Part shown: positions 1 to 64,000 of the stretch, in pieces
Position numbering within the stretch: the stretch's first letter is position 1
Layout: each line of letters starts with the position of its first letter
Assembly (NCBI GenBank): GCA_963724325.1
Contig: CAVRUH010000011.1
Span: 33,540-97,539, forward strand
DNA: 64,000 nucleotides
Direction: 5' to 3'
Origin: Waddliaceae bacterium
Lineage (GTDB): Bacteria; Chlamydiota; Chlamydiia; Chlamydiales; Waddliaceae
Notes under the pieces: model-generated
Seen by the model: only the letters and a program-made list of their open reading frames with translations
What the model was told of the DNA's origin: nothing
Database searches by the model: none
Position numbers and translations under genes: made by a program

Positions 1-74
1 GAAAAAATTCCTCGCATTATTTTCTTGATAAATTAATACATTAAAAAAAAAATGCGATCTTGTAAAGCTATTTG

Positions 75-736
75 TCAAATTTCTGAGATAAGCAGAACGA
101 TTTCGCCTTTAAGAGTGCGAGTTTTCCAGTGAGAAATAAGTTCGTTGGGAGTTCCTGAGACCATTTCCTCAAATTTCTTGGTAAGTTCTCTTCCGACAGC
201 AATTTGTCTCTCGGGAGCCAATAGATGCAAGACAGCCAGTACTTTAAGTAGTCGATGAGGAGTTTCATAACAGATGGTTGTGCCTGGATATAATAAGATC
301 TCTTCTAGCTGCTTTTGTAATCTTCCTGAAGTTTTGGGGAGAAATCCCCAAAATTGGAATCTTTCTGTGGAAAAGCCAGAGCATGTGATGGCTAATACAG
401 CGGCGCATGGACCTGGAATGGCTTCAACTTTAAGATTTTCGGAGCGGCATCGGGCGACAAGGCGCATGCCGGGGTCGGAGATCCCAGGTGTTCCAGCATC
501 AGTGATAAGGGCGATTGTTTTCCCTGAGTTTATATCGTCGACTATTTTTTGTTCTCTTGAAGCTTCATTGAACTTGTGGTAGCTGACCAGATTTTTTTGA
601 ATCAAATAATGATTGAGCAGGCGAAGGCTGTGACGAGTGTCTTCGCAGAGGATGTAGTCACAGACTTTAAAATTTCGACGGCTCGGAAGGTGATATCTCC
701 AAGATTGCCGATGGGGGTTGCAACAAGATATAACAT
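75..736 (-). CDS. rsmI: 16S rRNA (cytidine1402-2'-O)-methyltransferase, with one frameshift near 660-670
   Basis: [24 protein letters not shown] begins at ATG 736 in one frame; [23 protein letters not shown] and RELTKKFEE follow in the -1 frame. Confidence 0.9.
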
Positions 737-807
737 AGGTGGCACCCAGATTCGAACTGGGGATGGAAGCTTTGCAGGCTTCTGCCTTACCACTTGGCCA
801 TGCCACC
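737..807 (-). tRNA. tRNA-Cys(GCA)
   Basis: Reverse complement ggtggcatggccaagtggtaaggcagaagcctGCAaagcttccatccccagttcgaatctgggtgccacct folds as a cloverleaf with U discriminator; CCA not encoded. Confidence 0.97.
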
Positions 808-915
808 TGATTAAGGACTATCTTATATCTTAGAAGTGATTATGAAGTCAAACAAAAAAAGCAGATAGCTGAATTCAAAAGTTATTTACCTAATCGTTGA
901 ATAGGGCAAATGACA

Positions 916-947
916 AAAAGGACTTAAATGCATTTTTAAGTCCTTTT
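916..947 (-). terminator. Probable intrinsic terminator downstream of tpx (possibly bidirectional)
   Basis: aaaaggacttaaa-tgcatt-tttaagtcctttt, a 13-bp inverted repeat with A/T tracts at both ends, about 35 nt past the tpx stop. Confidence 0.6.
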
Positions 948-982
948 CGGTCTAGCCAATAAAAAGTTTACAGAGTACTTGG

Positions 983-1477
983 TTAAACGTGCTTCATGGC
1001 AAGTTCGTAATTGGGTTCCTGCGTAATTTCTGGGACAAGTTCGTGATAGAGAACTTTGTTATCTTCATCCAGAACGATAACGGCACGAGCACAAAGTCCT
1101 TTGAGCGGGCCGTCTGCGATACATACACCATAGTCTTCGGGAAAATTACTTCTAAATGCTGATAGGGTTATCACATTCTTTATTTCTTCGATTTTGCAAA
1201 ATCGTACTTGAGCAAAAGGAAGGTCTTTAGAGATATTCAGTATATATATATCGGGTTTTTTTTCATTTTGTTTTGTGAATTCCTTTACGGAAGCTCCACA
1301 AACTGTCGTATCAATACTCGGAAAAATATTGAGAATTTTCTTTTTCCCTTTAAAGTCTGCTAGGGTTTTTTCGGAAAGATCTTGTCCAACTAAAGTAAAG
1401 AAGGGTACTGTTTTACCTACAGGAGGAAGTTCACCTACTGTGTGTATTTTATTACCTTTGAGAGTAATTTCGGCCAT
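983..1477 (-). CDS. tpx: Thiol peroxidase (atypical 2-Cys peroxiredoxin)
   Basis: NIFPSIDTTVC, SKDLPFAQVRFC and ELVPEITQEPNY motifs. Confidence 0.95.
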   Translation of the reverse strand: MAEITLKGNKIHTVGELPPVGKTVPFFTLVGQDLSEKTLADFKGKKKILNIFPSIDTTVCGASVKEFTKQNEKKPDIYILNISKDLPFAQVRFCKIEEIKNVITLSAFRSNFPEDYGVCIADGPLKGLCARAVIVLDEDNKVLYHELVPEITQEPNYELAMKHV

Positions 1478-1491
1478 AATTCATCCTTTTG

Positions 1492-2619
1492 TTAAGCTGG
1501 AACGCCGCGCAGGATCTCGTGTGAGAGCTGCTGCCACTGTTTCCAGTCATCTTTTAGTGTTTTTTTCATCGCTTTTATTTCAGCACGTAGTTCTAATAGG
1601 AGGTCGCGGGCGCATTGTTCTTTTTTGAACTGTTGATATTTCTCTATCAATTGCTTAAATTGGTTTGTTTTTTCGATGATGGCTTCCGACATGTCGTTCA
1701 CAGTTTTTTCAAGCTCATCTTTTTTATCAAAGAATACTTCTTTTATTTTCGAAATTAAAAGGCCTTTTCTTTCTAGAACCATCCTACGGCTCACTGTATA
1801 TTGATCCATGCGTCTTAAATTGCTTGCAAGACCCAGTTTATTTAGGGTCCAGATCAACCATTTTGTGGGATCGAAGTGGAACCAGCGTATGCCATTGCGA
1901 TAATCATTAGCATAGGTATGGTGGTAATTGTGATATCCTTCGCCGAAAGTTAACAGTGAAATAATGTAATTATCAACGGCAGATTGTTCTTGGCAGAATG
2001 GTCTGTCTCCCCAAGTGTGTGCCAGTGAATTAATAAACCATGTGAAGTGATGCAACAGAAAGATTCTAACCCAAACAGCCATAAAAAAGGCACCAAGGTA
2101 ATCGTTTAGCATCCAACCAACAGCCATAAAAGCGATGAAATTGGTCAAAACCATCCATAGTCCATAGTATTTGTGCTGGAGAACATTCCATTTATTTCTC
2201 ATGAGGTCTGCAACAAGTTTGTTGTCGATTTCTTTGGGTTTTTCGAGGAGCCATAGGCAGTGTGCGTACCAGAATCCTTTTTTTATGGAGTAGGGATCTG
2301 CGTCGGTGTCAACGTGGGCATGGTGCAGCCTGTGTTCGAAGCTCCAGCGGAGGACGCTTCCTTGCGCTGTCATGGATCCTAGAAATAGTAGTATGCCTTC
2401 AACTAAGCCGCTAGCTTTGTAGGTCCGGTGAGCAAAATAGCGATGATATCCGGCGGTGATGCTAAGTCCAGTCATGTAGAGCAGGACGATGGTGGTGATG
2501 ATCATACCCAAAGAAGGTGCGGCGTAGTAGAAGTAGAATGGGAGTGATGCAAAAAGCAACACATGGTAAATGATCAGGAAGGAGGCGGGGCCCCAGTTAA
2601 ATTCTCTTTTTATACTCAT
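1492..2619 (-). CDS. Membrane delta-9-type acyl-CoA/acyl-lipid desaturase
   Basis: Three His boxes HRYFAH, HRLHH and HNYHH, with TM helices and a C-terminal coiled region. Confidence 0.9.
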   Translation of the reverse strand: MSIKREFNWGPASFLIIYHVLLFASLPFYFYYAAPSLGMIITTIVLLYMTGLSITAGYHRYFAHRTYKASGLVEGILLFLGSMTAQGSVLRWSFEHRLHHAHVDTDADPYSIKKGFWYAHCLWLLEKPKEIDNKLVADLMRNKWNVLQHKYYGLWMVLTNFIAFMAVGWMLNDYLGAFFMAVWVRIFLLHHFTWFINSLAHTWGDRPFCQEQSAVDNYIISLLTFGEGYHNYHHTYANDYRNGIRWFHFDPTKWLIWTLNKLGLASNLRRMDQYTVSRRMVLERKGLLISKIKEVFFDKKDELEKTVNDMSEAIIEKTNQFKQLIEKYQQFKKEQCARDLLLELRAEIKAMKKTLKDDWKQWQQLSHEILRGVPA

Positions 2620-2724
2620 GAATATCCTCCCATGATTTTATAGACATGAGTATACGCCAAAAAGTATTATTTTGCAAAGTATTACTTGTAAAAAAATCCT
2701 TGCTCGAGATAGATTATCCGTGTC

Positions 2725-4035
2725 ATGAATTTGAAATACATCGCACATATACTCGGATTGGATTTTGAGGAGGATGCAAGGCCTTTAGGTTATTGCGTCG
2801 ATAGTCGTTGCTTGAAGGCGGGAGACCTTTTTTTTGCACTGAAGGGCGCCTGTGTTGATGGACACACATATTTGCCCGAAGTTCAAGAAAAAGGGGCTGT
2901 AGGTGCTATTGTGAGTGATAAATTTCAGGGGACAGTAGAAGGTCTTCCATTATTAAAAGTCCCCGATGTTTTGTTGGCATTGCAACGATTGGCGCAGCAT
3001 CGACTGAGTGAATTGCCCATGAAAATAGTTGCCATTACTGGTTCTGTAGGAAAAACTACCACAAAAGACTTCACTTCTACTCTTTTGGCTGAAAAGTATC
3101 GAATTGCCTCATTTAAGGGGAATCCAAACTCGCAAATTGGTCTGCCAACAGCGATTTTAAATGCCGATTTTTTTGAGAAAGAAGTATTAATCGTCGAAAT
3201 GGGTATGGAATTGCCTGGTGAAATTGCCCGATTGACTCAGATTGCCCCGCCGGATATTGGTTTAATTACTATGACTGCGTTTGTGTGTGGTGCCAAGAAT
3301 TTCGATTCATTAGAAGCTGTTGGCAGGGCAAAAGCAGAGATTTTTTCTCATCCACGGACGAAATTGGGTATTTTATCGCATGAAATTGTTAATTTTGATG
3401 AATTATGTCCCTTGCATGGACAATCTTTTTCGGTCGTTTCGCCTGAAGCTGATTTCTATCTTAAAGAAAATTCTAAAGGATTTACCATCAATGGTATAGA
3501 ATTTGATTCACTGCCTGTGCCTGGCAAGCATAATCTGTCGAATTTTCTAGCAGCTTGCTCTGTTGCTCGGAATATGGGTTTGAGTTGGGAGGAAATTAGA
3601 AGGGGAGCATCCAAATTAGCTCTTCCCGAAAGAAGATTTCAAATATGTGAAATTAATGGTGCCACATTTGTCAATGATTCTTATAATGCGAGTGTGGTCT
3701 CGGTGAACGCAGCATTGATGAGTCTGCCGATGCCGCAAGCTGGAGGAAAAAAGATTGCTTGTATTGGAGAGTTGCCGGGACTTGGACCATTCTCGGAAAA
3801 TTGCCACAGAGAGGTAGGGAAAAAGGCTTTGGAGCATGTTGATTTAATGCTATGTTTGGGAGAAGGGTGTGCGCCGATTATTAATTGTTGGAAAGAGGCA
3901 AATCGGCCTGCTTATCTTTTTCAAGATAGGATTAGGCTTGTAGATGCATTGAGAACCCTTTTTACTAAAGGTGACGTTATACTTTTGAAAGGCGGGAATT
4001 TAAAACAAATGTGGAAGGTATTAGAGGAATTATAG
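2725..4035 (+). CDS. murF: UDP-N-acetylmuramoyl-tripeptide--D-Ala-D-Ala ligase
   Basis: DSR...DGH, AITGSVGKTTTK, VEMGM and NDSYNAS motifs; first gene of the dcw cluster. Confidence 0.95.
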   Translation: MNLKYIAHILGLDFEEDARPLGYCVDSRCLKAGDLFFALKGACVDGHTYLPEVQEKGAVGAIVSDKFQGTVEGLPLLKVPDVLLALQRLAQHRLSELPMKIVAITGSVGKTTTKDFTSTLLAEKYRIASFKGNPNSQIGLPTAILNADFFEKEVLIVEMGMELPGEIARLTQIAPPDIGLITMTAFVCGAKNFDSLEAVGRAKAEIFSHPRTKLGILSHEIVNFDELCPLHGQSFSVVSPEADFYLKENSKGFTINGIEFDSLPVPGKHNLSNFLAACSVARNMGLSWEEIRRGASKLALPERRFQICEINGATFVNDSYNASVVSVNAALMSLPMPQAGGKKIACIGELPGLGPFSENCHREVGKKALEHVDLMLCLGEGCAPIINCWKEANRPAYLFQDRIRLVDALRTLFTKGDVILLKGGNLKQMWKVLEEL

Positions 4036-4036
4036 A

Positions 4037-5227
4037 ATGATTGAGATCATTATTCATACGCTGCGCGAGCAATTCGGATTGAAAATACCTATGGTTCTTT
4101 CTTATACGTCGACTAGAATGATGTTAGCTGCAATGACGGCACTTATCATCAGCATATTCCTTGGACCCCGTTTCATAAAAAAATTATATGAACTCAAAAT
4201 TGGTCAATCTATTAGGACAGAAGATTGTCCCCTTTTAGGAGAGCTTCATGCGAAAAAAAAGGATACTCCAACAATGGGTGGAATCCTCATTTTGTTCGCG
4301 ATGTTTGCATCTATGCTGTTGTGGATGGATCTGAAGAATATTTTCACTCTGATTTTTTTCATCACGACCCTCGTTCTGGGCTCCATAGGTGCTTCTGACG
4401 ATTACTTAAAGTTAAAGTACAAGAATACAAAGGGGCTCTCTGGTAAGAAAAAACTTCTTGGTCAGGTGGTTGTCTCAGCACTTTTGGCTCTGTACTTGCT
4501 GAGTCCCGCCATCAATAATTCTTTACATATTGGCTCATGGTTTGCTCCGCCTGGGATAAAAGATGGCGCCCAAAATGTAGTGCCTCTTCAAGAATATGCC
4601 TCGCGGATTTATATTCCATTTTTTAAAGAACACCTCATTGAGTTTTCGGGGATCTTTTTGATAATGGCCTTCTTTTTCATTGTTTTTGTTGTCACAGGGG
4701 CATCAAATGCTGTGAATTTGACGGATGGATTGGATGGATTGGCGGCAGGTTGTTTGATTTTGGTCGCCTCTTGTTTTGGTGCTATTGCTTTTCTTTCGAA
4801 TAATACGGACATTTCGAAATATTTGAATATTCAATATGTAGAGGGAAGCGGTGAAATTGCTGTTTATATGAGTGCTTTTGTCGGGGCATGCATAGGATTT
4901 CTTTGGTATAACGGGCATCCGGCGCAAGTGTTTATGGGAGATACGGGCTCATTGGCTCTCGGTGGAGTGATTGGTGTGACATCAGTTCTTTTGAAAAGGG
5001 AATTTTTGTTGGCTATTATTGGCGGAATATTTGTAGCAGAAGCTCTTTCGGTGATTGCGCAAGTTGCAAGCTACAAGCTACGGAACAAAAAACGGGTCCT
5101 TTTGTGTGCACCGTTGCATCATCACTTCGAATACAAAGGATGGCCTGAGACAAAAGTTGTAATACGGTTTTGGATTATTGGATTGATATTGGCAATTATT
5201 GGCATGGCTTCACTTAAATTTCAATAG
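4037..5227 (+). CDS. mraY: Phospho-N-acetylmuramoyl-pentapeptide transferase
   Basis: TPTMGG, NAVNLTDGLDGL, FMGDTGSL and APLHHHFE motifs. Confidence 0.98.
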   Translation: MIEIIIHTLREQFGLKIPMVLSYTSTRMMLAAMTALIISIFLGPRFIKKLYELKIGQSIRTEDCPLLGELHAKKKDTPTMGGILILFAMFASMLLWMDLKNIFTLIFFITTLVLGSIGASDDYLKLKYKNTKGLSGKKKLLGQVVVSALLALYLLSPAINNSLHIGSWFAPPGIKDGAQNVVPLQEYASRIYIPFFKEHLIEFSGIFLIMAFFFIVFVVTGASNAVNLTDGLDGLAAGCLILVASCFGAIAFLSNNTDISKYLNIQYVEGSGEIAVYMSAFVGACIGFLWYNGHPAQVFMGDTGSLALGGVIGVTSVLLKREFLLAIIGGIFVAEALSVIAQVASYKLRNKKRVLLCAPLHHHFEYKGWPETKVVIRFWIIGLILAIIGMASLKFQ

Positions 5228-5233
5228 GTTATT

Positions 5234-6478
5234 ATGAAAGTTCTAATAGTGGGAATGGGTATCAGCGGAAAATCAGCGGCAGAACTCCTTATCCAAAAAG
5301 GTCATAAAGTTCATGGAGTAGATAGAAACTATGAATCGATCATTGTGGACCATATAACCATCTCTTCAGACTTGGAACCTATAGATATTTCTGCTTTTGA
5401 TCTTGTAGTTGCCTCACCTGGAATCCCACCGACTCACCCTATCTTTGTGGCAGCTGAAAAATCGGGAGTTGAAATCATTGGTGAAGTTGAGCTGGCCTCT
5501 AGATTCATTACGCAAAAGTTCATTGCTATCACTGGGACGAATGGAAAAACTACAGTAACATTCATGGTGACCCACATTTTAAACGCTGCGGGAATTCCGG
5601 CACGAGCGCTTGGGAATGTTGGCATGCCGCTTGCTTCAGAATTTCAACATATTAGAAATGAAATTATTGTGGCCGAACTCAGTTCCTTTCAACTTGATAC
5701 CCTCTCAAGTAAAATCATTGATCTTGGGGTTATTTTAAATATCACCCCAGACCATCTAGACCGGTATACTAATATGGAAGCCTACGCGGCATCGAAAATT
5801 CATATGAAAGATTGTATGAAGCCGACGGGAAAATTATTTGTTTTTCAAAAGGCGTTTGATGAATTTAAACAGCTTTTCGGCAATTTTACTCCTTTTAAAT
5901 ATGATGGGCATAATAAGGAAAATATTGAAACCTTATTGCCAATTTGTTATAGAAGAGGGATTAATCACGATATTGAGAATATTATGGCAGCGTATAATCT
6001 TTGTCGTGAAGCTGGGGTAAGTGCTGAAGATTTTGTAAAGGGATTGGAGTCGTTTAAAAAACCGCCTCACAGAATTGAATTTGTAAGGCGTTTGGGTGAA
6101 GTAAATTACTTCAATGATAGCAAGGGAACGAATATTGACGCTGTAATACGAGCTGTAGATACCATGGAAGGGAATGTCGTTCTGATAGCAGGCGGAGTTG
6201 ATAAAGGCTCCACATATATGCCTTGGATTGATTCCTTTGGAATAAAGGTGAAATGTGTATGTGTGATTGGTGAAGCTGCAGATAAAATTGAAAAAGAGAT
6301 CTCACACACATTGCAGGTAAAAAAGTTTTCGACTCTTGATGATGCTGTAAAGCATGCCGCAGAGATTGCAAAGGCCGGTGAAAATGTGTTGTTGTCTCCC
6401 GGTTGTTCGAGTTATGATATGTTTAGAAATTATGCTCACAGAGGTGACGAATTTAAAAAAATTATTAATAATTTATAA
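5234..6478 (+). CDS. murD: UDP-N-acetylmuramoyl-L-Ala--D-Glu ligase
   Basis: ITGTNGKTT, ELSSFQL, NITPDHLDRY, NDSKGTN and LLSPGCSSYD motifs. Confidence 0.97.
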   Translation: MKVLIVGMGISGKSAAELLIQKGHKVHGVDRNYESIIVDHITISSDLEPIDISAFDLVVASPGIPPTHPIFVAAEKSGVEIIGEVELASRFITQKFIAITGTNGKTTVTFMVTHILNAAGIPARALGNVGMPLASEFQHIRNEIIVAELSSFQLDTLSSKIIDLGVILNITPDHLDRYTNMEAYAASKIHMKDCMKPTGKLFVFQKAFDEFKQLFGNFTPFKYDGHNKENIETLLPICYRRGINHDIENIMAAYNLCREAGVSAEDFVKGLESFKKPPHRIEFVRRLGEVNYFNDSKGTNIDAVIRAVDTMEGNVVLIAGGVDKGSTYMPWIDSFGIKVKCVCVIGEAADKIEKEISHTLQVKKFSTLDDAVKHAAEIAKAGENVLLSPGCSSYDMFRNYAHRGDEFKKIINNL

Positions 6479-6497
6479 TAAATTAAGAGGTTTATAA

Positions 6498-7157
6498 ATG
6501 AGTAAAAAGGATACGGTGATTATAGCAGCATTGGTTAATACAGGCCTCTTGGCCTTGGTTTTTATGCTAGCAACTACAACAGATATCGAAGTCGTCAGCG
6601 GATTGCAAAACGTTGATCACAGCATAGTGGAAACTGAAAGAACGGCTCAAATTGAGGAAAAAACAATGTCGCCTCTGACCCAAATTGCCTCCAAAGATGA
6701 GCTGGATGAAGTTCTAAAAAATTATGCACAAGCTATTGAAGTCCCCCCCGTTCCTAAAGATGAGGCCAAACCGATTGAAGCAGCAAAGCCTGATGAGAAA
6801 TATGTGGATGTAACAGTAAAACGTGGTGACTCTTTAGACAAAATCGCTCGTGCGAATGGCACTTCCGTTGCTGAAATCATGAAAATCAATCAGTTGAAAA
6901 ATGAGCGGTTGGATATCGGACAGGTTCTTCGTGTAGCAGTGACTAAGAAAAAAGACACACCAGCTAAAGCAAATCCAATTGCAATGGCAAACACACCTTC
7001 AAAAGGGCCTGAATACTACACAATGAAAAGTGGAGATAGTCCATGGAAAATAGCCAAAGATCGTCAGGTTCCCTTTGAGCAATTACTGAAACTGAATAAT
7101 CTCGACGAAGCGAAAGCACGTAATTTAAAGCCCGGCGACGTTTTGCGTATAAAGTAG
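6498..7157 (+). CDS. Membrane-anchored double-LysM protein (chlamydial NlpD-like)
   Basis: N-terminal TM segment; two LysM domains (TVKRGDSLDKIA, TMKSGDSPWKIA); lies between murD and ftsW. Confidence 0.85.
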   Translation: MSKKDTVIIAALVNTGLLALVFMLATTTDIEVVSGLQNVDHSIVETERTAQIEEKTMSPLTQIASKDELDEVLKNYAQAIEVPPVPKDEAKPIEAAKPDEKYVDVTVKRGDSLDKIARANGTSVAEIMKINQLKNERLDIGQVLRVAVTKKKDTPAKANPIAMANTPSKGPEYYTMKSGDSPWKIAKDRQVPFEQLLKLNNLDEAKARNLKPGDVLRIK

Positions 7158-7169
7158 ACGCATAAATAT

Positions 7170-8246
7170 ATGAGATATCTTTTTTTATTAGCTGTTACAG
7201 CCGTTTTTGCCATGGGTTTGGTAATGATCTACAGTACCACCTCGGCAGAAATTCTCGATCTTGACCTGAGTCTGAATGAACACCATGCTTTTGCGAAACA
7301 GATAATGTTTGCAGTTGTAGGGATATCCATGGGAGTTGTTACTTACCGTGTAGGATATAGAAAATTTATTGAAATCAGCCCAGCATTATTGGTGCTTTTT
7401 TCAATATTGTTAATTTTGACTCTTATTCCTGGAATAGGTCGAGTTGTGAATGGGTCTCGTCGATGGCTAGGTGTGGGAGGCTTTTCATTCCAACCCTCAG
7501 AGTTCGTAAAATATATTATCCCAGCATATTTCATACATCAATATCTATTGATGAAGGAATTCGACTACCGAAAATTTCTTAAAATTATTGTTGCAGCAGT
7601 TATTCCAATGGGTTTAGTATTAATTGAGCCCAACAATGGCACCGTGGTGGTACTTGGAATGACCCTTGTTGTGATGTTTCTTTTAACAAGAGTGCCCCTG
7701 AAATTTTATGCATGGCCGCTTCTAGCTATAATGCTTGTGGGTGCGGTCTTCGCATACAATTCTCCTTATGTGTCGGGAAGATTAAAAGTATATTTGAACG
7801 CTGAACTCGATCTGCGAGGTAAAGGCCATCAACCTTACCAGGCGAAAATTGCTACAGGTTCAGGTAATTTTCTTGGGCTTGGTCCGGGAAATAGCTGGCA
7901 AAAATTGAGCTTTCTTCCCGAAGCACAAAACGATTACATTGCAGCTGTGTTTGCTGAAGAATATGGATTTTTCGGAATTATCCTATTAATTTCTTGTTAC
8001 ATGTTCATGGCCTATTTAGGTTTTCATATCGCAGCTCATGCTAAAGATGAATATGGATTCTATTTAGGTTCTGCTGCAACTTTTCTGATTTGCATGCAAG
8101 CATTTCTTAATCTAGGAGTCGTTTCGGGCTTGCTTCCGAGTACGGGTCTTAATTTACCGTTTTTTAGTCAAGGAGGTTCTTCGTTGATGTCTAATTTTAT
8201 TGGTGTGGGACTGCTTCTAAGCGTGCATCGGGAGGAATATGCGTAA
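7170..8246 (+). CDS. ftsW: SEDS peptidoglycan glycosyltransferase FtsW
   Basis: NGSRRW, QPSEFVK, LPEAQND and LPFFSQGGSS motifs. Confidence 0.93.
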   Translation: MRYLFLLAVTAVFAMGLVMIYSTTSAEILDLDLSLNEHHAFAKQIMFAVVGISMGVVTYRVGYRKFIEISPALLVLFSILLILTLIPGIGRVVNGSRRWLGVGGFSFQPSEFVKYIIPAYFIHQYLLMKEFDYRKFLKIIVAAVIPMGLVLIEPNNGTVVVLGMTLVVMFLLTRVPLKFYAWPLLAIMLVGAVFAYNSPYVSGRLKVYLNAELDLRGKGHQPYQAKIATGSGNFLGLGPGNSWQKLSFLPEAQNDYIAAVFAEEYGFFGIILLISCYMFMAYLGFHIAAHAKDEYGFYLGSAATFLICMQAFLNLGVVSGLLPSTGLNLPFFSQGGSSLMSNFIGVGLLLSVHREEYA

Positions 8247-9315
8247 GAAAAGAGTGATTATAGCTGCAGGAGGGACTGGAGGACACATTTATCCAGCAAT
8301 GTCTTTAGGGAAAGAACTTCTAGAAAAGGGTTTGGAAGTACATTTTGCTGGCGGAGGCCTGAAAAATAATCAATATTTTGACAGAAATATATTTCCATAT
8401 ACTGAAATTACAAGTGGATTTTTATCGACAAAAAACCCACTCAAGTTACTGCGTGGAATGCTGCAAGTCGCTTGGGGGATTACTCAAAGTAGAAAATTAT
8501 TGAAATCATTTGCTCCAGATATGGTCATTGGATTTGGAAGCTATCACACATTTCCTATTTTATTGGCAGCAAAATATAGCTCTGTCCCCATTATTCTCCA
8601 CGAGCAAAATGCTATTCCAGGAAGAGTCAACAGAATATTCGCACCCTCAGCCCTATTTACCGCAATATCCATTCCAGATGCAGAAAAGAAAATCCCAGGA
8701 AAATGTAACGTCGTAGAAATGCCTCTCAAAATAAAATCACGATTTACAAAAGATGTCGCACGAAAGCATTTTAATCTCAACCCAGATGTAAAAACTCTGC
8801 TTATTTTTGGGGGATCGCAAGGTGCCGAAGGTATTAATCGGGCCCTCCTGCATATGGTGCCAAATATCAAAGAAATGCAAGTCATTCATTTTACTGGAGA
8901 TCCAACAACGAGCACTCAGGCTAGAAAACTCTATCTTGAGAACTCAATTCCAGCCTGCGTCAAGGAATTTGAAAATCGAATGGATCTAGCTTGGTCAGCA
9001 GCCGACCTGGCTATCACAAGATCCGGTGCAAGCACTATTGCCGAGGCTATTCAGTACGAGGTTCCCTTGATTATGATCCCATTTCCTCGTGCTATGGATA
9101 ACCATCAAGATAAAAATGCCGATTTCATGATCAATACTGTCGGGGGAGGTTTTAAAATTAATGAACAGAAAGCTCATGGCCCGCAATTTTTTCAATTGCT
9201 ACACGAAATACCCATAGAAAAAATGACCCGTTCCATATTAGAATACAAAAAAAACTATGGTGCTACAGGTCTTAGTTCATTAATTCTCGATGCATTAGGA
9301 GAAAAAAAATGTTAA
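8239..9315 (+). CDS. murG: Lipid II GlcNAc transferase
   Basis: GGTGGHIYP, HEQNAIPG, GGSQGA and RSGASTIAE motifs. Confidence 0.97.
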   Translation: MRKKRVIIAAGGTGGHIYPAMSLGKELLEKGLEVHFAGGGLKNNQYFDRNIFPYTEITSGFLSTKNPLKLLRGMLQVAWGITQSRKLLKSFAPDMVIGFGSYHTFPILLAAKYSSVPIILHEQNAIPGRVNRIFAPSALFTAISIPDAEKKIPGKCNVVEMPLKIKSRFTKDVARKHFNLNPDVKTLLIFGGSQGAEGINRALLHMVPNIKEMQVIHFTGDPTTSTQARKLYLENSIPACVKEFENRMDLAWSAADLAITRSGASTIAEAIQYEVPLIMIPFPRAMDNHQDKNADFMINTVGGGFKINEQKAHGPQFFQLLHEIPIEKMTRSILEYKKNYGATGLSSLILDALGEKKC

Positions 9316-11651
9316 AAAAATGTCATTTTATAGGGATTGGCGGAATTGGTATGAGCGGCTTAGCAAAACTACTCCTACAAAAAAAATCCATAGTCACAGG
9401 AAGTGATCTTGCAGAAAGCTACACGACAGAAAAACTAATCCAACAGGGCGCTACTATCCACGTGGGGCACTGCGGCTCCTATGTAACTCCAGACCTTACC
9501 GTAATTTACTCAACAGATATTAAGCCTGATAATCCTGAATATATCGCTGCCATTCAAAAGAAATGTAATGTCATCCATCGCTCAGATCTCCTCAAATTGC
9601 TTATGGAAGAAAAAAAAGCAATTGCCGTTACAGGAACGCATGGCAAAACCACCACGACCTCTTTGCTGACCTGCGTTCTCAAAGAATCCGGAGCCGATCC
9701 CTCCTTCGCCGTGGGAGGAATTATTCCTCAATACGATTCCAATGCCGGGCATGGTTGTGGAGATCACTTCGTGCTCGAAGCTGATGAAAGCGATGGGACT
9801 TTTCTTAAGTATCTGCCCTATGGAGCCATCATTACAAACATAGGTCTAGATCACATGAATCACTTCGGCAGCGAGGAAATTCTTGTACAAGCTTTTGAAA
9901 CCTTTATGCATCAGGTTCAATCTCATGAACATCTTTTCTGGTGCGGCGATGATTATCGGCTCCAAAATATTGCTAGGAAAGGAGTCTCATATGGATTTTC
10001 ACCAAATTGCGATTTAATTGTTCAAAATGCAAGGCAAGAGGGATGGAGCACCTTTTTTGATGCTATATATAAAGGAAAAAAATATCAAAATATAGAGCTG
10101 AATCTCATAGGTCGACACAATATCCTCAATGCGTTAGCCGTTTTTGGCCTCTGTATTCAATTGGGCATTGAAGAAGCAGCCATCCGAAAGGTATTTAGGG
10201 AATTCAAAGGTGTAAAGAGACGTGCTGAAAAAAAAGGGGAGCACCATGGGGTTCTTGTCATTGACGATTATGCGCATCATCCGACAGAAATTAAAACAAC
10301 TCTAAAGGGTATCAGGGAGGCCATTGGAGAAAGACGCCTAGTTGTGGTCTTTCAACCCCATCGTTATTCTCGCACACGCGATTGTCTTGGAACGTATGGT
10401 TCTATCTTCGAAGAAGCCGACAAATTAATCGTGACCGATATCTATTCTGCTCATGAAGAACCCATATCTGGTGTAAGCGTCGAAAAAGTGATGGAAGATA
10501 TCAAATTACCCGCCGCATATATTTCAAGAGTTCATCTTACACAAACATTATCGACAATTGTCCGTCCGCACGACGTTGTTGTTACTCTTGGAGCCGGAGA
10601 TGTAACAAAAATTGGTGCAGAACTTCTTGAACTTCTACGAAAAAACGGCGTCACTAAATATCAAGTAGGTGTTGTCTATGGGGGCCGTTCATCCGAACAC
10701 GAGGTATCTGTGCTTTCCAGCAGATTTATGATCGATAATCTCAAACAAGACCTTTACGATGTGCATGAATTTGCCATAAGCAAAGAGGGAACTTGGAACA
10801 ACGGAGATCAGAATATTTCACACGAAGTAATGACTCAAGTTCAAAAGTGCGATCTTTTTATTCCGATCACTCACGGTAATTTTGGAGAAGATGGCACCCT
10901 TCAGGGATTTTTCGAGATGCTCGATAAGCCCTATACAGGGCCCGATCATCGGTCCTGCGCCATATGCATGGATAAGGGCCTTTTAAAAGCAGTCTGGTTA
11001 AACCACGGAATTCGAACATCTCCTTTCATCGTTTTCACCCAGTTCCAATGGAATAATGAGCGCAATTCCATCATTTCTCAAATCCATCACAAGCTTCAAT
11101 ATCCAGTTTATGTTAAAGGTCCCCACTTAGGGTCCAGCATAGCCGTTTCTAGAGTAGAAAATGAAAATCAACTTGATGCTGCAGTCGATCTAGTGATGAA
11201 ATACGATTCGCAAATTCTTGTTGAAAACGAAGTCAAAGGTCGAGAAATCGAATTTGCTGTTTTGGGGAATGATCGTATAAGTGTATTTGATCCAGGAGAA
11301 GTGTCTCGCTCCGGAGACATCTATAGCTATGATGATAAATACACGGAAAATGGCCCTCCTTCTATCCTAAAAGCTGATCTTTCACCAGAAACATTGGCGC
11401 GTGGAAAAGAGATCGTAAAAGAGGCCTATCGGCTAGCAGGATGCAGCGTGTTTTCCCGAGTCGATACCTTTTTTACCGAAGATGGAAATTTCCTAATGAA
11501 CGAAATCAATCCTTTACCAGGATGCACTCCATATAGCATGTTTCCGAAAATGTGCGAGGCAAATGGTCTGAATGGACCGGAACTGCTAGACCGTATTGTA
11601 GTTCTTGCCCTTGAAAGAAAACGGATGCAACAGAAATATTCCAATGTTTGA
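9309..11651 (+). CDS. murC-ddl: Bifunctional MurC / D-Ala-D-Ala ligase fusion
   Basis: GIGGIGMSG, GTHGKTTT, EADESD and DDYAHHP (MurC), then GGRSSEHEVS, GEDGTLQG and NEINPLPG (Ddl); the fusion is typical of Chlamydiae. Confidence 0.96.
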   Translation: MLKKCHFIGIGGIGMSGLAKLLLQKKSIVTGSDLAESYTTEKLIQQGATIHVGHCGSYVTPDLTVIYSTDIKPDNPEYIAAIQKKCNVIHRSDLLKLLMEEKKAIAVTGTHGKTTTTSLLTCVLKESGADPSFAVGGIIPQYDSNAGHGCGDHFVLEADESDGTFLKYLPYGAIITNIGLDHMNHFGSEEILVQAFETFMHQVQSHEHLFWCGDDYRLQNIARKGVSYGFSPNCDLIVQNARQEGWSTFFDAIYKGKKYQNIELNLIGRHNILNALAVFGLCIQLGIEEAAIRKVFREFKGVKRRAEKKGEHHGVLVIDDYAHHPTEIKTTLKGIREAIGERRLVVVFQPHRYSRTRDCLGTYGSIFEEADKLIVTDIYSAHEEPISGVSVEKVMEDIKLPAAYISRVHLTQTLSTIVRPHDVVVTLGAGDVTKIGAELLELLRKNGVTKYQVGVVYGGRSSEHEVSVLSSRFMIDNLKQDLYDVHEFAISKEGTWNNGDQNISHEVMTQVQKCDLFIPITHGNFGEDGTLQGFFEMLDKPYTGPDHRSCAICMDKGLLKAVWLNHGIRTSPFIVFTQFQWNNERNSIISQIHHKLQYPVYVKGPHLGSSIAVSRVENENQLDAAVDLVMKYDSQILVENEVKGREIEFAVLGNDRISVFDPGEVSRSGDIYSYDDKYTENGPPSILKADLSPETLARGKEIVKEAYRLAGCSVFSRVDTFFTEDGNFLMNEINPLPGCTPYSMFPKMCEANGLNGPELLDRIVVLALERKRMQQKYSNV

Positions 11652-12453
11652 TGAATCGAATAATAAGCTGCCGATCAAAAGAGCCATTTCTTGGATATTG
11701 CTCTCCACGTTGCTGATTACCGGAACTCCGGTAGGCGCCCTGCTTTATTTCAAGCATCTTCGCAATCAAATGGAAAATGATAGTAAATATAATATCATTG
11801 CTATTGTCCAGCTAGGATCCGATAAAGACACTTTAAAAACTGAGTATTTAGCGGAACTGCTGGATCTCTCGAACAGTAAACCTACTAATCTCTATAAATT
11901 AAGCCTAGCAGATGCCAAAAAACGATTATTGAAGAGTCCATTGATTGCTTCTGTCGAGATCAAAAGGGTAAAGCCCGGCACCCTATATATTGATTACCGT
12001 GTAAGAAAACCCATTGCATATCTTGCAGATTTCACCAATACCGCTGTAGATAAAGATGGATGCCTCATTCCCTTTACTCCATTTTTTACTCCAAAAAATC
12101 TTCCAGAAATCGTTTTGGGCTCACTTGAAAACTGCATTTGGGGAACACAGTTGAAAGGTGAGGAATTTGAGTGGGCTTTAAATTTTTTGCAAGAAAATCC
12201 ACATCTGAACATTAGGCGGATCGATCTTTCCCAATATCATGCTTCCAGCTTTGGGAGAAAAGAGGTTGTTCTTGTTTTAGAATCCGCGGAGACCCGCATT
12301 TTGAGACTCTCAACGGAGAATATTCCCACTCAGCTCGAAAGCTATCATATTCTCGACCAACGCCTCCATCACGACCCCATCACCGCCCAAACTCTCATCA
12401 TCGACCTCCGCATTCCTCGACTAGCCTTCGTCAAATTATGGAGCGATCTCTAA
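11644..12453 (+). CDS. ftsQ: FtsQ/DivIB-like POTRA protein
   Basis: N-terminal TM, POTRA-like LLKSPLIASVEIKRVKPGTLYI, C-terminal IDLR; follows ddl. Confidence 0.7.
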   Translation: MFDESNNKLPIKRAISWILLSTLLITGTPVGALLYFKHLRNQMENDSKYNIIAIVQLGSDKDTLKTEYLAELLDLSNSKPTNLYKLSLADAKKRLLKSPLIASVEIKRVKPGTLYIDYRVRKPIAYLADFTNTAVDKDGCLIPFTPFFTPKNLPEIVLGSLENCIWGTQLKGEEFEWALNFLQENPHLNIRRIDLSQYHASSFGRKEVVLVLESAETRILRLSTENIPTQLESYHILDQRLHHDPITAQTLIIDLRIPRLAFVKLWSDL

Positions 12454-12797
12454 ACGATTGCTCGCTTGCGGCGCGTGCGCTGGGGTTGAAAGGGCATGCG
12501 AACGCCATTTTTAAAGATTGGAAGAATTTGTTCGTGTGGTTTTTCATTCTCTTCTATCCAGAGGTCATACTTTTGCTGTAAATTCAACCATAATTGCGGA
12601 CTTGTATCAAACGCTTCGGCTAGTTTTAATCCTATGGATGGGGTGATGCTCGCATGACCTGTTCGAATTTTGAAAAGTGTATTACGTGTAATTCCCAAAT
12701 GATCGGCCAGTTCTTGTAAATTCAACTGGAGCGTTTTAATATAATGCTCTTCCAAAATCCTTCCAGGATGGTTTGGCTTCCTACTTTTTACTTTCAT
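12450..12797 (-). CDS. higA: HigA-family antitoxin (Xre HTH); no adjacent toxin gene
   Basis: HPGRILEEHY, LQELADHLGITRNT and WLNLQQKYDL motifs. Confidence 0.88.
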   Translation of the reverse strand: MKVKSRKPNHPGRILEEHYIKTLQLNLQELADHLGITRNTLFKIRTGHASITPSIGLKLAEAFDTSPQLWLNLQQKYDLWIEENEKPHEQILPIFKNGVRMPFQPQRTRRKRAIV

Positions 12798-12856
12798 AAT
12801 CAATCTCCTAAATGTCTTAATAACCATACAGCTACCATGCGTCTATATTTCCTGAG

Positions 12857-12875
12857 TGTAACCTAAATGGTTACA
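12857..12875. promoter_or_regulatory. Candidate HigA operator
   Basis: Perfect 7-bp inverted repeat TGTAACC-taaat-GGTTACA between the divergent higA and ABC genes. Confidence 0.5.
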
Positions 12876-12944
12876 TGGAGTTAATTGAAATTTTATGAAT
12901 TCTATAATTGATAAAATATATCTTGTTTGGTAGAATTTCTTCCT

Positions 12945-13928
12945 ATGAGCATTATATCCGTAAAAAATTTGTGGAAGGAATTTCACATCCCCATCAGAAA
13001 AAAGGGGACTTTAGGTACCCTTTCTTCATTATTCTTCAGAAAATACGATGTCAAAACAGCTTTGGATAGCATTTCATTCGATATTGGAGAAGGAGAACTC
13101 GTTGGCTACATCGGGCCCAATGGCGCAGGAAAAAGCACTACAGTAAAAATTCTTTCCGGAATTCTCGTTCCAAACGGCGGCGATGTCCAAGTAATGGGAA
13201 AAACTCCTTGGAACCATCGCATCGAAACTGTCCGCCATATCGGCGTGGTTTTCGGTCAAAGAACCCAGCTCTGGTGGGATCTCCCCGTCATCGAATCATT
13301 CGATCTGCTCAAAGACATATATTCAATCCCCAACGCCACATACAAAAATAACCTCGAATCACTTATAGAAACCCTCGAAATCAAGAAAATTATTAATACT
13401 CCGGTCCGTCAACTCAGTTTAGGTCAAAGAATGCGCTGCGATATAGCAGCTTCTCTTCTCCATTCTCCCAAAATATTATTTCTTGATGAACCCACCATAG
13501 GCCTCGATGCTGTGAGTAAACTCGCTGTGCGCGACTTCATTCGCCATCTGAACAAAGAAAAAAAAGTGACTATTCTCCTGACCACCCACGATATGGACGA
13601 CATAGAATCACTATGTAATCGAGTTCTAATCCTCAATGAAGGAAATATATATCTCGACGGCCCCATCTCAAAATTAAGGGAGAAAATTTCTCCCGAAAGA
13701 CGTCTTATCATCGACCTTCAAAATGAAAATGATATGGTCGCAGATCCACATGCAGTCTTGGTTAAACAGGAAGGGCATCGTGTATGGCTCAGTTTTAATC
13801 CAACTATCACGAATGTTCCCGAACTTATAACACGCATCACCTCAAACCACCCTATTCAAGATCTGTTTATAGAAAATCCTCCTATTGAAGAAATTATTGC
13901 TAAGTTTTATCGAGAAGCAAATCTATGA
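12945..13928 (+). CDS. ABC-2 type exporter ATP-binding subunit
   Basis: GPNGAGKST, LSLGQRMR, FLDEPT and TTHD motifs. Confidence 0.93.
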   Translation: MSIISVKNLWKEFHIPIRKKGTLGTLSSLFFRKYDVKTALDSISFDIGEGELVGYIGPNGAGKSTTVKILSGILVPNGGDVQVMGKTPWNHRIETVRHIGVVFGQRTQLWWDLPVIESFDLLKDIYSIPNATYKNNLESLIETLEIKKIINTPVRQLSLGQRMRCDIAASLLHSPKILFLDEPTIGLDAVSKLAVRDFIRHLNKEKKVTILLTTHDMDDIESLCNRVLILNEGNIYLDGPISKLREKISPERRLIIDLQNENDMVADPHAVLVKQEGHRVWLSFNPTITNVPELITRITSNHPIQDLFIENPPIEEIIAKFYREANL

Positions 13929-14716
13929 AACCCTACTTGTCGATACTTAAAGCTCGTTTTGGAATTCTTTTCCAATACCGAGCAGCCGCTCTCGCCGGCC
14001 TGGGCACTCAGTTGTTTTGGGGTGCTATCAAAGTAATGATTATGCAGGCATTTTTTGCCCAGTCCTTTGTTCATCAGCCCATGAGTTTATCTCAAACCAT
14101 CACTTTTATTTGGCTGGGACAGGCCCTTTTACAACTTTTACCTTGGAACCTAGATAAAGAAATCGCAGAACAGATCAGAAATGGTGATGTTGCTTACCAA
14201 TTAGTGCGCCCGTTAGATCTTTATTGGTCATGGTATTATCGGGCATTGGCTATGCGGATCGTACCCACATTCCTTCGTGCCATTCCACTATTTATTGTCA
14301 GCTCCCTATTCTTTGACCTCGCAGCTCCTGTCTCAATAACTTCTATATTTGGATTTGGCTTTTCTATTGTCCTAGCTACCCTGTTGTCAGCTTCTATTAC
14401 TGCATTGGTGATCATCAGTCTATTCTGGACAATTTCAGGAGAAGGCATTGTACGTTTAATGCCGCACACAGTTGTTTTGCTTTCTGGAATGGTTATCCCG
14501 CTGCCTCTTTTTCCTGAGTGGATGCAGCCTTTTCTAAGTCTTCAACCATTTCGCGGTATTATCGATATTCCTGCCAGGATATATACAGGATTGATCCCTT
14601 CTAATGAAATTCCTCTCTATCTTGCTTTCCAGTTAATTTGGATGTTTATCATGATCTTTATCGGAAAAGCTCTGATCTCCCGTGCCATCAAACAATTTGT
14701 GGTCCAGGGAGGATAA
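13925..14716 (+). CDS. ABC-2 family permease
   Basis: Hydrophobic profile, IRNGDVAYQLVRP, C-terminal VQGG; ATGA overlap with the ATPase gene. Confidence 0.88.
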   Translation: MKPYLSILKARFGILFQYRAAALAGLGTQLFWGAIKVMIMQAFFAQSFVHQPMSLSQTITFIWLGQALLQLLPWNLDKEIAEQIRNGDVAYQLVRPLDLYWSWYYRALAMRIVPTFLRAIPLFIVSSLFFDLAAPVSITSIFGFGFSIVLATLLSASITALVIISLFWTISGEGIVRLMPHTVVLLSGMVIPLPLFPEWMQPFLSLQPFRGIIDIPARIYTGLIPSNEIPLYLAFQLIWMFIMIFIGKALISRAIKQFVVQGG

Positions 14717-14719
14717 AGG

Positions 14720-15511
14720 ATGAAAACCATACGTTTATATTTGCGACTTGTCGGAATATCTTTCAGCTCTCAAATGCAATATAAAGCCTCATTTTTCATG
14801 TTAACGATCGCTCATTTTCTTTCAACTTTTGTTGATATTTTTGGCATCTGGGTCCTTTTCGATCGATTCAAAATGATTCAAGGTTGGACCCTTCCCGAAT
14901 TGGCAATATTGTACAGCATTATGCAGATGGGTTTTGCAGCGGCCGAGTCCACCGCACGTGCATTTGATAATTTTGGTCAACTTATCAAAAGAGGGGACTT
15001 TGATCGTGTTCTTCTGCGACCTCTAGGAAGCCTTTTTCAGGTGGCTGCTTCTGAGATTCAACTCATGCGTCTCGGTCGATTTTTCCAGGGGCTCACAGTT
15101 TTGCTCTGGGCGTGCAACAGCCTAGATATTACTTTTTTTTCTTACCAAACATCGGTTATTATTTTTTCAATTGCGGGCACCGGTTGTCTATTCTATGGAC
15201 TAATGGTGCTGCAGGCAACTTTATCATTTTGGACGACAGAAACTCTCGAATTAATGAATATCACAACCTATGGAGGCCTGGAAACAGGTCAATATCCAAT
15301 GTCGATCTACAAATGGCCTCTGAGAGCTTTTTTCACTTTTATTATTCCTCTTTCCTGTGTTGCATTCTATCCGATGAGTGCTCTTCTTAAACAAGAAACA
15401 ACCTATTCCTGGATCGGCATTGCCGGACCCTCCCTAGGCATCATCTTCCTGCTTCTATCCTTCAAATTCTGGAAGCTAGGCGTTCGCCACTATCACTCCA
15501 CAGGCAGCTAA
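14720..15511 (+). CDS. ABC-2 family permease
   Basis: GDFDRVLLRP, YPMSIY and C-terminal YHSTGS motifs. Confidence 0.88.
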   Translation: MKTIRLYLRLVGISFSSQMQYKASFFMLTIAHFLSTFVDIFGIWVLFDRFKMIQGWTLPELAILYSIMQMGFAAAESTARAFDNFGQLIKRGDFDRVLLRPLGSLFQVAASEIQLMRLGRFFQGLTVLLWACNSLDITFFSYQTSVIIFSIAGTGCLFYGLMVLQATLSFWTTETLELMNITTYGGLETGQYPMSIYKWPLRAFFTFIIPLSCVAFYPMSALLKQETTYSWIGIAGPSLGIIFLLLSFKFWKLGVRHYHSTGS

Positions 15512-15538
15512 AATTTATAATTCATATCTTGCCATTCA

Positions 15539-15612
15539 CAGGGCCGAATAAATTCGGCCCTGAAAAAGACCCAATGAATTGGGCTCGGAAAAAGACCCAA
15601 TTCATTGGGCAC
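15539..15612. repeat. Three clustered REP-like short palindromes
   Basis: cagggccgaataaattcggccctg, gacccaatgaattgggc and gacccaattcattgggc, separated by A-runs. Confidence 0.75.
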
Positions 15613-15682
15613 TCTCATATTCGGAGTCGTCTTTTTTAGGAGAATTCCATTAATATATAGAGGTTCTTGTAATTATTCATAT

Positions 15683-15799
15683 AAAATAACAGGATATGCA
15701 AGATCGCAAGCGGCGGCTGCTTTAAAATAAAAAGTAATTGACATCATCTTCCTAAAATCCTTCATATCCTGCCGCTTGCGATCCTGCATATCCTGTTTT
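15683..15799. repeat. Palindromic element, CAGGAT family
   Basis: aacaggatatgcaagatcgcaagcggc ... gccgcttgcgatcctgcatatcctgtt; same arm sequence as 23521-23631. Confidence 0.85.
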
Positions 15800-15919
15800 C
15801 CTTTTGTAGGGTGGTTAACAAGGTACAATATCAATGATCTCTCCCGTTGGGATATGAATGATAAGAAGGTTGTTTTTTATTGATAAAAGAAAGAAGATAA
15901 ATATTAAAAGGAGCACTCT

Positions 15920-16240
15920 ATGTCATCACTTATCGAAATTCATTGGACCTGCGGCAATATCGATGAGGCTAGAAAAATATCTAGACATCTAGTCAACGAA
16001 AGGCTAGTAGCCTGCGCGCAAATTACTCCATGGATTGAATCTATCTATCTATGGAACAACCAGTTAGAAACTGCACAAGAATCAAAAATCACCCTGAAAT
16101 CAGAACTTGCCCAGTATGATGAAATCAAAGAAACCATCGAAAAACTCTGCACATACGAGGTTCCCGAAATTACGTACACAATTATTGACGGAGGAAACGA
16201 AAATTACCTAAATTGGGCGGCAGAAAGTGTAAAAAAATAA
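15920..16240 (+). CDS. cutA: Divalent-cation tolerance protein CutA
   Basis: LVACAQI, SIYLW and YEVPEI motifs. Confidence 0.92.
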   Translation: MSSLIEIHWTCGNIDEARKISRHLVNERLVACAQITPWIESIYLWNNQLETAQESKITLKSELAQYDEIKETIEKLCTYEVPEITYTIIDGGNENYLNWAAESVKK

Positions 16241-16320
16241 ATTTAAATATTCTTTTGTAAAAAAATTACTTTATGGTATTTTGCTGTATATGGAGTAAAT
16301 TTTTAAACAGGAAGAATTAT

Positions 16321-16686
16321 ATGGTTGCTCTAAATAAAGTCATGATCGCAGGCCGTCTAACAAGGAAACCAGAACTGCGTACAACACCCAACGGCGTTGC
16401 AGTAACTGACCTTCTCATAGCCCTAAATAGAGACTTCACTACACAAAATGGAGATAAACAACAAGAAGTTTGCTTTGTAGACGTAGTAGTTTGGGGAAAA
16501 CAAGCCGAAGCCTGCGCTTCTTCTTTAGATGTTTCCTCTCCAGTATTTATTGAAGGAAGACTTCAATTAGACGTATGGCATGGCAAAGAAGGGGATAAAC
16601 GGTGCAAACTACGAGTGGCTGCCGAAAGGGTGCAATTTCTCGAAAGAAAAAATAGCCCCGATCTCAAACAAGAAGTCACAGTCTAA
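16321..16686 (+). CDS. ssb: Single-stranded DNA-binding protein lacking the acidic tail
   Basis: LNKVMIAGRLTRKPELR, VVVWGKQAE and VFIEGRL motifs. Confidence 0.9.
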   Translation: MVALNKVMIAGRLTRKPELRTTPNGVAVTDLLIALNRDFTTQNGDKQQEVCFVDVVVWGKQAEACASSLDVSSPVFIEGRLQLDVWHGKEGDKRCKLRVAAERVQFLERKNSPDLKQEVTV

Positions 16687-16745
16687 TAGCTATTCTCCAA
16701 TAAAATGTCCTGTCGTGCTATAATGTTAGTGGAGGTAATTATAAT

Positions 16746-17096
16746 ATGAACCCAAATGGCATATACAGGAGATCAGTCGAAGGACTTGAAATATTCCGCC
16801 TTTCAGGCAAATTAAATGCAGATAATGCTGTATACACACAAAAAAGACTTACAGACGCAATAAACGAGGGTCACAAAAAACTCGTTATCGACCTTCAAGA
16901 TCTTGAAAATGTTGATAAAGTTGGAATGCAAGCTCTACTCCAAACACAAAAGAAAATTACTGAATCTAAAGGTGAGATGGTCCTCTCCTCCCTCAATAAG
17001 AAAATCATGGACGTTTTCGCTATCGCCGGTCTCGACCGCATTTTTGTCCTAGCAGGTAGTGAAGATGAGGCCATCAACAAAATGAAAAAATCTTAA
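16746..17096 (+). CDS. STAS-domain anti-sigma factor antagonist (RsbV-like)
   Basis: LSGKL, VIDLQDLENVDKVG and VFAIAGLDRIF; position before miaA matches chlamydial rsbV. Confidence 0.8.
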   Translation: MNPNGIYRRSVEGLEIFRLSGKLNADNAVYTQKRLTDAINEGHKKLVIDLQDLENVDKVGMQALLQTQKKITESKGEMVLSSLNKKIMDVFAIAGLDRIFVLAGSEDEAINKMKKS

Positions 17097-17108
17097 TATT
17101 GGTTTGTT

Positions 17109-18143
17109 ATGTCCACTTGTTCTACCGAAGTTAAAGAAGATATAGAAAGAATATTCATAGGATTCGCCGTCGAAGCCCAAAAACAGATGTCTGGAGAAAT
17201 CTACCTCCCGAAAAAAAGAATCATTGTTCTAGCTGGTCCTACAGCAGTTGGAAAGTCTGAATTTTCTATACAACTAGCCAAAGAAATTGGAGGGGAAATC
17301 GTTTCCGCCGACTCCATGCAAGTCTACCGCGGCATGGACATCGGGACAGCAAAAATACCCCTGGAACTACGCCAGGAAGTACCTCACCACTTAATTGACA
17401 TCAGAAATCTAAACGAACCCTTCAACGTCGTCGACTTCGCCTTCGAAGCTCGTCAACAATGTAAACAAATCCTGGATCGTGATGGCGTTCCGATAGTTGT
17501 TGGCGGATCAGGATTCTATATTCATTCACTCATTTATGGCCCCCCAAGTGGTCCTCCGCCTGTTCCTGAATTAAGAAGAGCATTGCAAATGGAGCTGGAT
17601 GCTTTGGGCCCTGACATACTCTACGAAAGACTTCGCAAGCTTGATCCCAAATATGCCTCCACCATCACCAAATTTGATAAACAAAAAATTATCCGCGCAC
17701 TTGAAATTATTTCCCTTTCCGGAGACCTAGTTAGCCGAAATATCTGGAAAGGACAAAAAAATCCTCAAACCTTCGATTTCCGTTGCTGGTTTCTCAACCG
17801 GCCAAAGACCGCCCTCCACGAAAGAATCAATGAAAGATGCGATGAAATGATCAAACTGGGATTCTTGGATGAGGTAAAACGTCTTGAAGCAGAGGGGATT
17901 AGAGAAAATTCTTCAGCGGCCCAATCCATCGGCTACCGCCAAGCTCTCGAATATCTTCAATCTCCACAAACTGAAGCCGATCTCCAAAAATTCATCGCCG
18001 ATTTCAAGCAAGCTTCAAGAAAATACGTGAAAAGACAGTTCACTTGGTTCCGCCAAGAACCCCTGTTTCGCTGGCTGGATCTCGACCTCCACGACACGGA
18101 AATTGCTATAGATATGATCCGTCAAGACTATGAAATCGTTTAG
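17109..18143 (+). CDS. miaA: tRNA dimethylallyltransferase
   Basis: GPTAVGKS, SADSMQVYRGMDIGTAK and KRQFTWF motifs. Confidence 0.97.
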   Translation: MSTCSTEVKEDIERIFIGFAVEAQKQMSGEIYLPKKRIIVLAGPTAVGKSEFSIQLAKEIGGEIVSADSMQVYRGMDIGTAKIPLELRQEVPHHLIDIRNLNEPFNVVDFAFEARQQCKQILDRDGVPIVVGGSGFYIHSLIYGPPSGPPPVPELRRALQMELDALGPDILYERLRKLDPKYASTITKFDKQKIIRALEIISLSGDLVSRNIWKGQKNPQTFDFRCWFLNRPKTALHERINERCDEMIKLGFLDEVKRLEAEGIRENSSAAQSIGYRQALEYLQSPQTEADLQKFIADFKQASRKYVKRQFTWFRQEPLFRWLDLDLHDTEIAIDMIRQDYEIV

Positions 18144-18207
18144 TCCTTTACTGAAAAGGCAGAAATAGTGTACAATACCCGTGAAATAAGAGGTATGGCT
18201 AAAAATT

Positions 18208-19779
18208 ATGAACAATATAGAGTCCGTAAATATTCAAGAGGAAAATATTCCTGAAACTTCATCAAATTCTTTGTATGAGGTCCTAATGAAAGAATTGGCG
18301 TCGGTTACCGACCCAGAGACGAAATTACATCGCGTCATAGAATGCATGGAATCTTCGATCTCACAAACCGGAAGCCCCAATTTCCGCTCTTTCTGGGACG
18401 CACGAAAGGTTTGCCTTGAAATATTCAAAGAACCCATCGCACCCTCCGTCAGAGCCCAATATTGGGCCAAATACAGCGAGATTTCTAAAGAGGCCTACCG
18501 CCTCAAAGAAATGCTCGATGAGCAAAGTGCATTTGCTTCCGAACAAATCGATATGGCCATCGAAGCCATCGAAAAAGGAATCGCAGAGCTCGCCCTGAAC
18601 ATCGAAAAACAAGACAATCTTCTCTTCCCAGAATTCTCGAAGTTCATCAGCAGAAACTACGCCGAATATAACCTCCTCCAAAGAGAAATCAACCTCCTAA
18701 ATACACTCGCTTCTCGTGTCAACTCTCTTAGAAAAGAGCTCATCCGCACCCAAATGCGCGTCAAACAAAAAAATAAATTCTTCAAGAGATTATCTTCTCT
18801 AGGAGACAAGGTTTTCCCAAGACGCAAAGAACTCATCAAATTAGTCAGCGACCTCTTTTCTGCAGACATGACAGCCTTCGTGACCACTTACTTCTCAAAA
18901 GAAATGGAAAATGGCTCCCTCTTTGATCTCCGTGAAGAAATCAAAGGACTCCAAAATATTGCGAAATTACTAACCCTCAATAGTCAGTCCTTTTCACATT
19001 CACGCAAAGAACTCAGCGAATGCTGGGATAAAGTAAAAGAAGTCGAAAAAGAAAAGAAACGTGAAAAGACCGAATTCTACCACGAAATGAAACAAAAAGA
19101 AGGGGAAATCCTTCAACTGATACAAAAATTCGGAGAAGAAGTAGCTGCTGGAACCGTTTCGTACAATGATGCCGATAAACGCATTGACGAAATTAACAGC
19201 ATCATCAGAGAAGCAAGACTAGGTCGTGATGAAGTTCGCAATCTTAAAACAGAAATCACAAAAGCAGAACAACCCCTTATCGAGCAGAAACAAATCGAAG
19301 ACAACAAGCGAAAGGAACAAGAAAAAGAACGTCTGCGCCTTCGCGACGAAAAACTCGATAACCTGCGTAAAAACATTGCCGATTTTGAAGGCGAAATCCC
19401 TTCAATCGAAGCAAGTTTGATCACTGAAAGATTTTCCGCTCTCGAAAAAGAAATCGCCGATGCTGACATCAGCGCACCCCACCGTCTCGAACTCCGCCGT
19501 CGCCTTATCCCAATTCGCGATATCGTGATCGAGAAAGTGGAAAAAATGCGTCTAGAACACTCTGGTGAAGACCTTTCCGAGTTGAAGAGCCTGATCAAAG
19601 ATCGAAAAGAACGTCGTCAAAAGGTAAAAGAACAACTGGAAGCCTACCGAAAAGCAAGTGGAGCTTCAGGTCTTGGGTTCGAACAGATGATGAAGATCAA
19701 CGAACAGATAGCCGAAGAAAAGCTTCGCCTCGAGAAACTCGACCAAAGCATCCAGGAACTCGAACGAAAAATCTCGTAG
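18208..19779 (+). CDS. Conserved chlamydial coiled-coil protein
   Basis: 523-aa E/K-rich helical ORF in the conserved chlamydial position after miaA. Confidence 0.8.
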   Translation: MNNIESVNIQEENIPETSSNSLYEVLMKELASVTDPETKLHRVIECMESSISQTGSPNFRSFWDARKVCLEIFKEPIAPSVRAQYWAKYSEISKEAYRLKEMLDEQSAFASEQIDMAIEAIEKGIAELALNIEKQDNLLFPEFSKFISRNYAEYNLLQREINLLNTLASRVNSLRKELIRTQMRVKQKNKFFKRLSSLGDKVFPRRKELIKLVSDLFSADMTAFVTTYFSKEMENGSLFDLREEIKGLQNIAKLLTLNSQSFSHSRKELSECWDKVKEVEKEKKREKTEFYHEMKQKEGEILQLIQKFGEEVAAGTVSYNDADKRIDEINSIIREARLGRDEVRNLKTEITKAEQPLIEQKQIEDNKRKEQEKERLRLRDEKLDNLRKNIADFEGEIPSIEASLITERFSALEKEIADADISAPHRLELRRRLIPIRDIVIEKVEKMRLEHSGEDLSELKSLIKDRKERRQKVKEQLEAYRKASGASGLGFEQMMKINEQIAEEKLRLEKLDQSIQELERKIS

Positions 19780-19803
19780 AGCTATTACATTGAGAACAGT
19801 TTC

Positions 19804-20006
19804 TCGTATTCAAAAACTGTTTTCAACGCAAAGACGCAAAGGCGCAAAGGAAGAAAGAGGGATGATTTTACCTATAATATGGTTTTGCAATAAATATTTT
19901 TTTGAAAAGAGACTTAGCTTTATCAACATTAAAAAATCATCAGTCTCCTCCTTTGCGCCTTCGCGCCTTTGCCCCTTTGCGTTGAAAAAAGTTTTTTGAA
20001 ATACGA
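19804..20006. repeat. Palindromic element with 8-nt period (CGCAAAG family)
   Basis: tcgtattcaaaaactgttttcaacgcaaagacgcaaaggcgcaaagg ... cctttgcgccttcgcgcctttgcccctttgcgttgaaaaaagttttttgaaatacga. Confidence 0.85.
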
Positions 20007-20042
20007 TTCGGGCCTCTACGTGAGAAATATTAGGATAAACTA

Positions 20043-20684
20043 ATGAAAATATCACTGTTTGATTTGGATCACACCCTGCTAAAAGGTAATAGCAGCTACC
20101 ATTTCGGTTATTACCTATATCAAAATAGGATCCTTCCAAAGCGAAAAGCCCTTTCCCTTATTACATGTTACGGACTGTACTATTGCGGACTTCTTTCACC
20201 TCATTCCTTAAATGAGATCGCTTGCAAAAGATTTCTTCATGGGCTAAGTTTCGATGAATTTAACGCTCATCTCTCAAATTTTATAGACAAGCATCTTGAA
20301 AAAATCCTATATCATCCAGCTGTTGTCGAACTAAACCAAGCCAGGCAACGAGGGGAATATACTGTCATCCTTTCAAGTTCGCCAAGCATCATTGTCGAAC
20401 CAATCGCAAAATGGCTAGGCGCAGACGAATCTAAAGGCACAGAATATTCTATTAATTCTAAGGGACAAATTCACTCAATTATCTCACATCTCGATGGCAA
20501 ACAAAAGGCAGAGTACCTTCTCAATTTATGTTCTCGCATGAAAATAGATATCGAAAATACTACGGCCTATTCAGATTGCATTACTGATCTCCCTTTCCTT
20601 AAAACGGCAGGGAAGGCAAAGGGTGTCAATCCCGATAAACAACTTAAAAAAATTTGTCTCGTAAACAATTGGGAAATCATTTAA
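20043..20684 (+). CDS. HAD-IB family hydrolase (SerB-like)
   Basis: FDLDHTL, ILSSS, K motif and AYSDCITDLPFL...VNPD. Confidence 0.9.
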   Translation: MKISLFDLDHTLLKGNSSYHFGYYLYQNRILPKRKALSLITCYGLYYCGLLSPHSLNEIACKRFLHGLSFDEFNAHLSNFIDKHLEKILYHPAVVELNQARQRGEYTVILSSSPSIIVEPIAKWLGADESKGTEYSINSKGQIHSIISHLDGKQKAEYLLNLCSRMKIDIENTTAYSDCITDLPFLKTAGKAKGVNPDKQLKKICLVNNWEII

Positions 20685-20716
20685 AACTGATACAAAAGTG
20701 TACAGGAGAAAAGATT

Positions 20717-22909
20717 GTGAGTACAAGATTTAGAGCTGTTGAATCAACAGCTGAACGACATGGTATATTTCCGACAATAGAATCTGAAGGAGCTTCAATT
20801 TCTGAAATGTTTGCCATCTTGGTTTTTAATCGATCAGTCATGCAACGCATGCTTCCTCAAAGCATATACAAAAATATTGTCAATGCGATGGAAGGAAAAG
20901 AAAAGATTAAGGAAGAATATGCCGATCCCATAGCTAACGCAATGAAAGAATGGGCTTTAAGTCATGGCGCCACCCACTTTACCCACTGGTTTCAACCTCT
21001 CACTGGTGCCACAGCTGAAAAGCATGATGCATTTGTCGACTGGACTGCACATGGCGAAATGATCGAAAAATTTAGCGGAAAACAACTGATTCAAGGGGAG
21101 CCAGATGCCTCTTCATTCCCTTCGGGAGGATTAAGAACCACCTATGAAGCCCGTGGATACACTGGCTGGGATCCTTCATCAGCCGTATTTATTTGGAAAG
21201 CAGGCGGCGGTACCACTCTCTGCATCCCATCTGTATTTTTTTCCTGGACAGGCGATGTCTTAGATAACAAAATCCCACTGCTTCGTTCCGAAAAAAAGAT
21301 AGAAGCTGCTATTTTAAGACTCTTGCACCTGACAGGAATCAAAGCAAGTCATGTGAAAACAACTCTAGGACTCGAGCAAGAGTATTTTGTTATCGACAGA
21401 GCCCTTGCTAATTTGCGCCCAGACCTGCTTCTGGCGGGGAAAACCGTGTATGGAGCTCCCTCACCCAAGGGACAAGAATTGCAAGATCACTATTTTGGAT
21501 CCGTAAAGGAACGCATTCTGAGTTTTATGCACGATTTCGAAACAACCGCTTTCAAATTAGGAATCCCCCTAAAAACACGCCATAATGAGGTTGCACCAGC
21601 CCAGCATGAAGTAGCACCAACCGTGGAGAAAGCATCAGCAGCTCTTGATCACAACATTCTCTTGATGGAGATAATGCGAAAAATTGCCCTCAACCATGAC
21701 TTAAAGGTTCTTTTACATGAAAAACCCTTTGCAGCTATCAATGGATCAGGCAAGCACTGCAACTGGTCTCTCGCGACTGATACAGGCATTAACTTGCTGC
21801 ATCCTACCGAAACCCCAGGAAATAATCTGCATTTTCTTATCCTTCTTACAGCTATTCTAGAGGCTTTTTATCAAAATTCCGAACTGCTGCGCGCCTCTAT
21901 AGGATCTGCAAACAACGATTATCGTTTGGGCGGACACGAAGCCCCCCCAGCTATTATGTCGATTTATTTAGGCCAGGAACTCGAAGCTCTTTTAAATAGC
22001 ATCGAAGAAACAGGAATGCCTGGTGAATCTATGGGTAAAAGCCGCTTGGACCTGGGGATTTTAGAAATGCCTGATATGGAAAAAGAAACGACTGACCGCA
22101 ACCGCACTTCACCATTTGCCTTCACCGGTAATAAATTCGAATTCCGCGCTGTGGGCTCTTCTTCTAATCCAGCATTCACCGTTTCTGTTTTGAACGCAGT
22201 TGTCAGTCAAAGCTTGAATCAAATTTTGGATGAAATTGAGAAAAAACTACAAAAAAAGAAGATCTCCAAAGAAGTTCTCTTTGAAGCTGTTTTCTCAGTA
22301 ATGCAATCTCATTTGAAGAATTCGAAAGGGATCCGATTCTCCGGAGATAACTACTCGCAAGAGTGGATGGATGAGGCAAAGAAAAGAGGACTGCCGAACA
22401 TCCATCGTTCCATTCATGCCTTCCCAGCCCTTATTTCCGAAAAAACCCTTGAAGCTTTTAGAGGCATCCTTACTCCTCACGAACTAAAATCCCGCTACGA
22501 CGTAATGGTCGATCACTATGCTCATACACTCCATATCGAATCAAAACTCATGATCGATATTTTCTATACGCAAATCCTTCCCGCTGCACTGAAGCACCAG
22601 GAACAGATGGCCCGCAGCATCCAAATGTGCAAAACTGTCCTTAACAATGACACAGGCCTATCACAGCAAGAGTCCATTCTTCGAATTTTGGCACAATCTA
22701 TTGAAGAATCAATTCTTCTCGCCTCAGAATTAAATGAAACGCGTCGTAAGATTTTTGAATATGCACCAGTCGATCGAGCAATTGCCTGCGGCGATCAACT
22801 TTCACCTAAAATGGATGAATTAAGAGCTTCAGTAGATAATCTCGAAACCATTGTTGCCGATGAGTTGTGGCCATTGCCAAAGTATCGCGAACTGTTATTC
22901 ATGATTTGA
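20717..22909 (+). CDS. Glutamine synthetase type III
   Basis: HWFQPLTG, AEKHD, GEPDASSFPSGGLR, DRNRTSPFAFTGNKFEFR and WPLPKY motifs; GTG start with AGGAG upstream. Confidence 0.95.
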   Translation: MSTRFRAVESTAERHGIFPTIESEGASISEMFAILVFNRSVMQRMLPQSIYKNIVNAMEGKEKIKEEYADPIANAMKEWALSHGATHFTHWFQPLTGATAEKHDAFVDWTAHGEMIEKFSGKQLIQGEPDASSFPSGGLRTTYEARGYTGWDPSSAVFIWKAGGGTTLCIPSVFFSWTGDVLDNKIPLLRSEKKIEAAILRLLHLTGIKASHVKTTLGLEQEYFVIDRALANLRPDLLLAGKTVYGAPSPKGQELQDHYFGSVKERILSFMHDFETTAFKLGIPLKTRHNEVAPAQHEVAPTVEKASAALDHNILLMEIMRKIALNHDLKVLLHEKPFAAINGSGKHCNWSLATDTGINLLHPTETPGNNLHFLILLTAILEAFYQNSELLRASIGSANNDYRLGGHEAPPAIMSIYLGQELEALLNSIEETGMPGESMGKSRLDLGILEMPDMEKETTDRNRTSPFAFTGNKFEFRAVGSSSNPAFTVSVLNAVVSQSLNQILDEIEKKLQKKKISKEVLFEAVFSVMQSHLKNSKGIRFSGDNYSQEWMDEAKKRGLPNIHRSIHAFPALISEKTLEAFRGILTPHELKSRYDVMVDHYAHTLHIESKLMIDIFYTQILPAALKHQEQMARSIQMCKTVLNNDTGLSQQESILRILAQSIEESILLASELNETRRKIFEYAPVDRAIACGDQLSPKMDELRASVDNLETIVADELWPLPKYRELLFMI

Positions 22910-22916
22910 GGTATTC

Positions 22917-23501
22917 ATGAAAATCGGAATTTTTGGAGGAACATTTGATCCAATTCATTTCGGCCACATCAATTTGTGTCTTGAAATGAAGGAAAAAAGG
23001 GGACTAGATGAAATTTGGCTAATTCCTGCCAGGGTGAACCCATTTAAACTCGATAAACAACTTCAGCCTTTTGAATTACGTCATAAAATGGTTGAACTTG
23101 CCATCGAAGGGATCCCAGGTTTTAAGGTTCACGACATTGAAAATCAAAGAGAAGGTCCTTCCTTTACCGTTGATAGTGTTCGACAGCTGACCTCTGCCTA
23201 CCCCGACTATCAATTTCGACTGATAATGAGTGACGAAACAGCCGATCATTTCCACCAGTGGAAAGATCCCAATAAAATCGCCACTATGGCCCCCTTATTA
23301 ATAGGAACCCGCCACTACCACGGGTCCGAACTCCCAAAATTTCAAGGAATTACGATAAAAGATGCCTGGACTCCCATCCGTGTCCTCGAAATCTCCGCTA
23401 CCGATATCCGCTCCCGCCTAAAACAAGGACTCTACTGCGGCCACCTCATCCCCCATGCTTCCTTTGAATTTATCAAATCTAATAACTTGTATTTAAATTA
23501 G
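22917..23501 (+). CDS. nadD: Nicotinate-nucleotide adenylyltransferase
   Basis: GGTFDPIHFGH and ISATDIR motifs. Confidence 0.95.
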   Translation: MKIGIFGGTFDPIHFGHINLCLEMKEKRGLDEIWLIPARVNPFKLDKQLQPFELRHKMVELAIEGIPGFKVHDIENQREGPSFTVDSVRQLTSAYPDYQFRLIMSDETADHFHQWKDPNKIATMAPLLIGTRHYHGSELPKFQGITIKDAWTPIRVLEISATDIRSRLKQGLYCGHLIPHASFEFIKSNNLYLN

Positions 23502-23520
23502 TTAAATTATACCTCAATTC

Positions 23521-23631
23521 TTCTTATCCTCCATATCCTGCCGCCTGCGATCATGCATATCCTGTTATTTTTTCCATACGAAAATAACAGGATATGCATG
23601 ATCGCAGGCGGCAGGATATGGAGGATAAGAA
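23521..23631. repeat. Perfect 51-bp hairpin, CAGGAT family
   Basis: 23521-23571 is the exact reverse complement of 23581-23631, with a 9-nt loop. Confidence 0.93.
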
Positions 23632-23749
23632 AAAAATGTCTGTAATTGTTCTGCGTTCTTTCCCCACCATTCCCTCGAATTCATCAAATCTAACAACTTA
23701 TATATAAATTAGTTAAATTATACCTCAATTCTTCTTATCCTCCATATCC

Positions 23750-23895
23750 CATATGCATCAACCTAAAATATCTTTTACCACAGAGAACACGAGAGAACAC
23801 AAGAGAGATCATTGAGTGTAAAATAGTTCTCTCTGCTATCTCTGTTTTCTCTGTGAACTCGGTGTTAGAAATTTTTTTTAAGTTGATGTGTATGA
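23750..23895. repeat. Nested palindromic elements
   Basis: Outer IR catatgcatcaacctaa / ttaagttgatgtgtatg encloses accacagagaacacgagagaacacaagagaga ... tctctctgctatctctgttttctctgtgaactcggtgtt. Confidence 0.8.
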
Positions 23896-23988
23896 GATAT
23901 GGAGGATAAGAAAAAAATGTCTGTAATTGTTCTGCGTTCTTTTCTGCTAGACGACATATGGGGCTATAGGGTATAATTCCTAGTAATT

Positions 23989-24351
23989 ATGAACGAACCT
24001 ATAATTAAAATGCTACAAACTATTGCCCAAACCCTTTATGACAAGAAAGGGGAAAATATTCTCGCGATTGACGTCCGAGGTATCTCCACACTAACCGACT
24101 TCTTCATCATTGCAGAAGGCGCGGTTGACCGCCATTTACAAGCCCTCGCTAGGGACATTGTTGATATCATGAAAGAGCAAGGATATGATGTCCTGCACGT
24201 CGAAGGTGAAAAGAGCGGCGATTGGATCGCAATCGACTGCGGAGAATTCATGATCCACCTCCTAACCCCCGAAATGCGCGAAAGATACTCTATCGAAGAA
24301 ATCTGGCATAAAGGAAAATTAGTTGAACTTAACATAAAAAAACCAAAATGA
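23989..24351 (+). CDS. rsfS: Ribosome silencing factor
   Basis: DKKGENI, DFFIIAEG, WIAIDCG and RERYSIEEIW motifs. Confidence 0.93.
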   Translation: MNEPIIKMLQTIAQTLYDKKGENILAIDVRGISTLTDFFIIAEGAVDRHLQALARDIVDIMKEQGYDVLHVEGEKSGDWIAIDCGEFMIHLLTPEMRERYSIEEIWHKGKLVELNIKKPK

Positions 24352-25583
24352 GCAAAAAAAGAATCGTTATTACAGGAATGGGCGTTGTATCGTGCTTCGG
24401 CAACGATGTGAAACACTTCTACCAGTCCCTCCTAGATGGAAAAAGCGGTGTTAAAAACATCCAACACTTTCCCTGTGATGACTTTCCTACCCGTTTTGCC
24501 GCCTCCATTCCCGAAATTGACACCGAAGGCTACCTCGACAAAAAACAAGCCCGCCGCGTCGATAAATTCATATCGTTTTCCATCGTAGCAGGCAAAAAAG
24601 CCCTCGAAATGGCCGCCGTCAACATGGAATCACTCAATAAAGAACGTTGCGGCATCATCATCGGCTCTGGAATGGGCGGTATGGACGTCTTCTCCGAAGG
24701 GGTAAAAAATCTCAACGAACACGGCGTCCGTCGCGTTACCCCATTCTTTGTCCCTTACATCCTTACCAACATGGGCGGCGCCATTCTCGCCATGGAATTG
24801 GGCTTCATGGGACCCAATTATTCAATCTCCACTGCCTGCGCCACAGCAAATAATTCCATCATCGCAGCGGCTAACCACATCCGAAATGGTGATGCCGACC
24901 TCATGATCTGCGGCGGCGCCGAAGCTGCAATCATCCCTATGGGAATCGCAGGTTTCTGTGCCTGTAAAGCACTTTCACAACGGAATGATGAACCTCAAAA
25001 AGCTTCCAGACCCTGGGACAAAGGTCGCGACGGATTTGTCATGGGCGAAGGTGCCGGCATCCTCGTTCTTGAATCTCTCGAACATGCACAAGCCAGAGGT
25101 GCCAATATCCTCGCTGAATACTATGGCGGAGGCATTTCCTGCGATGCGTACCATATGACAGAGCCTCGTGCCGATGGAATGGGTGTTGCCCTTTGCCTGC
25201 GAAATGCTCTTCGCGATGCAGCAATAAACCCAAATGAAGTTAATTACATCAATGCCCACGCCACATCAACTCCTGTTGGAGACATGGCAGAAATTAACGC
25301 CCTCAAGCAAGTCTTCTCAGAACCAGCAAAGATCCTCATTAATTCTACAAAATCCATGACTGGTCACTGCCTGGGTGCAGCTGCTGGCATTGAAGCAATA
25401 GCTACTACCCAAACCATAATTAACGGAATCGTCCATCCAACGATAAATCTCGAAAATCCCGAAGAAGATTTGGCCTTTAATGCACCTACTTCTGCTACTC
25501 AATGCGACGTTAAAGTGGCTATTTCAAATTCCTTTGGATTTGGCGGACATAATTCTGCTATAGTCCTTGGAAAAGTGAGATAA
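24348..25583 (+). CDS. fabF: Beta-ketoacyl-ACP synthase II
   Basis: STACAT, NAHATST, KSMTGHCLGAA and SNSFGFGGHN motifs. Confidence 0.97.
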   Translation: MSKKRIVITGMGVVSCFGNDVKHFYQSLLDGKSGVKNIQHFPCDDFPTRFAASIPEIDTEGYLDKKQARRVDKFISFSIVAGKKALEMAAVNMESLNKERCGIIIGSGMGGMDVFSEGVKNLNEHGVRRVTPFFVPYILTNMGGAILAMELGFMGPNYSISTACATANNSIIAAANHIRNGDADLMICGGAEAAIIPMGIAGFCACKALSQRNDEPQKASRPWDKGRDGFVMGEGAGILVLESLEHAQARGANILAEYYGGGISCDAYHMTEPRADGMGVALCLRNALRDAAINPNEVNYINAHATSTPVGDMAEINALKQVFSEPAKILINSTKSMTGHCLGAAAGIEAIATTQTIINGIVHPTINLENPEEDLAFNAPTSATQCDVKVAISNSFGFGGHNSAIVLGKVR

Positions 25584-25584
25584 T

Positions 25585-25995
25585 ATGGTTAAAGAACAAT
25601 CCTATGGAATCATCCCGATGCGCAAGTCTGATGCTGGTTGGGAAGTTCTCGTCGTTAAGCATCGTTCCGGACACTGGTCATTCCCTAAAGGACACCCTGA
25701 AACAATCGAAACACCTTTGGAAACCGCCTCCCGCGAATTAAAAGAAGAAACATCCTTAGATGTCATCAAAGTCCTCTCAGAAGATCTCCTGGAAGAGAAA
25801 TACGTTTATCGATTTAAAGGCGAACTACGTGATAAAACAGTCACTTATTTCATCGCTGAAGTTAATGGCCAGCTTAAAATTGACACCCATGAGCTCGATG
25901 AAGCCAGATGGGCCCCAGTTAATCAAGCCGCCAACCTTGTTACTTTCTCCCAGGCAAGAGCCATCTGCCACAACATCCAAAATAGATTTGCTTAA
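25585..25995 (+). CDS. NUDIX hydrolase (Ap4A hydrolase-like)
   Basis: WSFPKGH...ETASRELKEET Nudix box. Confidence 0.9.
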   Translation: MVKEQSYGIIPMRKSDAGWEVLVVKHRSGHWSFPKGHPETIETPLETASRELKEETSLDVIKVLSEDLLEEKYVYRFKGELRDKTVTYFIAEVNGQLKIDTHELDEARWAPVNQAANLVTFSQARAICHNIQNRFA

Positions 25996-26343
25996 TCAGT
26001 TTTTACAAAACTTCAGAAACTTTTCTAAGATGACCCCTTTATCACCCACTTCCATAGCTGTCATTAGTTCTAAAGCTTCGCGTGAGAAGGATTTTCTTGC
26101 CTCAAATAGTCTTTTTTCAATAAAGGCAAAGGCTTTGGCTTTGCTAGGGGAAATAATGACAGCTTCAGGGGATAAAAGCATTTTTTTAGCTAATTTAAGG
26201 GCGCTTGGACGGTAATTTCCTTGCTGAATTAATTCATCAATCAGAACGAAATGTCCTGAGTTATCTGCAAGATATTCTTTAATATAGTCATCGCATTCAA
26301 AAAAGTTGCGCATTTTTGTCGCTGGCATCACTTCTAGGACCAT
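25996..26343 (-). CDS. Hypothetical protein
   Basis: 115-aa ORF with GGAG upstream of the ATG; fills the gap between convergent and divergent neighbours. Confidence 0.6.
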   Translation of the reverse strand: MVLEVMPATKMRNFFECDDYIKEYLADNSGHFVLIDELIQQGNYRPSALKLAKKMLLSPEAVIISPSKAKAFAFIEKRLFEARKSFSREALELMTAMEVGDKGVILEKFLKFCKN

Positions 26344-26479
26344 AATTTTTCTCCAAGTTAAAATTAAAACTAATATGAGACTATAATTTTTTTGAAATTT
26401 AATGTAAATATTTTTTTTTGGGGTTGAAAAATTTGACGAATTCTAGGAGAATAGAATCAAATTTAATGGAGAGACACAC

Positions 26480-29200
26480 ATGAATACATTTGGTGAATAT
26501 TGCATTATTCTATTTCTACGCCTAGCATTTTGGTTCAGATATCGAATAACTGTTAAGGGATTGGAAAAGTTGACTCCAGATGCTTTAAATAGACCCGGTG
26601 GTGTTTTATTTCTGCCTAACCATCCAGCATCTCTTGTAGACCCTGCATTGGTCGTGATGTCTGTTTGGCCCAAATTCAGACTTCGCCCAATGATTATCGA
26701 ATACATGTACTTTCTTCCGATTGTTCATGGTGTTATGAAATTTATTAGAGCTCTCCCAGTTCCCGATTTCGAAACATCTAGCAATAGCATCAAAAGAAAG
26801 AGAGGGGAAAGAGCCATTAAAGAAATGGCAAAGGGACTAGCCCATGGCGACCACTTCCTCATCTATCCCGCCGGTAGATTGAAACATACAGGGATCGAAG
26901 ACCTCGGAGGCGCATCCGCAGTTCACCAACTAATCAACGATTGCCCTACAACTAACGTCGTTCTTGTCAGAACAAAAGGACTATGGGGAAGCAGCTTCTC
27001 ACGCGCTCAAACAGGACAGTCTCCACCACTTTTCCCCACAATATGGCATGGAGTAAAAGTAGTGCTTAAAAACCTTCTCTTTTTTACACCACGCAGAAAT
27101 ATTATTGTAGAATTTGAGCCTGCACCAGCAGATTTCCCCTATGCTGCATCAAAAATCGAGATGAATCGTTGGCTGGAAAAATGGTACAACAAGCCAGACG
27201 GACTCACCAAACAGACAGGGGAACTTCCCGGTGACTCCCTCATGCTTATTCCATACAGCATATGGAGTAAAGCACTACCCCAAATTTATAAACCACCCGA
27301 AAAAAAGGAAGAAGTCATAGAATTTTCAGTGGTTGAACCTGAGATTCAACGAAAAATATATGAAAAAATTTCAGAATTAACCGAAATTCCTGTAGCGAAA
27401 ATCCATCACGAAATGAGCCTTCCAGTAGATCTTGGACTTGACTCATTAGATATCGCTGAACTGGCCTCGTTCTTGAACGATAAGTTCGATGTAGGCACCG
27501 TCCCCGTAACAGAATTGACTACCGTAGCTCGCGTGCTAGGTATTGCCTCGAAGCAAGTTCAAATCGAACAAAAATTAGAAGAAGAGCAGACCGATCTTTC
27601 TAAGTGGGCCTTCCACGGAAAACGAGCCGTGGCAACGATCGCTGAGGGGGAAACCATACCTGAAGTCTTCCTAAATAATTGTGCACGCATGGGCAAAGCC
27701 CCTGCCTGTGCCGATCTGCGCTCCGGTGTGGTTACCTACGCTAGACTAAAGTTAGGTGTAATAATACTAGCAGAATTTATCCGCAAACAACCCGGAAAGT
27801 ATATCGGCATACTCTTGCCTGCAAGCGTTGGATCCATCATGTGCGTCTTAGCCACGCTTTTGGCTGGAAAAATTCCTTGCATGATCAACTGGACCCAAGG
27901 AAAAAGACACCTCGAGTCAGTAGTTGAAATTTCTAAAGTTGAAATTGTCCTAACTTCTTGGGCTTTTCTAGAACGACTCGATAATGTCGATCTCGATGGC
28001 ATGGATGAAAAGCTTGTCATGGTTGAAACAGTTCGTCGGGAATTTGGCCTCTTCTCAAAATTAAACGCCCTTTTTAGATCAAAGCTATCCACAAAGACTA
28101 TCCTCAAAATCTTCGGTGCAGATAAATTAACAAAAGAAGATGCAGCGGTTCTCCTCTTCACCAGCGGAACGGAAAGCATGCCAAAGGGCGTTCCGCTCAG
28201 TCATAACAATATTCTGAGCAACCAAAGAGCTACTCTTAAAGCTATCGATATCTATAACGATGACGTACTCCAATGCATGCTCCCAACATTCCACTCATTT
28301 GGATTCACTACAACGGGATTACTTACTGTTTTAGGAGGAATCCGAGCAGCTTTTACGCCAAATCCAACCGATGGAAGAGCCCTAGCAAGAAACTTCGAAC
28401 AATGGAAGGCCACCATCACCTGCGGTGCCCCGAGTTTTATCAAAGCACTATTAGCTGCTGCTAAACCTGAACAGCTCAAAACAATGCGCATATGTGTAAC
28501 TGGAGCTGAAAGAGCACCACCAGAACTGTTTCAAATGATTTCCAAATTTGGAAAAGAACAATGCGTCATTGAAGGTTATGGCATCACAGAATGTTCGCCA
28601 GTGCTGACAGCCAACCGGCTTGGAGAGCCAAGAAAGGGAGTAGGAAAACCTATAGAAGGGGTCGAACTTCTCATTGTCAATCCCGATACCCTCGAACCAG
28701 TCCTTTTAGGTGTACAGGGACTAATTTTAGCTCGTAGCCCAGGAGTATTCTCAGGTTATCTGAACCCAGGCCTTTCTTCTCCTTTTGTGAAGGTTGTAGG
28801 TAAAGATTGGTTTAACACGGGTGACTTAGGATCACTTGACAACGTTGGAAGGCTCACTATTTCTGGTCGAAAGAAGCGATTTATTAAAGTCGGCGGCGAA
28901 ATGGTAAGTCTACCGGGTATTGAGGAGGCGCTTCTGCATGGCGCTACCCTCCGAGGATGGACAAAAGGACACGAGGGTGTACCTCTTGCTATCCTGGGCA
29001 AGGAAGAGAACGCTACTAAATCTAAAATCATCCTGATTTCTACTTTTAAAGCTAGTCTTGACGATGTTAACCAAATTTTACGCGATGCAGGCTTCAGCAA
29101 TATAGTTAGAATATCAGAGATCATTCAAATTGAGGAAATACCTCTTATGGGGACAGGCAAAATCAACCATCGCGCTCTAGAACAAGAATACTTAAAGTGA
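26480..29200 (+). CDS. aas: Aas-like fusion: PlsC acyltransferase + carrier domain + acyl-ACP synthetase
   Basis: NHPASLVD and IYPAG (acyltransferase); LGLDSLDIAEL (phosphopantetheine site); FTSGTESMPKG, GYGITE and TGDLG (AMP-binding). Confidence 0.85.
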   Translation: MNTFGEYCIILFLRLAFWFRYRITVKGLEKLTPDALNRPGGVLFLPNHPASLVDPALVVMSVWPKFRLRPMIIEYMYFLPIVHGVMKFIRALPVPDFETSSNSIKRKRGERAIKEMAKGLAHGDHFLIYPAGRLKHTGIEDLGGASAVHQLINDCPTTNVVLVRTKGLWGSSFSRAQTGQSPPLFPTIWHGVKVVLKNLLFFTPRRNIIVEFEPAPADFPYAASKIEMNRWLEKWYNKPDGLTKQTGELPGDSLMLIPYSIWSKALPQIYKPPEKKEEVIEFSVVEPEIQRKIYEKISELTEIPVAKIHHEMSLPVDLGLDSLDIAELASFLNDKFDVGTVPVTELTTVARVLGIASKQVQIEQKLEEEQTDLSKWAFHGKRAVATIAEGETIPEVFLNNCARMGKAPACADLRSGVVTYARLKLGVIILAEFIRKQPGKYIGILLPASVGSIMCVLATLLAGKIPCMINWTQGKRHLESVVEISKVEIVLTSWAFLERLDNVDLDGMDEKLVMVETVRREFGLFSKLNALFRSKLSTKTILKIFGADKLTKEDAAVLLFTSGTESMPKGVPLSHNNILSNQRATLKAIDIYNDDVLQCMLPTFHSFGFTTTGLLTVLGGIRAAFTPNPTDGRALARNFEQWKATITCGAPSFIKALLAAAKPEQLKTMRICVTGAERAPPELFQMISKFGKEQCVIEGYGITECSPVLTANRLGEPRKGVGKPIEGVELLIVNPDTLEPVLLGVQGLILARSPGVFSGYLNPGLSSPFVKVVGKDWFNTGDLGSLDNVGRLTISGRKKRFIKVGGEMVSLPGIEEALLHGATLRGWTKGHEGVPLAILGKEENATKSKIILISTFKASLDDVNQILRDAGFSNIVRISEIIQIEEIPLMGTGKINHRALEQEYLK

Positions 29201-29206
29201 ATACAC

Positions 29207-30625
29207 ATGCAAAATAAACTTAAATTTTTTAATACTGCCAGCAGAAATAAAGAGGTCTTTGAACCCCATCATGACCGCCAAGTTGCCATGTATACTTGCG
29301 GTCCAACCGTATACGATTTCGCACATATCGGCAACTTCCGCACCTATATTTTCGAAGATCTCTTACGACGCACTCTCAAATTTTTTGGATATAATGTCAA
29401 ACAAGTGATGAACTTAACCGACGTCGACGACAAAACAATCCGAGGAGCCCTTAAAAATAAGGTCTCCCTAGAAGAATTCACAAAGACCTACAAGATTGCC
29501 TTCTTTGAGGATATTAAAACTTTAAATATCGAACCAGTCGAATTTTATCCAGCAGCGACAGACTTTATTCCAGATATGATAGAAATGATTCAGATACTCT
29601 TAAAGAATGGCATCGCCTATAAAGGCGGTGATGGTAGTATTTATTATTCTATACACAAATTTCCAAAATATGGATGCCTCTCTCATCTAAACCTTGACGA
29701 ACTAGAGGCTGGCGCATCCGAACGAGTTGCCACTGACGAATATGAAAAAGAGAGTGTTTCCGATTTCGTACTTTGGAAATTACACGACCCAGAACGCGAC
29801 GGAAATATTTTTTGGCAAAGTCCGTTTGGACCAGGCCGACCTGGTTGGCATTTAGAATGCTCTGCAATGGCAATGAAAATTCTGGGTGAAGAAATAGATA
29901 TCCACTGCGGAGGCGTCGACAATATTTTTCCTCATCATGAGAATGAAATTGCACAATCTGAAGGTTGCACTGGAAAGCAATTTGTTAAGTTTTGGCTGCA
30001 CTCAGAGCACCTTTTGGTCAATAATAAAAAGATGTCTAAGAGTCTCGGCAATTTCTATACCTTGCGCGATTTATTGAATAAAGGTTATTCACCAGCTCAA
30101 ATCCGCTACATGCTGCTTCAGACGCATTATAAGACACAGCTCAATTTCACTTTTGAAGGACTTGATGCGGCGAAAAATGCCTTAGAAAGAGTAAATGATT
30201 TCATCCTGCGTCTCTCAGAAGTAAAAAATGCAAAATCACAAGGAGTATTGCTTTCTATTTTAGAAAAGGCCCATGTGGATTTCGCCAATGCTCTCGCAGA
30301 TGACCTAAATATATCAGCAGCATTAGCGGTCGTTTTCGAGCTAATTCGTGAGGTTTATAGTCTGATGGATCTTGAAAAGATTAGTCAAGATGAAGCGCAA
30401 AATACTATTGAGTTGCTCAAGAATTTCAATTCAGTTTTGGGCGTACTTTCTTTTGAAAAGGCAATAGATCAAATAAGTTCCGATCTTCTTGAGGCTTTGG
30501 AAAAAAGGAATCAGGCCAGAGCCAATAAAGAGTGGGCTAAGGCAGATGAATTGCGTGATTTGATACTGTCACGGGGGTATGTTATTGAGGATACTTCTGG
30601 CGGGGCCAGGTTGAAGAAAAAGTGA
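29207..30625 (+). CDS. cysS: Cysteine--tRNA ligase
   Basis: CGPTVY, HIGN, GRPGWHLECS and KMSKSLGN motifs. Confidence 0.98.
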   Translation: MQNKLKFFNTASRNKEVFEPHHDRQVAMYTCGPTVYDFAHIGNFRTYIFEDLLRRTLKFFGYNVKQVMNLTDVDDKTIRGALKNKVSLEEFTKTYKIAFFEDIKTLNIEPVEFYPAATDFIPDMIEMIQILLKNGIAYKGGDGSIYYSIHKFPKYGCLSHLNLDELEAGASERVATDEYEKESVSDFVLWKLHDPERDGNIFWQSPFGPGRPGWHLECSAMAMKILGEEIDIHCGGVDNIFPHHENEIAQSEGCTGKQFVKFWLHSEHLLVNNKKMSKSLGNFYTLRDLLNKGYSPAQIRYMLLQTHYKTQLNFTFEGLDAAKNALERVNDFILRLSEVKNAKSQGVLLSILEKAHVDFANALADDLNISAALAVVFELIREVYSLMDLEKISQDEAQNTIELLKNFNSVLGVLSFEKAIDQISSDLLEALEKRNQARANKEWAKADELRDLILSRGYVIEDTSGGARLKKK

Positions 30626-30626
30626 T

Positions 30627-30968
30627 ATGGATCGGAAGGGATTTTTTGAGCATATTGCGAAGTTGGCGATAGGGAAGGGGATTGATATACTTGAAGCCAC
30701 TCCGCTTGGCAAGGTTATCAATAATCTTGCTGATGAACCAAGAAAAAAGGAAAGGCCTCCAGGAGCTATTCAGGATGATGATTTATTTTTGAAGAGGTGT
30801 ATTGGATGTGATGCGTGCATGAAGGCGTGTCCGGTTAATGTGATTATGATTGAGGACTTGCAGCGTCGTGATCCAGTGATATATCCTGAAAAGGATCCCT
30901 GCGTTCGCTGTCCTGGTTTTCCATGCATTCATTCCTGTCCCACGGGTGCTTTAAGCTACCGCATTTAA
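30627..30968 (+). CDS. 4Fe-4S ferredoxin-type protein (NapG/MauM-like N-terminus)
   Basis: RPPGA, CIGCDACMKACP and CVRCPGFPCIHSCPTGAL motifs. Confidence 0.85.
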   Translation: MDRKGFFEHIAKLAIGKGIDILEATPLGKVINNLADEPRKKERPPGAIQDDDLFLKRCIGCDACMKACPVNVIMIEDLQRRDPVIYPEKDPCVRCPGFPCIHSCPTGALSYRI

Positions 30969-31023
30969 AATCTTGTTTTTTTGCTGGTATGAATCTGTGC
31001 ATTATGATATATTTCATGACATT

Positions 31024-31107
31024 GCCGATGTGGCGAAATCGGTAGACGCGGTAGACTCAAAATCTACTCCTGGCAACGGGGTGCTGGTTCGAGTCCGGTC
31101 ATCGGCA
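31024..31107 (+). tRNA. tRNA-Leu(CAA)
   Basis: gccgatg...gtagactCAAaatctac, long variable arm, ggttcgagtcc, catcggca. Confidence 0.97.
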
Positions 31108-32664
31108 ATTCACCGGACAAACTCTCTTCAAAGAGGATTTGTCCGGTTTTTTCATTTTCTAACCCCTTGTTTTTCTGCAAGATAAGTGCAAGCGCCGGAT
31201 TTAATGGGGTGGTTCGATAACTATCTTCTCGAAAATGCAATTTTGCAGGGAATATCGAACCAAGCAGTTTTTGCTTAATTTCCACAGAAGCATTCATGTA
31301 AAAGCCACTCAAATTGCTCAAAAGTGGAATGCCAAAGCGGCAATACTTCATGAATCCCGTTTCACTGCTTTCCTGCAATTCGATTTTCTTCCACAAAATA
31401 GCAATCTCTTCTTTTAATTTTGAAATCATCCGCTGAATGCGAATCTCTATCAATTTCTCGATTCAATAGCATGTCATCACATCGCGCGATCTTGTCTTCT
31501 TGATCTTTTATGCGTTCCTTTAGTCCTTGAATCTGCTTTTTGCGATCCCCTTCATTTGATTTGAAAGTATCCTCAAGAATGGCCATATAAAGCTCAGAAA
31601 CCTCAGATGGAATCGTTAAAGACTTCAGATAATCATCCAATTTATCGTTCAGAAAATTCGCGCTGAATCTTGTCTTACAAGTATTTTGGCAATGATAATA
31701 CCCATAATAGCTGCCATTACGGCTTTTAGAAAGGCTTCCAGTCAAATTACGACTACACTCAGGACAAATAAGAAGTCCGCGTAAGAGGAAATTCTTCTCT
31801 CTGCTTTAATTTTGCAGAAGGAATGCAACTTTTTTCTCCTATCTTTCTAAGCACTGACTGCACTCGATGGAAAAGATCTTCATTTACCAAAGCTTCATGC
31901 AAGCCCGGAACATAGTATTCTTCCTCCTCATCAAATTCAGGTACTTTTGTTAACCCGATGTAAGTAGGATTGCGAAGTAAGTCATAAAAGGCGCTTCTTC
32001 CTATCTTAAGCCCCTTTTCAGAAAGTAATTTCCGAACATTATCAATGGAATATAATCCCAATGACACAACTTCAAAAGCTTCTCGAATTAAAATAGCATT
32101 TTCATCCGGCACTATAATTGTTTTGCCGTTTGCATTCCGCTCCCTTTTATATCCCTTTGGAGGAGGGCCTGTGTACCTTCCTTCTTTTCTCGCTCGAATG
32201 ATTCCTGTAGTAGTGTTAAGAGCTCTCCGTATGTTATCGGATTCCCCTTCAGCAAGCTTAAAGGCTCGAACATAAGGAAATATAGGATCTCTGCGAGAAA
32301 TTGTCTCTTCTAAACATTTGACTTGAACTCCTAATTTTTCAAGACGGTCTATTTCTACATAAGCCTGAGTCACATTACGGGAAAAGCGATCCCAGCGGAG
32401 GACATAAACATAGTCAATTGTTTTTGGATGCACACAAATATATTCATATAATTCTTGAAAAGCTGGACGATGTTTAAAGTCCTTAGCAGAATAGCCATCA
32501 TCTTGAAAATGCTCAATAAGCTCGACGCCCTCCTTTTGACAGTGCAATCTAAGTATTTCCTCCTGATTCTTCAAGCTGTATCCATGAACTGCCTGTTCCT
32601 CTGTCGAGACCCTCGTGTAGATTAGAGCTCGCTTTATCTCTTTTGGTTTCTTTGTAAAAATCAT
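31064..32664 (-). CDS. Large serine recombinase (resolvase + recombinase + Zn ribbon + coiled coil); two apparent +1 indels near 31783 and 31437
   Basis: YTRVSTEEQ, DDGYSA, RWDRFSRN, PPKGY, NPTYIG, HEALV; corrected frame gives FPLRGLLICPEC...YYHCQNTC; C-terminus runs antisense into the tRNA. Confidence 0.9.
31112..31152 (+). terminator. Intrinsic terminator after tRNA-Leu (identical copy at 40823-40863)
   Basis: accggacaaa...tttgtccggt stem followed by a T-run. Confidence 0.75.
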
Positions 32665-32776
32665 ATTCAGTTTGACTCAGTTTCGTTAATTCTTCTCGAA
32701 TAATTTTAATTTCTGCTTCGCTATATTTTTTCCCATTTTTGTTTAAAATATCGCGACACATTTGTAGTGAAATCAT
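32549..32776 (-). CDS. Small protein overlapping the recombinase start
   Basis: MISLQMCRDILNKNGKKYSEAEIKIIREEL...; overlaps the recombinase 5' end by about 115 nt. Confidence 0.55.
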   Translation of the reverse strand: MISLQMCRDILNKNGKKYSEAEIKIIREELTKLSQTEYDFYKETKRDKASSNLHEGLDRGTGSSWIQLEESGGNT

Positions 32777-32876
32777 CACTATATCCATAGTGTGCGACAA
32801 TGCCTTTGTGATCAGCATTCGGCTTTGTCTGTACTAAAAGCACGATGGTCAGTCTGTGCGTTATATTCATGCTGGT

Positions 32877-33728
32877 TTAATCCAATTTAATCCGCTTTAC
32901 TCTCTTTCTAGAGGCAACAACACCATCAGAAATCCTTGTTGAAATGATTGCCTCTGTTTCATTTTTTGCGATCTCATTATAAGGGACATGTCGCGTAAAT
33001 CCCTTTTCAATTTCAACATTTGATATCTTCCCTTTGGCTTTAGTGATTTTGAGTGAATCAAAATCTTCTTTATTCATGATGTTGCATAATTCATTCTGTT
33101 CCAAGGTAACAGGTCGTTCTATGGGGAATTTTGATTCAATTTCTATTTTTTGAAATATTTTGTTCATTAAAGGATTCAAATGGATGAATAGACCATCGGT
33201 AATCCAATTAAAACACATCGCGCTTGTCATCTCGGTGTATGACAAAAATTCAGACTGTCCATCTGGAATCGTTACAAAAAAAGCGGGCGTCTTAAAATAC
33301 AAAGCGGCAACCACATAGTACTCTATGTATTTCAAATCATTATGCGGGATTTTTTCAAAAAAAAATGGTTTGGCTTGAGCAACTTTCTCAAGAGAAATTC
33401 CCATCTCGCGCATTTTTGTAATCACATGTACCCAAAGAACTTCAGCAAGATTGAATCTTCGCCATCCTGTGGAGGATTCTCTTTCGCATTCAATTAAATT
33501 TATTGAATCCCAATGATGTAAGGTGCGATAGGATACTGAATCAAGTTTCAGCTCACATGTCCTTTCCCTAAAAAGTTCAAGATTCTTCAATGCCTGCTCA
33601 GAATCCTTAAGCTTCTCAAGATTAGAAAAGAAAACATCTCCTCTGAAATATGTCGCTAAGGGATTTTTTCTTTTACTGAGGTAAGCATCAACTTCCTCAG
33701 ACCCTGAAGTAAATTTTTTCGTTTTCAT
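32877..33728 (-). CDS. MerR-type HTH domain protein
   Basis: VSYRTLHHWDSINLI...GWRRFNLAEV...MREMGISLEKV. Confidence 0.75.
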   Translation of the reverse strand: MKTKKFTSGSEEVDAYLSKRKNPLATYFRGDVFFSNLEKLKDSEQALKNLELFRERTCELKLDSVSYRTLHHWDSINLIECERESSTGWRRFNLAEVLWVHVITKMREMGISLEKVAQAKPFFFEKIPHNDLKYIEYYVVAALYFKTPAFFVTIPDGQSEFLSYTEMTSAMCFNWITDGLFIHLNPLMNKIFQKIEIESKFPIERPVTLEQNELCNIMNKEDFDSLKITKAKGKISNVEIEKGFTRHVPYNEIAKNETEAIISTRISDGVVASRKRVKRIKLD

Positions 33729-33751
33729 CAGTACTCCATTTATCTTTAACG

Positions 33752-33775
33752 AAATCTTACTTATTTGTAAGATTT
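33752..33775. promoter_or_regulatory. Candidate operator upstream of the MerR-type gene
   Basis: Perfect 9-bp IR aaatcttac-ttattt-gtaagattt, 24-47 bp upstream of the start codon. Confidence 0.45.
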
Positions 33776-33840
33776 TGAAAAAGGAAAAATGATCCTCTAA
33801 GAAAAGATAAAACGATGATCGGTAAAATTTTGGATAAATT

Positions 33841-34266
33841 CTAGTAAGAAATTGAAACGGTTTTTTCTTGAATCAAGCTTTCAACATCGATATCAACAGC
33901 ACTTTTCATTTCACCAGAGTGAAATCGGATATTGATCAATTCTGATTTCAATTTATTTTCGATAACCATAATAGTTGAAATAAGATCTTTAGTTGGGAGG
34001 CTTTTAAAATCTCGGCGTGAGAGTTCGTCTAGGGCCTTACTCAATGTGCTAGCTAGGGATTCTATTCTAAATCTTTTCAAAATCCGATATTGCTCTAACA
34101 AGCTTTCTACATTGAAAAAAATTAAATTCGCCACTTCACTAGAACACTCCCTATTCCATTTGATTAAAGTTGGTTTTGAAATTCCAATTTTTTCAGAAAT
34201 TTTATCATACGAAAGCCCTTGTGCTCGAAGTTGAATGAACTCTGTTTTTAGAATTTGATTTTTCAT
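33841..34266 (-). CDS. N-terminal HTH protein
   Basis: LRAQGLSYDKISEKIGISKPTLIKW. Confidence 0.75.
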   Translation of the reverse strand: MKNQILKTEFIQLRAQGLSYDKISEKIGISKPTLIKWNRECSSEVANLIFFNVESLLEQYRILKRFRIESLASTLSKALDELSRRDFKSLPTKDLISTIMVIENKLKSELINIRFHSGEMKSAVDIDVESLIQEKTVSISY

Positions 34267-34306
34267 TTTATGAATCTTATTTCTGAAATTAATACAGAAC
34301 CACAGG

Positions 34307-37300
34307 TTAATCTAAACAAACACCCAAGTTATCTAACTTGAAAACATATTCATCACTTAATTTCCCTTTTTTATAACTATAACGCTGCCAATTAACCCAT
34401 GCGAGCAGTTTTTGTTCATCGTCCTTTTTCGTAACGTTGGCACTACCCTTGGTTCGTTTGAGTTCACACAACTTAAGATACATACTCTCCCACATGTCAC
34501 TAAGAGGATCCCAAACAAATCCCAATTTTTCAAGTCGTTCTGTATATTCCTGCGATAGTCGCCCATTTCTATAAGATTGACGTTGTCGGTTTACCCATCT
34601 ACCCAATTTAATGTTCTGGTGGTATTTTGCTGGTACGTTACAATGTTTATTCTCTTCTTGAAATTTGCATAAAGCATCAAACATCTCTTCCCAAGAATTT
34701 GCAAAAGGCTCCCAGTTAAAACCAATTTCAAATAGTTTTTTTTTGAGTTTAGGGCAAATGGTTCCATTGCGAAACGAAGTGCGCTGCCTTACAACCCATC
34801 GCGCAAGCTGTGAAAGTTCAGAAGTGCTTGGAATATTACAATGTCCATTAACCGTCTTAAATGCGCAAAGAGCCTTAAACATTTCCTCTCTTATTGTATT
34901 ATTAGGCTCCCAACAAAATCCTATTGCCTGCAATTTAGTAATACGTTCATCTAGCAGTATTTCCTGCCTATAATGATCGCGTTGGTGTGATACCCACCCA
35001 CCAAGTTTTGGATTTTCCGGAAAATATTGCGGTACATTGCAATGCCCAGAGCTATTTTTAAACTCAACCAATGCATTGTACATTTCTTCCCAGGCATCAT
35101 TTATAACATTCCATGTAAGTCCTAGTTGCTCAAGTCTAACAATGCGTTCAAGGAGTAAAATACCCTTTTTATGTGCGTTCCGTTGTCTTCCAATCCATTG
35201 AGCAAGCTCCAAATTTTTCTCGGATTTTTGTGAAACATTGCAATGACCATTTTCTGACTTATAATGCAATAATTCTGCAAACATTGCTTCCCATTGGTCA
35301 CAATATGGATCCCAAACAAAGCCAAGATTTGTTAGCTTTTCCGCACGCTCCTTTGAAAGTACCCTCTTTTTATAGTCTCTGCGCTGAATGCTAACCCAAT
35401 TTCCTAGACTTGGCACTCTTTCATAATCTTTCGGTACACTGCAATGGCCGTTTTCATTTTTGAATTTACACAATTCGGAAAACATTTCTTCCCAAGCATT
35501 TTTATTAGGATCCCAAACAAAACCTAATTGTGTAAGCTTCTCGAGCCGCTCTTTTGATATTTTATTTTTCTTAAACACATTACGTTGAACGCTAACCCAA
35601 GTAGCAAGTTTTGGCGACTTTTCATATCCTCTAGGTACATTGCAATGCCCATTTTCTTGTTTAAACTTACATAATTCTAAGAACATTTCTTCCCAAAATG
35701 AATGGAGAGTATTCCAAGTGAAATCCAACTGATTGAGTTTATCGAAACGATAGGTAGATAATTTGCCTTTACTTTGCTGCAACCGTTGTTTAGAAACCCA
35801 TGCACCCAATCTTGGATTATCAGAATATTCTTTTGGCACATTACAATGGCCATTGGCATTTTTATACTCGACCAATTCATTATAAATTTCATCCCATAAT
35901 GCATTTAAAGGATCGAATATAAATCCAAGCTCTTCTAAACGATTAACTCTTTGATTATCTAAGGCGTTTTGTCTGAATGCTTCTCTTTGGTGTGCAACCC
36001 ATGAACCCAATTGCCTGTTTTTATATTTAGGCGGGACATTGCAATGGCCCATGTCTTTTTTAAATTGTACGAGTGCTGTATACATTTTTTCCCAAGCGCT
36101 CTCATTTGTATTCCATTCAAATCCAATTTTTTCAAGCCTTTCTCGACGGTGTGAGGCCATTCTACCATCTTTATAGTCACTGCGTTGTGTGGTTACCCAA
36201 GTAGCAAGTCGAGGATTCTCAGGGTATTTTGTAGGAACATTACAGTGTTCAAACTTGTCTTTGAATTTACACAACTCCAAAAACATATTTTCCCACGCTG
36301 CAATATTTGTATCCCACACAAATCCTAGATCTTCCAGCATTTTAATACGCTCAGGCAGGCATTTCCCTTCTTTATATTGGGCGCGTTGAGTATTGACCCA
36401 AGTAGCAAGTTGCGGGTTTGAAGGATATTTTTGTTTCACATTGCAATGCCCATATTCTTGCTTAAATTTGTTAAGTTCAAAAAACATCTCCACCCAAGCT
36501 ACAATAAGAGGGTTCCAGACAAAACCAATCTCTTCGAGCTTCTTGATATAATTGAGAGCTAGTTTGCTTTTGCTGTAGTTTTGTCGCTGCTTTTGGACCC
36601 ACGTACATAGGCGTTCATTTCGAACAGAAGCCATCCAGACGTCTAGATGGCCTGTACTTTGTTTGAACTCGCATAAAGCATTGAACATTTCGTACCATGC
36701 TGCATCAAACGGATTCCAAACAAAACAAATTTTATTAAGTTTTTCAATTTTATCTTTTGATAGTTTGTTTTTCTTGAAATATGATCTTTGAATACCAACC
36801 CAAGAGCCAAGTTTAGGATTTTCTAAAAATGTATCTGGAACATTACAGTGTCCATATTTTTCTTTAAACTGCAGAAGTTCGCCATAGCGCTCATCCCAAC
36901 TGGAGCTAAGTTTATCAACTAAAATAGTCGTAATAGTTTGACGTAAAAAGTTTATCTCAAGTTCAGGGCCTATGAACTCCAGACGCTCTCTTAATCGGCT
37001 ATCATCAAATCTCCCTTTGTTGCCGATGTCTTCGCGCATTTGTTGGATAATTTCAGCCAATTCTTCATCCTGTTCCAACATGGCTTCTAAAACATCCCAA
37101 ACCTCTTCAAATTGAGTACTTTCTAATGCGCTTTCTAGATGTTCATCTTTGGCTGTTTGTAGATGGATAGGCAGTAAAATATAGCCAAATTGTTTATCAC
37201 GAGCTTTACGCATAGCTCTGCCAGCAGCTTGGACTATATCTACTCTGCTTTTTTTAGGAGACATGAACACCACCATATCAACGGCAGGAACGTTTACGCC

Positions 37301-38884
37301 TTCAGTAAGACATCTCGCATTTGATATAATGGCCTGAGTAGCTTGTTCAAATTCTCGCATGATCATTTCACGTGTACTCGTTGGCATTCCACCATTTACG
37401 TGATACGTACTAAAATTATCGAGGTAGGCTCCAGCCCCCTCTTCCGATCTAGAAGTGAATGACTTTGCTGAATCAACAGAGCTGTGGAAGGTGAATATTT
37501 GCTTCACGTTGAACTTTTCAATAGCTGCCTTTAGAGCAAAAATCCGCGCAATCTGATTAGCTTTAATGACGTCACCATTAACAATGACCTCTCCTCGCTT
37601 TAATAGATCTCTCGTAATGGTTTCATCCGTCACAATTGAAATGATAATCTTATAAGGACATATAATCCCCTTAGCTGCAGCAGAAGCAAAGGAAAGTTTA
37701 TGAGAAGTTGTCCCATAAATTTCGGGATTATCCATGGAACAAACAAGACGGAGATTGCCTTCTCTATCTTTTTTCTTTATATCATAATGTTTTGGAGTTG
37801 CCGTGAGAAATAAGCGCTTCTGAATCAAAAAATTTTCATTTTTTAAGGCGAATCCAAAAGTCGTCCCATCTCTTCCAGTCGTTTTGTGAGCCTCATCGAA
37901 TATTCCCAAATCAAATGAATATCCAGTAGGTAACCCCTGAGCAAGGACTTTCGAAGAATGGTATGTGGAAAAAATTATTTTACGCTTGTTCGTCTTGTTT
38001 TGAAGGAATAAATGAATATCCTCGCTTGAAGTCGTTACAGGAAAATCTAGATCTGTTTGATTAAGTACAATTTCATCAATTCCCTTGACCACACTTTTAT
38101 CTGAACATACACAAAGAAATGAATAATCTTGCCAAATCGTCTCTTTCATCCACTCATGTAACATTTGTCTGATTAAAGAAAGAGAGGGAACTAGAACAAC
38201 GATAGAGTCAACATTCAATCTTTCTGCAAGCCAAAGAGAAAGCAAGGTTTTTCCTGTTGCACAGGCCATCACTGCAGTAGTACGATTATTGATTTCTAAT
38301 GTGGAAATAATTGTTGCAAGCGCTTCTTCTTGGTGTGGAAAAGGCGTTTTTCTTTGATATACGATGGTTCCGCTTTTGAGCCATTCTTCAATGCCCTGAA
38401 AATCATCTTTCGTAAGAGAATCTAAATCATTGCCTTTTATCACATAAAAGTCTGTTCGATCCTGCATTAAGGCCGGAAGATCACAAGAGTTTGTAAAAAG
38501 AACACGCTTATGGACACGGTCACTCATTCCCATAAAAGTAGAGAGTTCTTCCCAAGTCAAGTTTGTGCGATTGGAGCGAAATTTAACCTGATAAGCATGA
38601 TAATGGCCTTCTTTAGTGAGAACGACACCGTCGATACCCATATCCTTTTTAAAAAGTCCTAAGGTATCACGTAAACTAATAGGCACTTCCTTATCTGGCC
38701 ATACATCAGAAGCTTGAGCTATTTTTTGCGTTGAAAAGTATGCCTCTGCAAAAACTTCAAAAGCATCACCGCGTTCATGTTCTGGTAATTTTGAAATTCT
38801 ATTTTCCAACTGATTAAAAGTACGAATGTCTTTAAAAAGTTCTCTATCAACAAACTTCTTAGTCTTTGAATGCTTTGGTTTCAT
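34307..38884 (-). CDS. Mrr-like nuclease + SF2 helicase + 13 helicase-associated (HA) repeats
   Basis: GDAFE, DMGIDG...YQVK (PD-QxK nuclease); MACATGKT, FDEAH, TATP and QAAGRAMR (helicase); 13 repeats of about 67 aa, W-x2-M-x3-L...GHCNVP...WV-x2-QR...LGFVW. Confidence 0.9.
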   Translation of the reverse strand: MKPKHSKTKKFVDRELFKDIRTFNQLENRISKLPEHERGDAFEVFAEAYFSTQKIAQASDVWPDKEVPISLRDTLGLFKKDMGIDGVVLTKEGHYHAYQVKFRSNRTNLTWEELSTFMGMSDRVHKRVLFTNSCDLPALMQDRTDFYVIKGNDLDSLTKDDFQGIEEWLKSGTIVYQRKTPFPHQEEALATIISTLEINNRTTAVMACATGKTLLSLWLAERLNVDSIVVLVPSLSLIRQMLHEWMKETIWQDYSFLCVCSDKSVVKGIDEIVLNQTDLDFPVTTSSEDIHLFLQNKTNKRKIIFSTYHSSKVLAQGLPTGYSFDLGIFDEAHKTTGRDGTTFGFALKNENFLIQKRLFLTATPKHYDIKKKDREGNLRLVCSMDNPEIYGTTSHKLSFASAAAKGIICPYKIIISIVTDETITRDLLKRGEVIVNGDVIKANQIARIFALKAAIEKFNVKQIFTFHSSVDSAKSFTSRSEEGAGAYLDNFSTYHVNGGMPTSTREMIMREFEQATQAIISNARCLTEGVNVPAVDMVVFMSPKKSRVDIVQAAGRAMRKARDKQFGYILLPIHLQTAKDEHLESALESTQFEEVWDVLEAMLEQDEELAEIIQQMREDIGNKGRFDDSRLRERLEFIGPELEINFLRQTITTILVDKLSSSWDERYGELLQFKEKYGHCNVPDTFLENPKLGSWVGIQRSYFKKNKLSKDKIEKLNKICFVWNPFDAAWYEMFNALCEFKQSTGHLDVWMASVRNERLCTWVQKQRQNYSKSKLALNYIKKLEEIGFVWNPLIVAWVEMFFELNKFKQEYGHCNVKQKYPSNPQLATWVNTQRAQYKEGKCLPERIKMLEDLGFVWDTNIAAWENMFLELCKFKDKFEHCNVPTKYPENPRLATWVTTQRSDYKDGRMASHRRERLEKIGFEWNTNESAWEKMYTALVQFKKDMGHCNVPPKYKNRQLGSWVAHQREAFRQNALDNQRVNRLEELGFIFDPLNALWDEIYNELVEYKNANGHCNVPKEYSDNPRLGAWVSKQRLQQSKGKLSTYRFDKLNQLDFTWNTLHSFWEEMFLELCKFKQENGHCNVPRGYEKSPKLATWVSVQRNVFKKNKISKERLEKLTQLGFVWDPNKNAWEEMFSELCKFKNENGHCSVPKDYERVPSLGNWVSIQRRDYKKRVLSKERAEKLTNLGFVWDPYCDQWEAMFAELLHYKSENGHCNVSQKSEKNLELAQWIGRQRNAHKKGILLLERIVRLEQLGLTWNVINDAWEEMYNALVEFKNSSGHCNVPQYFPENPKLGGWVSHQRDHYRQEILLDERITKLQAIGFCWEPNNTIREEMFKALCAFKTVNGHCNIPSTSELSQLARWVVRQRTSFRNGTICPKLKKKLFEIGFNWEPFANSWEEMFDALCKFQEENKHCNVPAKYHQNIKLGRWVNRQRQSYRNGRLSQEYTERLEKLGFVWDPLSDMWESMYLKLCELKRTKGSANVTKKDDEQKLLAWVNWQRYSYKKGKLSDEYVFKLDNLGVCLD

Positions 38885-38904
38885 GCGTCACTTCTTATAA
38901 AAAA

Positions 38905-39510
38905 TTAATTACTAAAAATAAGAGAAATGTTTTTATTGATTTCATTTCGAAATTCTTCTGTGATTTCAAAAACATCCTGAATAATATTTATTTTCTCAAA
39001 CTGCTCAGCAACGCTTTTTTCTACTTCTATATTCTCTAAAATCGGCACGTGTGTGTTTAGAGATTCCTCTAGTTTAGCTTTTGCGCGCTTGAAAGTATTC
39101 CTGGCTATTTGTTCATAATGAGAAGCAAACTTTTTAGGATTATTTTTATCTAAATGAGGGGGGTGATTTAGCATTCCCATTCCCCTGCTATTTTCATTCC
39201 CTAAGAACGTGTAGAAAAAACCATCAAAAGATAGTTTGACGGATTTGCGAGCTACTCGCTTTTCTGTTTCTCCATATTTCGGAGAAGCAATGATCAGAGA
39301 GCCGCTGCCAGTGTTTGTATTAACTTGATTACCATTACCTTTAATAGCAACCGCAGCGGTATTTAGACCTTTATTTGCTTGAGCAATTAAAACGTCTCCT
39401 TTTTTACTTTTTGCAGTGACTTCTGTTTTATTTCGAACGTACTTAATTGTAAGTGGAAGTGCTATTGTTAAAGCTATAGCTCCAAGACTAAAAGTGATGG
39501 CCCAATCCAT
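38905..39510 (-). CDS. Hypothetical protein with N-terminal TM helix
   Basis: 201-aa ORF, hydrophobic residues 3-22, ends 20 nt before the helicase start. Confidence 0.7.
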   Translation of the reverse strand: MDWAITFSLGAIALTIALPLTIKYVRNKTEVTAKSKKGDVLIAQANKGLNTAAVAIKGNGNQVNTNTGSGSLIIASPKYGETEKRVARKSVKLSFDGFFYTFLGNENSRGMGMLNHPPHLDKNNPKKFASHYEQIARNTFKRAKAKLEESLNTHVPILENIEVEKSVAEQFEKINIIQDVFEITEEFRNEINKNISLIFSN

Positions 39511-39731
39511 GGTAGATCCCTGTGTTAATATTTACGAATGAAGTGTATTTTGCATTTATTAAATATTTAAGTAAACGCAAATCTTCCGTCTATGCTATAA
39601 AGGTCTGAAAAGACCTCTATGGTATGACTCTGATTGGATTGCTGTATTGCTTGCTTATTAAAAAAGTAGATTCAAGACATACGTAAAATGGTTTTTAGGA
39701 TCGAATTTCAAAAAACATTGAAAAGGAAAAT

Positions 39732-40682
39732 ATGACCGAGCCTTTAAAAAAGCATCTTTTAGTAACCTTCAAAGGGATAAACTATGTCTTAGGAACTTTC
39801 AGTTTTAATATTAAAGAGGAGCAATTTATCTATCGGTTTTCATATCCCAATGGTCCGCAGAGGCACCTTAATGTAGATACAGGTGAGTTTACCGAGCCTT
39901 ATGATCACATAACTTGGCATAAGAATCTTGTTCACATGAAAAGAGGGAAGGACATCGTTGAGGAATTTGTATATCAACAAGGACCGTTGATTTGCGGAAC
40001 CGACTATATCTCGCCTCTTATGATTGAAACAATAAAGTTAAGCGAATCACCTTGCCTTGCAAGAGAAAATGAGTTTCCTTTTTGGAAGAATGCTGATCGT
40101 GAACACATTTTTACGATTGAACCTGACGGGTATTTTAGTACGATTTTATTTTTAGTTCCCGCAAACATGCCAACCGCTAAAGCATTGGATTGTTTTTGGC
40201 GGGACATAAAAACACAGTCCGGTGATATTCTGGACCGCACATATGTAAGAAATCTCTGCGACGGTTCCCATAGTACTCCTCGCTTTAAAGTTTGGACAGC
40301 ATATGACGTTCTATTGGTTTGCTCTCCCTATTGTCAGCGGCCAACAAATGTTCCCCCCGAAATTGGAGATAGCTATCGTATTCCTAACTACAAACATCCT
40401 GACAAGGCGCTTAAAGAGTTGATATTGCATAGACAATCAGAAAAATGTTCAACTTTCATTCGAAGCCGGAAAGTTATTTGGCTGACGCCTCCGCTTCAAA
40501 TTCGCCAACATCCAATGTTTCCCTTTCTTTGGGCAGAAAGAGCGGAAAAGCTTACAAAATTACATAAAGTTATGAATATTTTCCACACTCCCCCTTGGAA
40601 CCCCCTCAGGCATTGCCTTTATTGTTCTATTTATATGAAGGAGGTAAAGAAAGAGGGGAAAAGCAGCGTAAAATGCTGCTAA
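39732..40682 (+). CDS. Hypothetical protein
   Basis: 316-aa ORF with AAGGA upstream; no motif recognised. Confidence 0.7.
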   Translation: MTEPLKKHLLVTFKGINYVLGTFSFNIKEEQFIYRFSYPNGPQRHLNVDTGEFTEPYDHITWHKNLVHMKRGKDIVEEFVYQQGPLICGTDYISPLMIETIKLSESPCLARENEFPFWKNADREHIFTIEPDGYFSTILFLVPANMPTAKALDCFWRDIKTQSGDILDRTYVRNLCDGSHSTPRFKVWTAYDVLLVCSPYCQRPTNVPPEIGDSYRIPNYKHPDKALKELILHRQSEKCSTFIRSRKVIWLTPPLQIRQHPMFPFLWAERAEKLTKLHKVMNIFHTPPWNPLRHCLYCSIYMKEVKKEGKSSVKCC

Positions 40683-40803
40683 ACAGCCTTTTTATAGATC
40701 TTTGATCCTTTACCTCGCTCATCAGCAAGTGAAGATTCCATTTTTATAAAAGGTTCAAGCTTATAGATCTTGCGCATTCCCTCGACAAAATGGTTCGATA
40801 ATT

Positions 40804-41130
40804 GTCCGGTCATCGGCAATTCACCGGACAAACTCTCTTCAAAGAGGATTTGTCCGGTTTTTTCATTTTCTAACACCTTATTTCTCTGTAGGATAAGTGC
40901 AAGCGCCGGGTTCAATGGGGTGGTTCGATAACTGTCTTCCCGAAAATGCAATTTTGCGGAGAATATCTAACCAAGTAGCTTTTGTTTAATTTCCACATTA
41001 GCATTCATATAAAACCCCCTCAAATTGCTCAACAGCTGAATACCAAAGCGGCAATATTTCAAGAATCCAGTTTCACTGGTTTCCTGCAATTCAATCTTCT
41101 TGCGTAAGATAACGATCTCTTCTTTCAATT
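40804..41130 (-). pseudogene. 3' remnant of a second, related serine recombinase
   Basis: 327 bp homologous to 31093-31419 (first 71 nt identical); in-frame TAG at 40967-40969; homology stops abruptly at 41130. Confidence 0.9.
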
Positions 41131-41177
41131 ATGGTCACTATTTTCACCAATTTTTTGAAGCTCTAAGCAATGTTTTT

Positions 41178-42284
41178 CTATTTAATAGAATTTAAAAAAT
41201 CTTCACTTGTTTTAGCCATGTTTAACATCAAATCATAATCTTGTTGGGAAATTTTCAGTTCTCTGTTAATGGTTTCAATTTTATATTGATAAAGGAATGT
41301 CCGTAACATCGCTGCTTTTAAAATTTTTGGTGAATTCGATTGAAACACAAGAGTATATAGTTGAACCATTAAGTCTGTAATGTTCTCAAAGGATGCACTA
41401 TTGATGTTCCCTAAAATGATTTCTAACTCAATTTGAGCTGCCTGATGAATGTCAAAACACCAGTTCCTTTGTTTAGCAATTGATTGATACGCCTTTTCTA
41501 AATAAGGCAAAACTTCTTTTTGCAGCATATCTGTGGAGTGTGATCCAACCGCTTCAATTCGATTTAAAGCGTTCATATAAGCCTCTTTAACTGGTTGAGG
41601 ATCTTGAACACCAAAAAAATACGCTATTTGTGCTTCAAAGGTTTCTAACTTATCTTTTTCAAACATTGGAAAATCCCTGTAACTAGAAGGTGAATTATCT
41701 CTTTTTTGGATATCCTGTATCTCGAATCTTAAACAATTTTCTCCTTTTGGCCCCAAGTTGGTGCATGCATATAAATCTTCGGGGGGCAATTCATATATTG
41801 CTGGTTCCAAATGCAATAACTCTTCACATCCATTCCGATATTCAATTTTGTATGAAGCTTCTTCAAAAACAACAAGTAAGCTTTTCCAAGCATGGGAGTG
41901 AAATGGTTCTCTCTCACCTGGTGCAGCGCACCCGGCCAGTATTCGCACATATGGAGTTTCAAAAATAACGGGATGAAATTTAGTTGCTTGAATCACTCCA
42001 TCATCATGTGATAGATGGGTTAAATCTTGATCGATGGGAAATTGGATATTCTGTTCAAATGACTCTATTCTAAAATCGTCTATAAGAGAACATCCCTTCT
42101 CACCCTCAAAAAACGGTTGAAAATATTTACAGATGAAAGCTGATGTACGGGGATCAATTCCCCAACAATGTTCAAAACAGTTTTTCAGTTCTACATCTTT
42201 CGTTAAATTTAAGTCAGAGACTTCTATAGATAAAAGTCTGCTACTTGATAAGACAGCAAATAGAGTTATCCAAAAATAATTCAT
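41178..42284 (-). CDS. Putative exported protein with a cupin-like domain
   Basis: Signal-like N-terminus MNYFWITLFAVL; VRILAG...PGEREPFHSHAW cupin-like motif. Confidence 0.55.
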   Translation of the reverse strand: MNYFWITLFAVLSSSRLLSIEVSDLNLTKDVELKNCFEHCWGIDPRTSAFICKYFQPFFEGEKGCSLIDDFRIESFEQNIQFPIDQDLTHLSHDDGVIQATKFHPVIFETPYVRILAGCAAPGEREPFHSHAWKSLLVVFEEASYKIEYRNGCEELLHLEPAIYELPPEDLYACTNLGPKGENCLRFEIQDIQKRDNSPSSYRDFPMFEKDKLETFEAQIAYFFGVQDPQPVKEAYMNALNRIEAVGSHSTDMLQKEVLPYLEKAYQSIAKQRNWCFDIHQAAQIELEIILGNINSASFENITDLMVQLYTLVFQSNSPKILKAAMLRTFLYQYKIETINRELKISQQDYDLMLNMAKTSEDFLNSIK

Positions 42285-42973
42285 TTTTTCCTTTAATTTT
42301 ACCCCGTCAGGTATTTGAGAAAAAAGTTCGAGCATTGCAGGGTAATCGGGTTTGTTTGGTGAAGAGAAAGGATCTTTCGACTAACTTATCCATAATATCA
42401 CGATAACATTAATTTGCATGTTAACACAAGTGATGTTATCGTGCAAGAATATGATTTTCAAATAAAGTTTTGTGGTGGGCAGCATCAATATTGCCTTTGT
42501 AGTCCATAAGGTCTTGAAAAAGCACCTTTCGAAATATCGCAACAGAAGAATTTTTTGAAAATGAATTCGACTATAACTTACTTGTGATCAATTCCATTTC
42601 AGTTTGAGAATTATCAACAAATTCATGAGTACTAATTATTAACTCTAAAAGTTTTTTCATATCTTCACGCTGGGTCACTTCTAATTTGCACCAGTTATTT
42701 TCATGACGGTGAAAAAATTCAACTTTCATTTTATCGGAAAATGCCTGTTGCATTTGTTCACAACCTAATTTTTCCCTATGGGTTCCACTGTGAAATTCGG
42801 AATAAAAAAATTATTGTTTTTATAAAAAAACAACCGTGAAAAACGCTAAAAGACTATTAAGACAAACGTTTAGAATAAAAAAACTTTATCGATGTTTTTT
42901 ACCGCTTATCTATGTTGACAAATTGAGGCTAACCTGATAAATTTAGTGGCAAAATCGTAAAAAAAGGTGATTA

Positions 42974-44077
42974 ATGAAAAATCTTGGTAAACTATTTGTA
43001 TTCCTGACTTTTTTAACTTTTCAATCAGCTCTGTTTTCGGTTGAGAAAGAACAAGTTGTGATTAATGAATGTTATCTCTCTCCTGACATTGAGGAATTTG
43101 ACTGTCATAGTTCCTGCTTGATTGAAGCCTCTCCTGGTATCCTATGTGCAGTTTGGAAAGGAGGTCCCGGCAAAGGAATGAGCAATATTGATTTAAAACA
43201 AAATGTGGGAATCTGGCTATCCTTATTTAAAAACGGTGAATGGAATGCCCCTAAACAAATTGTTGAAACTCCTAACTCTGTGTGTTGGACTCCTGTGCTC
43301 ACAAAATATCCAGATGGAAAACTAGTGCTTTTTTTCAGAGTGGGATCTGATCCTCGACATACCATTTCTCTATCTAAATATTCATTGGATGGCGGGGTCA
43401 ATTGGTCGGATACAGAAATATTACCTGCAGGTATTGTTGGACCTACAAAATCAAAACCCATTTTTGATAATAACGGAAATATGATATGCGGTTGCTCTGT
43501 TGAAGTCGGTTCTCCCGACGATGAGCTTAAAGCAACAGCTTGTTGGATTGAAATTCTCTCAAATGATAATCATTGGTCAAAATATGGACCTATTGAAATC
43601 CCTGGCAAGAGATTTGGTTGCATTGAACCCACTCTATTTTGGGGAAGCAATGGATCATTAAAATTGCTGTGTCGTGATCGCTCTAATCGAGTAGATTTGG
43701 AGGGATGGATATGGGTAGCAGAATCTTTTGATAATGGAAAAACATGGTCTGAATTAAAAAAGACCCCTTTACCAAATCCTGATGCTGGAATTGACACATT
43801 ATCTCTAAGCAATGAAAACATTCTGCTGATCTATAATGATTCACATACAGATCGATATCCCCTTACTGTAGCTCTATCAAACGATAATGGAAATTCGTGG
43901 ATTCCTCTTTTGGATCTTGAAAGTGAATCTGGAGAATTTCCATCCGCAACATTAGACTCACAAGGCCTTGTTCATGTTTCTTATGCACACATTCCTACTG
44001 GAAAAACACAAAGGCGTATTAAGCATGTTGTTATAGATCTTAACAACATATTGTGTCCAATGAGATACAAAAAATGA
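42974..44077 (+). CDS. Exported sialidase-family / BNR-repeat protein
   Basis: Signal peptide; Asp-boxes SLDGGVNWS, SFDNGKTWS and SNDNGNSW; LPNPDAGID. Confidence 0.85.
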   Translation: MKNLGKLFVFLTFLTFQSALFSVEKEQVVINECYLSPDIEEFDCHSSCLIEASPGILCAVWKGGPGKGMSNIDLKQNVGIWLSLFKNGEWNAPKQIVETPNSVCWTPVLTKYPDGKLVLFFRVGSDPRHTISLSKYSLDGGVNWSDTEILPAGIVGPTKSKPIFDNNGNMICGCSVEVGSPDDELKATACWIEILSNDNHWSKYGPIEIPGKRFGCIEPTLFWGSNGSLKLLCRDRSNRVDLEGWIWVAESFDNGKTWSELKKTPLPNPDAGIDTLSLSNENILLIYNDSHTDRYPLTVALSNDNGNSWIPLLDLESESGEFPSATLDSQGLVHVSYAHIPTGKTQRRIKHVVIDLNNILCPMRYKK

Positions 44078-44216
44078 CAGATGGGAAATTTATCGACTTG
44101 AAGGCAGACCACGCCCCATCAGTTACTTTGTAACACCTTAAAGAGATTTAATGTAGATATTTACCTTGATTTTTATATGTTGCTTGTCTATGAATTTAAA
44201 CGTTTAAGGAGAAACT

Positions 44217-44837
44217 ATGGAGAATGTATATCTAAACGAAACGAGTTTTCCAATTGTCAGAAATAACTATGTGGTTATTTCTGGGTGTTCAGGCGGAGGA
44301 AAGTCTTCTCTCTTGTCTGAATTTGTAATTAGGGGTTTCGCTGTTGTCCTTGAACCTGGGCGGCAAATAGTAAAGGAACAAAACGTGATCGAAGGAGATG
44401 CCCTGCCATGGACCAATCCTCAAAAGTTTCTTGATCTCGCATTATCGCGTTCTTTATATCAATATAATTCTCAAGAAAAGTCACAGCAATTTGTCTTTTT
44501 TGATCGCGGAATTATCGATGCCCTCCAGCTAGATCAACCTCAGCCAGCATATTTTCAAAATGCAGCTCATAAGTTTAGGTATAATCGCGTAGCCTTTCTA
44601 GTACCCCCCTGGAAAGAGATTTTTGTAAACGATGCAGAGCGAAAGTATAGTTTTGAATCATCAAAGAAAGAGTTTGATGAACTCCTTATCAAATACAAGA
44701 CTTTTGGTTATGAAACAGTGATTCTCCCTAAAGTTTCTGTAAAAGAAAGAGTCGACTTCATTCTCAAAAAACTTGAAGCTTCAAATGCAAAGCAAATGCA
44801 AATTGACGGTAAAATCGATAATGGCTTATCTACTTGA
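44217..44837 (+). CDS. Predicted P-loop ATPase (AAA_28 type)
   Basis: ISGCSGGGKSS, EPGR, FFDRGIID and PPWKEIF motifs. Confidence 0.85.
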   Translation: MENVYLNETSFPIVRNNYVVISGCSGGGKSSLLSEFVIRGFAVVLEPGRQIVKEQNVIEGDALPWTNPQKFLDLALSRSLYQYNSQEKSQQFVFFDRGIIDALQLDQPQPAYFQNAAHKFRYNRVAFLVPPWKEIFVNDAERKYSFESSKKEFDELLIKYKTFGYETVILPKVSVKERVDFILKKLEASNAKQMQIDGKIDNGLST

Positions 44838-44855
44838 AAACAGGGTTAGCGCTAT

Positions 44856-45059
44856 TTATGCCCATATATAGCCATCTTGGTAACTTCCATCTCGATTTCG
44901 AACTGATTGTGGTATTGTGCCGATAATGTTAAACCCAAGTTTTTCATAAAGTCTAATGGCGAGAATATTTTTACTGAGTACCATATTAAATTGCATTGCA
45001 AGGAATCCAAGATCTTTAGCAAAATGCAGAGATGCTTTAACTAAAAGAGATCCAATCCC
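44856..45059 (-). pseudogene. C-terminal half of a GNAT acetyltransferase
   Basis: Own translation: GIGSLLVKASLHFAKDLGFLAMQFNMVLSKNILAIRLYEKLGFNIIGTIP...; the N-terminal half is absent. Confidence 0.8.
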
Positions 45060-45689
45060 TTAGCTCCCTATTAAAGTATTGATGAGTAATTGAGCCAGCC
45101 ATTTCTCATATTCTTCAGATGTCCATCCTTGTTCTACCACGAACATGCGATACATATCGCGCCCAGTAAAAGCCCAGAGGATATCGCGAGCTTTCGTTGC
45201 GCTAAGTCCTTTAGCAAGGGACTTTTCTCTTACCATTGCTTTTATGGTCACTTCTTGCCGATTGTAACGGCGCATTTCTCTTTCTTTTTCAAGCTCTTTG
45301 AACTCAGGAGCCAGACATGCAGCGCCTCGAAAAATATCCATTTGCGCCCTCTCTGCATCGTACATTTGACGTGCGATTTTAGCAGAAATACAGAGGCGCT
45401 CTTTTGGCGATTTCTTCTTGTATGCTCTTTTCCACAAGGTCATCGAATTGATCTGTGAGGAAGAGCCTCATCCATTAAAGCTCGAAGCACACCACGCTTA
45501 GATTGAAAAAGGGAATAAATGGTGGGAATTGAAACGTCTGCAGCTTGAGCTATTTTTTCAATCGTTACACACTCAAATCCCTCTGATTCAAAAAGATTTT
45601 TTGCAGCAGGTAAGAATGCGACCTCTTGTTTGTGCTGCTTGTGTATTTCTGGCTGTTGACTTATAAGGTCTTTTTTTGATTTCTGACAT
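45060..45689 (-). CDS. TetR-family regulator, three apparent +1 indels
   Basis: Reconstructed MSEIKKRPYKSTARNTQAAQTRGRIL-AAKNLFESEGFECVTIEKIAQAADVSIPTIYSLFQSK...GWTSEEYEKWL. Confidence 0.82.
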
Positions 45690-45729
45690 ATTGGGTATAG
45701 CTCACTATATTTAATGTTGACATAATGGA

Positions 45730-45756
45730 TATAGTTTACTATAATCAATATTGATT
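45730..45756. promoter_or_regulatory. Candidate TetR operator palindromes
   Basis: tatagt-tt-actata adjoining the perfect palindrome aatcaatattgatt in the divergent intergenic region. Confidence 0.45.
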
Positions 45757-45781
45757 GTCAAAAAAAATCCAAAAGGAGGAG

Positions 45782-46141
45782 ATGATGATGACAGATACAA
45801 AGGCTATAGGAGTAGCTTATTATACGGCCCTTGGAGAGAAAAATATCGAAGAGGTGAAAAAATATTTGCACCCTGATATTCAATTTACCGATCCACAAGA
45901 AAAAGTAATCGGTAGAGAAGCTGTCCTTAAAGCAGCGAAAGGATTCACTGGTATTTTTAAAACTTTAACAATCCGCGCAAAATTTGGTTCAGAAAATCAA
46001 GCGATGATTGTCTATGATGTAGAAATTCCTGGCCTTGCCAAAAAATTGCATGCTGCCTCTCTGTTGAGTTTTCAAGAAGGACTCATCTCAAAGATCGAGC
46101 TTTTCTATGACTCTAAAGGCTTAGTAGGAAAGCAAGAGTAA
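45782..46141 (+). CDS. SnoaL/NTF2-like protein
   Basis: YLHPDIQFTDP...GREAV...GLISKIELFYD; AGGAGG RBS; divergent from tetR. Confidence 0.85.
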   Translation: MMMTDTKAIGVAYYTALGEKNIEEVKKYLHPDIQFTDPQEKVIGREAVLKAAKGFTGIFKTLTIRAKFGSENQAMIVYDVEIPGLAKKLHAASLLSFQEGLISKIELFYDSKGLVGKQE

Positions 46142-46199
46142 ACTTTTAACTATTTAGATACCCCCAATTCAGCAAGAAAAGGGGGTATTGAAAAAATCC

Positions 46200-47525
46200 T
46201 TATAATCCCTTAGGAACTCTGCCGGCAAGATAGATTGGATAACGGTGAATTTTATCGTTAATGGATGGGGGATTGGCGCTAAAAATAATTCGATAAGGCG
46301 ATTTATACTTATCAGAGAATATCTTAATGCTTTTGGCTTGTTTTACCCATCCTGATTTTACTTCAATGGGAATTGCGTAACCGTTCTCTTCAATTAGGAA
46401 TTCAACTTCGGCCGTCTTTTCCTGCCAACTATACAGCTTTGTTCTTCCGCTTGACAAAAGAGCTTCAGCGACATAATTCTCTACAAAAAAACCTTTATAA
46501 GAGCCCCAATTGTAATCCATGATTACGCTCGGGGATATCTGTGCCATAGCTCCAAGCAGTCCTACATCAAAAAGATATAGTTTAAAAGTATTATCTTCTT
46601 CGTAAGCTGAAAAAGGAAGTTGTCCAGAATTGACAATTGGTACTTTGATGATTAAACCAGCACCAATTAACCAATCCAAGGCGCCCACCAACTTTCCATA
46701 TCGATCTATTCCCGGAACTGCTCCTTTAAATACATATTTTGTAGCAGACCCATCTTGAGATCTAGAAAGTTGTGCAGGGATAGACTCGAAAATTCTAGCA
46801 ATATGCATTGCATTAATTGAACCGGAATGTTTTGCAATATCTGCAAGATATGAGTCAATAAGTGTTTTCTGTTTTTCTCTTACCCGCAGAAATGCATTGA
46901 ATAAATTATCCTTGTGTTTTACAAAATCATCTACAAGCTCTGGTAGACCACCAACGACTAAATAGTTTTTAAGCTGTTCCCAGAGACGTTCATGTGCAAA
47001 GTGCGGAATTTGAGGATCGTCTATATTAAAATCATGTAAAACTTCCAACACTTGGTAATCTTCTTGAGCTAACAAAAATTCTTCAAAATTCATTGGATAG
47101 AGGGTAAGCATATCCACTTTACCCACTGGAAAGGAAGTTGGTGCAAGGTAAATGCCAAGCAAAGAGCCAGCAGCGCAGATGGCAATCTGCGGCATTTTTT
47201 CATGAAAGTATTTGAGGCTGGTAAGTGCTCTTGGGCACGCTTGAACTTCATCAAAAATTAGAAGGTCATTATTAATATCGATATCTTTGTTTAAATAAAA
47301 CCTGAGTTCTTGGATGAGGTGTTCCGGGTTTAGGTTTACTGAAAAAATATCTGCTAATTGCAAGTCTTCTTCAAAATTTAGAGAATGCACATTTTGAAAA
47401 TATTTCTGTCCGAATTCATTCAACAAGGTGGTTTTACCCACTTGTCTTGCCCCTTGGAGGATGAGCGGTTTACGGTCTGGATCATCTTTCCATGCAACTA
47501 GCTTTTGTAATAAAAATCGTCTCAT
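46200..47525 (-). CDS. AAA_14 ATPase with DUF4143-type C-terminal nuclease-like domain
   Basis: GARQVGKT, FDEVQ, AAGS, GGLP, KLYLFDVGL and EVEFL...PIEVKSG motifs. Confidence 0.9.
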   Translation of the reverse strand: MRRFLLQKLVAWKDDPDRKPLILQGARQVGKTTLLNEFGQKYFQNVHSLNFEEDLQLADIFSVNLNPEHLIQELRFYLNKDIDINNDLLIFDEVQACPRALTSLKYFHEKMPQIAICAAGSLLGIYLAPTSFPVGKVDMLTLYPMNFEEFLLAQEDYQVLEVLHDFNIDDPQIPHFAHERLWEQLKNYLVVGGLPELVDDFVKHKDNLFNAFLRVREKQKTLIDSYLADIAKHSGSINAMHIARIFESIPAQLSRSQDGSATKYVFKGAVPGIDRYGKLVGALDWLIGAGLIIKVPIVNSGQLPFSAYEEDNTFKLYLFDVGLLGAMAQISPSVIMDYNWGSYKGFFVENYVAEALLSSGRTKLYSWQEKTAEVEFLIEENGYAIPIEVKSGWVKQAKSIKIFSDKYKSPYRIIFSANPPSINDKIHRYPIYLAGRVPKGL

Positions 47526-47537
47526 ACTACCAATTAT

Positions 47538-47590
47538 CGTTAATTTTGACATTTTTTGGTATCACTTTTCCGTTAATTTTGACATTTTTT
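47538..47590. repeat. 20-bp direct repeat pair upstream of the AAA_14 gene
   Basis: cgttaattttgacatttttt at 47538 and 47571. Confidence 0.75.
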
Positions 47591-47703
47591 CATAGATACA
47601 TCGACATCGGATCTAAATGATTCTTTCGTATTTTTGTCTTGCATAAGATATATCGTAAATGGTATAATTGACTTGTCTAATATATATTGAGTGGATAAAA
47701 GTC

Positions 47704-48357
47704 ATGCCAAATCCATTAGGTAATGAAAATTTTAAACTGACACAGTTTAAGCTGCCTGAGCAAAATTCCAGGAAGGAAGGTTCGCTTTGGAATAGAGTTT
47801 TTGCCCGATTCAGGCAAAAACCAGACAACGCTCTGCGGGAATTGACCCATAAAATAACAGAATTGGACCCTAAAGCAAATATCATCCACAAAGAGCTCCT
47901 CTCCCTTACAAGCAATTTCTCACATAATGAATCCATTTACCCCCATCTTCACGAAGTGGTTGCCCCTATGATCAGAGAAATCGAACAAATCCGCACCCAA
48001 TTGGTATGCAAACCTTCACAGAACGCCCTTGAAAAGTATAGCCTATGGACCGAAAAAGCCCAAAACTGGGTGAAACTATGCAATCAAGAGGGCAGCGAGG
48101 AAAAAGTTACCCAAGCCATCATGACTCACATTTTCGAAAAATCCCTAGAATTAATCGATAGAGACACTCAACTTATTGAAGAATACAAAAATCATCAGAA
48201 TTCAAATGCTGATGTCATTCCATATATCCAAAAGCTTCAAGATCTTAAGAATATTCCAAAAATATCCCTAGAAAAAATTTCCGAATGGAGAGCACAGCTG
48301 GACATCAAACGTGCCGCTCTGGTCAACTCTGCCCTAAAAGCCCTCGACAAAGAATAA
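47704..48357 (+). CDS. Hypothetical helical protein
   Basis: About 217-aa ORF; no motif recognised. Confidence 0.7.
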   Translation: MPNPLGNENFKLTQFKLPEQNSRKEGSLWNRVFARFRQKPDNALRELTHKITELDPKANIIHKELLSLTSNFSHNESIYPHLHEVVAPMIREIEQIRTQLVCKPSQNALEKYSLWTEKAQNWVKLCNQEGSEEKVTQAIMTHIFEKSLELIDRDTQLIEEYKNHQNSNADVIPYIQKLQDLKNIPKISLEKISEWRAQLDIKRAALVNSALKALDKE

Positions 48358-48407
48358 TTGTTGACAACCAATGCCAAATTTGAAAATTTAAGGCAAAGGC
48401 AGGAAAT

Positions 48408-50228
48408 GTGATTTCAGAAAAACAATTTCATAAAAACCTCGACAAATGGGCGAAAGTTCACCCCAAAGAAGCTGTCATGCTTCCCTATGTCGACTGTGAC
48501 GACATCGAATTTTGCAAAACAATAGAAGGGGAGTGGAACCTAAAACGAAAAATCAACGGCAACTGGCAATTTATTCATTCACCATCCGGAGCAAAAAAAG
48601 AGGCCGAGAAGTGGTTTTCTAGCCTAAAATTGACAAATATAAAGGTCTTATACGTATACGGCGTCGGTCTTGGCTACTACCATGAAGCAGCAAAAGAATG
48701 GCTTAAACAATCTAAAGATAACCACTTGGTTTTTCTCGAAGATGATCCCACTATGATCCATCGGCTCTTAGAAACCGAAAATGGAACCAATATCCTGAAA
48801 GATAAACAAACTCAACTCTATTTCTTCCACACTATCGACGACAATGACCCTACACTAAACGAAGTGTATTGGGATTATGTTCTCCATCCAATTTCTGTTT
48901 CATCCCTGCACTTTTACAAAAAAATTAAACCCGAAAAATTTAACGATCTTAATCTAAAAATCACTTACGATACCTCCTTGAAAAACTCACTGCTCGAAGA
49001 ATACCTCCGCCTCGGAGCCTCCTTCTTTCGGAACTTTTATTCCAATATTTATAGTCTCCCTGAGGCCTCATTGGGTAATGCACTATGGGGTAAATTCAAA
49101 AACATCCCTGCCATCATTTGCGGAGCAGGACCTTCTCTGGAAAATAATATCTCAATCCTCAAGACTCTCAAAGAACATGCCATCATCTTTGCAGGTAGCT
49201 CTGCCATCAACGCTGTAACCTCAGGAGGTGTAACGCCTCACTTAGGAGCCGGAATTGATCCAAATATGGCCCAGGAAGAACGTCTAAGCAAAGTTAAAGA
49301 CCTCACCTTCCCATTTCTATATAGAAATAGAATGTACCATCCGGCGCTAAATTTGGTAAAAGGAGCCAAACTCTATGTCACTGGAGCCGGAGGTTACGAT
49401 ATTGCCGAATGGTTCGAACAGTGCTTTGGCATCGAACAAGACAAAATGGAAGAGGGGAGAAATGTAGTAAATTTCTGCATGGAAATTGCTCACAAAATGG
49501 GCTGTAATCCCATTATTTTTGTTGGATTAGATCTTGCCTATACTGGTCAAAAAGCCTACACAGAAGGTGTTGTCGAAAATGCCAAAGAAATCAGCATTCC
49601 ATGGGAAGTAATTGAAAAAGATATCCACGGAAAACCCATATACACTCTCTGGAAATGGGTAGCCGAATCGCGATGGATCGGAGATTTTGCAAAGGAACAT
49701 CCAGAAATTACATTACTTAATGCCACTGAAGGGGGTATAGGATTTCCAAATGTTCCAAATAAACCCCTCAAAGACGTTTCTCAAAGGTATTTATCACAGA
49801 AACACCAACTTCATGCCCGGATCCAAAAAGAGATCGATGCAGGAAGACTCAACCATGTAACCAAACAAAAGATTGATCAAGCAATGACAACCCTCCTCGA
49901 AAGCCTGCATAAATGTCTAAAATATCTTGATGTGCTCGTGGAAGGTACACAATCAACTCAAATGACCATCGCCGAAGCAGAAATTGTCGAAGAACCAGGC
50001 TACCAACATGTTCTCAACGTCTTTAGTCTTGCATCCTCAAAAATGCTCTATAAGGAACTGCGGCGCATCGAAACAGGCACGCTATCTAAAGAAAAAAAAG
50101 CCCAAAAACTAACCGACCTACACAAAAAGAAATACCAATTCCTCCATCAAGTCGCCAGTCTCAACATCCATCTTATTCAGCAGGCCCTCAAAGGCACAGA
50201 TTTATTTTTAGAGCGAATAATTTCGTAA
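48408..50228 (+). CDS. Maf / DUF115 (MptE-like) family protein
   Basis: YGVGLGY, AIICGAGPSL, GCNPIIFVGLDLAY and NATEGG motifs. Confidence 0.85.
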   Translation: MISEKQFHKNLDKWAKVHPKEAVMLPYVDCDDIEFCKTIEGEWNLKRKINGNWQFIHSPSGAKKEAEKWFSSLKLTNIKVLYVYGVGLGYYHEAAKEWLKQSKDNHLVFLEDDPTMIHRLLETENGTNILKDKQTQLYFFHTIDDNDPTLNEVYWDYVLHPISVSSLHFYKKIKPEKFNDLNLKITYDTSLKNSLLEEYLRLGASFFRNFYSNIYSLPEASLGNALWGKFKNIPAIICGAGPSLENNISILKTLKEHAIIFAGSSAINAVTSGGVTPHLGAGIDPNMAQEERLSKVKDLTFPFLYRNRMYHPALNLVKGAKLYVTGAGGYDIAEWFEQCFGIEQDKMEEGRNVVNFCMEIAHKMGCNPIIFVGLDLAYTGQKAYTEGVVENAKEISIPWEVIEKDIHGKPIYTLWKWVAESRWIGDFAKEHPEITLLNATEGGIGFPNVPNKPLKDVSQRYLSQKHQLHARIQKEIDAGRLNHVTKQKIDQAMTTLLESLHKCLKYLDVLVEGTQSTQMTIAEAEIVEEPGYQHVLNVFSLASSKMLYKELRRIETGTLSKEKKAQKLTDLHKKKYQFLHQVASLNIHLIQQALKGTDLFLERIIS

Positions 50229-51539
50229 TTTTTCCAACAGAGTTTTTGGGGAAATTCCCAGAATCTTCGCTGCTTTTGAGTGATCGTGTTGATGATGATT
50301 CACAGTCTCAATTATTAGGCGCTTCTCAAGCTCCTCCAATGAGAGTCCCACCGGTATTTTGAACTCCTTCGGCGTGTCCAACGTGACCGTTACGTGATCA
50401 GAATCAATTTCTTTCCCTGTGCTCATCACAACAGCCCTCTCAATAACGTTCGCTAATTCCCGCACATTGCCTGGCCATGAATACCCAAGTAACTTCCTCT
50501 TCGACGCTTCTCCCAATTCCATCTTTTCCTTGTGGTTCTCTCGACAAATTTTTCCCAAAAAATATTCTGAAAGGGGAATAATGTCCTCCTTCCTATCTCG
50601 TAAAGCTGGTAAATGTATCGGTACCACGTTCAATCGATAAAATAAATCCTCGCGTATAACTTTATTTTCCAATGCTAACTTCATATCTCGATTCGATGTT
50701 GCAATAATCCTTACGTCCACCTTCACAGATTTCGTCCCTCCCACACGCTCAAATACCTGCTCCTGAATGGCTCTGAGAAGCTTTGCTTGCACTGCAATCG
50801 GCACCTCTGTCACCTCATCCAACATCAATGTGCCCCCGTTTGCTAACTCAAAACGTCCCAATTTCTTTGAATGAGCCCCAGTAAATGCCCCTTTCTCATG
50901 TCCAAAAAACTCAGACTCAAGCAAAGTCTCTGGTATCGCCGCACAATTAACTCTTATAAATGGCTTATCCGCTCTCAAAGAATGCGCATGAATCTCCTGC
51001 GCAATAACCTCTTTTCCCGTTCCTGACTCACCACTGATAAACACACTAGCATTGCTCCGAGCAATTCTTAATACGTCTTCCAAAATTTTCCCCATAGACG
51101 GACTTGCTGCAATAACTTGACTGGCTTTAGTTGTCGTCTCCGCTTTCAAATAGTCATTCTGACTAATCAATGCCAAATGTTCATTAACTTTCCCAATGAT
51201 AGCGTCTATGGTGTCAGGAGAAAATGGTTTCAACAAATAATTAAAGGCGCCCAACTTCATCGCTTCAACAGTAGTTTCAACCGATCCATATCCTGTAATC
51301 ATAATCACTATGGTCGATGGAGATATTTCCTTAACCTTCCTTAATACCTCAATGCCAGTTGTGTCAGGTAGCTTCAAATCAGTGATAACTAAATCGAATG
51401 TATTATCCCGTATAGCAGCCATCGCACGCTTCCCATTATCCGCAACTACAGCATCAATATTATGTCTACGCAAGGTCTCGGCAATAAAAAGACCCATGGT
51501 CTCATCGTCATCAACAACCAAAACCTTCTCAATTGCCAT
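50208..51539 (-). CDS. Sigma-54-dependent response regulator (CtcC/AtoC/NtrC family)
   Basis: Receiver VVDDD...ITDLKLP...KP; GESGTGKE, GAFTGA, WPGNVREL; C-terminal Fis-type HTH. Confidence 0.95.
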   Translation of the reverse strand: MAIEKVLVVDDDETMGLFIAETLRRHNIDAVVADNGKRAMAAIRDNTFDLVITDLKLPDTTGIEVLRKVKEISPSTIVIMITGYGSVETTVEAMKLGAFNYLLKPFSPDTIDAIIGKVNEHLALISQNDYLKAETTTKASQVIAASPSMGKILEDVLRIARSNASVFISGESGTGKEVIAQEIHAHSLRADKPFIRVNCAAIPETLLESEFFGHEKGAFTGAHSKKLGRFELANGGTLMLDEVTEVPIAVQAKLLRAIQEQVFERVGGTKSVKVDVRIIATSNRDMKLALENKVIREDLFYRLNVVPIHLPALRDRKEDIIPLSEYFLGKICRENHKEKMELGEASKRKLLGYSWPGNVRELANVIERAVVMSTGKEIDSDHVTVTLDTPKEFKIPVGLSLEELEKRLIIETVNHHQHDHSKAAKILGISPKTLLEKLRNYSL

Positions 51540-51732
51540 CTTCACTCTCCCTTTTTGACGCCAAATCATTAATTAACCCTTCCAGCTTGTCCAACCCCCC
51601 TACGATAATCCCCGCCATCCTCTTCGACTCAGGCTTGTCTCCCAAATCCTTCTCCAATAATGAAGCAAATCCACGAATTCCACCGAGCGCATTACGAATA
51701 TCATGTACGATTTCTCTTTGATTTTTGTTCAT
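51529..51732 (-). CDS. Stand-alone histidine-kinase dimerisation/phosphoacceptor (HisKA/DHp) protein
   Basis: H-box VHDIRNALGGIRGFASLL followed by a second helix; 67 aa; overlaps the regulator start by 11 nt. Confidence 0.8.
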   Translation of the reverse strand: MNKNQREIVHDIRNALGGIRGFASLLEKDLGDKPESKRMAGIIVGGLDKLEGLINDLASKRESEDGN

Positions 51733-51802
51733 AAAATATACCCCCGCGATATATACTCATCCTAACTAGTAATAATCAAAAAAGTAAAGGTATAATTTTA
51801 AT

Positions 51803-52168
51803 ATGAAGAGATTGCTGATCCTATTCATTCTCCTACAAGGATGCTCCCCACAACCAGAAATAGCACCCATTCCCGAAGAAGAAGAAAATCCCGTCAAAAA
51901 CGCAATAAAATTAGCTGATACTGAGAAAAATTACATCGATCACTCGAGAACTCTCGAATCCCCCTACGCCATCAAAAGAATTGAAAAATACTCCGGCATC
52001 ATCAAACTAAATAACGGTGAAGTATACCAACCCCATAACCCCCGCGATGTAAAAGGATGGGCCGCCGGCCACGAACTCTCTGTCCGCCCCCAATCTTCAT
52101 CAATTTATGACATTATCCTAGTAAACCTCAATACCCTTGAATATGTAGCCGCAAAACGGAAATATTAG
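51803..52168 (+). CDS. Putative lipoprotein
   Basis: MKRLLILFILLQGC lipobox-like signal. Confidence 0.7.
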   Translation: MKRLLILFILLQGCSPQPEIAPIPEEEENPVKNAIKLADTEKNYIDHSRTLESPYAIKRIEKYSGIIKLNNGEVYQPHNPRDVKGWAAGHELSVRPQSSSIYDIILVNLNTLEYVAAKRKY

Positions 52169-52373
52169 CTTTTATATGGACGGTATGGACAAAATGGACT
52201 GTATGGACTGTATGGACAAAATGGACTTTATGGACTTTATGGACTGTATGGACAAGAACAAACTTGGCTATATTTATCCTCGTCCATAAAGTCCATACTG
52301 TCCATACAGTCCATACAGTCCATAAAGTCCATTTTGTCCATCACGTCCATCGAGTCCATACAGTCCATAAAGC
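52168..52373. repeat. Palindromic array of 9-mers (ATGGAC-nnn x9, then GTCCAT-nnn x10)
   Basis: ATGGAC every 9 nt from 52176 to 52248; GTCCAT every 9 nt from 52282 to 52363; closed by gcttt/aaagc. Confidence 0.95.
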
Positions 52374-52473
52374 CAATCTTTTTTTCACATTTTATCTTTT
52401 TCCACCTTTTTTCTTGTGTATAAATTTAAATATGTGACATAATACGAGAAATAAAAACCAAAATCAGTGTTAA

Positions 52474-52700
52474 ATGCCTAAAGAAGATACGATTAAAATT
52501 GATGGAACCGTGGAAGAGTTGCTCCCCAACATGAACTTTCGTGTTACTCTCGCAAAATGGCATGTAAGTAATCGCCCACTTTGTGGAAAAATGCGGATGA
52601 AAAATATTCGTGTACTTGTCGGAGACGTGGTGACGGTCGAAATGTCCCCCTATGATCTCACCAAAGCACGAATTATGTATCAGGCAGAAATAAAAATTAA
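52474..52700 (+). CDS. infA: Translation initiation factor IF-1 (indels; end approximate)
   Basis: [19 protein letters not shown]...[14 protein letters not shown]...[12 protein letters not shown]. Confidence 0.92.
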
Positions 52701-52717
52701 AAAAATGAGAAAAGGTG

Positions 52718-52746
52718 TTGATTTTAATTCTCTAACAGATTACACT
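52718..52746 (+). promoter_or_regulatory. Sigma70(sigma66)-type promoter for tRNA-Thr/tuf
   Basis: TTGATT-17 nt-TACACT. Confidence 0.55.
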
Positions 52747-52791
52747 TACATGCTTTGAGCAAGAAGGGTTTGTACTTACTCGAAAAATTTT

Positions 52792-52863
52792 GCCCAGATA
52801 GCTCAGTGGTAGAGCACTTGCATGGTAAGCAAGAGGTCGTAGGTTCAATTCCTATTCTGGGCA
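52792..52863 (+). tRNA. tRNA-Thr(GGT)
   Basis: gcccaga...cttgcatGGTaagcaag...ggttcaattcc...tctgggca cloverleaf. Confidence 0.96.
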
Positions 52864-52921
52864 GAACTGATAAAATAACAAACAAACAATAATTTTACTG
52901 GAGCCTAACGGAGGAAGTAAA

Positions 52922-54112
52922 ATGGCAAAAGAAACATTTCAGAGGAAAAAGCCGCACGTCAACATCGGTACCATTGGTCACGTCGACCATGGTAAAACAA
53001 CATTAACTGCTGCAATTACAAAAGTTCTGGCTGAAGCAAGGCGGAGCAAAATTTAGAGACTATGCTTCGATCGACAATACACCTGAAGAAAAAGCGCGTG
53101 GGATTACGATCAACTCAACTCACGTTGAATATGAAACAGAAAACCGCCACTATGCTCACGTCGACTGCCCAGGCCACGCCGACTATGTCAAAAACATGAT
53201 CACAGGTGCTGCTCAGATGGACGGCGCGATCCTCGTTGTTGCTGCAACAGACGGTGCGATGCCTCAAACACGAGAACACATCCTGTCTGGCTCGCCAGAT
53301 GCAGGTGCCTGCGATCGTCGTGTTCCTCAACAAAGTGGATATGCTCGGCGAAAGCGATCAAGAACTGCTCGACCTCGTTGAAATGGAACTGCATGAACTG
53401 CTCGAATCAAAAGGCTATCAAAGATGTCCCGATCATCCGCGGTTCTGCTCTGAAAGCTCTCGAAGGCGATCCAAAATATGTCGAAGCGATCAAGCAATTG
53501 ATGAAGACAGTCGATGAAAAGATCCCAACTCCAGCGCGTGAAGTTGACAAGCCATTCCTGATGCCAATTGAAGACGTCTTCTCCATCTCCGGTCGTGGAA
53601 CTGTAGCAACAGGCCGTGTTGAGCGAGGTGTTGTCAAAATCAACGATAAACTGCAACTCGTTGGCTTAGGCGAAACACGCGAAACAGTTGCAACTGGTCT
53701 TGAAATGTTCAACAAGACTCTCGATGAAGCGCGTGCAGGTGAAAACGTCGGTATTCTCCTCCGCGGTCTTGAAAAAGACAGATGTCGAGCGCGGAATGGT
53801 GCTTCGCTGCTCCAGGCACTTGCACACCTCACACAGAAGTTCAAAGGGCCTGTTTACGTTTTGACAAAAGAAGAAGGCGGCCGCCATAAGCCATTCTTCA
53901 CAGGCTATCGTCCACAGTTCTACTTCCGTACAACAGACGTGACAGGAACAGTTGAGCTTCCAGCAGGCGTAGAGATGGTGATGCCAGGCGATAACGTTGA
54001 AATCACTGTGAAGTTGATCGCTCCTATTGCTATGGAAAAAGGGATGCGCTTTGCGATCCGTGAAGGCGGCCGAACAATTGGTGCCGGAACAGTTTCCGAA
54101 ATCATCAAGTAA
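52922..54112 (+). CDS. tuf: Elongation factor Tu (several indels)
   Basis: [49 protein letters not shown]. Confidence 0.97.
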
Positions 54113-54186
54113 TGTAACTGATAGAGTTACTTGAATGCGCAGGACATAGTTTCTATGCGATCATTTTGCTGCAGAGTATTGAGTTA

Positions 54187-54259
54187 GGGTGTGTAGCTCA
54201 GCTGGTAGAGCAGCGGTCTCCAAAGCCGCCGGTCGGGGGTTCGAATCCCTCCGCACTCG
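54187..54259 (+). tRNA. tRNA-Trp(CCA)
   Basis: gcggtctCCAaagccgc anticodon arm, ggttcgaatcc; lies between tuf and secE. Confidence 0.95.
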
Positions 54260-54302
54260 ATTGATAGATAAGATCGTAGTATTAAAGTAAGAGGTATATA
54301 AC

Positions 54303-54588
54303 GTGGGTGCAGAAGTAAAATCCATGGAAGTAAAAAAGATCAGCAACAGATCAACGCAAGCAGAACGAAGCCTGCTAACCACTAAAGAAAGTGCATAAGA
54401 CTTTGTTGAAGATATCAAGAGCTGAGATTCAAAAGATTACCTGGACGAGCGCGAAGAACTGAAGACCTATACAAAAATTGTTGTAGGAGCACATTTGTCT
54501 TTGGAATGGCGATTTATTTTGCTAGATCTTGTTGATTCAAGGATGCTTTGGACTTAGATGTCTATTGTACGCTTGATTAGTCGGTTAA
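54303..54588 (+). CDS. secE: Preprotein translocase SecE (indels; ends approximate)
   Basis: Fragments FVEDIK, KITWTS and YTKIVVG; position between tRNA-Trp and nusG. Confidence 0.7.
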
Positions 54589-54608
54589 TATGGATAAAGG
54601 GATAATGA

Positions 54609-55166
54609 ATGCATAAATGGTATGTTGTACAGGTGCTTTCGACACACGAAAAGAAAGTCAAAAAAGCCCTTGAAGAGCATCGCGAGCTAAAGGAATGAGC
54701 AGATCTTATCGAGAAAGTCGTTCTTGCCCACTGAAAATGTATCGGAAGTGAAGAAAGGGCAGCAGCATGTTGTCGAAAAACGCTGTGGCCAGGATATCTT
54801 CTTGTTAAAATGACTCTGAATGATGATTCTTGGCAATATGTGAAAAATACCAATGGTGTCATCGATTTTCTAGGCGGAGAAAAACCAACACCTCTGACCG
54901 AAGCAGAAGTCGAACGAAATTCTTAAAGATCTTGAAGATCAAAAAACAGAAAGTCACTCAGAAGCATAAATTTGAAGTGGGCGATCGGGTCAAGATTACC
55001 GATGGTGTATTTGTCAACTTTATTGGAACTGTAATCGAAGTATTCCATGAAAAGGACGCTTAAGCGTGCTGGTCTCCATCTTTGGACGCGATACCCGTGT
55101 CGATGACCTGGAGTTTGCGCAAGTTGAAGAAGATCACTGGAAGAAGGTCTGAAAAAGTATAGTAAT
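54609..55166 (+). CDS. nusG: Transcription factor NusG (indels; end approximate)
   Basis: [19 protein letters not shown], and [22 protein letters not shown]. Confidence 0.92.
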
Positions 55167-55201
55167 CTAAATAACATTGAATTAAGTGTAGAAAGTATAA
55201 T

Positions 55202-55633
55202 ATGGCAAAAAAAAGTTGTAAAAATTATTAAGTTGCAGATTCCTGCAGGAAAAGCAAACCCAGCGCCTCCAATTGGTCCAGCCTTGGGTGCTGCAGGTGT
55301 CAATATCATGGCTTTCTGCAAAGAATTTAATGCAAAAACACAAGCAATGGCAGGGGATATTCTTCCTGTTGTGATCACTGTCTATCAAGATAAATCCTTT
55401 ACCTTTATCACAAAAAAGCCTCCTGTTGCCGAAATGTTGAAAAAAGCAACAGGAATCGAAAAAGGATCGGCTGTTCCAAACCGCGATAAAGTTGGCAAAA
55501 TTACCGAGCACAAGCGCGCAAGATTGCAGAAGAAAAAATGCAAGATATGAATGCCGCAGATCTGGAGATGCTGCGACCAATATCGTATTAGGAACAGCTC
55601 GTTCAATGGGCATTGAACTCATTAACAGAGTAG
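55202..55633 (+). CDS. rplK: 50S ribosomal protein L11 (indels)
   Basis: [25 protein letters not shown]. Confidence 0.95.
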
Positions 55634-55647
55634 AGAAATAAGAAATT

Positions 55648-56350
55648 ATGGGTCGTCCAAGTAAAAGAATTCGGGAGATAGCCAAGATCGTAGATGTCAC
55701 AAAAGACATACAGCGTTAAAGAAGCTATCGATATTTTAAAGAAATGTCCTCCGGTCAAATTTGACCAGACGGTGGAAGTTTCTTTAAAGCTGGGCGTTGA
55801 CCCTCGTAGATCGGACCAGCACGTTCGCGGAACTGTTTCATTACCGAATGGAACAGGAAAAACGATGAAAATTCTCGTCTTCGCAAAAGGCGATAAGGTC
55901 AAAGAAGCCTTAGCTGCTGGTGCCGACTATGCAGGACACGAAGAACTATTTGAGAAAGTTAACGGGGGTTGGACAGATTTTGATGCTGTCATTGCAACAC
56001 CCGATATGATGCGCGAAGTAGGTAAATTAGGTAAAGTCTTAGGTCCGCGCGGCCTGATGCCAACTCCAAAAGCTGGAACAGTAACAACAGATATTGCAAA
56101 AGCTGTTCAAGAAATGAAAGGCGGTAAAATTGAGTTTAAACTCGATCGTCATGGCGTGATCAACAATGGCTGTTGGCAAAATTTCTTTTGAAGCTGAAAA
56201 ACTTGTGGAAAACATTCAATGCATTCCTTACATGCTGTTCAGCGTGCAAAACCTGCATCTGCAAAAGGACATTATCTGAAGTCTATTGTCTTTCTTCGAC
56301 GATGGGGCCTGGCTTAAAGATTGATCTTCGCGAACTTGAATGTAACGTAA
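55648..56350 (+). CDS. rplA: 50S ribosomal protein L1 (indels)
   Basis: [31 protein letters not shown]. Confidence 0.95.
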
Positions 56351-56361
56351 GGAGTGAACAG

Positions 56362-56887
56362 ATGAGACAAGAAAAACAACTCCTTTTAGATGAAATCAAA
56401 GATCAAATTGATCAGCATCGGATCCTTTGTCATCATGCAGCTATGCAAGGCTTACTGCCAATACAGCGAATGAATTTCGCCGAGAAGTCGGCAAAGATAG
56501 GCGGAAATGTTGAAGTCGTGCGCAAGCGAGTCTTGATAAAAGCTGCTGAAGCTGCTGGCATTGACACTTGATCTTAAGCATCTGCCAGGTCATATCGGAC
56601 TTGTCTTTGCTAGGACAAGATCCGATTGAAACAACAAAGATTGGTTTTCAAGTTTAGCCAAGACAATGAAAAAGCTGATTGAAGTCATTGGCGGACGATT
56701 TGAAGGTCAGTTGTATACTGGCGCACAGATGTCGAAACGCTTATCGAACTTGCCAGGCAAAGATGAAATGCGTGCTCAATTCTTAGCGTATTCGAAGCTC
56801 CGATGTCTCAAACATTGGCTGTTATGGAAGCCTTCTTGACAAGTGTCGTCTATTGTTTAGACAACAAATGCAAGCAAGAAGAGCTAA
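56362..56887 (+). CDS. rplJ: 50S ribosomal protein L10 (indels)
   Basis: MRQEKQLLLDEI, VVRKRVLIKAA; position between rplA and rplL. Confidence 0.85.
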
Positions 56888-56937
56888 GACAAAATAAATT
56901 TATTAACAGAAGTTTATAGAAATTAAGAGGTAATACC

Positions 56938-57335
56938 GTGAGTAACAAAACAGAAGAACTAGTCGATGCACTGAGCGAATTGACCGTTTTAGAGATGTCT
57001 GAGTTGAAAGACAGCTCTCGAAGATAAGTGGGGCGTAAAAGCCGCTGCTGCTGCTGCTGCAGTTGCTGCAGCTCCTGCTGCTGGCGGCAGCTGCTGCTGC
57101 AGCTGCTGCTGAATCAACTGATTTTCAAGTCACATTGACAGAAGCTCCTGCTGATAAGAAAATCGGCGTCATTAAAGTTGTACGTGAAATCACAGGTCTT
57201 GGCTTAAAAGAAGCAAAAGACCTTGTGGAAGCAGCACCAAAAGTACTTAAAGCAACTGCTCCAAAAGCTGAAGCTGAAGATATCAAGAAGAAACTCGAAG
57301 CAGCTGGCGCAAAAGTCACTCTTAAAGGACTGTAA
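56938..57335 (+). CDS. rplL: 50S ribosomal protein L7/L12 (indels)
   Basis: [32 protein letters not shown]. Confidence 0.95.
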
Positions 57336-57581
57336 ATCGTAACTTTAGATAGCATAAGCTATGGCTGAAATGTTTCTAACGCTATTGAGATTGTACGAAT
57401 TCTTGATAATTGCATCAAATGTTTACTTGGTGCTTTTAATCTGTCATTTGAGATCTCAACATGTGTATTAGACATATTGACTTTGCATAAAGTATCGTAA
57501 ATAATGTTGCTCTAAGCTAATTTTTATGAACCAAGCGAGTCAATTCTTACAGTCAAGTCAAGTTAATAGGAGTCCTTCATA

Positions 57582-61377
<3,796 letters not shown>

Positions 61378-61412
61378 CTAGATTGAGAATAAATTATTTA
61401 TAGGAGACATAC

Positions 61413-63964
<2,552 letters not shown>

Positions 63965-64000
63965 AGCAGTACGGTTGGTAGTCAAGTAAATGGTACATAC
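63965..64000 (-). other. Non-rpoC terminal sequence resembling a noisy nanopore adapter
   Basis: Reverse complement gtatgtacc...cgtactgct resembles the ONT adapter ATGTACTTCGTTCAGTTACGTATTGCT at both ends. Confidence 0.55.

Follow-up and report, generated by a model that had tools for sequence, protein, structure and literature searches.

A methylase-free nuclease-motor protein with thirteen HA repeats in a tRNA-Leu element of a Waddliaceae bacterium: a candidate restriction-like enzyme with a predicted DNA-reading array

The window, meaning the whole stretch of 64,000 nucleotides that was analysed, holds a 9.7-kb element inserted at tRNA-Leu(CAA), and within this element lies a gene for a protein in which a nuclease and a motor are followed by a long array of HA repeats. 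The features are given below, with positions counted from the first letter of the window.

31023..31108 (+): tRNA-Leu(CAA), the insertion site (tRNA scan)
31064..32664 (-): large serine recombinase gene in three frames (parts 31759-32664, 31362-31745 and 31064-31453)
31093..31392 (+): direct repeat, left copy, 300 nt; starts with the 15-nt core of the tRNA 3' end (31093-31107) and includes the 3' end of the recombinase gene
32877..33728 (-): MerR-type HTH protein, 283 aa (Pfam); not common to other family loci
33841..34266 (-): HTH_23 protein, 141 aa, directly downstream of the nuclease-motor gene; not common to other family loci
34307..38884 (-): nuclease-motor-HA array gene, 1525 aa, intact (ORF calling, Pfam)
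34310..36919 (-): 13 tandem HA (PF03457) repeats, aa 656-1525 (Pfam, repeat analysis)
37025..38353 (-): Type ISP-like SF2 motor, about aa 178-620 (alignment to LlaBIII, model)
38435..38797 (-): Mrr-family PD-(D/E/Q)xK nuclease, about aa 30-150 (alignment to LlaGI, Pfam)
38905..39510 (-): 201-aa ORF of no family, directly upstream; not common to other family loci
39732..40682 (+): 316-aa ORF of no family, inside the element
40804..41103 (+): direct repeat, right copy (90%); core 40804-40818 and the remaining 3' part of a second recombinase gene

An earlier note on this DNA had placed the gene in a tRNA island, and the tRNA-Leu(CAA), the repeated 15-nt core, the 300-nt direct repeats and the serine recombinase bear this out. 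An exact second copy of the 15-mer at the tRNA 3' end stands at 40804-40818 (2 matches, against 0.04 expected), the right copy of the direct repeat forms the right end of the element, and the GC content of the element is 37% as compared with 41.5% to its left. The recombinase gene adjoining the tRNA, being split over three frames, is either a pseudogene or the product of assembly indels. An empty insertion site was sought in a genome of the same genus, but none was shown, the tRNA and the cysS region being on separate contigs there. A search of sequencing runs returned four soil runs with shares of at most 0.10, and no RNA run among the matches listed.

The open reading frame 34307-38884 is intact as had been claimed, with no internal stop. 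In a Pfam scan the protein matched Mrr_cat_2 at residues 56-124 (E 2e-8), ResIII at 180-365, Helicase_C at 451-560 and HA in 13 stretches (E 2e-248), in agreement with the Mrr-like nuclease and the 13 repeats noticed before. The repeat unit measures 66-67 aa (198-201 nt in the DNA) and the array fills residues ~656-1525, which are HA repeats throughout, with no methyltransferase or TRD in the same chain and, by Pfam, no known modification-reading domain in the protein. Against the orthologue L017 (84% identical) the dN/dS of the gene was 0.06-0.15, and the gene is under purifying selection. The reported lack of a methyltransferase nearby also held, as a Pfam scan of 15 ORFs of the region found none. 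In the whole assembly, whose completeness of 84.6% limits this negative, four DNA methylase families gave no match above the cut-off and two sub-threshold matches to PF01555, and the 241 ORFs neighbouring the gene at 28 loci of the family included no DNA methylase either.

The closest solved proteins in a search of PDB sequences were the Type ISP enzymes LlaBIII (query 17-616, E 3e-62) and LlaGI (PDB 4XQK and 5FFJ), and both were again at the top when a model of residues 1-1130 was compared with Foldseek. Residues E43, D81, D85, Q99 and K101 align with LlaGI E38, D74, D78, Q92 and K94, that is, with all five catalytic residues, and are conserved in 115, 111, 118, 118 and 119, respectively, of 120 listed homologues. 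The motor has a Walker A lysine (K212), a DEAH box (330-333), T363, a beta-hairpin (365-383) and the motif V arginine R524, the last three corresponding to T376 of motif III, the translocation beta-hairpin and R564 in LlaBIII. It had been described as a complete SF2 helicase; the SF2 domains and motifs are indeed present, but the part is better named a motor of the ISP type, and the LlaBIII motor of this type translocates on double-stranded DNA. The conserved catalytic residues argue for the view, also put forward in the earlier note, of a single-chain, methylase-free ISP-like nuclease-motor.

Nevertheless, the 1525-aa protein does not belong to the Type ISP enzymes. It shares with LlaBIII and LlaGI the Mrr nuclease, the SF2 motor, the catalytic residues, the beta-hairpin and the motif V arginine, but it carries 13 HA repeats and has neither an adenine methyltransferase nor a TRD, its motor falls beyond the ISP branch, and its family has fewer defence neighbours. 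In the motor tree (FastTree, unrooted, with long-branch warnings among viral rows) 55 ISP motors and four truncated rows formed one branch (SH-like 100) with the query outside. Since the tree is unrooted and the repeat-bearing motors stand outside the ISP branch, the direction of change is not established, and the suggestion that methylase and TRD had been "replaced" is not supported. Compared with PADLOC-DB 2.0, the protein was not assigned to any system: only residues 21-616 matched RM models (of ~1600 positions), the other matches were helicase cores, and none to a system model was of full length.

The HA repeat model (pLDDT 96.8) has the three-helix HA fold of 2KTA, which was the best and only match at Z>=5 in a fold search (Z 7.6, rmsd 5.1 over 73) and was also matched with Foldseek (prob 0.89, rmsd 2.4). 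The idea of a recognition helix has therefore no protein-DNA structure behind it, the fold matching 2KTA only. A likeness of the W-x-x-x-Q-R helix to homeodomain or Myb proteins was looked for and was absent among the best 50 and the best 25 fold matches. Helix 2 has a net charge of +3.8 per repeat, compared with about 0 for the other two helices. On one face of it, flanking the invariant W37, Q41 and R42 of the W-x-x-x-Q-R motif, lie positions 36, 39, 40, 43 and 44, which were five of the six most variable columns among 1269 repeats. Their spacing of i, i+3, i+4 and i+7 resembles that of zinc-finger contacts.

The behaviour of these five positions on one face of the basic helix is what is new here. 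Within one protein they were 12% identical between repeats, whereas between orthologous repeats they were 89-94% identical, as against 70-75% for the other variable positions; a permutation test of the columns gave p 0.002 (83/42504 column sets), and in a sign test one of 18 pairs was strongly opposite, with two near ties. In 16 pairs of recently duplicated repeats, picked by core divergence because picking by low pS biases the ratio (1.86), pN/pS was 1.45 at the code positions; the core gave 0.20 and the remaining variable positions 0.69. This measure uses the silent sites of the other codons, so that with the silent change at the code codons themselves (0.54) the code value would drop below 1. 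In 12 repeat pairs between the protein encoded in the window and L017, pN/pS at the code positions was 0.17. Exchange of whole helix patches was considered as a cause of the code changes and is unsupported, since silent change in the helix scaffold was not raised (0.30, against 0.33 elsewhere). Much the same holds for positions 26-27 in the loop and 3-4 in the linker, which makes a five-position code approximate. Thus qualified, the five helix-2 positions of each repeat appear to evolve like a code, as the specificity residues of zinc fingers do, and this lends support to the earlier proposal that the array would be the recognition part. C2H2 zinc-finger and TALE arrays serve as a working analogy: they too consist of modules in tandem, each with a small number of hypervariable residues at specific positions, although the HA fold is unrelated to theirs and the putative HA code is known from sequence alone. 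A 2024 study that screened DNA-binding repeat proteins has no mention of HA in its main text.

The gene is no rarity: it is a member of a large and widespread database group, "Helicase associated domain protein" or DEAD-DEAH helicase with HA repeats, and the Atlas clusters for the query carry a helicase-HA label with a score of 0.99-1.00. Like this group (PF03457; PDB 2KTA), the protein has ResIII and Helicase_C followed by tandem HA, and its repeat has the 2KTA fold, whereas the group itself is defined by the domain label alone; in the literature searched no experimental study, function or code was found for it. The 120 listed homologues have the same nuclease-motor-HA architecture with 6-17 repeats, and the distribution is patchy (1/40 relatives; 9/301 genomes of the phylum). 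Nuclease-free helicase-HA forms are common on plasmids and phages, and nuclease-bearing forms are present on giant-virus contigs; a collection of cultured phages gave three records, none covering 80%. HA domains are found, too, in TniQ proteins that select sites and in PLD nucleases.

Defence genes, whose enrichment around the family the earlier note had proposed as a check, are scarce among the neighbours, more so than near true Type ISP genes. PADLOC matches were made by 13/241 neighbouring ORFs of the family and 15/107 neighbours of Type ISP genes (p 0.01), or 5/241 and 14/107 after generic matches were removed by hand; counted by locus, defence neighbours were found at 5/28 family loci and 6/12 Type ISP loci (p 0.056). 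Many members of the family stand alone amid housekeeping genes. A conserved partner gene was sought among six ORFs of the island, and none recurred at any other family locus compared.

We consider it somewhat better than an even chance that the protein is a single-chain, methylase-free, restriction-like, ATP-driven nuclease whose HA array is predicted to read a long DNA sequence, and it would then likely cut foreign DNA bearing one such sequence. In the proposed mechanism the array would find its long site, the enzyme would move along the DNA at the expense of ATP, and cutting would follow. Each repeat may lay its basic helix 2 on the DNA and read a few bases, and the combined site could be long enough to be missing from the 2.4-Mb host genome, in which case self-methylation would be unnecessary and the host would be spared. 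In Type ISP enzymes the C-terminal unit, on binding its target, turns on the ATPase and the motor translocates on double-stranded DNA, the nuclease being triggered by the collision of two enzymes at head-to-head sites (PMC4666363); a target-triggered ATPase, double-stranded translocation and a collision-fired nuclease are carried over from that biochemistry to the present protein. The target would be invading or competing mobile DNA. New specificities may arise when repeats are duplicated, when single code positions change or when arrays are exchanged as a whole. L188 and L189, with motors 93% identical, have 1/25 code residues in common.

It was also considered that the protein might be a modification-dependent, Type IV-like enzyme on the plan of SauUSI, in which the HA array would sense bases that carry a methyl group or another modification, and the host, being unmethylated, would be spared. 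SauUSI, an ATP-dependent Type IV enzyme, is a structural neighbour of the motor by Foldseek and is likewise a single chain of nuclease, SF2 motor and recognition domain without a methylase, and the query is a nuclease with no cognate methylase found in its region, among its family neighbours or in the 84.6%-complete assembly. Its nuclease is moreover of the Mrr family, and the END preprint lists HA among the C-terminal domains of PLD defence nucleases, such domains being framed as modification sensors. SauUSI, on the other hand, joins a PLD nuclease to a 5-methylcytosine target, whereas the query joins an Mrr nuclease to a repeat array, and the PADLOC type IV matches of the query were weak and limited to the helicase core. 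A sensor of modification would not need 13 differently coded repeats whose order is kept in orthologues and which diversify after duplication, and we regard such an enzyme as unlikely.

Decidedly unlikely, in our judgement, is a housekeeping motor of the mobile element, similar to TtrA, with the array binding the ends, origin or transfer site of the element while motor and nicking aid its transfer, excision or replication. In TtrA of Streptomyces, an HA-helicase with a reported role in telomere transfer, an SF2 motor likewise precedes HA domains in tandem; the gene studied here is part of an integrated element, and a plasmid search gave 483 matching records (173 from Streptomyces and 115 from Pseudomonas). 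However, 39 of the 40 plasmid matches listed start at query residue 183-184 and are without the nuclease, which was confirmed for L186, so the plasmid and phage forms examined mostly differ from the query in this respect. The query also lies in an internal tRNA island with a serine recombinase and not, as the TtrA conjugation helicases do, in a sub-telomeric place on a linear Streptomyces replicon beside tap and tpg (TtrA was compared by description). A mobile-element marker was found at only 8/28 family loci, and neither the neighbouring island ORFs nor the setting is shared, L017 lying in a different one.

A third possibility, which we hold to be very unlikely, is that the array is a sequence-independent grip or spacer on the DNA, its variable residues being free surface and the trigger being DNA shape, DNA ends or a phage protein. 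The match to 2KTA, a fold seen without DNA, would suit this, as would the range of 6-17 repeats and the fact that other surface positions vary too. A free surface would not be expected to be more conserved in orthologues and yet more changed after duplication, nor to keep its code order on a motor as distant as that of L196, which is 34% identical to the query with an array 60% identical (code 27/40, against 57/150). Homing enzymes recognise long sites without a methylase, and a selfish nuclease of that kind, spreading by cuts at a long conserved site in alleles that lack the gene or in the genomes of competitors, would fit members that break up housekeeping runs (e.g., his and pur genes) and those on giant-virus contigs, but it is most unlikely, as L062, L063 and L067 (motors 87-91% identical) lie at different sites with different codes and a translocating ISP-type enzyme cuts at random places far from its site, which suits destruction better.

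Returning to the restriction-like reading, a wider claim is possible, which we put forward only tentatively. HA arrays might be repeats of natural origin that can be programmed to read DNA, with ~5-7 residues per 67-aa unit making up a code that could be learned, and the nuclease-motor-array proteins might be a protein-programmed, methylase-free class of restriction. Bacteria and giant viruses would then direct a translocating nuclease to new targets when repeats are duplicated, recoded and swapped, much as vertebrates do with zinc-finger arrays against transposons. If true, reading a long site with a protein array that can be recoded would be a third route, next to methylation and RNA guides, by which self is told from non-self. 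The arrays would then also be a new scaffold for programmable DNA binding that exists in many natural code variants, and a function would be given to the HA domain that is common to TniQ target selectors, TtrA and PLD nucleases. Related motors bear two further types of repeat, at loci that lie outside the 28 of the neighbour scan, and one of them, L060, combines two types.

The gene and the edges of the element that carries it lie in the window as follows, and its code-like repeat array is, in our view, the finding of value:

34307-38884, (-) strand: nuclease-motor-HA array ORF, intact, 1525 aa
31093-31107: 15-mer at the tRNA-Leu 3' end, left edge of the 9.7-kb element
40804-40818: exact second copy of the 15-mer (0.04 expected), right edge of the element

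The earlier note had described an intact ORF with a Type ISP-like nuclease and SF2 helicase front followed by HA repeats, and this description held. The ORF is uninterrupted, and Pfam detected an Mrr_cat_2 nuclease, ResIII, Helicase_C and 13 HA (PF03457) repeats, which at 66-67 aa each fill residues 656-1525. LlaBIII, a Type ISP enzyme, was aligned to residues 17-616 (E 3e-62), and LlaBIII and LlaGI were the top structural matches of an AlphaFold model of residues 1-1130 (pLDDT 83.7). As for an existing classification, PADLOC 2.0 matched the protein to RM models over the N-terminal half only, and no NCBIfam model scored above cut-off. The nuclease residues of LlaGI are E38, D74, D78, Q92 and K94 (PMC3553963, excerpts); the aligned counterparts E43, D81, D85, Q99 and K101 are conserved in 115, 111, 118, 118 and 119 of the 120 homologues listed. 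In Type ISP enzymes the ATPase is switched on when the C-terminal unit binds its target, and a beta-hairpin and motif V R564 link it to translocation (PMC7049714, excerpts). The query retains the hairpin (365-383 in the model), T363 and R524, and its front half probably works like a Type ISP enzyme. Compared with L017, an 84%-identical orthologue, dN/dS was 0.06 for the nuclease, 0.11 for the motor and 0.15 for the array, and the enzyme half is under selection. In the same comparison dS approached saturation (2.8) in the nuclease part (window 38435-38884) while it was 0.5-0.6 in motor and array, suggesting that the nuclease segment was swapped by recombination in one lineage.

The family is widespread, and the query is a genuine, intact member of it. 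At least 4795 of 7996 scored candidates passed E 1e-10, other architectures included, and all 120 matches listed carry HA repeats (6-17 each) and, in accession lists read by eye, no methylase family. A full-length match was seen in only 1 of 40 relatives and a match at E 1e-100 in 9 of 301 genomes of the phylum, six of them (own genome included) with HA tails and three with others. In an unrooted FastTree of 143 motors, 55 ISP motors and four truncated rows grouped on a single branch (SH-like 100) that included none of the repeat-bearing motors; the query is not an ISP enzyme. Among 79 viral loci, HA proteins occurred with the nuclease in 10, four on contigs named GVMAG, and without it in 15, some of these proteins being near-copies. 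Of 483 matching plasmid records, 173 were from Streptomyces and 115 from Pseudomonas, and in 39 of the 40 listed the match begins past the nuclease. Large Pseudomonas plasmids commonly carry, amid hypothetical genes, a helicase that has six HA repeats and no nuclease, as at 7971-10628 of a Pseudomonas megaplasmid (L186). Five ORFs of 162 aa each, spaced exactly 616 nt apart and unmatched in Pfam, lie upstream of another family member (L034:1755-4704).

The gene had been called the main cargo of a tRNA island, and the 9.7-kb element at tRNA-Leu supports this; none of six island ORFs recurred at the other family loci compared, and the gene is therefore its solitary cargo. A 316-aa island ORF (39732-40682) had no match in Pfam, NCBIfam or PADLOC and no copy at the compared loci. 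The element's serine recombinase is split over three frames, and GC is 37% versus 41.5% on the left side. Both 15-mer copies run on into a 300-nt, 90%-identical repeat that covers the 3' end of a serine recombinase gene, and the first element is therefore followed by a second one that has decayed. This element (40804-47552) holds the recombinase remnant and then low-GC cargo: a BNR-repeat protein, AAA_28, SnoaL and an AAA_14-DUF4143 protein matching PADLOC PDC-S01 (E 2e-137). By eye, a TetR-like regulator (45060-45748, (-) strand) is apparently split into two overlapping ORFs, the larger without a Pfam match.

The absence of a nearby methyltransferase, also noted earlier, extended to the whole assembly (84.6% complete), in which PF02384, PF01555, PF00145 and PF02086 gave nothing above cut-off. 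Of the readings considered, a restriction-like enzyme without a methylase is the likeliest. Binding of its array to a long site would switch on the motor, a step performed by the MTase-TRD in LlaBIII, and cleavage by the nuclease would follow translocation. Type ISP breaks require two head-to-head sites (PMC4666363, excerpts). At even 2 bases for each of 13 repeats, a chance site in 2.4 Mb would be negligible, and self-methylation would therefore not be needed. A modification-dependent enzyme is a rival reading of this methylase-free protein.

A second rival is a TtrA-like element function. Tandem HA has been described in telomeric TniQ and TtrA, where recognition was left open (bioRxiv 2024.11.13.623437, excerpts), and HA is named in TniQ of nrdD-targeting elements in a figure legend (bioRxiv 2025.07.27.667033, excerpts). 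Excerpts of PMC12191111 report HA fused to PLD nucleases and cite Mills 2013 for DNA binding; those of the main text of PMC11417379 do not mention HA, and those of PMC7642681 merely list a chlamydial DEAD/DEAH helicase. No paper on nuclease-motor-HA proteins or an HA code was found in a search that most subscription papers lay outside.

A defence role is plausible. A selfish nuclease is a third rival of the restriction-like reading. HA repeats were present at 34 of 80 genome loci, of which 28 were used (six on contigs <6 kb were dropped), giving 241 neighbour ORFs by our own caller, up to six per side. No DNA methylase was found among them, and Pfam named a defence gene at two loci, a toxin-antitoxin gene at six and a mobile-element marker at eight. 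The comparison set was not random genes but all 12 ISP loci with a methylase motif (107 ORFs), and taxa differ between the two sets; PADLOC (E 1e-20) matched 13/241 HA neighbours versus 15/107 (p 0.01). After generic matches (ABC, ankyrin, kinase, WD40, TnpB, RT, GlgB, exonuclease, UvrA) were removed by hand, these became 5/241 versus 14/107, or 5 of 28 versus 6 of 12 loci (p 0.056). The defence context of HA loci is weak, and the check for island association suggested in the earlier note therefore lends little support.

Non-specific grip by the array is the last rival. The six most variable columns across 1269 repeats include helix-2 columns 36, 39, 40, 43 and 44 (the code columns), which encircle the invariant W37, Q41 and R42 on one helix face; these five are enriched in T, R, S, A and N and depleted in E and K. 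Helix 2 carries a net +3.8 per repeat, the other helices being neutral. Code-column identity between repeats of one protein is 12%, and the query shares 58/65, 61/65 and 58/65 code residues with three orthologues, compared with 70-75% identity at 19 other variable columns. The code columns led in 17 of 18 disjoint pairs (two near ties) and trailed by a wide margin in the remaining one; a score as high was reached by 83 of 42504 five-column sets. With silent sites taken from codons outside the code codons, pN/pS at code, other variable and core columns was 1.45, 0.69 and 0.20 in 16 duplicated pairs within proteins and 1.18, 0.69 and 0.20 in 12 pairs between proteins; at code columns of 12 window/L017 pairs it was 0.17. 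The code columns thus change fastest after repeat duplication. Positive selection on them is only likely, because the code codons' own pS (0.54) brings the within-protein ratio below 1. Columns 26-27 behave similarly and may form a second contact.

Judged from sequence, the array behaves like a code. L196, with a motor 34% identical to the query's, has repeats 2-9 matching query repeats 1-8 at 60%, with 27/40 code residues identical versus 57/150 others (p 0.001). Of 165 non-independent pairs whose motors are >=85% identical, 39 have at most 20% of the code in common and 32 at least 60%. Arrays therefore move independently of motors. A three-repeat model (pLDDT 96.8) matched only the HA structure 2KTA, so it is from the behaviour of the columns that we infer base contact by helix 2. 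In a 17-repeat group (P0014, P0023, P0027, P0037) the code varies in repeats 2-5, 7 and 8 and is largely kept in repeats 9-17, a pattern that would fit retargeting of one part of the array.

Related motors carry other tails. One is a tryptophan-rich array of ~70-aa repeats weakly like INT_rpt (L043, L049-L052, L054, L058, L059, L073), with a PF14882 match in three of the scanned tails. Another is a ~75-aa tandem repeat without a Pfam match, found after the nuclease-motor at three Planctomycetota loci and on one viral contig (L069, L080, L089, L122, L060), and joined in L060 to two HA units. The tail of a viral nuclease-motor protein (L115:11765-13030), with no Pfam match, has CxC zinc-ribbon-like motifs that resemble the DNA-binding parts of phage homing endonucleases.
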